Source: an uncultured Actinomycetota bacterium
GTDB lineage: Bacteria; Actinomycetota; Actinomycetes; Mycobacteriales; Nakamurellaceae
Direction of reading: 5' to 3'
DNA: 24,000 nt
Assembly: GCA_963695045.1 (NCBI GenBank)
Contig: CAVOFW010000002.1
Coordinates: 1-24,000, forward strand
Shown: positions 1 to 24,000 of the stretch, in pieces
How the letters are laid out: the number at the start of each line of letters is the position of its first letter
How positions within the stretch are numbered: position 1 is the stretch's first letter
Notes under the pieces: model-generated
The model's input: the letters and a program-made list of their open reading frames with translations, nothing else
Databases searched by the model: none
Told to the model about the DNA's origin: nothing
Made by a program: the position numbers and the translations under genes

Positions 1-2
1 AG

Positions 3-1037
3 ACCAGCTACCTGTTGATCCGCGGGGAACTGCCTGGCCCGGCCGAACTCGACGCGTTTACCCGGCGCATCGGGCGGCACGCCATGCTGCACGAGGACCT
101 GAAGCACTTCTTCGACGGTTTCCCCCGCAACGCCGACCCGGTGTCGGTGCTGTCCAGCGCGGTGAGCGCGCTGTCAACGTTCCACGGGGACGCCCTGGAC
201 CCGTTTGATCCTGCCCAGGTGGAGCTGTCTACGGTGCGACTGCTGGCCAAGGTGCCGACGATCGCCGCCTATGCCTACCGCAAATCGGTCGGACAACCGT
301 TGCTGTACCCGGATAACTCCCTCGGTTATGTCGAGAACTTCCTGCGCCTGTCCTTCGGCTTCCCGGCGGAACCCTACGAGCAGAACCCGACGCTGGTCAG
401 GGCCCTGAATCGGCTGCTGATCCTGCACGCCGACGACGAGCAGAACTGCTCCACGGCGATTGTGCGGCTCGTGGGTTCTGCGCACACCAACCTGTACGCC
501 TCGATCTCGGCCGGCATCAACGCGCTGCTCGGGCCGCTGCACGGTGGTGCCGCCCGGGCCGTGCTGGTCATGCTTGAACGGATCCGCGGCGACGGGGGTG
601 ACGTCAAGGCCTTCGTCGAGGGGGTCAAGAACAAGGAGCCCGGGGTCCGGCTGATGGGATTCGGGCACCGGGTCTACAAGAATTACGACCCGCGGGCGGC
701 GCTGGTCAAGGCCAGCGCCCGCGAGGTGCTCGACGACCTGGGTGCCCGGGATGAGCTGCTCGATCTGGCCCAGGAACTGGAAGCGGTGGCACTCTCCGAT
801 GACTTCTTCCTGTCCCGCAGGCTCTACCCCAACGTCGATTTCTATTCCGGCGTGATCTACCAGGCAATGGGCTTCCCGCCCAACATGTTCACCGTCCTCT
901 TCGCGCTCGGGCGGCTCCCGGGCTGGATCGCCCATTGGCGCGAGATGATCACCGACCCGGCTACCAAGATCGGCCGCCCGCGGCAGATCTACACCGGCCC
1001 CACGGCACGTGACTACGTGCAGATGGCTGACCGCTGA
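3..1037 (+). CDS. Citrate synthase, GltA-like (type II); 5' end cut by the window edge
   Basis: The frame is open from nt 3 (TSYLLIRGELP...). It runs colinear with remembered E. coli GltA through GPLHGG, GFGHRVYKNYDPRA, LYPNVDFYSG and the C-terminal IGRPRQIYTG. Stop at 1035-1037. Confidence 0.9.
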   Translation, partial: TSYLLIRGELPGPAELDAFTRRIGRHAMLHEDLKHFFDGFPRNADPVSVLSSAVSALSTFHGDALDPFDPAQVELSTVRLLAKVPTIAAYAYRKSVGQPLLYPDNSLGYVENFLRLSFGFPAEPYEQNPTLVRALNRLLILHADDEQNCSTAIVRLVGSAHTNLYASISAGINALLGPLHGGAARAVLVMLERIRGDGGDVKAFVEGVKNKEPGVRLMGFGHRVYKNYDPRAALVKASAREVLDDLGARDELLDLAQELEAVALSDDFFLSRRLYPNVDFYSGVIYQAMGFPPNMFTVLFALGRLPGWIAHWREMITDPATKIGRPRQIYTGPTARDYVQMADR

Positions 1038-1220
1038 CGAGTCGGCTGTGCACGTGGAACCTTCCTCGTCCACACTCGTCGTGATCTGCGACGACAGTCA
1101 CGAACAGGCGACCGCCGCCCACATCGAGGTCCTCGCCACGCAACAGGATTCGTGGTCGACCACACCGGCCTTGCCCACCTACGAGGACCGTTGACCCTGC
1201 GACGACTCGTTTGTTCAGGG

Positions 1221-1499
1221 TCACCGCGGCAGCGGCCCGTACAGCAGGACTCCGGTGGCGGAGACCATCGCCCCGAGACCGGCGACCGCGATGATCACCC
1301 CGATGACGATCACGGCATGAGTTGCGACCAGGCCGGCGATCAGCAGGACCGCCCCGACCGCGAAACCCGTGATCGCACCGAGCACGCGGCGGCGGCGCCA
1401 CCGCTGCACATTCACCCTGGCCACGAACTGGGGGTCGTCCCTGGTCAGTGACTGCTCGATCTCGTCGAGTCGGCGTTGATCGTCCTCGGACAACGGCAT
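1221..1499 (-). CDS. DUF3040-like small membrane protein
   Basis: 92 aa with ATG at 1499. N-terminus MPLSEDDQRRLDEIEQSLTRDDPQF followed by two hydrophobic helices, the typical actinobacterial DUF3040 layout as I remember it. Confidence 0.75.
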   Translation of the reverse strand: MPLSEDDQRRLDEIEQSLTRDDPQFVARVNVQRWRRRRVLGAITGFAVGAVLLIAGLVATHAVIVIGVIIAVAGLGAMVSATGVLLYGPLPR

Positions 1500-1712
1500 G
1501 CTCGTCCCACCGTCCCTTCAGGGTCCGGCTCCGTGGGGTGTCCTCCACGCTACGCGGAGTGCGTCCTCCGCGAGCATGGTTCGCGTGTCGGTCAGACCTC
1601 ACCACGCCGACCCGCGGCGCGTCTCCGCAGTGGATCCCCACACCGAACACCCGCGTCGCGGTCACCGAACGTCGGGATGCACGCCCAGCGCACATCGAAG
1701 ACACTGAAGCCC

Positions 1713-2033
1713 ATGACGAGCACTCCGGAGGGCTCCCAACGTCGGCTGACCCTGTCCACCAATGACAGGAAGATCGCCGGTGTGTGCGGCGGATTGGCCG
1801 AGTACTTCAACACCGACGCCACACTCGTGCGGCTGATCTTCGTGGTGCTGATCATGCTCGGCGGCATTGGCGTGATCATCTACCTCATCGCCTGGATCAT
1901 CATGCCCACTGCCGCGTTGATGTCGGCCGACGACATGCTCGGGCGATTGCAGAAGCTCGGCGAACTCAAGAAGGACGGGTTGCTCACCGAGGCCGAGTTC
2001 CAGACGCAGAAGGCGAAGATCCTCGCAGGTTGA
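1713..2033 (+). CDS. PspC-domain membrane protein with a C-terminal SHOCT-like motif
   Basis: PspC signature DRKIAGVCGGLAEYFNTDATLVRLIFVV plus a TM helix. The tail LGRLQKLGELKKDGLLTEAEFQTQKAKIL looks SHOCT-like. I chose ATG 1713; ATG 1677 is an alternative. The rest of the 185-aa track ORF upstream is Arg/Pro-rich junk. Confidence 0.8.
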   Translation: MTSTPEGSQRRLTLSTNDRKIAGVCGGLAEYFNTDATLVRLIFVVLIMLGGIGVIIYLIAWIIMPTAALMSADDMLGRLQKLGELKKDGLLTEAEFQTQKAKILAG

Positions 2034-2105
2034 TCGGCCTCGCGATCCGAAGGGTTCGAGGTTGGGATGATTTTCGCGTCGGCGTCGTCCTGCTGTACAT
2101 GGGCG

Positions 2106-2978
2106 TCATCTGCCTTGGTTGTCGTCGAGGCTGCCCGCCGGTGGCACAGAGAACATTGCCGGAGTTGTCGTGCTACGAATCTTTTCTGACGAGCCGATTT
2201 GGGCGGTCGCTACGCTGACCCGGTTGGTGATCGCCAACTGCCGGTTCGTCACGCCCAGCAGCGTCTTGAGTTGGTCGTGGTTCAGCTCGTCGCACACCCA
2301 GTCCCAGTGCAGGGACACCCAACTTCCGGGCCGGACCGTGCCGGCCAGCGACAAGCCGTTGGCCGCAAGTCGCGCGCGCTCGGGACGCGGTGCTCCCAAC
2401 CGGAGCTCGCTGCCGCTCCAGGTGAGCGGCCGGCATTGCACCCCGACGACCTCGCCTTCGACGGAATCGACCCGACCCCACCGGATACGGCAGCGGTCGA
2501 GCACCCGGAGCGCTGCCTCAGCGCCGGTGCGCCGCAGCACCCCGATCCACGGGTAGATGGTGAAAACATGAAAGCTGTGGTTCGCCAACGGCTCCGGTCC
2601 GGACCCTGAGGTCAGCGCCGGCCAGTCCGCGCCGAGCTGGCTGGCAAACGTCGACCGAACAGTGTTCGCGAAATGTGCTGGATCGCCGGCCCGGAGCAGG
2701 TCGTTGCCGACCCAGTAGGCCTCCACCACCCGTCGATCCATGACCGAATCCGAACCGGCAACGTCGGCCAGATACTCGAGGTAGGGCCACGCGCCGTCGA
2801 ACGCTCTGGCCCGCTCGACCATGTCCAACCCAGGTGTCGGCGCGTCGAGATCTCCTTGCTGGTGGGCGAACTCCAACAGGTCTCCGCCGTTCCCCGATCC
2901 GCAATAACCCAACTCGTTGGGCGGGTAGGCGTATCGCGCGAACATCGCCGCACCGTCGTCGGCGGGCCCCGTTGCCAT
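2106..2978 (-). CDS. Conserved hypothetical protein, last gene of the hyp/hhy operon (possibly the DUF6390 family; unverified)
   Basis: 290 aa with ATG at 2978, directly downstream of hypE. N-terminal FARYAYPPNELGYCGSG motif. The C-terminal third weakly resembles a HypC OB-fold (GSWVSLHWDWVCDELNHDQL versus Hyp[21 protein letters not shown]). It converges on the PspC gene. Confidence 0.75.
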   Translation of the reverse strand: MATGPADDGAAMFARYAYPPNELGYCGSGNGGDLLEFAHQQGDLDAPTPGLDMVERARAFDGAWPYLEYLADVAGSDSVMDRRVVEAYWVGNDLLRAGDPAHFANTVRSTFASQLGADWPALTSGSGPEPLANHSFHVFTIYPWIGVLRRTGAEAALRVLDRCRIRWGRVDSVEGEVVGVQCRPLTWSGSELRLGAPRPERARLAANGLSLAGTVRPGSWVSLHWDWVCDELNHDQLKTLLGVTNRQLAITNRVSVATAQIGSSEKIRSTTTPAMFSVPPAGSLDDNQGR

Positions 2979-3026
2979 CAGCAGATCCTGGCCATCAGCA
3001 GATCCTGGGCATCAGCAGATCCTGGG
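2976..3026 (-). repeat. 17-bp perfect-phase tandem triplication spanning the hypE stop / downstream start junction
   Basis: Plus strand: catcagcagatcctggc (2976-2992), catcagcagatcctggg (2993-3009), catcagcagatcctggg (3010-3026). Each unit on the minus strand carries TGATG, an overlapping stop and start. Confidence 0.95.
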
Positions 3027-4109
3027 CAACTGCTCGCCGATCGGCAGATCAACGACCCGGTTGCCGCCCAGCGCGGTCCGGGCCACCACCATGCCGCGAT
3101 GGTCGGCGCCACATCTCCCGATGACCACCGCCTCTTTGCCGTATTCGTGACCCTGCATGGCGGAAAGCACCTTCTCCGCGTCGCGCTCTGGGACGAACGC
3201 GATCAGCTTGCCCTCGTTGGCTACCTGCAGCGGGTCGAGGCCCAGCAGGCTGCAGGCGTTCCCGACCATCTCCGGAATCGGAAGATCCCGTTCCACCAGA
3301 TCGATCCCGACATCGGCAGCCTTGGCGATCTCGTTCAGCGATGCGGACACCCCGCCCCGGGTCGGATCGCGCAGCACATGGATGTCGGCGCCGGTGGCGA
3401 TCATCGCTTGCACGAGGCCATTCAGCGGGGCGCTGTCCGTCTCGACGGTGGTGCCGAATTCAAGTCCCTCCCGGCAGCTCATGATGGCAACACCGTGCAC
3501 GCCGATTGGACCGCTGATCATCACCACGTCCCCGACAGCCGCTCTGCTGGGCCGGATGTCGACACCGTCGTCGATGACCCCGATGCCCGCCGTATTGATG
3601 AAGACCCCGTCGCCGTGACCGCTATCCACCACCTTGGTGTCGCCGGTGACCAGCCGCACACCAGCGGCGGCGGCGGCATGGCCGATGGCGGTGGCGATCC
3701 GGTTGATCTCGGCCAGCGGGGTGCCCTCCTCCAGGATGAACGCGGTCGACAGGTACAGCGGGCGAGCGCCGGACATGGCCAGGTCGTTCACGGTTCCGTT
3801 GACCGCGAGATCTCCGATATTGCCGCCGGGGAAGAACATCGGCTTCACCACGAACGAGTCAGTGGAGAACGCCAGCCGACCGCCGGGGGTGGGCAGTACC
3901 GCCGAATCACCCAGCTCCGCCGTCGACGCGTCGCCGAAGGCCGGGAGGAACAGATGCTCGATCAGTTCGCCGGACATGGCACCGCCGCCACCGTGGCCCA
4001 TCACAATCGTGGGGGAGTCCCGGAGCGGGACCGGGCACGCCCAGGCGCTGAAATCAACAGCGTCGGCTCCGCCGGTGGTCGTTTCGGCGGTGGTCAGTTG
4101 CTCAGGCAT
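3012..4109 (-). CDS. hypE: Hydrogenase maturation protein HypE (carbamoyl dehydratase)
   Basis: 365 aa. Contains IVMGHGGGG and AIR-synthase-like repeats, and ends in the family-defining PRIC. The start overlaps the hypD stop by 8 nt. Confidence 0.95.
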
Positions 4110-5214
4110 GACTGCCCGCCGGCGTCAGTTCCAGCCTGCGGTAGAGGTAGTACGCCGCGCAGGCGCCCTCGGACGAGACCATGGTCGCACCAAGGGGATT
4201 GCGCGGGCTGCATTCCTTGCCGAAGGCAGCGCATTCGTGCGGTTTGATCAACCCCTGCAGGACCTCGCCGGAGCGGCACAAAGTCGATTCCTCAGTCAGG
4301 ATTCCCCTGACGTCGAACCGGTTCTCGGCGTCGAACTGGGCGTAGCGGCTGGACAGTTTCCAGCCGCTGCCGGGAATCATCCCGATGCCGCGCCACACCC
4401 GGTCGGTGCGTTCGAAGACATCGAGCAGCATGGCCTGCGCCGCGGTGTTTCCTTCGGTGGTGACGGCCCTGGCATAGGCGTTCTCCACGCAATAGCGGCC
4501 GGACTCGAGTTGCAGCACGGTGCGCCGGATGCCCTCGAGGATATCCAGCGGCTCGAACCCGGTGACCACGATCGGTACCTTGTACTTCGCCGCCAGCGCG
4601 GGGTACTCGGTGGTGCCCATCACGCTGCAGACATGGCCGGCCGCCAGGAATGCCTGCACCCGGCACGCCGGCGACTCCATGATCGCGGCAATCGCCGGCG
4701 GTACCAGCACATGCGAGACGAGCAGCGAGAAGTTATCGATGCCAAGCCGTTTGGCCTGATACACGGTCATCGCGTTGGCCGGTGCGGTGGTTTCGAAGCC
4801 GATGCCGAAGAACACCACCTGGCGGTCCGGGTTCTCCTTGGCGATCTTCAGCGCGTCCAGCGGCGAGTACACCACCCGCACGTCTCCGCCGGCACTCTTG
4901 ATCCGGAACAGGTCCTGGGTGGATCCAGGCACCCGCAGCATGTCGCCGAATGAACAGAAGATCACTCCTGGCTGCGCGGCGATGGCCAGCGCGCGGTCGA
5001 TGATTTCCAGCGGGGTCACGCAGACCGGGCAGCCGGGCCCGTGAATCATCTCGATCTCGTCCGGCAGTAACTGGTCGATACCGTGCCGGATGATCGAATG
5101 TGTCTGTCCGCCGCAGACCTCCATGATCGCCCACCGCCGGGTGGCTGCCGCATGGATCCGGTCGAGCAACTTGCCGGCCAGTTCCGGGTTGGAGAACTCT
5201 TCGAGGTACTTCAT
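4102..5214 (-). CDS. hypD: Hydrogenase maturation protein HypD
   Basis: 370 aa. [11 protein letters not shown] start, [21 protein letters not shown] and a C-terminal Cys-rich segment. ATGA overlap with the hypC stop at 5211-5214. Confidence 0.95.
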
Positions 5215-5567
5215 CGGGTGGCTCCGTTCATGGTCGGACTGCTCAATGCCGACGCCGGCGTCATTGGGTCGCCGCCGTTGGCCGGGGCTGGCACGCCGGC
5301 TTGTTTGGCGGCCAAGGCGAATCCGTCGCCGAATTCCTCTGCCATGATCCCGAGCCGCTCGAAGTTGGCCAGGGTGGCCAGCGCGGACTCCTCGTCTAGT
5401 CGCTGCAGCGCGAATCCGACATGCACGATGACGTAGTCACCCACGGCGGCGTCCGGGATGTATTGCAGGCAGACCTGTTTCACCACACCGCCGAAGTCGA
5501 CCTCGGACATCAGCGTTTCGTCGGCCTCGAACAGTCGCAGGATCCGACCCGGAACTGCTAGGCACAT
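5211..5567 (-). CDS. hypC: Hydrogenase maturation chaperone HypC with an unusually long Ala/Pro-rich C-terminal tail
   Basis: [10 protein letters not shown]-terminus with the essential Cys2, and [19 protein letters not shown] lies upstream of the ATG. At 118 aa it is longer than the 75-90 aa I remember as typical for HypC. Confidence 0.9.
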
Positions 5568-5595
5568 GTCGTGCTCCTTTCACCACTCGGTCACA

Positions 5596-8007
5596 TCAGC
5601 TACCCGTCACGTGCCTGGCACCGGCCATCAGTTGACCTAACGCAAGCCCGCCGTCGTTGGGCGGAACCCGTCGGTGGCGCAGCACCGTAAAGCCCTCCCG
5701 GCGTAAGCCCGGGCAAGCACCGCCGAGCAACAGTGCGTTCTGGAAGACGCCGCCGGACAAGGCCACCGTGTGCAGGCCGTGCGCTTCCCGGGCCCGGACG
5801 GCGAGCTCGATCACCAGCGCGACGGCGGCGGCGTGGAACCGGGCGCCGATCACCCCCGGCCGGACGCCAGCCAGAGCGTCGGCCGCGGCTCCGTGAATCA
5901 CCGGAGCAGGATCGGCCTGCATCGGCGTCGCGCCTGGACCAGCAGCAAGCGAGAAACGGTACGCGTCATCGGGATTGATCGTGATCGACCGGGACAGTCC
6001 CTCGAGCTCGATCGCCGCCTGCGCCTCGTATCCGGCGACCTGCCGGACGCCGGCAATGGCGGCGATCGCGTCGAAAAGCCGGCCGATACTGGAGGTCGGT
6101 ACACAGCCGAACCCGCTCGCCAACTGGGCATCCAGTACAGACCGCTCCGCTGGTGGACATCCTTTGACGCAGGCCAGCCCGGAATTCCATTCCACGCCCG
6201 CAGCTCGGAGGTGGGCAAGGGCCATCCGGTACGGCCGCTCGACGGCGGCGTCTCCGCCGGGTAGTGGGACGTAGGCCAGCTGAGCGAACCGCTCGAATCC
6301 GTTGTACGTCGTGATCAACACCTCGCCGCCCCAGACGGCGCCGTCGTCGCCGAAACCGGTTCCGTCGAAGGCGATGCCGATGACCGGTGTGCCGCCGTCA
6401 TGGCCGTGCTCGGCCATCACCGCGCAGACGTGCGCGTGGTGGTGCTGCACGGTAGAGATGTCGCGGTCCTGACGGTGCCGCCTGGCCCAGTCGGCGGAGT
6501 GGTAGCCGGGGTGTCGATCGCTGACCAGCACAGTGGGTGCCACTCCGGTCAGCATGGCCAGCTGTGCGGCGGTGTGCTCGAGGGTTTTCACCGAGCGAAG
6601 GTCGTCCATGTCGCCGATGTGCTGACTGAGCCACGCGTACCGGCCGTCGCCGATGCAGCAGGTGTTCTTCAGGTCGGCACCGACCGCCAAGGTCGGCCCG
6701 ACCTCTGCAGGAAGGGCGATCGGCAACGGGGCGTAACCGCGGGAGCGGCGGATCGGCAGCGGCTCACCGTCCACCACCCGGGAAACCGAGTCGTCGCAGG
6801 GCACGTGAATCCGCCGATCGTGCAGCAGCCAGCCATCCACCATGGGCGCCAGCAGTTCTCGGGCGTCGTCGTCGTCGGTGATGATTGGTTCACCGGACAG
6901 ATTCCCGGACGTCATCACCAGGGCGGTCGGGGATTGTGGATCACCGGGTAAGCCGAAAAGTAGGGAGTGAAGTGGGGTGTACGACAGCATGATGCCGAGG
7001 TCCGGACTGCCGGGCGCGACTGACGGTGCAATGTCGTGAATGCGGGTGAGCCCGACCGGTTCGGCTTGGCTGCAGGCCCGGCGGTCGAGCAACACGATCG
7101 GCCGGGCCGGATCGGTCAACAGTCCGGCCTCGTCGTCGCCGACCTCGGCAAACCATCGTGCGGCATCGATATCGGCGACCATGATCGCAAAGGGCTTGTC
7201 GCCTCTGCGTTTCCGTCGGCGCAGTAGGGAAACCGCTTGTTCGTTCGACGCATCACACGCGAGGTGGTAGCCGCCGAGTCCCTTGATCGCGAGAATCGCG
7301 CCCGCCATCAGGAGCCGGCGAGACTCCGCGAGTACGGCGTCGTCACCGGCCAGTGCCGCGCCATCTCGCATGATCAGTTCGAGTCGCGGGCCGCAGTCGC
7401 GGCAGGCGATCGGCTGGGCGTGAAACCGTCGATCGGTTGGGTCGGTGTACTCGGCGCGGCAAGGACCGCACATGGCGAAGTCCACCATTGTCGTGGTCGC
7501 GCGGTCGTACGGCAGGGCCGTGATGATGGTGAAACGGGGTCCGCAGTTGGTACAGCTGACAAACGGATGGCGATACCGCCGGTCGGCCGGATTTGCCATA
7601 TCGCTCAGGCATTCCCGGCACGTCGCGACGTCGGGCGAGGCCAGCGTTCGACCCGCAACGGCGCTTGCGGACTGGCCGATGTGAAATCCGGTACCTCCGA
7701 TGGCCGGCTCTTCGCTGACGCTGACCTGCTCCACGATCGCCAGCGGAGGCGGGCGCTGGGTGAGCCGGTGCACGAACGCCTCAGTGCGGGTTCGCTCGCC
7801 CTCGATGTCGATGAGCACCCCGGCGCTGTCGTTGATGACCGAGCCGGTCAAATGCAACTCGGTGGCGGTCGCGTAGACGAACGGCCGAAATCCCACGCCC
7901 TGTACCAGTCCGGATACCGCGATCCGCAGGCGAACCCGCGCCTGGCCGGGGTCCGGACGTGCGTCACCCGTCGGACCGGCCGCGTTAGCCCGGACCGCGG
8001 TGCTCAT
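5596..8007 (-). CDS. hypF: Carbamoyltransferase HypF
   Basis: 803 aa. Acylphosphatase-like VSGLVQGVGFRPFVY, and two zinc-finger pairs (CRECLSDM...CTNCGPRF and CGPCRAEY...CRDCGPRL). YrdC-like and Kae1-like regions follow. Confidence 0.95.
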   Translation of the reverse strand: MSTAVRANAAGPTGDARPDPGQARVRLRIAVSGLVQGVGFRPFVYATATELHLTGSVINDSAGVLIDIEGERTRTEAFVHRLTQRPPPLAIVEQVSVSEEPAIGGTGFHIGQSASAVAGRTLASPDVATCRECLSDMANPADRRYRHPFVSCTNCGPRFTIITALPYDRATTTMVDFAMCGPCRAEYTDPTDRRFHAQPIACRDCGPRLELIMRDGAALAGDDAVLAESRRLLMAGAILAIKGLGGYHLACDASNEQAVSLLRRRKRRGDKPFAIMVADIDAARWFAEVGDDEAGLLTDPARPIVLLDRRACSQAEPVGLTRIHDIAPSVAPGSPDLGIMLSYTPLHSLLFGLPGDPQSPTALVMTSGNLSGEPIITDDDDARELLAPMVDGWLLHDRRIHVPCDDSVSRVVDGEPLPIRRSRGYAPLPIALPAEVGPTLAVGADLKNTCCIGDGRYAWLSQHIGDMDDLRSVKTLEHTAAQLAMLTGVAPTVLVSDRHPGYHSADWARRHRQDRDISTVQHHHAHVCAVMAEHGHDGGTPVIGIAFDGTGFGDDGAVWGGEVLITTYNGFERFAQLAYVPLPGGDAAVERPYRMALAHLRAAGVEWNSGLACVKGCPPAERSVLDAQLASGFGCVPTSSIGRLFDAIAAIAGVRQVAGYEAQAAIELEGLSRSITINPDDAYRFSLAAGPGATPMQADPAPVIHGAAADALAGVRPGVIGARFHAAAVALVIELAVRAREAHGLHTVALSGGVFQNALLLGGACPGLRREGFTVLRHRRVPPNDGGLALGQLMAGARHVTGS

Positions 8008-8261
8008 GACGGAGTCAACTCGTCGGATTCACGCGACCGGCCCATCATTTCCAACCCGGACAGTGCCCTCTCGGCCGCTGCCCGGTCGACGATCTCGACC
8101 GCGAAGCCCATGTGGATCAAGACCCAGTCATCCGGCGCCACCGGGGATTCCAGCATCCCGATGTTGATCTTTCGCACCCTGCCGACGACATCGACCAAAG
8201 CGATCTGGTCCGCGTAGCCATCGACCATCGCGACGACCCGGCCGGGAATCCCGAGGCACAT
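8004..8261 (-). CDS. Second HypC/HupF-family chaperone
   Basis: 85 aa. MCLGIPGRVV N-terminus and DDWVLIHMGFAVEIVD. Its stop overlaps the hypF ATG (ATGA, 8004-8007). Confidence 0.85.
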   Translation of the reverse strand: MCLGIPGRVVAMVDGYADQIALVDVVGRVRKINIGMLESPVAPDDWVLIHMGFAVEIVDRAAAERALSGLEMMGRSRESDELTPS

Positions 8262-8263
8262 GG

Positions 8264-8869
8264 CTACCGTTCCCCCGATCCGGTAGCACCGGCCAGGCGA
8301 TCGCCGGTCCGATGCTCCGCCAGTTGGCCGTTGGTCAGAAGGTCATGGGTCAGCAGGTCATGGGTCAGCAGGTCAAGGACGGCCGCAACGGCGGGCTCCA
8401 CCGCGTCCGACACCGCGGGGGAAAGCCCGATCCCCTCTCGCACGTCGGCGCCTTCACAGCCGATCAGCACGGTCGGCGGTAACTCACCGCCCAGCGAGCC
8501 AACAGCGGCCAGAACCGAGTGCGGTGCCATGCCGTGCGGGTCAGGTGCCGCGTTATCCACTGTTGCAGGGTCGATTTCGATGATGTGCACCGCGCCCGGC
8601 CGTCCGCGGGACGGCAGCAGGTCGATCAGGAGCAGGTGATCCCAGCCGTCCAGCAGGTCGTACGCCAGGTGCATGCTGCGGATCCCGTAGTCGGTGACCG
8701 TGACGTGCGCCGGAATATCGCGGCCGGCCAAATGCCTGGCAACCTCCGAACCGAAGCCGTCGTCACCGAGAAACAGGTTGCCGACACCGGCCACCAGGAC
8801 CCGCCCCACCGGGCCGACGGTCCTGGTGGCCTGCGACGTCGCCGGCTCGGCGGATTCCGTCACGGTCAC
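8264..8869 (-). CDS. [NiFe]-hydrogenase maturation endopeptidase (HupD/HybD/HyaD family)
   Basis: VLVAGVGNLFLGDDGFG metal-ligand motif, LLLIDLL, and the His-containing PHGMAPH. The GTG start at 8869 overlaps the stop of the 39-aa ORF (GTGA). Confidence 0.85.
   Translation of the reverse strand: MTVTESAEPATSQATRTVGPVGRVLVAGVGNLFLGDDGFGSEVARHLAGRDIPAHVTVTDYGIRSMHLAYDLLDGWDHLLLIDLLPSRGRPGAVHIIEIDPATVDNAAPDPHGMAPHSVLAAVGSLGGELPPTVLIGCEGADVREGIGLSPAVSDAVEPAVAAVLDLLTHDLLTHDLLTNGQLAEHRTGDRLAGATGSGER
8330..8374 (-). repeat. In-frame 15-bp tandem repeat inside the endopeptidase gene (DLLTH-DLLTH-DLLTN)
   Basis: Plus-strand atgggtcagcaggtc occurs at 8345-8359 and 8360-8374 (identical). A diverged copy gttggtcagaaggtc lies at 8330-8344. 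Confidence 0.85.
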
Positions 8870-8985
8870 ATGTTCCGGATGCGCAGGTACCGCTGCAGGT
8901 CCGATCTGGACGAGATCAGCACGACGGCCGCGCCGACGGCGGCGGCTATCGCGGCGAGGGTGGTGAACACGCCAATGGCTCTCAT
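8866..8985 (-). CDS. 39-aa single-pass membrane peptide with a basic RYLRIRNM tail
   Basis: MRAIGVFTTLAAIAAAVGAAVVLISSRSDLQRYLRIRNM. The ATG overlaps the upstream stop (ATGA, 8982-8985) and AAGGAG sits 8 nt upstream. Its own stop overlaps the protease GTG. The remainder of the 155-aa track ORF is Arg/Pro junk overlapping the upstream gene. Confidence 0.6.
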   Translation of the reverse strand: MRAIGVFTTLAAIAAAVGAAVVLISSRSDLQRYLRIRNM

Positions 8986-10460
8986 GACTGGTTCTCCTTG
9001 CTCCGGTTGGGGTGGGCGCGGTCGGCGGCCGGGTCGGTCACGGCGGTGTCGAGCGGTTGCAGTTCTTCGGGCGCGAAGTACAGGTACCGGCCATACCACT
9101 CGTGCAGGTCGGCGGCCGGATCGTCGTCGAGGACGACGGCCACATGGGTGTTGTCGTCGACGTCCGAGTACACCGAGGTCACGCGAGCCTGCTGCCCGGC
9201 GTAGAACAAGTCTTGGGCGTCGGCGCGGCGGCTCGGCTGGAGCCGGACAATACTGCCCTTGGCCACCCGGACCCCGCTGATGATCACCGAGTCGGTCGTC
9301 GGGGAAACCGACGCATCGACGCCCGGGTCCCACCAGGGAGCATCGGGGGTGGCAAAGACCGGAATCTCCGAATCGCTGAAAGTCTCAGCATTCCAACGAT
9401 TCCCGAGCTCGTCCGGATCAGTGGCCCATTCGGCATCGGCAGCGCCGTCCCAGGCACGCGGGTCCCGCAGGGCGCCGTGCAGCCGGCCCAACGCCTCGGG
9501 CGTCATTGCTTCGCACCGGTCGATGATGGCGGCAGCGGCGGGGTCGGTAGCACGCGCGGCCGCCTTCTCCGCATCCGTCAGCGTCATTACCCGAAGCGTC
9601 AGGATCTCGTCGATCTCGGTGGAATCGAACAGCGCACCGGCACTCTCCGGGGCGACCGCCGGGTAGTCGTAGAGGATGATCGGCGAGGCGAGCACGACGT
9701 TGGTGTCGCCGGGGGCGCCGGCCAGCACGGGGTAGCAGCGCGACTGGTGGCAGCCCTTCGCCGCGGCCTCGTCTGCTGTCGATGGCTCTAACAAGGACAC
9801 GAAGGATCCCGCGTCAGCCTCGAGCAACAGGTGCGCGCCGAGGAACGAGACCGCGGTGGCCTCGTCGCGATCGCGCACCAGATCTGGGTGGGTGTTGCAC
9901 ACCGTGCAGGTCAGCCTGAGTGTCGCGGTCGGCGCCGTGCCGGTCGGTTCGGCGCGAACTGTGAAGGTTCCGCTCAATGCGCCGCGGGTACGGACCGTCC
10001 GGCCGATGGTGGATCCGGCTGCATCCGTCACGATGACGGTATCCACCGCCGACTGCACAACGACCGGTAGTTCCTGGCCGGCGAACAGCGCGGTCAGGTC
10101 AAAGGGACCGAAGGTCATTTCGCACGCCGTGGCCTCGTCGAACGACACCAGAGTTTCCTCGCCCGCCAACAGACTGTCGACCGGGCGGAAGGCGCCACCG
10201 GTTGCCTGCTCGATCTGCCGGCGCACAAGGTGCAGAAACCGCAGGGTGATCCGCACACGCGCCTGCGGCGTTGGTCGCACCAGGCACTCGCAGCGCATGA
10301 CCGGATCCTCGGCGATGCCGCTCAATGCCACCACGGGCGGCCCGAGAACGCCGAACTGCCAACGAATCTGGTTCTTCGAGGAGCGGGCCCCGTAGGGATA
10401 GAGCAGGTAACCCTCCCACAGCACGGCGTCGGCAATGGTCCGCGCCAGGTCGAGGCTCAT
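8982..10460 (-). CDS. Uncharacterised 492-aa hydrogenase-cluster protein
   Basis: I chose the ATG at 10460 (MSLDLARTIADAVLWEGYLLYPYG...) because it overlaps the upstream stop as ATGA. The 175 aa upstream in the track ORF are Arg/Pro-rich and overlap the preceding gene. No motif I can assign. Confidence 0.75.
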   Translation of the reverse strand: MSLDLARTIADAVLWEGYLLYPYGARSSKNQIRWQFGVLGPPVVALSGIAEDPVMRCECLVRPTPQARVRITLRFLHLVRRQIEQATGGAFRPVDSLLAGEETLVSFDEATACEMTFGPFDLTALFAGQELPVVVQSAVDTVIVTDAAGSTIGRTVRTRGALSGTFTVRAEPTGTAPTATLRLTCTVCNTHPDLVRDRDEATAVSFLGAHLLLEADAGSFVSLLEPSTADEAAAKGCHQSRCYPVLAGAPGDTNVVLASPIILYDYPAVAPESAGALFDSTEIDEILTLRVMTLTDAEKAAARATDPAAAAIIDRCEAMTPEALGRLHGALRDPRAWDGAADAEWATDPDELGNRWNAETFSDSEIPVFATPDAPWWDPGVDASVSPTTDSVIISGVRVAKGSIVRLQPSRRADAQDLFYAGQQARVTSVYSDVDDNTHVAVVLDDDPAADLHEWYGRYLYFAPEELQPLDTAVTDPAADRAHPNRSKENQS

Positions 10461-11104
10461 GGCGGCAACTCCGCCGAGTCCAGCCCCGCCTTCGAGAGCA
10501 TGGCAGCGAACGTCTCCTCCCAGCTGGTCTGGCCGAGGTCCGCCCGAACCCTGACCAGCGCATCCAGCGTGTCGCGGTGCAGCCGGATCCACCCGGTCTC
10601 GGGGAAATACAGATCCATCGCGTCGCGCCAGACCCCGATCGGCATCCGGTAGGTCTGGTCGGTGTCCCAGTGGATCTGTTGGATCTGAAAACCGTTGGCC
10701 CCCCGCAGGAAGGCGGTTCCGGAGAACATCAGCGAGAGGTGAATGTCGCCGTCCCGAACGGCGTGCAGGTACTTCGTGGCTGCCACCTCGAAGTCGTAGG
10801 TGAGGGCCAGCGGCAGGGTGGCCTCGGTGTCGCCGGTGAAGCCCGGGACCATGGTCGAGGTGTGCATCCACAGCAACGGGCGGAGGGTGTCGTTCCAGCG
10901 GATGCGTTCGCCGAACAGGTCCCGCAGGCCGGCGGCCTCGGTGGGGTCGTATCCGCGGCGTTGTGGGTCGATCCGCACCTGGCAACGCAAGGCGATTGCA
11001 TTCACTGGGTCGCCGGTGGTTTCGGTGATCCGGACATGAAGCGAAAGAGTCGGGGTCGCGGCGTACGGCTCGACGTCGATACCACTGACCGCGAAACCGA
11101 TCAT
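10457..11104 (-). CDS. Uncharacterised 215-aa hydrogenase-cluster protein (possibly DUF6084; unverified)
   Basis: The ATG at 11104 (MIGFAVSGIDVEPYAATPTLSLHVRITE...) overlaps the upstream stop as ATGA. The translation has a balanced, non-junk composition. Confidence 0.75.
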   Translation of the reverse strand: MIGFAVSGIDVEPYAATPTLSLHVRITETTGDPVNAIALRCQVRIDPQRRGYDPTEAAGLRDLFGERIRWNDTLRPLLWMHTSTMVPGFTGDTEATLPLALTYDFEVAATKYLHAVRDGDIHLSLMFSGTAFLRGANGFQIQQIHWDTDQTYRMPIGVWRDAMDLYFPETGWIRLHRDTLDALVRVRADLGQTSWEETFAAMLSKAGLDSAELPP

Positions 11105-11775
11105 CGGCTCGGCGCCGGTGTGGTGGTGACTTCCGGTGCGACCCGGCAGCGCTTTCGAACGGCGGCGAAGTACTCGTCGATCACTGCCCGTGCTTCGGTA
11201 CCGCCGTCGAAGCCGCGCCACACCTGACGGAGCCGCCCGATCAACTCGTAGCAGCTGTCGATCGGCACCAGATAGCACTGGTAGCCCTCGCCGGAACGCA
11301 CCGGCGCGCGGAGCAGCAGCGCTTCGATGTCTGGCAGTAACGCTCGCAGGGCGGGGTTTTCGGCCACCACCCGGTCCCAGGCGGTCAGCGGCAGGGTCGA
11401 TTCGGTGGCCCCGGCGGGTCCCGGGTAGAACGCGGAGATGCCGTCCAAGGCGGAGTTCTGAAAGACGAATACCAGCCCGACCGGAATTTCCAGGTCATCC
11501 CAATGGCCCGGTCCGAGGCGGAAGTCCGGGAAACTCAGGTACCGGTCCGGCACGGCGCGAAATTTCAGCGTTGCGCGTTCCGCCGTGAACAGCAAGTAGC
11601 ACGGTCGGCATGCGCACAGCAGGCTCCGCTGTTCGGTATTGACGACGTGCTGGTGTTTTGCATCGATCGACCCGCCGCACATCTCACAGCGGGGGCCATC
11701 CGCCGATGGTCTTCGGCTCTTGCTGATCCGCGCGATGACATCGAGCGGATTGCCACGGGGCTGGCCGGTGGTCAC
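11101..11775 (-). CDS. Uncharacterised 224-aa Cys/His-motif protein (possibly DUF5947; unverified)
   Basis: The GTG at 11775 overlaps the hhyE stop (GTGA). It contains CEMCG-x6-HQH-x10-CACRPC (nt 11599-11688), a candidate metal site. Confidence 0.75.
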   Translation of the reverse strand: MTTGQPRGNPLDVIARISKSRRPSADGPRCEMCGGSIDAKHQHVVNTEQRSLLCACRPCYLLFTAERATLKFRAVPDRYLSFPDFRLGPGHWDDLEIPVGLVFVFQNSALDGISAFYPGPAGATESTLPLTAWDRVVAENPALRALLPDIEALLLRAPVRSGEGYQCYLVPIDSCYELIGRLRQVWRGFDGGTEARAVIDEYFAAVRKRCRVAPEVTTTPAPSR

Positions 11776-12791
11776 CGCACCCCCATGGGCTGAATCTGCG
11801 ACGTAACATGTTGTGGGACAGCCACTTCGACCCGCCCGGCCCGGGCCAGCAACGGCAGTGGATCGAGGTGCAGCCCGGGTAGGTCGATTGCGGCGCCGGC
11901 CGCTCGAACGTCGTAGTGGGTGCGGCACGCCGGGCATGTCAGCACGGCGCCACCGGTACCGGCGCCGAGCCTGCGTTCCAGTCGCGCGGACGCCAGTCCG
12001 CCGCCGCAGGAGGCGCAGCTATCCCGGAAGGCCAGCAGGTCGGCACCGTTGCGACAGATGATGATCGGCAATTCACTGACGATGACGCCCCGAACTTCGG
12101 CCGGGGCAAGATCGTTGATGCCCGGGACGGTTGCCCATCCCGCAGACAGCGGCGGATCGACAGCGGGCGCGGGAGCCGTTGCGGCACCTGCGGATGCGTG
12201 CGGCACCACCGCCAACGGGAGCAGGCCGCGGCCCGGTGGCGCCACCGGCCTCGCGGTGGGGGACTGCACGTCAAATCCGGTGATTTCGGGTGCTGCTTGC
12301 GAAATGGCGTCTTCGATGGCCAACGACATGGTCGCGGCGGATGATGAGCAACCGTCGCAACTGCCGAGCAGTCGCAACCGGACGACGCCCTCGTCGGTGA
12401 TACCCAGCAATTCGACGTCACCGGCGTGCGAGCCCAGATAGGGCCGCACTGAGTCCAACGCCCGTTCCACCCGCGCCGTGACGTCCTCAGGATGCAGGTC
12501 GTGAATGAGGAGCAGACTGGCGACCAGATCGTCATCGGCCATCGCGCCGAGCACATCGTCGGTCAGTGCACCCCGCTCGTCCAGGATCTCCATCATCCGC
12601 AGCAGACCGGCGCCGTAGAGCCCAGACAGCAGGCGGATCAGTTCTTCGGCCCGTTCCCGAGCCACTGTCCCGCCGGAAGAGCTGGCCTCCAAAAGGGTCT
12701 CGAGGCGGTCGCCGACCTGACGCAGGTCAAGGTGCGGCGCGGTCTCGCCCGGAACCTCGGCAGTCGGTAATGCCGTCGACGGAACCGGCAC
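11772..12791 (-). CDS. hhyE: Putative Fe-S protein HhyE: NifU-like domain fused to a Rieske-fold-like C-terminal domain
   Basis: 339 aa. GTG 12791 is preceded by AAAGGAGG. The NifU C-terminal-type motif is LLGSCDGCSSSAATM. The C-terminal domain has CASCGG ... CPACRTH. Its position directly after hhyL matches M. smegmatis MSMEG_2718 as I recall it. Confidence 0.8.
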   Translation of the reverse strand: MPVPSTALPTAEVPGETAPHLDLRQVGDRLETLLEASSSGGTVARERAEELIRLLSGLYGAGLLRMMEILDERGALTDDVLGAMADDDLVASLLLIHDLHPEDVTARVERALDSVRPYLGSHAGDVELLGITDEGVVRLRLLGSCDGCSSSAATMSLAIEDAISQAAPEITGFDVQSPTARPVAPPGRGLLPLAVVPHASAGAATAPAPAVDPPLSAGWATVPGINDLAPAEVRGVIVSELPIIICRNGADLLAFRDSCASCGGGLASARLERRLGAGTGGAVLTCPACRTHYDVRAAGAAIDLPGLHLDPLPLLARAGRVEVAVPQHVTSQIQPMGVR

Positions 12792-12846
12792 GGTCCCTCC
12801 TTTCGCGGTCTGCGAACTGCGCTAGCGCAAGCAAAGTCCCTACCTT

Positions 12847-14640
12847 TCAGGAGGTCCCGGCGGATTGAGTTGGTGAATGCACCGTTTCGATGGTCTTTCC
12901 CTCACCGAGGTACATGTGCACTCCACAGGGCAGACACGGGTCGAAACTCCTGACCGTGCGCATGATGTCGATTCCCTTGAAATGGTCCCGGTCGTTCTCT
13001 TCGAAGATCGGCTGGCCCTGCACGGCGTCCTCGTAGGGCCCGGGGGTGCCGAAGGAGTCTCGCGGGTTGGCGTTCCAGGGCGTGGGCGGGTACGGGTGGT
13101 AGTTGGCGATCTTGCCATCCCGGATCACCATGTGATGGCTGAGCACGCCGCGCACAGCCTCGGTGAATCCGCAGCCGACGGCCTCGTCCGGCACGTCGAA
13201 AGGCTCCCAGGTCTTGGTGCGGCCCGCGCGGATCTCCACCAGGGCCTTCTCGGCAAAATGCAATGCGGCGGCCGCGGCGTAGGCCTGGAAATAGGTCCGC
13301 GCGCGGTTCCGCTCGATGGTGTTGCTCCACTGCGGGATCTTCCACTCCAGTTCGACCGGTCCCTTGAGGGCGGTCTTGGGCAGGTTGATCTTCACGCTGT
13401 GCCCGGTGGACTGCACATAGCCGATGTCAACCAGGCGGGCCAGTGCCGTCGACCACAGTCTGGCCAGCGGCCCACCACCGGTGTCCAGGGCCAGATGATC
13501 GGTGCCGTCGAACCAGCGCGGCGACATCACCCAGGAGTACTTGTCGTCCATGTTGCGCTTCTGCGGGTGCGGGTTGGTGTGCTGGTTCCATGGATGCCGT
13601 CGGTCCACCGGGTTGCCCAGCGGATCGCGCGCGACGAACATCTCCTGGCCCTCCCAGTCGTCGTAATACGAGCTGCCGAGCAGGATTCGGATGCCGAGAT
13701 TGATCTCGACAAGGTCGGTGGTGACCAGCTTGCCGTCCACGACGACGCCAGGGGTGACGAACATCGCCCGGCCCCACTTGGTCATGTCCTTGTAGGCGAA
13801 GTTGCAGACCTCCGGATCCTGGAACGAGCCCCAACAGCCCAACAGAGTGCGCCGGATGCCGACTTGCTCGTACCCGGGCAACGCTTCGTAGAAGAAGTCG
13901 AAGAGGTCGTCATGCATCGGCACGACCTTTTTCATGAATTCCACGTAGCGCGTGAGCCGGGTGATGTAGTCAGTCATCAGCTGGATGGTCGCGACCGTGC
14001 CGACGCCGCCGGGATACAGCGTGGAGGGGTGCACGTGCCGGCCCTCCATCAGGCAGAACATCTCCCTGGTCGACCGGCTGACCTGCAGAGCCTCGCGGTA
14101 GAACTCGCCGGTGAACGGGTTGAGCGACCGCATGATGTCGCCGATGGTTTTGTACCCGTGCTGGCCCCAGTGCGGCGCTTCGGTCCGGTTCGCTTTCTCC
14201 AGCACGGCCGGATTGGTCTCCGACACCATCCGCTCGCAGTAGTCGACGCCGACCAGGTTCTCCTGGAAGATGTTGTGGTCGAACATGTATTCCGCAGCTT
14301 CGCCGAGATTGACGATCCACTCGCCGAGATGCGGCGGCTTCACCCCGTAGGCCATGTTCTGCGCATAACAGGAGCAGGTGGCGTGATTGTCGCCGCAGAT
14401 ACCGCAGATTCGGCTGGTGATGAAATGCGCGTCCCGGGGGTCCTTGCCCTTCATGAAGATCGAATAGCCGCGGAAGATCGACGAGGTGCTGTGACACTCG
14501 GCGACGACCTTCTGCTTGAAGTCGATCTTGGTGTAGATGCCGAGCGACCCGACGATCCGGGTGATCGGGTCCCACGACATCTCGACCAGGTCGGCGGGAT
14601 CGGTCTCGCTGCGATGTGCTGCTGGCTTCGTGGAGGTCAT
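12847..14640 (-). CDS. hhyL: [NiFe]-hydrogenase large subunit, group 1h/5 (high-affinity, actinobacterial type)
   Basis: N-terminal metal motif TSRICGICGDNH (Cys codons at 14404-14406 and 14395-14397). C-terminal motif SFDPCLPCGVH is followed by a 22-aa cleavable tail. ATG 14640 chosen; GTG 14730 is an alternative start. Confidence 0.95.
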   Translation of the reverse strand: MTSTKPAAHRSETDPADLVEMSWDPITRIVGSLGIYTKIDFKQKVVAECHSTSSIFRGYSIFMKGKDPRDAHFITSRICGICGDNHATCSCYAQNMAYGVKPPHLGEWIVNLGEAAEYMFDHNIFQENLVGVDYCERMVSETNPAVLEKANRTEAPHWGQHGYKTIGDIMRSLNPFTGEFYREALQVSRSTREMFCLMEGRHVHPSTLYPGGVGTVATIQLMTDYITRLTRYVEFMKKVVPMHDDLFDFFYEALPGYEQVGIRRTLLGCWGSFQDPEVCNFAYKDMTKWGRAMFVTPGVVVDGKLVTTDLVEINLGIRILLGSSYYDDWEGQEMFVARDPLGNPVDRRHPWNQHTNPHPQKRNMDDKYSWVMSPRWFDGTDHLALDTGGGPLARLWSTALARLVDIGYVQSTGHSVKINLPKTALKGPVELEWKIPQWSNTIERNRARTYFQAYAAAAALHFAEKALVEIRAGRTKTWEPFDVPDEAVGCGFTEAVRGVLSHHMVIRDGKIANYHPYPPTPWNANPRDSFGTPGPYEDAVQGQPIFEENDRDHFKGIDIMRTVRSFDPCLPCGVHMYLGEGKTIETVHSPTQSAGTS

Positions 14641-14693
14641 CGTCCTGACTTTCTGCGGAGCTCCGAGGCGAACGCGTGAATACTGGGACGTGC

Positions 14694-14724
14694 CCGTCCG
14701 TGGCCCGGTGCCGGCCGCGGACGG
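14694..14724 (-). promoter_or_regulatory. GC-rich stem-loop in the hhyS-hhyL spacer
   Basis: ccgtccg (14694-14700) pairs with cggacgg (14718-14724). Inner pairs continue (14701-14707 with 14711-14717, one mismatch, one G-U) around a 3-nt loop. Confidence 0.5.
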
Positions 14725-14769
14725 CGTCACACTGGCGGCAGGCCGAGCGGCGTGACTCGCTTGCGTGAT

Positions 14770-15825
14770 TTACCAGGTCCTGGTGGCACCGGTCGTCAGG
14801 GTTCCGCCGGGGTGGCGCCACTTCGGTTCCTTGTTCAGGGTCTTCACGGTCACCTTGCGCAGGGTTCGGATTGCCGAGCCGTACAGCCCGACGGCCGTCG
14901 TCGAGAGTTTGCCGCCCGGTGGTTCGTCCATGAACGGCATGAACTTGTCGGGGAAACCGGGCATCGTGCAGCCGATGCAGATACCGCCGACGTTCGGGCA
15001 GCCACCAACACCGTTGATCCAGCCGCGTTTGGGCACATTGCATTTCACAACTGGACCCCAACAGCCCAGCTTGACGATGCACTTGTGCGACCCATACTCG
15101 ATGGCGAAATCGCCCTGCTCGTAATAGCCGGCGCGGTCGCAGCCCTCGTGCACAGTCTGGCCGAACAACCAGGTGGGGCGCAGCTCATCATCGAGCGGAA
15201 TCATCGGCGCCTGGCCGGTAGCCTGATAGAGCAGGTAGGTGATCGTCTCCGAGAGATTGTCCGGTTGCACGGGGCACCCCGGTACACAGACAATCGGAAG
15301 TCCGGCCTTGGACTTCCACTTCCAACCAAGGTAGTCCGGCACGCCCATCGCCCCGGTGGGATTGCCGGCCATCGCATGGATGCCGCCGTAGGTGGCGCAG
15401 GTACCCACTGCCAGCACGGCCAATGCCTTGGGCGCCAACCGGTCGAGCCATTCACTGGTGGTCACGGGTTGGCCGGTGGCAGGGTCGTTGCCGAACCCGG
15501 ACCAGTAGCCTTCGGCGTGCAGCTTCTCGTTGGGAATCGAGCCCTCGACCACGAGGACGAATGGTTCCAGTTCGCCACGATCGGCCTTCCAGAACCATTC
15601 CAGGAAGTCGTCCGCACCACCTGCCGGACCGCATTCGAAGTCGATGAGCGGCCAGTGCACGGCGATATTGGGTAGGCCGGGCAGGGCGCCGAGCGCGATT
15701 TCCTCGATGCTCGGCTGGGTCGCGGCGGTGAGCGCGACGGAGTCGCCGTCACAACTCAATCCCGCATTGATCCACAGGACGTGGATCAATGTCTCCTCGG
15801 CGCGTTTCGCTTCTTCTGTGAGCAT
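14770..15825 (-). CDS. hhyS: [NiFe]-hydrogenase small subunit, group 1h/5, no Tat leader
   Basis: 351 aa. LWINAGLSCDGDS has Asp where the canonical CxGC has its second Cys. Also GTCATYGG, CVPGCP and CIGCTMPGFPD. The N-terminus lacks an RRxF twin-arginine motif. Confidence 0.95.
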   Translation of the reverse strand: MLTEEAKRAEETLIHVLWINAGLSCDGDSVALTAATQPSIEEIALGALPGLPNIAVHWPLIDFECGPAGGADDFLEWFWKADRGELEPFVLVVEGSIPNEKLHAEGYWSGFGNDPATGQPVTTSEWLDRLAPKALAVLAVGTCATYGGIHAMAGNPTGAMGVPDYLGWKWKSKAGLPIVCVPGCPVQPDNLSETITYLLYQATGQAPMIPLDDELRPTWLFGQTVHEGCDRAGYYEQGDFAIEYGSHKCIVKLGCWGPVVKCNVPKRGWINGVGGCPNVGGICIGCTMPGFPDKFMPFMDEPPGGKLSTTAVGLYGSAIRTLRKVTVKTLNKEPKWRHPGGTLTTGATRTW

Positions 15826-15843
15826 GCATCACCCCGGTGCGTC

Positions 15844-15863
15844 GGGTCTGCGGCGGGAGACCC
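15844..15863 (-). promoter_or_regulatory. Hairpin in the hypB-hhyS spacer
   Basis: gggtct (15844-15849) pairs with agaccc (15858-15863) around an 8-nt loop. It sits in the 88-bp gap, about 20 nt upstream of the hhyS start. Confidence 0.45.
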
Positions 15864-15913
15864 AATCACGTCGTCGTTGCCGGCAGAGTCGGCGTGTGCG
15901 GCGCATCACATTC

Positions 15914-16789
15914 CTAAACCCGGCTGTGAACCCTGTCAAGGTGATCGTCGGTGAGCGCGCTCCTGTCAAGCGTGCGTGTCAGCCATTCGATCCAATGAGT
16001 GAGGCCGTCATCCGCCGTGGCGGTAACTTTCACTATCTCGGTGCGCCCATTCAGGCGATGCACGTCTGCGCTGAAACGGTGAATATCGAAGTCCAGGTAC
16101 GGCAGCAGATCCATTTTGTTGATCAGCACCAGATCTGCTGCGGCGAACATGTGCGGGTACTTCAGAGGCTTGTCCGAGCCTTCGGTGACCGAGGCCAAGA
16201 CCACCCGGGTGGCCTCGCCAAGATCGAAAAGCGCAGGACATACCAGGTTTCCGACATTCTCGATGAACAACAACGTGCCGCGTTGTGGGTCGAGTGCCAG
16301 CAATGCGCTCATGATCATGTCAGCGTCCAAGTGGCACCCGGCCCCGGTGTTGATCTGCACGACAGGACACCCCGCCGTGCGGATCCGCTCCCCGTCGAGC
16401 GGAGTTTCCTGGTCACCTTCGATGACGGCAATGGGTATATCGCGACCGACATTGGCAATGGTCTTTTCAAGCAGGGTCGTCTTGCCCGAACCGGGCGAGC
16501 TCATCAGATTGATCGCGAAAACTCCCCGGTCCGCGAGCCATTGGCGGTTGTTTTTGGCGAGTGAGGCATTCTTTGCCAAGATCCGTTGTTCCAGTACAAC
16601 GGTGCGGTCTGCGCCGGCAGCCGCCTGGTGCTCATGCCGATGGCCAGGTTCGGGGTCGGGGTGCTGGTGATGTTCATTCTCATGTCGTGGTTGGCCGTCA
16701 TGGTGATGGCCGTGTTCGGCCACCGCTGGGTCGGACAGCATGGTCACCCGCGTTCCGGCTTCGTCGCCACAGCCGCATGTTGCGCACAT
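15914..16789 (-). CDS. hypB: Nickel-inserting GTPase HypB with a His-rich N-terminal region
   Basis: MCATCGCG (CxxCGC) start, His-rich stretch HGHHHDGQPRHENEHHQHPDPEPGHRHEH, P-loop GSPGSGKT, and ENVGNLVCP. Confidence 0.95.
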   Translation of the reverse strand: MCATCGCGDEAGTRVTMLSDPAVAEHGHHHDGQPRHENEHHQHPDPEPGHRHEHQAAAGADRTVVLEQRILAKNASLAKNNRQWLADRGVFAINLMSSPGSGKTTLLEKTIANVGRDIPIAVIEGDQETPLDGERIRTAGCPVVQINTGAGCHLDADMIMSALLALDPQRGTLLFIENVGNLVCPALFDLGEATRVVLASVTEGSDKPLKYPHMFAAADLVLINKMDLLPYLDFDIHRFSADVHRLNGRTEIVKVTATADDGLTHWIEWLTRTLDRSALTDDHLDRVHSRV

Positions 16790-16790
16790 T

Positions 16791-17120
16791 TCAGGCCACC
16801 TTTACAGATCGGATCAGCATTTCCTGGCCGCTGATGACACTCACGTCCGCACTTCCGCACTGGCAGAGCAGGACTGGGTGCTGCAGGACGAAATCGCGGC
16901 CACAGGACCTGCAACTCGCCCGTCCCTCCGGCTCGTCGATTTCCAGAATGGCGCCGTCCATCGTGGTGTCAGCGGTGGCCAGTTCGAAGCAGAACCGGAG
17001 CGCGTCCGGGACCACGCCGCTCAGCTTGCCGATGGTCAGATGAATTGCGCTGATACGGGTGTCGCCGAGCCGTTCGGTAACCTGCTCGACCACACCTTGG
17101 ATGACCGCCAACTCATGCAC
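16791..17120 (-). CDS. hypA: Nickel metallochaperone HypA
   Basis: GTG 17120 (VHELAVIQGVVEQV, i.e. the MHE start motif) has GAGGGAG upstream. Zinc motif CRSCG ... CQCG; the second pair is CxC rather than CxxC. Its stop lies 1 nt before the hypB ATG. Confidence 0.85.
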   Translation of the reverse strand: MHELAVIQGVVEQVTERLGDTRISAIHLTIGKLSGVVPDALRFCFELATADTTMDGAILEIDEPEGRASCRSCGRDFVLQHPVLLCQCGSADVSVISGQEMLIRSVKVA

Positions 17121-17154
17121 CAAGCGGCTCCCTCGTCGGAGTTGCGCACGCCGA

Positions 17155-17499
17155 TCAACAACGTGCCCACGACAGCCAGCGCATTCGCACACGGATTGAG
17201 CTGTCAGGAGATGAAGCTACGCCCGTCCTGCCACAAAAGTCCCGCCCGGCAGTTGGTTCGAACACGTGCCGGGAGATCGCGAGGCACCCGTCCCGGCAGT
17301 GGCACAGCGCTGCCTTCGGCGCGTCCAGCGACAGAACTGGGATATGGACGGGCTCCATCGCCAAGTAGGCCGCTGTTTCGCAAGTCGAACGGTCAGCGGG
17401 CGCTTTTGGGCATTGGCGGTGGGGCCGCCAGGCGGTCGGTCTTGGGCCGATCGACTCGGTAGTGGCTGAACTGATGCTGTGTCCGTCCACTGTGGACAC
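17155..17499 (-). CDS. Questionable hypothetical ORF upstream of hypA
   Basis: 114-aa track ORF. A hand count of third positions gave 17/20 G/C at 17281-17338 but only 10/20 at 17161-17218. No RBS and no recognisable motif. Confidence 0.2.
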   Translation of the reverse strand: MSTVDGHSISSATTESIGPRPTAWRPHRQCPKAPADRSTCETAAYLAMEPVHIPVLSLDAPKAALCHCRDGCLAISRHVFEPTAGRDFCGRTGVASSPDSSIRVRMRWLSWARC

Positions 17500-17608
17500 A
17501 AGAAAGGTCGTTCAATGATGTGTGGTCAAGATCGTGGCGGCGCGCGTTCCGTGCTGTCGGCGGCGCTCGGCGATCGGTCTGATCGCAAATGGAACTACCA
17601 ACGAGTGA

Positions 17609-17638
17609 GTGTCCGAGGGGGACTTGAACCCCCAACAA
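17609..17638 (-). other. tRNA-like 3' fragment (T-arm plus acceptor strand), possibly an integration-site remnant
   Basis: The minus strand reads TTGTT-GGGGG-TTCAAGT-CCCCC-TCGGACA-C, a canonical T-stem/loop. I could not fold D or anticodon arms from the upstream sequence. Confidence 0.3.
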
Positions 17639-17720
17639 GGCTGAATTCTGGACTGCGATCATGTAAAACCCCAGGTCAGCGGAGCTTACCGTTGACCGTT
17701 ATGGGCCAACAAATGGTCTA

Positions 17721-17741
17721 GGTGTTGACGTCGTCAACACC
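17721..17741. promoter_or_regulatory. 21-bp palindrome (9-bp arms) containing TTGACG, immediately upstream of the 17754 ORF
   Basis: ggtgttgac-gtc-gtcaacacc. GGAGG follows at 17746-17750 and the GTG at 17754. Confidence 0.4.
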
Positions 17742-17753
17742 CACTGGAGGCGT

Positions 17754-18428
17754 GTGGGTGGCAATGCGATTGCCCGGATCGCCGAAGCCCAGGCCTCGAT
17801 CACCGCCTTAGGAACCGACATCGATCGACTTGCAATACAGGTCGGCGACGAGGAGAACGTCGTGGACCAAACGGGCAGATTGCCGCAGGACCGGCGCGAA
17901 CTGATGCTCGCGATTTTCTCTGCACTGCCGCTCGGTACAGGTTCGGCAACTGCGTGTCACTGTTGCAGAGCGCGCATCGTCGAAGCCAACGACAGACGAC
18001 AAGACCGCACGTCTCGAGCATCGGACGAAGCTGAACGATGCAACTCGCCGGCTCGACAAGCTACCCGCTGTTCCCGTGTTGACTGCGGACGACATGTGCT
18101 CTGAATGCCCGACTCCGGCGGACCGGCATGGCTGGGTCATGCCGGCGAGTGACGGGCCATGCCCGGCCTGGCCACGAGCGGCGGCGCGGGTACGAGAGGT
18201 GCGAAGGATGCTGCAACGGGCCACGCCAAAGTCCGAAGCCGCAACGGGCGCCGAAGATGCAGTCCAAGCCGCTTGCCGTGGTCCCGTCAGGCCCTGCCGA
18301 TCACAGAAGTACTTGCGCGACTGACTGAGATCCACGCGACTTACCCGGACGCGGAGGTCAGGCGTGGCAGGGCGAACCGGTGGGAGATCTGGGCAACGAA
18401 AGGCGGTAAGTCAACCCAGCTCGCTTGA
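17754..18428 (+). pseudogene. Hypothetical gene apparently broken by two frameshifts
   Basis: Protein-like translation hops between frames. Frame 0 covers 17754 to about 17930 (MGGNAIARIAEAQASITALGTDIDRLAIQV...). Frame 1 covers about 17940-18290 (...KTARLEHRTKLNDATRRLDKLPAVPVLTADDMCSECPTPADRHGW...). Frame 0 then resumes at about 18290-18428 (...LPITEVLARLTEIHATYPDAEVRRGRANRWEIW...). Confidence 0.35.
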
Positions 18429-18811
18429 GATCAACGCCTTCCCAAACGGACAGATGTGTTCCTTCCGGCAACCTATGAATCACAAGAATGACGACCTCTT
18501 GGGACCCAGGCCATCGTGAGCACCCGCAGGTCGATCGGCATTGGTCCATATCAGGTGCTGAGGCGCACGAAACAGAATACGCCCACCCTGCCATCCATGG
18601 AAACGGAGGTCAGCCGCGCGGCAACGAATCCACCGGTTGATGATTCGCGAAGTGTCGAGCGAGACAGTCTGACTGGTAACAAGAATCGAGCACGTGGGGG
18701 CGAGAACTATTAGAGGGGATAATATCAGGGTCCCCGAATTTGTGGCGCATCATGGTGATGCCGAGCGATCGGCTCGGTTGGATCGGCCCCCCGATGTGGT
18801 CCGCGGCGCCC

Positions 18812-19408
18812 TCAAGCGCCTGGACGAGGGCCAGACCCGGTGATTCGCTCGACCAACTCGTCGCGGTAGGCCTGAGCGTCCTGCAGTTCCGGTTCGGAGC
18901 CGTCGGTCCGTTTCAGCGCGCCGTCGAGGATCCTCAACGCCTGCTGTTCGTCGCCCTTCGCGTCCGCCAGTCGTGCCGCGTTCTCCATGGCTTTCGCGAG
19001 CTTGGTGCGCGCCTCGGGTTCCTGGGCGGACTTGTTGATCCGGATCCAGTTGCCACCCGGGTCGACGACGGCGAACCCGGTGTACCGATCGTTGCGCAGC
19101 CGAGGCCTGGTCATGCGCGGAATGCCGGAGATGAGCACCTTCCCGTGCACGGCGCGCATCCCCGCCGCGAACGCCTCGAACAACGGCCCGGTGTCCTGCA
19201 CGATGATCAGGCACGTGCTGTGCGACTGCTCCGGAACGTGGCCCTCCATCCCGTAGAAATGCAGATTGATGTCCTCGCGCTGCAAGGCGATGTATGGGTT
19301 CGGCCGCGTCTGCCGATAGGTGAGCGAGAAGCCGAGCATCTCGTAGAAGGACGCGATTTCGTCGATGTCTCGACAGGGCAGGAGCGGAATCGTCAGTTCG
19401 TTTGCCAC
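18812..19408 (-). CDS. VOC (glyoxalase/bleomycin-resistance/dioxygenase) family protein with a helical C-terminal extension
   Basis: 198 aa with a GTG start. The N-terminus IPLLPCRDIDEIASFYEMLGFSL and the later FAVVDPGGNWIRI are typical VOC beta-alpha-beta-beta-beta modules. Confidence 0.8.
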   Translation of the reverse strand: MANELTIPLLPCRDIDEIASFYEMLGFSLTYRQTRPNPYIALQREDINLHFYGMEGHVPEQSHSTCLIIVQDTGPLFEAFAAGMRAVHGKVLISGIPRMTRPRLRNDRYTGFAVVDPGGNWIRINKSAQEPEARTKLAKAMENAARLADAKGDEQQALRILDGALKRTDGSEPELQDAQAYRDELVERITGSGPRPGA

Positions 19409-19693
19409 CGCCCGAGACTAAGCCCGGACCAGCCGAAACGACACGGAGCAATTTGCTCAAGCGAACAGAAGAACGACTAGCAAGAACAACGCCTACAACA
19501 CGGCGATGACGAGCACCCGCCCACGCGACGTCCCCGCGTGCTTTAAGGCAACCCGACAGGCGACGCTCCGGTGAGCGCATGTTCAGGCCCGAGCCCAGCC
19601 GCCGATCGCGAAGCATTTCGGTGTCTGGGTCGGCCTTGCCACCCGGCGCGGGAACCGGGTCGTCAAGAAGGCGAAATACACGGTCGCGCAGCG

Positions 19694-19978
19694 CTAGTGG
19701 CGGACCCTTCCGGCACGTGACGACCGCGCTGGCAGGCGTCGCTGGACCGGTTCTGTGAACGGATCATCAACCGGCGCAAACGCGTCGGCCCCGACGGGAG
19801 CCAATGCACCGTTGGTGATCTCGCTGTCGCTGAACTGTTCCGTCCGGGCCCGAAAACGCCACCCGTCACCGTCATAACTGTGACCCGGAAGGCGACAGAG
19901 CAGGCACTTGTGCACTACCGCGGGAACCGGTACTTCTTCCCACTCGAAATCGCGGGCACGACCGTGACACTGACCCAT
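19694..19978 (-). CDS. Questionable hypothetical ORF
   Basis: MGQCHGRARDFEWEEVPVPAVVHKCLLCRLPGH... Codons have mixed third positions and I see no recognisable motif. It faces the 20157 gene across a palindrome-rich spacer. Confidence 0.25.
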   Translation of the reverse strand: MGQCHGRARDFEWEEVPVPAVVHKCLLCRLPGHSYDGDGWRFRARTEQFSDSEITNGALAPVGADAFAPVDDPFTEPVQRRLPARSSRAGRVRH

Positions 19979-20014
19979 CAAACCGGCAACACCACCCCGT
20001 CGAAGGACGGCTGA

Positions 20015-20078
20015 GTCCGTCGATCAGCGGAGACAGCCGTCCACCGGTGCACCGGCTGATCGATGGACGGTGCACCGG
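20015..20078. promoter_or_regulatory. Operator-like cluster: two CGGTGCACCGG palindromes nested in a 14-bp inverted repeat
   Basis: ccggtgcaccgg (20044-20055) is a perfect 12-bp palindrome, and cggtgcaccgg occurs again at 20068-20078. gtccgtcgatcagc (20015-20028) matches the reverse complement of gctgatcgatggac (20055-20068) at 13 of 14 positions. Confidence 0.4.
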
Positions 20079-20156
20079 AGTGCGGGCGCCCAGAATGATT
20101 GCTGTCAGGAAAACACACTTTTAGGCAAGCAGGCCGAATAACTTTGGAGCATCACC

Positions 20157-20417
20157 ATGAACATCGTCGCGAAGACCGCAGCGGTCGTGCTGGCAGCGGC
20201 AGCGCTGTGCGGACTCGGGATCGGAACCATCGCCGCAGCCCCTTCAGACCAGGTGAGTGGCCCAACCTCTACTCGCACGGACCTCAAGGAGTTCGACGTC
20301 GAGGTCCCGCTTCGCACTGACGTGTGGAAGGGCTATACCGAGCTAAACCAGGACAGGCTCGGGCTCGGGGATGGGTGGGGGCTGTCTCCCGGCTGGGTGG
20401 AGGTTTCACCTCGGTGA
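20157..20417 (+). CDS. Small secreted protein (signal peptide)
   Basis: GGAGCATCACC precedes the ATG. MNIVAKTAAVVLAAAALCGLGIGTIAAAPSD looks like a Sec signal peptide with an AAA-P cleavage context. No family assigned. Confidence 0.5.
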   Translation: MNIVAKTAAVVLAAAALCGLGIGTIAAAPSDQVSGPTSTRTDLKEFDVEVPLRTDVWKGYTELNQDRLGLGDGWGLSPGWVEVSPR

Positions 20418-20857
20418 TTCGTCACTGGAGGGTGGCGGTACGCCCCGTTCGCGTTGGGCTCCCAGCCCCACACGCTCTCGCTGCACTGACGCTGCGAGGC
20501 AGTCCTGAATCTTGCGGTGTGACTCGGCATAGTCGCAAGGAAATCACCTTCGATACGGTCGCCGTCAAGGCCGGTGTCTCCCGGTCCTGGCTTTACCAGG
20601 CCACCGATCTACGCGACCGGATGATCGAACTCCCCACCACCACACGGCCGATGTCGGCCATCGCGCCCGCTCCCCAGCAACGGGCCTCGCAGGCGTCGCT
20701 GCTGGCTCGCCTGGAGATCACCCAGGAACGGCTGCGGCAAGTCGTCGCGGACAACGCCGCCCTGCGGGCACAGCTCGAACAGGCTCTCGGCGTCATCCGC
20801 GCGGAACGGCAAGGCCTGCAACCGGTGCCCGCTTCCCGGCAAGACGGCGGGGGCTGA
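20414..20857 (+). CDS. DUF6262-like HTH/coiled-coil protein, orphaned (N-terminus possibly degenerate)
   Basis: ITFDTVAVKAGVSRSWLYQATDLRDRMIEL ... QRASQASLLARLEITQERLRQVVADNAALRAQLEQALG. This matches my memory of the small protein encoded after three tandem tyrosine recombinases in actinobacterial elements. Clear similarity starts at about 20537. The start is uncertain; GTG 20414 overlaps the preceding stop. Confidence 0.5.
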   Translation: MIRHWRVAVRPVRVGLPAPHALAALTLRGSPESCGVTRHSRKEITFDTVAVKAGVSRSWLYQATDLRDRMIELPTTTRPMSAIAPAPQQRASQASLLARLEITQERLRQVVADNAALRAQLEQALGVIRAERQGLQPVPASRQDGGG

Positions 20858-20916
20858 CAGGATCGTTGGGTCGGTGGCGACTGCTCACCGAGACGGCACG
20901 GCGGACGGGGACAGTG

Positions 20917-22683
20917 ATGACGAAGTACCACCTGGGCGCGGACGAGGGCATCACGTTCAGCCCGACCGGGACGAACACCGCCTACACCGAGTACGCCGAC
21001 ACCGTCCCCGCTGCGATGACCGACCACTCCCGCACGATGGACGCCGGCATCTTCGAGATCACCGGCAAGAACGTCTATCAGATCTTCGGGTTCGCGTTGT
21101 CGGCGATGACCGTCGTCGTCGGTGATGACGGGGTCATCCTGATCGACCCACCCGAAGACGTCGAGAAGGGCCGCACGGTCAAGACGCAACTGGAAGGCAT
21201 CACCGACAAACCCATCAAGGCGATCGTTTACTCGCACTGGCATACCGACCACTACGCCGGGGTGAAGGCCCTTGTCTCCCAGGAACAGGTCGACACCGGC
21301 GAGTGCGTGATCATCGCGCACCGCGATTTCTTGGACAACGTGGTCGCAAACTCGATCTCCGGGGACGGCCCGATTATCGCTGGCCGCGCTGACTACTCGC
21401 TGGGCAGCCTGCTCGAAGTCGGCCCCCTGGGACGGGTCAACGGCGGCCTTGGCCCGGACTTCGTGATGCAGACCCTGTCCCTGATCGCCCCCACCCTGCT
21501 GGTTGATGACACCCTCGAGCACACCGTCGCCGGCGTTCGCATGGTGCACAGTTGGGCGCCGTCGGAGGCGATCGACGAAATCATTACCTGGTTCCCCGAC
21601 CTTGGGGTGCTGCAGTCCGCCGAGGTCATCCAGGGCGAATCGTTCCCGAACCTGCACACCATCCGCGGATCCCGTTACCGGGACCCCCAGGCCTGGTTCA
21701 AATCCATCGACAAGCACCTGCGGCCGCTGCCGGCGGAGTTCATGATCCCATCCCACGGCCGGCCGGCCGCCGGGAGGGCGGAGGTCGCGAAGATCCTGCG
21801 GGATTACCGGGACGCGATCAGTTTCGTCTACGACCAGACCCTGCGCGGAATGAACCTCGGTCTGCTGCCTGACGACCTCGTCCAGCGCGTCAACCTGCCG
21901 GCATCGCTGGCCGGCAGTGAATGGTTGGGTGACTTCTACGGCGGGGTTCCGCACTCGGTGCGGGAGATCTATGTCGGCGAGCTCGGCTGGTTCGACGGCG
22001 ACCCCACCAGCCTCGCACCTTTGCACCCGAAGGAGTCCTCGACCCGCTACATCGAGCTCATGGGCGGCCGGGACAGCGTCTACACCGAAGCGGTGAGAGC
22101 CGCCGAGGCCAACGATCACCAGTGGGCAGCGGAACTATTCCGGCACCTGGTTCGCGTCGACCCCACCGACAGAAAAGCCCGCACCGGCAAGGCAGAAGCA
22201 TTGCGCCGCATCGGGTACACCACAACAAACAGCAACTGGCGGAACTGGTACCTCACCGCCGCCCAGGAGCTCGACGGCACCATCGACTACACCCTGGCCC
22301 TGAACATCAACGCCCCCGACCAGGCCGCCGCATTCCCACCAGAAGCGGTCCTGGAATCATTCCGGTTCCGGCTGGACCCCGACAAGGTCCGAGGGATCAC
22401 CGAAACGATCGGTGTCATAGTCTCCGACTATCAGCAGGATTTCGGGCTCACCATCCGCAACGGCATCGTCGAAGTCACCCAATCAGTGCCGGCCGATGCC
22501 ACCGCCGTGATCACGGCGCCCAAGATGGTGCTCCTCGGCATGGTCTTCACCGACCTCGTCGACGCTCTCAACAAGGCCACCGAAGCCGGCGCGGCCACCG
22601 TCACGGACCTGAAGGCGGCGACCACATTCCTTCGCTACTTCGACCCGAAGAACACCACGCCTATCACCCTCAGCGACCGCTGA
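20917..22683 (+). CDS. MBL-fold alkyl/aryl-sulfatase (SdsA1/BDS1-like) with a dimerisation domain and an SCP2-like C-terminus
   Basis: 588 aa from ATG 20917. Metallo-beta-lactamase motif VYSHWHTDHYAG. Characteristic mid-region FPNLHTIRGSRYRDPQAWFKSID, ELGWFDGDPTSL and NWRNWYLTAAQEL. No signal peptide. Confidence 0.9.
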   Translation: MTKYHLGADEGITFSPTGTNTAYTEYADTVPAAMTDHSRTMDAGIFEITGKNVYQIFGFALSAMTVVVGDDGVILIDPPEDVEKGRTVKTQLEGITDKPIKAIVYSHWHTDHYAGVKALVSQEQVDTGECVIIAHRDFLDNVVANSISGDGPIIAGRADYSLGSLLEVGPLGRVNGGLGPDFVMQTLSLIAPTLLVDDTLEHTVAGVRMVHSWAPSEAIDEIITWFPDLGVLQSAEVIQGESFPNLHTIRGSRYRDPQAWFKSIDKHLRPLPAEFMIPSHGRPAAGRAEVAKILRDYRDAISFVYDQTLRGMNLGLLPDDLVQRVNLPASLAGSEWLGDFYGGVPHSVREIYVGELGWFDGDPTSLAPLHPKESSTRYIELMGGRDSVYTEAVRAAEANDHQWAAELFRHLVRVDPTDRKARTGKAEALRRIGYTTTNSNWRNWYLTAAQELDGTIDYTLALNINAPDQAAAFPPEAVLESFRFRLDPDKVRGITETIGVIVSDYQQDFGLTIRNGIVEVTQSVPADATAVITAPKMVLLGMVFTDLVDALNKATEAGAATVTDLKAATTFLRYFDPKNTTPITLSDR

Positions 22684-22820
22684 AACCACGGGAAAGGATC
22701 GCTTTGCTGGCTCGTGGACCCCGTCCAGCACGCAGCCCCGCACGTCAGCACCACTATCGCGCAGGCGGCACAAGATAATCGCTGAACCCGGCCGCGAAAA
22801 CAACTATCGCGCCGTCTTCG

Positions 22821-23066
22821 ATGCGCGGCCGGGAGTACCCGATGAAGCAGGGCGGCCGCACCGACCGGATCGGGCCACTGGTGATGCCCGTCCCGAGCAC
22901 CGACGGCACCGGGAATTCAACAGGTGGCTGGCGGTATGTCGGCAAGGTTGGCAGCGGGTTCACCGGCCAGGCGCTGGGGAACCTCGCCGCCGAACTGGCG
23001 CCGCTGCGGCGGGACACCCCGCCCCTGGACACCAAACCCTTCGCCGCCGAGGTCCGCGGCTCGTGA
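22821..23066 (+). pseudogene. C-terminal (OB-fold) fragment of an ATP-dependent DNA ligase (LigC/LigD type)
   Basis: GGRTDRIGPLVMPVP...WRYVGKVGSGFTGQALGNLAAELAPLRRDTPPLD resembles the LigD segment GGRSSGVGSLLMGIP...FAGRVGTGLSERELANLKEMLAPLHTDESPF, as remembered. The adenylation domain is absent. A degenerate continuation may run in the +1 frame to about 23220. Confidence 0.5.
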
Positions 23067-23517
23067 AGAGAAACATGTTGCCGGAGAAAACATCCCCGGA
23101 TGCGCACAGGATGTGCGCTGCGGCACTTGTTGCCGGGGTGGGGACGTTCGGCCCTGCTTGGGTGACCTTGGCCGAGAAGACTCGAGATACGGGCGGCCTC
23201 CGACTGGATGTCCTCCGCTCAGAAACGTGAAATGGGTGCTCTCGTGAGGCAACGTGTCCATCGCCCTTGTTCCCAACGTCAACGGCGCCTCAGTGGACCA
23301 AGGCGCACTGCGTGGTCGTGGGGGCCCGATTCAGCAACTGGTGTGTCAATAAATGCCGCAGGCGGCGGCGGCAAACTAGTTCGGAAACGCACACCTTCTG
23401 TCGCCTCGGTAGGTCAATCGACCAGAGACGTTGCAGCCCTGACGCTTCCGCTGACCTCATTCAACCTGAGTGCTGTCCTGCTCCGGCGAAGGTGCCTGGG
23501 TTGGGGAGCCACTCACG

Positions 23518-23934
23518 ATGAGCAGTGTCGCGCCCTTGCCGGCAATGACCCGCTGCACGCCGCGGATCAGTCCGCCACCGGATCCGCCCACTCTCTCAGC
23601 CGCTGTCATTGCCGGTTTGGCAGGATGCGCATCAACGGGCTCGATGACCGCACAGGAAGTCGTCGATGCGTTTGCTGCTCGGGGATTGCCGGTTGTGAAT
23701 GACCGTGATAACTCCAAGCAGAATTGCGACTCTCTTGGGTGCGATCAGATGATCACAACTGACAACATAACGGTGGTCAGCTGGTCGGATGATGTTGATC
23801 AAAAACACTACGCCGCGGCCTTCGGCAGTAACGCATATTCGTCCGGATCAATCATCCTATCTTACGCAGCAGCCCGCACACCAGTCGCAAATCAGGCAAA
23901 ATACGAAGCGGCGCTAGCCGATATTTTACGGTGA
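23518..23934 (+). CDS. Putative lipoprotein, low-GC gene
   Basis: Lipobox LSAAVIAGLAG-C. ATG 23518 chosen, ATG 23545 is an alternative. My hand count for 23701-23760 is 29/60 G+C, against 42/60 at 13001-13060 inside hhyL. Confidence 0.7.
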   Translation: MSSVAPLPAMTRCTPRISPPPDPPTLSAAVIAGLAGCASTGSMTAQEVVDAFAARGLPVVNDRDNSKQNCDSLGCDQMITTDNITVVSWSDDVDQKHYAAAFGSNAYSSGSIILSYAAARTPVANQAKYEAALADILR

Positions 23935-24000
23935 TGACCGCGATGGGTGGTTCTTGAGGACCGGGCGGAGGGCTGCTGTGGCTGCGTAATCAGTTACAGT

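What the first reader, a model, noticed from the sequence alone, without database searches (positions are those of the whole stretch)
2976..3026. 17-bp triplication at the hypE stop / next-gene start creates a relay of PRIC mini-ORFs
**Seen in the sequence.**
- The minus strand reads ...TTG CCCAGGATCTGCTGATG CCCAGGATCTGCTGATG GCCAGGATCTGCTGATG GCAACG...
- Each 17-bp unit holds the last four HypE codons (PRIC), the TGA, and an ATG sharing the A of that TGA.
- The hypE stop (3012-3014) therefore overlaps the ATG of a 5-codon ORF, MPRIC (3012 to 2995).
- That ORF's stop overlaps the ATG of a second one, MARIC (2995 to 2978).
- The second stop overlaps the ATG of the 290-aa gene (2978).
- The period is 17, not a multiple of 3. 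Because the unit carries its own stop/start overlap, any copy number preserves coupling.

**Established knowledge.**
- The C-terminal Cys of the PRIC motif is the carbamoylated and dehydrated residue of HypE.
- Mycobacterial MIRU repeats sit at operon junctions in a similar way, with overlapping stop and start codons.

**Inference.**
- This may be a micro-VNTR that tunes translation of the last operon gene.
- A more speculative reading is that it yields pentapeptides mimicking the HypE tail.
Basis: partly seen in the sequence, partly recalled or inferred. Interest (0 to 1): 0.6.

Follow-up and report, generated by a model that had tools for sequence, protein, structure and literature searches.

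The report
Triplicated stop/start junction after hypE
A 17-base stretch holding the end of the hydrogenase-maturation gene hypE, its stop codon and the next gene's start has been copied twice in tandem in this species, leaving two five-codon reading frames between the genes; it is real and stably inherited, but it looks like a tolerated duplication rather than a proven regulatory device.

Summary
Window 2976-3028 is a 17-bp x 3.1 tandem array. HypE ends PRIC-TGA. MPRIC* and MARIC* follow through TGATG overlaps, and the third TGATG starts a DUF6390 gene.

It is not an assembly artefact. Two contigs from other strains (98.0% and 99.3% identical) carry the identical array.

Copy number differs between species. 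At least 12 relatives and the paralogous locus in this genome have one unit, the sister species has two, and this species has three.

An independent 29-bp triplication of a hypE-TGATG-hypA junction exists in a Solirubrobacteraceae MAG.

The relay follows from arithmetic. Any duplicate of a TGATG junction with period = 2 (mod 3) closes each small frame on the next start.

In this genome such periods are not enriched among arrays that copy a start codon (4 of 20), and the three reliable strains show no copy-number variation. I found no evidence for tuning or for peptide function.

Best reading: a near-neutral local duplication that survives because both flanking genes and their coupling signals stay intact. 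It is MIRU-like in architecture but is not a MIRU.

This scan has noted the same class before on other DNA.

The parts
3012..4109 (-). hypE (365 aa), ending ...EQLPRIC, with its stop TGA at 3014-3012
   Evidence: AIRS/AIRS_C domains. TIGR02124 hypE equivalog, 437 bits, matched to the last profile residue. Translation.
2976..3028 (-). 17-bp tandem array, 3.1 copies. The units are 3026-3010, 3009-2993 and 2992-2976. Each unit holds the codons for P-R-I-C, then TGA, with the next ATG sharing the A of that TGA.
   Evidence: TRF, sequence, pattern matches. The identical array occurs in L187 and L189.
2995..3012 (-). Mini-ORF 1, MPRIC*. Its ATG shares the A of the hypE TGA, and its TGA shares its A with the next ATG.
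   Evidence: Translation.
2978..2995 (-). Mini-ORF 2, MARIC*. Its TGA shares its A with the ATG of the DUF6390 gene.
   Evidence: Translation.
3020..3023 (-). SD-like AGGA of unit 1, 7 nt before the ATG at 3012. It is formed by the rare Arg codon AGG plus the A of ATC.
   Evidence: Sequence. AGG makes up 6.3% of Arg codons in this genome.
3003..3006 (-). SD-like AGGA of unit 2, 7 nt before the ATG at 2995.
   Evidence: Sequence.
2986..2989 (-). SD-like AGGA of unit 3, 7 nt before the DUF6390 ATG at 2978.
   Evidence: Sequence.
2106..2978 (-). DUF6390 gene (290 aa), the last gene of the hyp operon. The next gene is convergent (PspC-like, 1476-2033 on the + strand).
   Evidence: PF19927, E = 5e-85. 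No NCBIfam or PDB match. In every relative examined the ATG in the TGATG is in frame with the conserved FARYAYPPN block.

Best explanation
This is a local, lineage-specific tandem duplication of the translational-coupling junction between hypE and the DUF6390 gene.

History. The ancestral state is one unit, CCCAGGATCTGCTGATG, in which the hypE stop overlaps the DUF6390 start. One 17-bp duplication produced the 2-unit state seen in the sister species. A second duplication produced the 3-unit state that is fixed in this species.

Why it survives:
- The first unit keeps HypE, with its essential C-terminal Cys and its stop, unchanged.
- The last unit keeps the DUF6390 start and its AGGA-N7-ATG ribosome-binding site unchanged.
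- Because 17 = 2 mod 3, each internal ATG reads the copied PRIC codons in their original frame and stops exactly on the next TGATG.

Inferred mechanism. Ribosomes finishing HypE can reinitiate stepwise through two 5-codon ORFs, or load afresh at any unit's SD, and still reach DUF6390.

The net effect on DUF6390 output is most likely small, and if anything a modest reduction. I read the array as a near-neutral passenger, not a selected regulator.

Shown: the anatomy, the 1/2/3 distribution, fixation across strains, and independent recurrence. Inferred: the ribosome relay and near-neutrality.
For: - Anatomy.
- A single unit occurs in the paralogous locus of the same genome and in G022, G015, G071, G070, G026, L190, L191-193 and L194. 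L191-193 carry exactly the same 17-mer once.
- Two units occur in G076 and in a second assembly of that species, L186.
- Three identical units occur in the window, L187 (99.3% identical) and L189 (98.0% identical).
- Among 401 genomes sampled across the order, only G000 and G076 carry a duplicated tail. The reversed-pattern control gave 0.
- The third unit's G is explained without a point mutation, by duplicating the 17-mer shifted one base in register. This is read directly from the sequence.
- An independent event of the same type: G430/L087 has a 29-bp x 3.0 array at hypE-TGATG-hypA. It gives MRGLLPRIC* and MHAPFPPIR* before HypA, while its relatives G434 and G445 have the single junction.
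- Three other closed relays made by tandem repeats exist in this genome: C8:517961, C8:371379 and C6:480060.
- No phase selection is visible here. The 20 arrays that copy a start codon have periods splitting 10/6/4 for 0/1/2 mod 3.
- Formal relays are common (78 against 547 direct overlaps).
- Literature: short ORFs can deliver ribosomes to a coupled gene, and MIRU ORFs couple at -4 (PMC12548453). An SD inside the upstream ORF usually matters for termination-reinitiation (PMC6728339).
Against: - The array is identical in three strains and has persisted through speciation-level divergence. G000 and G076 differ at 39 of 200 third-codon positions in hypE. A useless insert might be expected to decay or collapse.
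- The extra unit is 17/17 identical between the two species. This would have P of about 0.02 if it were inherited and fully neutral. The figure is overstated, because in G076 that unit is the DUF6390 ribosome-binding site and is constrained anyway. With about 8 free sites, P is about 0.17.
- The older 29-bp array in L087 has diverged about 25% between units, yet every unit still keeps ATG, an open frame and TGATG. The chance of this is roughly 0.17 per unit.
- Both independent relay arrays have period = 2 mod 3 (1/9 by chance).
- Each of these points is individually weak. Together they leave room for selection on the relay.
Confidence: 0.6

Rival explanations
1. The array is a selected translational rheostat. 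Each added unit (SD + 5-codon ORF + stop/start overlap) changes how many ribosomes that finish HypE, or that load de novo, reach DUF6390. Copy number would then set the HypE:DUF6390 ratio, and 1 to 2 to 3 was an adaptive series.
For: - The 1/2/3 series across closely related species, with each state reproduced in independent assemblies.
- Fixation of the 3-unit state in three strains.
- Every unit has AGGA 7 nt before its ATG, using an Arg codon that makes up only 6.3% of Arg codons.
- A convergent triplication at hypE-hypA in L087 keeps all the overlaps despite about 25% divergence between units.
- Short coupled ORFs are known to deliver ribosomes (PMC12548453).
Against: - There is no expression or ribosome data.
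- There is no within-species variation, as a tunable locus would show.
- Predicted SD/ATG accessibility barely changes with copy number: 0.43, 0.35 and 0.32.
- There is no excess of period = 2 mod 3 among start-copying arrays in this genome.
- The AGG codon is already present in the single-copy outgroups L191-193 and G026, so it predates the array.
Confidence: 0.27
2. The mini-ORFs make functional pentapeptides (MPRIC, MARIC) that mimic the HypE C-terminus and interfere with, or buffer, HypF/HypE cyanide-ligand chemistry.
For: The peptides reproduce the PRIC/RIC tail ending in Cys. In L087 the first mini-ORF also ends in LPRIC.
Against: - The PRIC reading is an automatic consequence of period = 2 mod 3 and is not evidence of selection.
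- The second mini-ORF of L087 has drifted to ...PPIR and has lost the Cys.
- The second peptide in the window already differs (MARIC).
- Five-residue peptides are generally unstable, and very short ORFs are prone to peptidyl-tRNA drop-off. This is established knowledge, not tested here.
- Most hypE loci lack any such ORF.
Confidence: 0.02
3. The array is an assembly or sequencing artefact. The true sequence has one unit.
For: One noisy contig (L188) has indels in the array. One contig (L185) starts at the array with variant bases.
Against: - Identical 51-bp arrays occur in three different strains and assemblies that differ elsewhere by 0.7-2%.
- The sister species has a clean 2-unit state in two assemblies.
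- A 51-bp array is far shorter than a read or the k=141 contigs.
- The L185 mismatches cluster at both contig ends, which is the pattern of contig-end errors.
Confidence: 0.01
4. The 3-unit state serves recoding. Three units place hypE and DUF6390 in the same frame with a single UGA between them, so stop-codon read-through would make a HypE-DUF6390 fusion.
For: The hypE frame reads ...PRIC*CPGSADGQDLLMATGPADDG with only one stop. The same arithmetic holds for the 29-bp x 3 array of L087.
Against: - It follows from arithmetic for any triplication with period = 2 mod 3.
- HypE needs a free C-terminal Cys (established knowledge), so a fusion would be inactive as HypE.
- No read-through signal was sought or seen.
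- The sister species, with two units, is out of frame.
Confidence: 0.02

Closest known systems
MIRUs (mycobacterial interspersed repetitive units; Supply et al. 1997, as summarised in PMC12548453)
   Same: Both are tandem units sitting at a junction between co-oriented operon genes. Each unit reads as a small ORF whose stop overlaps the next start, so insertion or expansion does not uncouple the downstream gene. Copy number differs between related genomes.
   Different: - The unit here is 17 bp, against roughly 40-100 bp for MIRUs.
- It is not a dispersed or mobile family: the unit occurs only at this locus.
- It is made from the locus's own sequence, namely the last four hypE codons, the stop and the next start.
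- The overlap is TGATG (-1), not ATGA (-4).
- No strain-level polymorphism was seen in three strains.
Termination-reinitiation coupling at overlapping stop/start codons (TGATG/ATGA gene pairs; Huber et al. 2019, PMC6728339)
   Same: It uses the same TGATG overlap, with an SD-like motif inside the upstream reading frame at about 7 nt. The single-unit relatives are textbook examples.
   Different: Here three such junctions lie in series, separated by 5-codon ORFs. Coupling was not measured.
Synthetic bicistronic-design translational couplers (a short leader ORF that carries the SD and overlaps the start of the gene of interest; cited in PMC12548453 as ref. 78)
   Same: Each unit is a short ORF that contains the SD for the next start and ends on a stop/start overlap.
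   Different: This one is natural, repeated, and preceded by a real gene rather than a 5' UTR.
Slipped-strand contingency loci (phase-variable simple-sequence repeats)
   Same: Both are short tandem repeats generated by slippage or duplication, with a period that is not a multiple of three.
   Different: Changes in copy number here cannot frameshift either gene. The array is not hypervariable among the strains sampled.

Membership tests
MIRU / MIRU-VNTR | Dispersed family: the same unit is found at many loci in the genome | tested here: not met
   The 16-mer core, allowing 1 mismatch, occurs only 3 times in the 6.95-Mb genome, all at this locus.
MIRU / MIRU-VNTR | The unit contains an ORF whose stop and start overlap those of the flanking genes | tested here: met
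   There are three consecutive TGATG overlaps.
MIRU / MIRU-VNTR | Copy number is polymorphic among strains of one species | tested here: not met
   The window, L187 (99.3% identical) and L189 (98.0% identical) share the identical 3-unit array. Only three reliable strains were available. L185 and L188 are unreliable. Copy number does differ between species (1, 2 and 3).
MIRU / MIRU-VNTR | Unit length of roughly 40-100 bp | tested here: not met
   The unit is 17 bp. The MIRU size range is from my own knowledge of Supply et al. 1997.
Termination-reinitiation coupled gene pair | The stop codon of the upstream ORF overlaps the start codon of the downstream ORF (TGATG or ATGA) | tested here: met
   The same overlap is conserved in all relatives where DUF6390 follows hypE, except that G098 has a 4-codon bridge ORF.
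Termination-reinitiation coupled gene pair | An SD-like motif lies inside the upstream ORF at a suitable spacing | tested here: met
   AGGA lies 7 nt before each of the three ATGs. The 3' end of the 16S rRNA was not found by my pattern in the assembly, so the anti-SD sequence is assumed.
Termination-reinitiation coupled gene pair | Translation of the downstream gene depends on translation of the upstream ORF | not testable with these tools
   This needs reporter fusions carrying premature stops.
Phase-variable contingency locus | A change in repeat number switches a reading frame or a promoter on or off | tested here: not met
   Any copy number leaves the HypE and DUF6390 ORFs intact, as seen directly in the 1-, 2- and 3-unit natural alleles.
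HypE (TIGR02124) | A full-length match above the curated cutoff, with a C-terminal PRIC motif | tested here: met
   437 bits against a cutoff of 251.6, residues 35-365 matched to profile positions 2-332 of 332. The PRIC* ending is shown.
DUF6390 (PF19927) | A Pfam match above the gathering score | tested here: met
   285 bits against a cutoff of 25.

The most novel reading that the evidence does not exclude
Stepwise expansion of the coupling junction (1, 2 and 3 units in successive lineages) is adaptive. Each unit would be a self-contained SD + mini-ORF + stop/start module that meters ribosome hand-over from HypE to the last operon gene. The same solution would then have arisen convergently at hypE-hypA in Solirubrobacteraceae. 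That would make junction copy number a heritable dial for subunit or chaperone stoichiometry in hydrogenase maturation.
Probability: 0.15. Interest if true: 0.6.

Novelty: new variant of a known kind. Interest (0 to 1): 0.3.

Why it matters
The locus gives a clean natural allelic series in near-identical sequence context: 1, 2 and 3 copies of a complete SD/stop/start module. There is also an independent replicate at another hypE junction.

That series is a ready-made substrate for measuring how efficiently bacterial ribosomes reinitiate through chained very short ORFs.

It also illustrates a simple rule: duplications of an overlapping junction with period = 2 mod 3 preserve themselves. This rule explains why MIRU-like architectures can arise locally without any mobile element.

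For hydrogenase biology, it matters only if DUF6390 dosage proves important. No paper in the searched library mentions DUF6390.

Tried and rejected
- The first genome contigs pattern was too loose.
- The tight metagenome pattern gave 4 loci, of which only L157 is a HypE tail. That one has a ~30-bp period and no coupled downstream gene.
- Exact-protein look-ups of the window's own HypE and DUF6390 found nothing. The route through the 90% cluster of DUF6390 worked.
- RNA structure: predicted accessibility of the last SD/ATG changes little with copy number, and the whole region is predicted to be structured. This was indecisive.
- Phase selection: arrays in this genome that span a stop-to-start junction (n = 10, periods split 5/2/3 for 0/1/2 mod 3) or that copy a start codon (n = 20, split 10/6/4) show no excess of period = 2 mod 3. 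I therefore do not claim selection.
- The L185 variant array would break the relay. I rejected it as evidence of polymorphism because its mismatches cluster at both contig ends.
- The L188 array has indels, but that assembly is frameshift-ridden throughout.
- The P of about 0.02 for the identical extra unit between species was downgraded, because that unit is the DUF6390 ribosome-binding site in G076.
- No promoter or terminator consensus was found in 1400-3200.
- The organism could not be named. The genus holds 77 species genomes in the collection, GC is about 68.7%, and DUF6390 homologues at 50-62% identity are labelled Nakamurella, Saccharopolyspora or Actinomycetota.

Full report
**1. The observation**

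Window 2976-3028 is a tandem array of period 17 with 3.1 copies, 97% matches and TRF score 99. Read on the minus strand, the three units occupy 3026-3010, 3009-2993 and 2992-2976. Units 1 and 2 are identical. Unit 3 differs only in its first base, G for C.

- HypE (3012-4109) ends ...EQLPRIC, with its TGA at 3014-3012.
- The A of that TGA begins ATG CCC AGG ATC TGC TGA, giving MPRIC*.
- The A of that TGA begins ATG GCC AGG ATC TGC TGA, giving MARIC*.
- The A of that TGA begins the 290-aa ORF 2106-2978.

The flanking genes are well identified:
- HypE is a TIGR02124 equivalog (437 bits against a cutoff of 252). The match reaches the last profile position, so the first TGA is the authentic stop.
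- The downstream ORF is PF19927 DUF6390 (E = 5e-85). It has no NCBIfam or PDB relative, and no paper in the library mentions it.
- The operon on the minus strand reads: HycI-like protease, HypC, HypF, HypC, HypD, HypE, DUF6390.
- The next gene is convergent and PspC-like, so DUF6390 is the last cistron.

Each unit also contains AGGA 7 nt before its ATG. It is formed by the Arg codon AGG, which accounts for only 6.3% of Arg codons in this genome.

**2. It is real**

I therefore went through the protein collection. The DUF6390 protein belongs to a 90%-identity cluster with members on other contigs.

| Contig | Source | Identity to window | Array |
|---|---|---|---|
| L187 | ENA ERZ27397450 | 99.3% | exact 51-bp array |
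| L189 | GCA_047520505.1 | 98.0% | exact 51-bp array |
| L188 | ENA ERZ25039594 | 98.4% | three units with indels; assembly is frameshift-ridden throughout |
| L185 | JGI 3300067034 | 99.5% | starts at the array with three variant bases |

L187 and L189 come, L188, and L185. The nine mismatches in L185 cluster at both contig ends, so I treat its variants as contig-end noise. Three concordant, non-identical strains exclude an assembly artefact.

**3. Where it came from**

- The paralogous hypE-DUF6390 junction elsewhere in this genome (C7) has a single unit with the TGATG overlap. So do the junctions of G022, G015, G071, G070 and G026, and five further metagenomic contigs (L190-L194).
- L191-193 carry exactly the same 17-mer once, so both the unit and its AGG codon are ancestral.
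- The nearest species, G076, is about 90% identical in DNA and differs at 39 of 200 third-codon positions in hypE. It has two identical units. A second assembly of that species, L186, agrees.
- In a sample of 401 genomes across the order, only G000 and G076 carry a duplicated HypE tail. The reversed-pattern control gave zero.

The history is therefore 1, then 2, then 3 units. The G at the head of the third unit needs no point mutation. Duplicating the 17-mer shifted one base in register within the 2-unit allele reproduces the window sequence exactly. An ordinary slippage followed by a C-to-G change is equally possible.

**4. Why the relay exists**

In TGATG the downstream frame is offset by +2 from the upstream frame. 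A copy of the junction placed p bases downstream is therefore read by the first ATG in the original hypE frame, and ends on the copied TGA, if and only if p = 2 mod 3.

This is why the mini-ORFs spell PRIC. The architecture is an arithmetic consequence of the period, not in itself a sign of design. A period = 0 mod 3 would instead extend DUF6390 at its N-terminus. A period = 1 mod 3 would break the hand-over.

**5. Recurrence**

- A Solirubrobacteraceae MAG (L087 = G430) has a 29-bp x 3.0 array with 77% matches. It reads hypE ...LPRIC*, TGATG, MRGLLPRIC*, TGATG, MHAPFPPIR*, TGATG, then MHELSLS.... The last is HypA (PF01155, E = 7e-29).
- Its relatives G434 and G445 have the plain hypE-TGATG-hypA junction. 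This is an independent and older triplication, again with period = 2 mod 3.
- A metagenome contig (L157) has a HypE-tail duplication with a period of about 30 and no coupled downstream gene.
- G098 has a 4-codon bridge ORF (MSHR*) between hypE and DUF6390 without an obvious repeat.

**6. How unusual it is in this genome**

- The genome is rich in repeats: 1,116 arrays at score 50 or above, 268 of them with a period that is not a multiple of three.
- Only 35 of those non-3n arrays have a period of at least 7, at least 90% matches and at least 2.5 copies. The hypE array is the only good one at a called same-strand junction.
- Relays in the purely formal sense are common: 69 junctions with one mini-ORF and 9 with two, against 547 direct overlaps. 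Many of these are certainly artefacts of start-codon ambiguity.
- Three other relays clearly made by tandem repeats exist: C8:517961 (11 bp), C8:371379 (17 bp) and C6:480060 (14 bp).
- Among the 20 arrays that copy the start codon of a long ORF, periods split 10/6/4 for 0/1/2 mod 3. Among the 10 arrays that span a stop-to-start junction they split 5/2/3. I therefore see no phase selection in this genome.

**7. Function**

Published work shows three relevant things:
- Overlapping stop/start pairs are translationally coupled by termination-reinitiation.
- An SD within the upstream ORF usually contributes to that coupling (PMC6728339).
- Short ORFs can serve only to deliver ribosomes. [quoted passage not shown]

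By analogy, ribosomes leaving HypE can step through two 5-codon ORFs, or load at any of the three SD-ATG modules. This is inference.

Predicted unpaired probability of the last SD-ATG segment is 0.43, 0.35 and 0.32 for 1, 2 and 3 units. That trend is small and indecisive.

Several points leave room for selection:
- The array is fixed in three strains.
- The extra unit is 17/17 identical between the two species. This carries little weight, because in G076 that unit is the DUF6390 ribosome-binding site.
- The diverged L087 array retains every overlap.

None of these is strong. Nothing supports a peptide function. The second L087 mini-ORF has already lost its Cys.

One curiosity is that three units of period = 2 mod 3 put hypE and DUF6390 in the same frame with a single UGA between them. 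The same holds in L087. This too is arithmetic.

**8. Comparison with known systems**

The architecture works like a MIRU and like a synthetic bicistronic coupler. It is not a MIRU: it has a 17-bp unit, occurs at a single locus, is made from the locus's own sequence, and showed no strain-level polymorphism. It is not a contingency locus either, because no copy number can frameshift either gene.

Earlier notes of this scan describe the same class on other genomes, mostly high-GC Actinomycetota: locally generated junction duplications with period = 2 mod 3. Some of those notes claim phase selection. I did not find it here.

**9. Verdict**

The most likely reading is a near-neutral tandem duplication that survives because its period and content keep both genes and their coupling signals intact (confidence about 0.6). 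A selected dosage role for DUF6390 remains possible (about 0.27).

Noticed in passing
window 8333-8375: An in-frame 15-bp x 2.9 tandem repeat (96% matches) lies inside the HycI-like maturation protease gene 8264-8869. An earlier first-reader note describes it as DLLTH x2 + DLLTN.
   Followed up: no
window 2976-3014 (and L087:867-954): With three units, hypE and DUF6390 lie in the same reading frame, separated by a single TGA and no other stop. The same is true for hypE and hypA in the 29-bp x 3 array of L087. It follows arithmetically from a triplication with period = 2 mod 3.
   Followed up: partly
G000:C7:189083-189704 (L023/L167): There is a second, paralogous hypE-DUF6390 junction in the same genome (76% identical in DNA). 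It has a single TGATG unit and a CGG Arg codon, so the genome holds two hyp clusters, each with DUF6390.
   Followed up: partly
G000:C8:517961-517999; C8:371379-371416; C6:480060-480108: Three further closed mini-ORF relays in the same genome are made by tandem repeats of 11, 17 and 14 bp that copy a gene start. An example is GTG AGC GAA CGA TGA / ATG AGC GAA CGA TGA / ATG AGC GAA CTG....
   Followed up: partly
L163 (G098:C2, about 9600): At the same hypE-DUF6390 junction this relative has a 4-codon bridge ORF. It reads TGATG AGC CAC CGA TGA (MSHR*), followed by an ATGA overlap into DUF6390 (MTQVAVARPGEVLFARYAYPPN). There is no obvious tandem repeat.
   Followed up: no
L157 (Ga0209169_10083437), minus strand, about 1044-1090: The HypE tail ...GDPLPRIC* is followed by repeated copies of the CCGCGTATCTGCTGA segment with a period of about 30. 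They encode only a 20-aa ORF, and there is no coupled downstream gene.
   Followed up: no
G000 whole genome: The genome has an unusually high load of short tandem repeats: 1,116 non-overlapping TRF arrays at score 50 or above in 6.95 Mb. Periods of 15, 18 and 21 bp dominate, and these mostly lie inside genes.
   Followed up: partly
L185 (JGI 3300067034 contig, 1995 bp): This contig breaks exactly at the left edge of the array. Three of its 9 mismatches to the window lie in its first 50 nt and three more in its last 75 nt. This is probably contig-end noise, but the break could reflect strain heterogeneity at the repeat.
   Followed up: partly

Follow-up and report, generated by a model that had tools for sequence, protein, structure and literature searches.

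The analysed window, a 24,000-nucleotide stretch of DNA from an uncultured Actinomycetota bacterium, carries the structural genes of a group 1h [NiFe] hydrogenase (Hhy), an enzyme that lets soil bacteria live on hydrogen from air, together with hhyE, a block of four open reading frames and a HycI-type endopeptidase gene. The features considered here are the following.

14770-15825, (-) strand: hhyS, group 1h [NiFe] small subunit (Pfam Oxidored_q6, NiFe_hyd_SSU_C)
12847-14730, (-) strand: hhyL, group 1h [NiFe] large subunit (Pfam NiFeSe_Hases)
12850..12915, (-) strand: 22-residue C-terminal extension of HhyL after DPCLPCGVH (from the translation)
11772..12791, (-) strand: hhyE, first gene of the overlap relay, with a NifU-like domain at residues 108-171
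11101..11775, (-) strand: ORF224, DUF5947 protein, PHG067 orthologue (Pfam DUF5947)
11599..11688, (-) strand: Cys/His motif in codons 30-59 of ORF224, CxxC-x7-HxH-x10-CxCxxC, a putative metal site
10457..11104, (-) strand: ORF215, DUF6084 protein, PHG068 orthologue (Pfam DUF6084, 288.9 bits)
8982..10460, (-) strand: ORF492, member of a large unnamed family, PHG069 orthologue (sequence homology)
9681..10313, (-) strand: predicted all-beta, sandwich-like core of ORF492, residues ~50-260 (AF2 model)
9465..9692, (-) strand: most conserved segment of ORF492, residues ~257-332, SPIILYDYP..A.ES.G.LFDSTEIDEILTLR..TLTD.EK..ARATDP
9051..9308, (-) strand: predicted C-terminal SH3-like small beta-barrel of ORF492, residues ~385-470 (Foldseek)
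8866..8985, (-) strand: ORF39, DUF6893 mini-protein (Pfam DUF6893, 44.1 bits, cut-off 24.6)
8264..8869, (-) strand: HycI/HupD-type maturation endopeptidase, last gene of the relay (Pfam HycI; TIGR00072, E 3.3e-32)

Direct reading of the (-) strand confirmed the five four-nucleotide stop/start overlaps that an earlier note on this DNA had described as linking hhyE, the four ORFs and the endopeptidase: GTGA at 11775-11772 places the hhyE stop over the ORF224 start, ATGA overlaps follow at 11104-11101, 10460-10457 and 8985-8982, and GTGA at 8869-8866 places the ORF39 stop over the endopeptidase start. These junction coordinates fix the lengths at 224, 215, 492 and 39 amino acids, and the chosen starts are backed by homologues whose N-termini line up with those of the window proteins. 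For ORF224 the public gene call (P0394) is only 193 amino acids long and would remove Cys30, which is near-invariant across the family. Four-nucleotide overlaps recur in 44, 62 and 75 related loci at the first, second and third junctions, respectively, as well as at most junctions in Cupriavidus necator and at one in Methylocystis. However, the downstream hyp genes overlap too (hypC/hypF 4 nt, hypC2/hypD 4 nt, hypD/hypE 8 nt, from longest-ORF coordinates), and overlap is therefore a trait of the entire operon rather than of the block.

The four ORFs are real genes belonging to uncharacterised families. ORF224 matches DUF5947 with 237 bits (gathering cut-off 25) and is 41.7% identical to C. necator PHG067, while ORF492 matched nothing in Pfam, NCBIfam or PDB by sequence but has at least 7,958 database relatives, and 3,664 clusters at 50% identity (E<=1e-3), and is 33% identical to PHG069 over 94% of its length. 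Profile searches thus returned DUF5947, DUF6084 and DUF6893, each with a score well over its gathering cut-off, and no characterised family; in line with the earlier failure to recognise a Hyp/Hup motif, no Hyp, Hup or Hox accessory family was found in Pfam or NCBIfam, no rubredoxin, thioredoxin-like or Fe-S scaffold family appeared even at E<=5, and PDB searches gave chance-level matches only at E<=1. As the earlier note had stated, the roles of these genes have not been worked out, and the literature to 2026 still lists them as hypothetical (PMC6883350, PMC13332983, 10.1101/457697). Since the ORFs are orthologous to PHG067-069 and to the "conserved hypothetical" genes of other group 1h loci, the genes have already been described, though not their function; the new findings are the conserved order, the natural fusions, the adjacency of mini-protein and protease, and the divergence rates.

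The Cys/His motif previously seen in ORF224 reads in full C30xxC33-x7-H41xH43-x10-C54xC56xxC59 and includes two CxxC-type knuckles, CEMCG and CRPCY. Among 41-44 homologues including that of C. necator (alignments A2 and A3), C33, H41, H43, C54, C56 and C59 never vary, and C30 hardly does. The motif region is N-terminal and modelled with low confidence (pLDDT 56-67), an alpha/beta domain is C-terminal, and the AF2 model as a whole (pLDDT 79) has its top PDB fold match at E 0.045. ORF215 and ORF492 show no family-wide Cys or His cluster in their family alignments, which bears out the earlier statement that both lack a metal motif; the conserved columns of ORF215 (81 sequences) hold many Trp, Phe and Arg residues. 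In the AF2 model of ORF492 (pLDDT 73) the beta core consists of long strands (pLDDT mainly 80-97) for which Foldseek found only low-probability concanavalin-like matches. The adjoining segment at residues ~257-332, acidic, helical and modelled with low confidence (pLDDT 41-71), contains invariant columns in alignment A1 (P260, D265, P267, S273, D279, E282, D284, E285 and D306 are conserved family-wide) and may be a partner-binding element. The C-terminal barrel superposes on PetP, a peripheral subunit of the cyanobacterial cytochrome b6f complex with an SH3 fold (probability 1.00; TM 0.75 for 7r0w_V and 0.66 for 2n5u), a likeness at the level of fold only (16-23% identity, E 0.04-0.05), from which we draw no functional inference since SH3-like barrels are ubiquitous.

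ORF39 encodes, as suggested earlier, a single hydrophobic (transmembrane) helix, with a 19-residue Kyte-Doolittle mean of 2.47, and its conserved basic C-terminal tail (...PD..RYLK.R.M) runs up to the stop codon, D29, R32, Y33 and M39 being invariant. The sequence AAGGAG lies at 8999-8994, 8 nt 5' of its ATG. Homologues occur in 78 of the 78 loci having both neighbours, in most of them with exactly 39 amino acids. Wherever it was found in the examined loci the mini-protein adjoins the protease, 5' of it in the window and the other actinobacterial loci (78 in all) but 3' of it in C. necator, Methylocystis and loci L086, L090 and L091; in C. necator and Methylocystis the mini-ORF is unannotated.

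Across 80 actinobacterial-type loci the order hhySL-hhyE-DUF5947-DUF6084-ORF492-mini-ORF-protease-hypC is kept, and the block lies in close linkage with hhyL, as far as the flanks extend; the core order is also found on plasmids of Cupriavidus and Methylocystis. The fixed order assumed earlier therefore holds for these 80 loci but not generally, as some lineages (L084, L089) have no DUF6084 between DUF5947 and ORF492 and the mini-ORF moves behind the protease outside the actinobacterial group. In addition, Methylacidiphilum group 1h clusters, judged by their published gene order (hhyS-hhyL-hupD consecutive, no hhyE; PMC5364354, PMC6688271), appear to lack the block, so that a group 1h enzyme may mature without it.

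Natural fusions join the block proteins to one another and to both neighbours. A 375-aa protein of L086/L087 combines the N-terminal part of HhyE with DUF5947, DUF6084 is joined to ORF492 in P0231 and DUF5947 to ORF492 in P0242, while ORF492-HycI fusions were found in seven different clusters at 50% identity (six confirmed by Pfam), which represent at least five clear lineages. In these the protease domain comes straight after the SH3-like barrel of ORF492, and in five clusters the linker is too short for an intervening gene (~4 aa in P0205). The fusions therefore support physical association of the block proteins, as the earlier note had concluded, although its reason, translational coupling, is a weak one because the catalytic hyp genes of the operon overlap equally. 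Fusions point to functional or physical association without telling which process they serve. In rearranged clusters the block travels with the protease and hyp genes rather than with hhySL: L084/L085 carry an HhyE-like gene, DUF5947-ORF492 and HycI but are free of hydrogenase genes within 8 kb, and in L089 and the P0205 locus ORF492-HycI lies amid hypA, hypC, hypD and hypE, 5' of hhyS. Compared with the window proteins, homologues of the three larger ORFs average 56%, 51% and 52% identity over the 80 loci, similar to HycI (52%), HypB (53%) and HypF (56%), but those of HhyS 87% and of HhyL 86.5%. Divergence at the rate of maturation factors, unlike that of HhyS and HhyL, is only a suggestive argument for a maturation role.

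The earlier note had offered an assembly scaffold, an O2-protection factor or a docking module as possible roles, an interpretation that is partly supported overall. We lean towards assembly because of the protease fusions, the co-migration with the protease and the maturation-factor-like divergence, and we give about even odds (roughly 0.5) to the four ORFs forming a Hhy-specific maturation or assembly complex that works with the protease, possibly at the membrane; docking stays alive because of the 39-aa membrane peptide. In such a dedicated accessory complex, built together with HhyE and the endopeptidase, ORF492 would be the hub, its beta-sandwich and acidic segment holding an immature subunit and its SH3-like domain placing the protease for the final cleavage. 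The client would most likely be pre-HhyL still bearing its 22-residue extension, the presumed endopeptidase substrate, since [NiFe] large subunits are cleaved after a DPCxxCxxH motif; HhyL is 75-88% identical to the large subunits of C. necator and other group 1h-type clusters. DUF5947 would sit between the NifU-like HhyE (Pfam NifU, E 1.6e-19; C-terminal half weakly Rieske-like, E 0.003, under the cut-off) and ORF492, supplying its Cys5His2 site as structural Zn or for Ni/Fe-S hand-over. DUF6084 may be a dispensable adaptor, and the DUF6893 peptide could hold either the mature enzyme or the assembly of protease and ORF492 at the membrane's cytoplasmic side. That the fusions connect every neighbour and that HhyL carries a presumably cleavable extension speak for this assembly complex; against it, no known maturation factor is similar to any of the four proteins, and the invariant Cys5His2 motif would equally suit an Fe-S redox centre.

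Such a redox centre is part of a possible though less probable alternative, in which the block proteins are permanent partners of the enzyme: electrons would pass from HhyS through HhyE and a DUF5947 metal centre to menaquinone, with DUF6893 as anchor and ORF492 and DUF6084 as scaffold. Besides the invariant motif and the single-pass DUF6893 peptide in every examined locus where it could be searched for, this is favoured by the previous proposal of PHG067/MSMEG_2717 as electron acceptor (PMC6883350), and by the finding of Hhy only in membrane fractions, withstanding 5% cholate, with no known transmembrane subunit (10.1101/769216). H2 oxidation depends on HhyE itself, and on native gels HhyE runs together with HhyS/HhyL, which the authors took as a sign of electron transfer (PMC6883350). 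However, permanent partnership accords poorly with the repeated fusion of ORF492 to a transiently acting protease, with the departure of the block from hhySL in the company of protease and hyp genes, with a divergence far faster than that of HhyS/HhyL, with the lack of a cofactor motif in ORF492 and DUF6084, and with the missing NifU CxxC in the HhyE-like proteins of L084 and L087. C. necator retains all four genes, yet its enzyme is reportedly active as a two-subunit soluble protein. Schafer is said to have purified and crystallised it, in 2013 and 2016, as small and large subunits only, which fits PHG067-069 not being permanent subunits.

It is unlikely that the block instead has a mixed or O2-protection role, stabilising or repairing the HhyS Fe-S clusters during aerobic biosynthesis, with HhyE and DUF5947 acting by a logic like that of the rubredoxin-type HoxR/HupI and ORF492 and DUF6084 as putative holding chaperones. 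The NifU domain of HhyE, its fusion to DUF5947, the two knuckles of DUF5947 and the fact that, to our knowledge, all hosts are aerobic and make the enzyme in air would suit such protection, but the searches at E<=5 returned none of the expected families, the NifU cysteines are lost in some HhyE-like partners, and the strongest fusion signal involves the large-subunit protease and no small-subunit factor. Finally, the packing might be mere operon compaction in a high-GC genome, the ORFs being unrelated passengers or partly spurious; the equally overlapping hyp genes and the frequency of long spurious ORFs at 66% GC agree with this. We consider it scarcely credible and already refuted by the conservation and fusion data, given thousands of homologues or curated Pfam models for all four ORFs, the same order in 80 loci and two proteobacterial plasmids, four kinds of fusion, and the constant 39-aa length in most of 78 loci.

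Accessory sets dedicated to a single enzyme lie beside the protease of membrane-bound hydrogenases (HoxLOQRTV), and the group 1d accessory block is required for aerobic assembly. We think that the block may work like this group 1d set (HoxL, HoxO, HoxQ, HoxR, HoxT and HoxV with the protease HoxM; HyaE, HyaF, HupG-K), which follows the same genetic logic, small enzyme-specific genes lying between structural and hyp genes beside a dedicated protease. No sequence kinship was found by HupF_HypC, HyaE, HupH_C, HybE, rubredoxin or large-subunit-like models, and the Tat-proofreading role of HoxO/HoxQ cannot apply since the small subunits of group 1h are not known to bear a Tat signal peptide. A second parallel is found in Huc, the group 2a hydrogenase of mycobacteria. 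Its third subunit, HucM, is a membrane-associated stalk that delivers menaquinone, and it explains how the enzyme associates with membranes though it has no classical cytochrome b subunit (PMC10017518). Like the block, HucM is non-catalytic and its gene follows the structural genes of an enzyme oxidising atmospheric H2, but HucM belongs to the purified enzyme as a stoichiometric subunit. The closest counterparts are PHG066-PHG070 on C. necator H16 pHG1 ("actinobacterial-type" group 5/1h), which share the order NifU-like, DUF5947, DUF6084, ORF492 homologue and protease, 33-42% identity to the window proteins and the same Cys/His motif. PHG066 lacks the Rieske-like half of the window's HhyE, and the Methylocystis ORF492 homologue lacks a long disordered linker. 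In M. smegmatis the corresponding genes lie 3' of hhyE (MSMEG_2718), from MSMEG_2717 on, and in Thermomicrobium they are named hhaABC, "conserved hypotheticals".

The four open reading frames between hhyE and the HycI-type endopeptidase gene, i.e. ORF224, ORF215, ORF492 and the mini-ORF ORF39, are joined to each other and to both neighbors by stop/start overlaps, and direct reading of the minus strand reproduced all five junctions that an earlier note had listed.

Stop/start overlaps of the block (sequence reading)
11775-11772 (-), GTGA, hhyE stop/ORF224 start
11104-11101 (-), ATGA, ORF224/ORF215
10460-10457 (-), ATGA, ORF215/ORF492
8985-8982 (-), ATGA, ORF492/ORF39
8869-8866 (-), GTGA, ORF39/endopeptidase

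The open frames of the block run further upstream than these starts, which were placed at the overlaps because the N-termini of homologues align with the window proteins and because the mini-ORF is exactly 39 aa long in most related loci. An AAGGAG sequence is located 8 nt upstream of the ORF39 ATG. In the deposited gene call the ORF224 product (P0394) comprises 193 aa starting at Met32, compared to 224 aa at 11101-11775; since the shorter form lacks the near-invariant Cys30, the first cysteine of the motif described below, the 224-aa form is preferable. The earlier note had taken the tight coupling as a sign of a stoichiometric complex. However, hypC/hypF, hypC2/hypD and hypD/hypE overlap as well (longest-ORF coordinates), so that the pattern is common to more than the block and coupling alone cannot show such a complex. 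A promoter and terminator scan of window 2000-17500 gave nothing above the shuffled background and thus no sign of internal transcription units in this interval.

Profile searches, proposed earlier as a check, assigned three of the four products to domains of unknown function (DUF) and ORF492 to no named family, with no match to a characterized family.

Family assignment of the four ORFs
ORF224, DUF5947 (PF19372), Pfam 237.1 bits against a gathering cut-off of 25, model positions 1-176 of 177
ORF215, DUF6084 (PF19562), Pfam 288.9 bits against a gathering cut-off of 25, model positions 5-209 of 213
ORF39, DUF6893 (PF21833), Pfam 44.1 bits against a gathering cut-off of 24.6
ORF492, PHG069-like unnamed family, no Pfam, NCBIfam or PDB match

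ORF492 shares 33% identity over 94% of the query with Cupriavidus necator PHG069 (tblastn, E 1e-48), occupies the same position between DUF6084 and the protease, and has the same neighbors in 80 loci. Its family holds at least 7,958 relatives, among which the nearest come from Nakamurella-like and other Actinomycetota MAGs; 3,664 clusters at 50% identity reach E<=1e-3, and all are unnamed. As the earlier note had anticipated from motifs, none of the four ORFs matched the Hyp maturation models HypA, cobW/HypB, HupF_HypC, HypD, AIRS/HypE and HypF at E<=0.01, unlike the neighboring hyp genes, which do match Hyp models. Likewise, the full proteins had no match at E<=0.01 (Pfam, NCBIfam) to the accessory models of membrane-bound hydrogenases (MBH; HoxL/O/Q/R/T/V, HyaE, HyaF/HupH, HybE, rubredoxin, HupK), and the ORF492 sub-domains, both DUF5947 halves and DUF6084 remained unmatched by these models even at E<=5. 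At E<=5 Pfam returned for the same segments only DUF7576 on the CxxC knuckle and a sub-threshold Phage_TAC_7 hit, and nothing usable; the latter, on the acidic helices of ORF492 (E 2e-4), lies under the cut-off and is probably compositional. No NCBIfam model covers any of the four products, sequence comparison of the larger three with all PDB chains gave chance-level sequence matches (E 0.3-0.7) or none, and profile-profile alignment (hhalign) found no homology among ORF224, ORF215, ORF492, HhyE and HycI (probabilities <=1.8%). The field already knows these genes as conserved unknowns, listed as conserved hypotheticals up to a comparative paper of 2026 (PMC13332983), and their families remain functionally and structurally uncharacterized; what the window adds is therefore a new set of orthologues and not a new entity.

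The genome scan recovered ORF492 relatives in >580 genomes, of which the best 80 loci were examined. Wherever the flank reaches, these loci have the order hypB, hhyS, hhyL, hhyE, DUF5947, DUF6084, ORF492, protease, hypC, and the 4-nt overlaps recur between hhyE and DUF5947 (44 loci), DUF5947 and DUF6084 (62) and DUF6084 and ORF492 (75). The core order of the window is retained in the C. necator pHG1 cluster (PHG064-070) and on a plasmid of Methylocystis parvus, most junctions overlapping in the former and one in the latter. The co-occurrence with hhyL on which the earlier proposal depended was thus found as adjacency in all of the 80 loci with sufficient flank, but two loci (L084/L085) carry no hydrogenase genes, hhySL included, within 8 kb, and in two others (L089 and the P0205 locus) the block and hhyS have hyp genes between them. 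Moreover, Methylacidiphilum, in which hhyS, hhyL and hupD are consecutive and hhyE is missing, appears to lack the block by its published gene order (PMC5364354, PMC6688271), which counts against universality. In Thermomicrobium the counterparts of these genes, named hhaABC, are upregulated together with hhySL under carbon limitation (10.1101/457697). One locus of mycobacterial type, mini-protein included, stems from a MAG labelled Candidatus Sericytochromatia (L070), which suggests mis-binning or recent horizontal transfer, and on a 437-kb Mycobacterium intracellulare plasmid (L093) a nuoA-G operon follows the hhy cluster directly (9923-15296).

The key new evidence comes from four kinds of natural fusion among the ORF492 relatives, which jointly connect HhyE, DUF5947, DUF6084, ORF492 and the protease.

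Natural fusions
ORF492 with HycI: P0199, P0145, P0180, P0195, P0174, P0205
DUF6084 with ORF492: P0231
DUF5947 with ORF492: P0242
N-terminal part of HhyE with DUF5947: 375-aa protein of L086/L087; the HhyL of this cluster shares 88% identity with the window HhyL

Among the ORF492-HycI proteins, P0205 was recognized by motif and precomputed Pfam annotation and the other five by hmmscan; in all six but P0180, whose linker is longer, the linkers are too short to hide another gene. A further candidate, P0149 (L083), was rejected as a clean fusion, as a conserved DUF6893 mini-ORF crosses its linker in another frame (L083 2423-2545), which points to overlapping genes or else to a frameshift artefact of the metagenome contig. 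The case for this fusion is consequently based on P0199, P0145, P0174, P0195 and P0205, with P0180 also fused. Where the gene order is broken, the block goes with the protease and the hyp genes: in L084/L085 an HhyE-like gene is followed by DUF5947-ORF492 and then HycI, while L089 and the P0205 locus have ORF492-HycI in a group of hyp genes that precedes hhyS. L084 and L089 lack DUF6084. Physical association of the block proteins is implied by the fusions, and ORF492 would be a hub linked to the protease; this part of the idea of a stoichiometric complex is thus supported at the level of sequence, while the argument from coupling alone is weak.

Mean identity to the window proteins across the 80 loci fell into two groups, with HhyS (87%) and HhyL (86.5%) in one, and DUF5947 (56%), DUF6084 (51%), ORF492 (52%), HhyE (48%), HycI (52%), HypB (53%) and HypF (56%) in the other, which is suggestive of an evolution of the block like that of the maturation machinery and unlike that of the enzyme.

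The CxxC-x7-HxH-x10-CxCxxC motif noticed earlier in the 224-aa protein proved to be a family feature: C30xxC33-x7-H41xH43-x10-C54xC56xxC59 (residues 30-59) is invariant or near-invariant in 41-44 homologues, PHG067 of C. necator among them, and the spacing of the five Cys and two His fits no known ferredoxin, Rieske or rubredoxin model. The AF2 model of DUF5947 (pLDDT 79) combines a low-confidence metal region with a confident alpha/beta domain and has no recognizable solved fold in the PDB (best E 0.045). In agreement with the earlier note, the 215- and 492-aa proteins carry no clustered-Cys or metal motif; the conserved residues of DUF6084 include aromatic ones and Arg, and no Cys of ORF492 is conserved across 129 diverse members. 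The AF2 model of ORF492 (pLDDT 73) comprises several regions.

Regions of ORF492
N-terminus, conserved helix and EGYLLYPY...KN..RW motif
Residues ~50-260, beta-sandwich core, confidently modelled
Residues ~257-332, acidic helical segment, highly conserved, low model confidence
Linker, variable and disordered
C-terminus, SH3-like barrel, superposes on PetP (probability 1.0, TM 0.66-0.75)

The pattern of high conservation and low model confidence in the acidic segment suggests a partner-binding element. Beyond the SH3-like domain, neither model has a convincing solved-fold relative. The top PDB fold match of ORF492, DrmA of DISARM (E 9e-5), is uninterpretable (TM 0.25/0.11, rmsd 22 Å), and matches to concanavalin-like folds had probabilities <=0.16.

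The mini-ORF separates ORF492 from the protease gene in 78 of 78 loci, encodes 39 aa in most, and has the consensus M..vG-(TM)-GvRSiPDi.RYLKmR.M. The single transmembrane helix ascribed earlier to the 39-aa product is borne out by its hydropathy (2.47) and DUF6893 match; it is followed by an RYLK-type tail, and D29, R32, Y33 and M39 are invariant. C. necator and Methylocystis have an unannotated DUF6893-like mini-ORF after the protease, with the sequences ...LLANIKDIRRYIRIRSM and ...FNFRDIVRYIKITMM; both are missing from the gene tables of their records, and the PLSDB table may be incomplete.

Unannotated DUF6893-type mini-ORFs missing from the record's gene table
~11002-11100 (+), C. necator pHG1 (L081)
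~10747-10845 (+), Methylocystis parvus pMpar-2 (L082)

Lineages with an ORF492-HycI fusion have the DUF6893 gene immediately behind the fused gene, and one locus (L090 3112-3335) has two in tandem there (34 and 39 aa). Neither the fusion chain nor the attachment of the mini-protein to the protease is mentioned in the literature searched. The M. intracellulare plasmid shows an unannotated 127-nt gap at the mini-ORF position (L093 8327-8452).

Taken together, the best-supported reading is that the block encodes an Hhy-specific accessory complex acting with the endopeptidase in maturation and assembly. ORF492 would form the hub, DUF5947, with its putative metal site, a metal-binding bridge to the NifU-like HhyE, DUF6084 a dispensable adaptor and DUF6893 a membrane tether. 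The logic of such a block would resemble that of the HoxLOQRTV set of membrane-bound hydrogenases, but there is no resemblance in sequence, and the four proteins matched none of the models of those families. Of the earlier proposal, the observation is confirmed and the interpretation partly supported, and we rate the block as a probable enzyme-specific hydrogenase accessory module.

The main alternative is that the four proteins are permanent electron-transfer and anchoring partners of Hhy. The Cys5His2 motif of DUF5947 is in favor of such a role, and PHG067 and its M. smegmatis orthologue MSMEG_2717 were floated as a possible electron acceptor in the study showing that HhyE is required for H2 oxidation (PMC6883350); furthermore, Hhy binds to membranes in a cholate-resistant manner and has no known transmembrane subunit (10.1101/769216). 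However, a purely Fe-S electron-carrier function fits poorly with HhyE, whose C-terminal half (window 11775-12299 (-)) gave only a sub-threshold Rieske match (E 0.003; CxxC...CPxC, without His ligands), and with the HhyE-like proteins of two distant lineages (L084 7465-8001; L087 3035-3550), from which the NifU CxxC is absent. A role in maturation and a permanent partnership can also be combined. In an unlikely but far-reaching version, DUF6893 would be the long-sought membrane anchor of Hhy and would form with ORF492, DUF6084, DUF5947 and HhyE a membrane-bound platform of previously undescribed folds, which finishes the enzyme by protease cleavage at the membrane and then stays as the electron route to menaquinone; if so, one module couples maturation, localization and respiratory wiring.

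Group 1h hydrogenases account for a major part of the biological atmospheric H2 sink and aid the dormancy and survival of soil Actinobacteria, mycobacteria among them. The questions for this class are how the enzyme is assembled in air, how it binds firmly to the membrane without a known membrane subunit and how electrons reach the quinone pool. Among the conserved components of the cluster, only the four block genes lack an explanation; they include a strictly conserved Cys5His2 site in DUF5947 and a conserved, often unannotated membrane peptide, and the analysis yields concrete, testable hypotheses for them. They are probably also needed for heterologous production of O2-insensitive, high-affinity hydrogenases in biocatalysis or 'energy from air' devices.

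The surrounding genes were as named earlier. Pfam identified hhyS, hhyL, the NifU-like hhyE, the HycI-type protease, two hypC, hypA and hypB, while homology to annotated genes served to assign the ORFs at the positions of hypF, hypD and hypE. HhyL ends in DPCLPCGVH and a 22-residue extension, the expected protease substrate. The window endopeptidase comprises 201 aa, compared to ~150-180 aa in homologues. HypB has an N-terminal CxxCGC motif (MCATCGCG) and a long His-rich stretch, HGHHHDGQPRHENEHHQHPDPEPGHRHEH, both typical of Ni-storing HypB. The two HypC/HupF paralogues may be separate chaperones for different steps or clients.

Further features of the window
2106-2978 (-), DUF6390 protein (E 4.8e-85), conserved, in the same hydrogenase cluster, immediately downstream of the hypE-position ORF
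5211-5567 (-), HypC/HupF paralogue before the ORF in the hypD position
8004-8261 (-), HypC/HupF paralogue right after the protease
~8340-8400 (-), short in-frame tandem repeat in the endopeptidase C-terminal extension, giving LLTHD-LLTHD-LLTN
15914-16789 (-), HypB
17808-18335 (-), 18750-19616 (-), 20593-22119 (-), 22122-22778 (+) and 23208-23702 (+), long ORFs without Pfam match, within 17800-24000
20866-22683 (+), ORF overlapping the opposite-strand ORF 20593-22119 (-)
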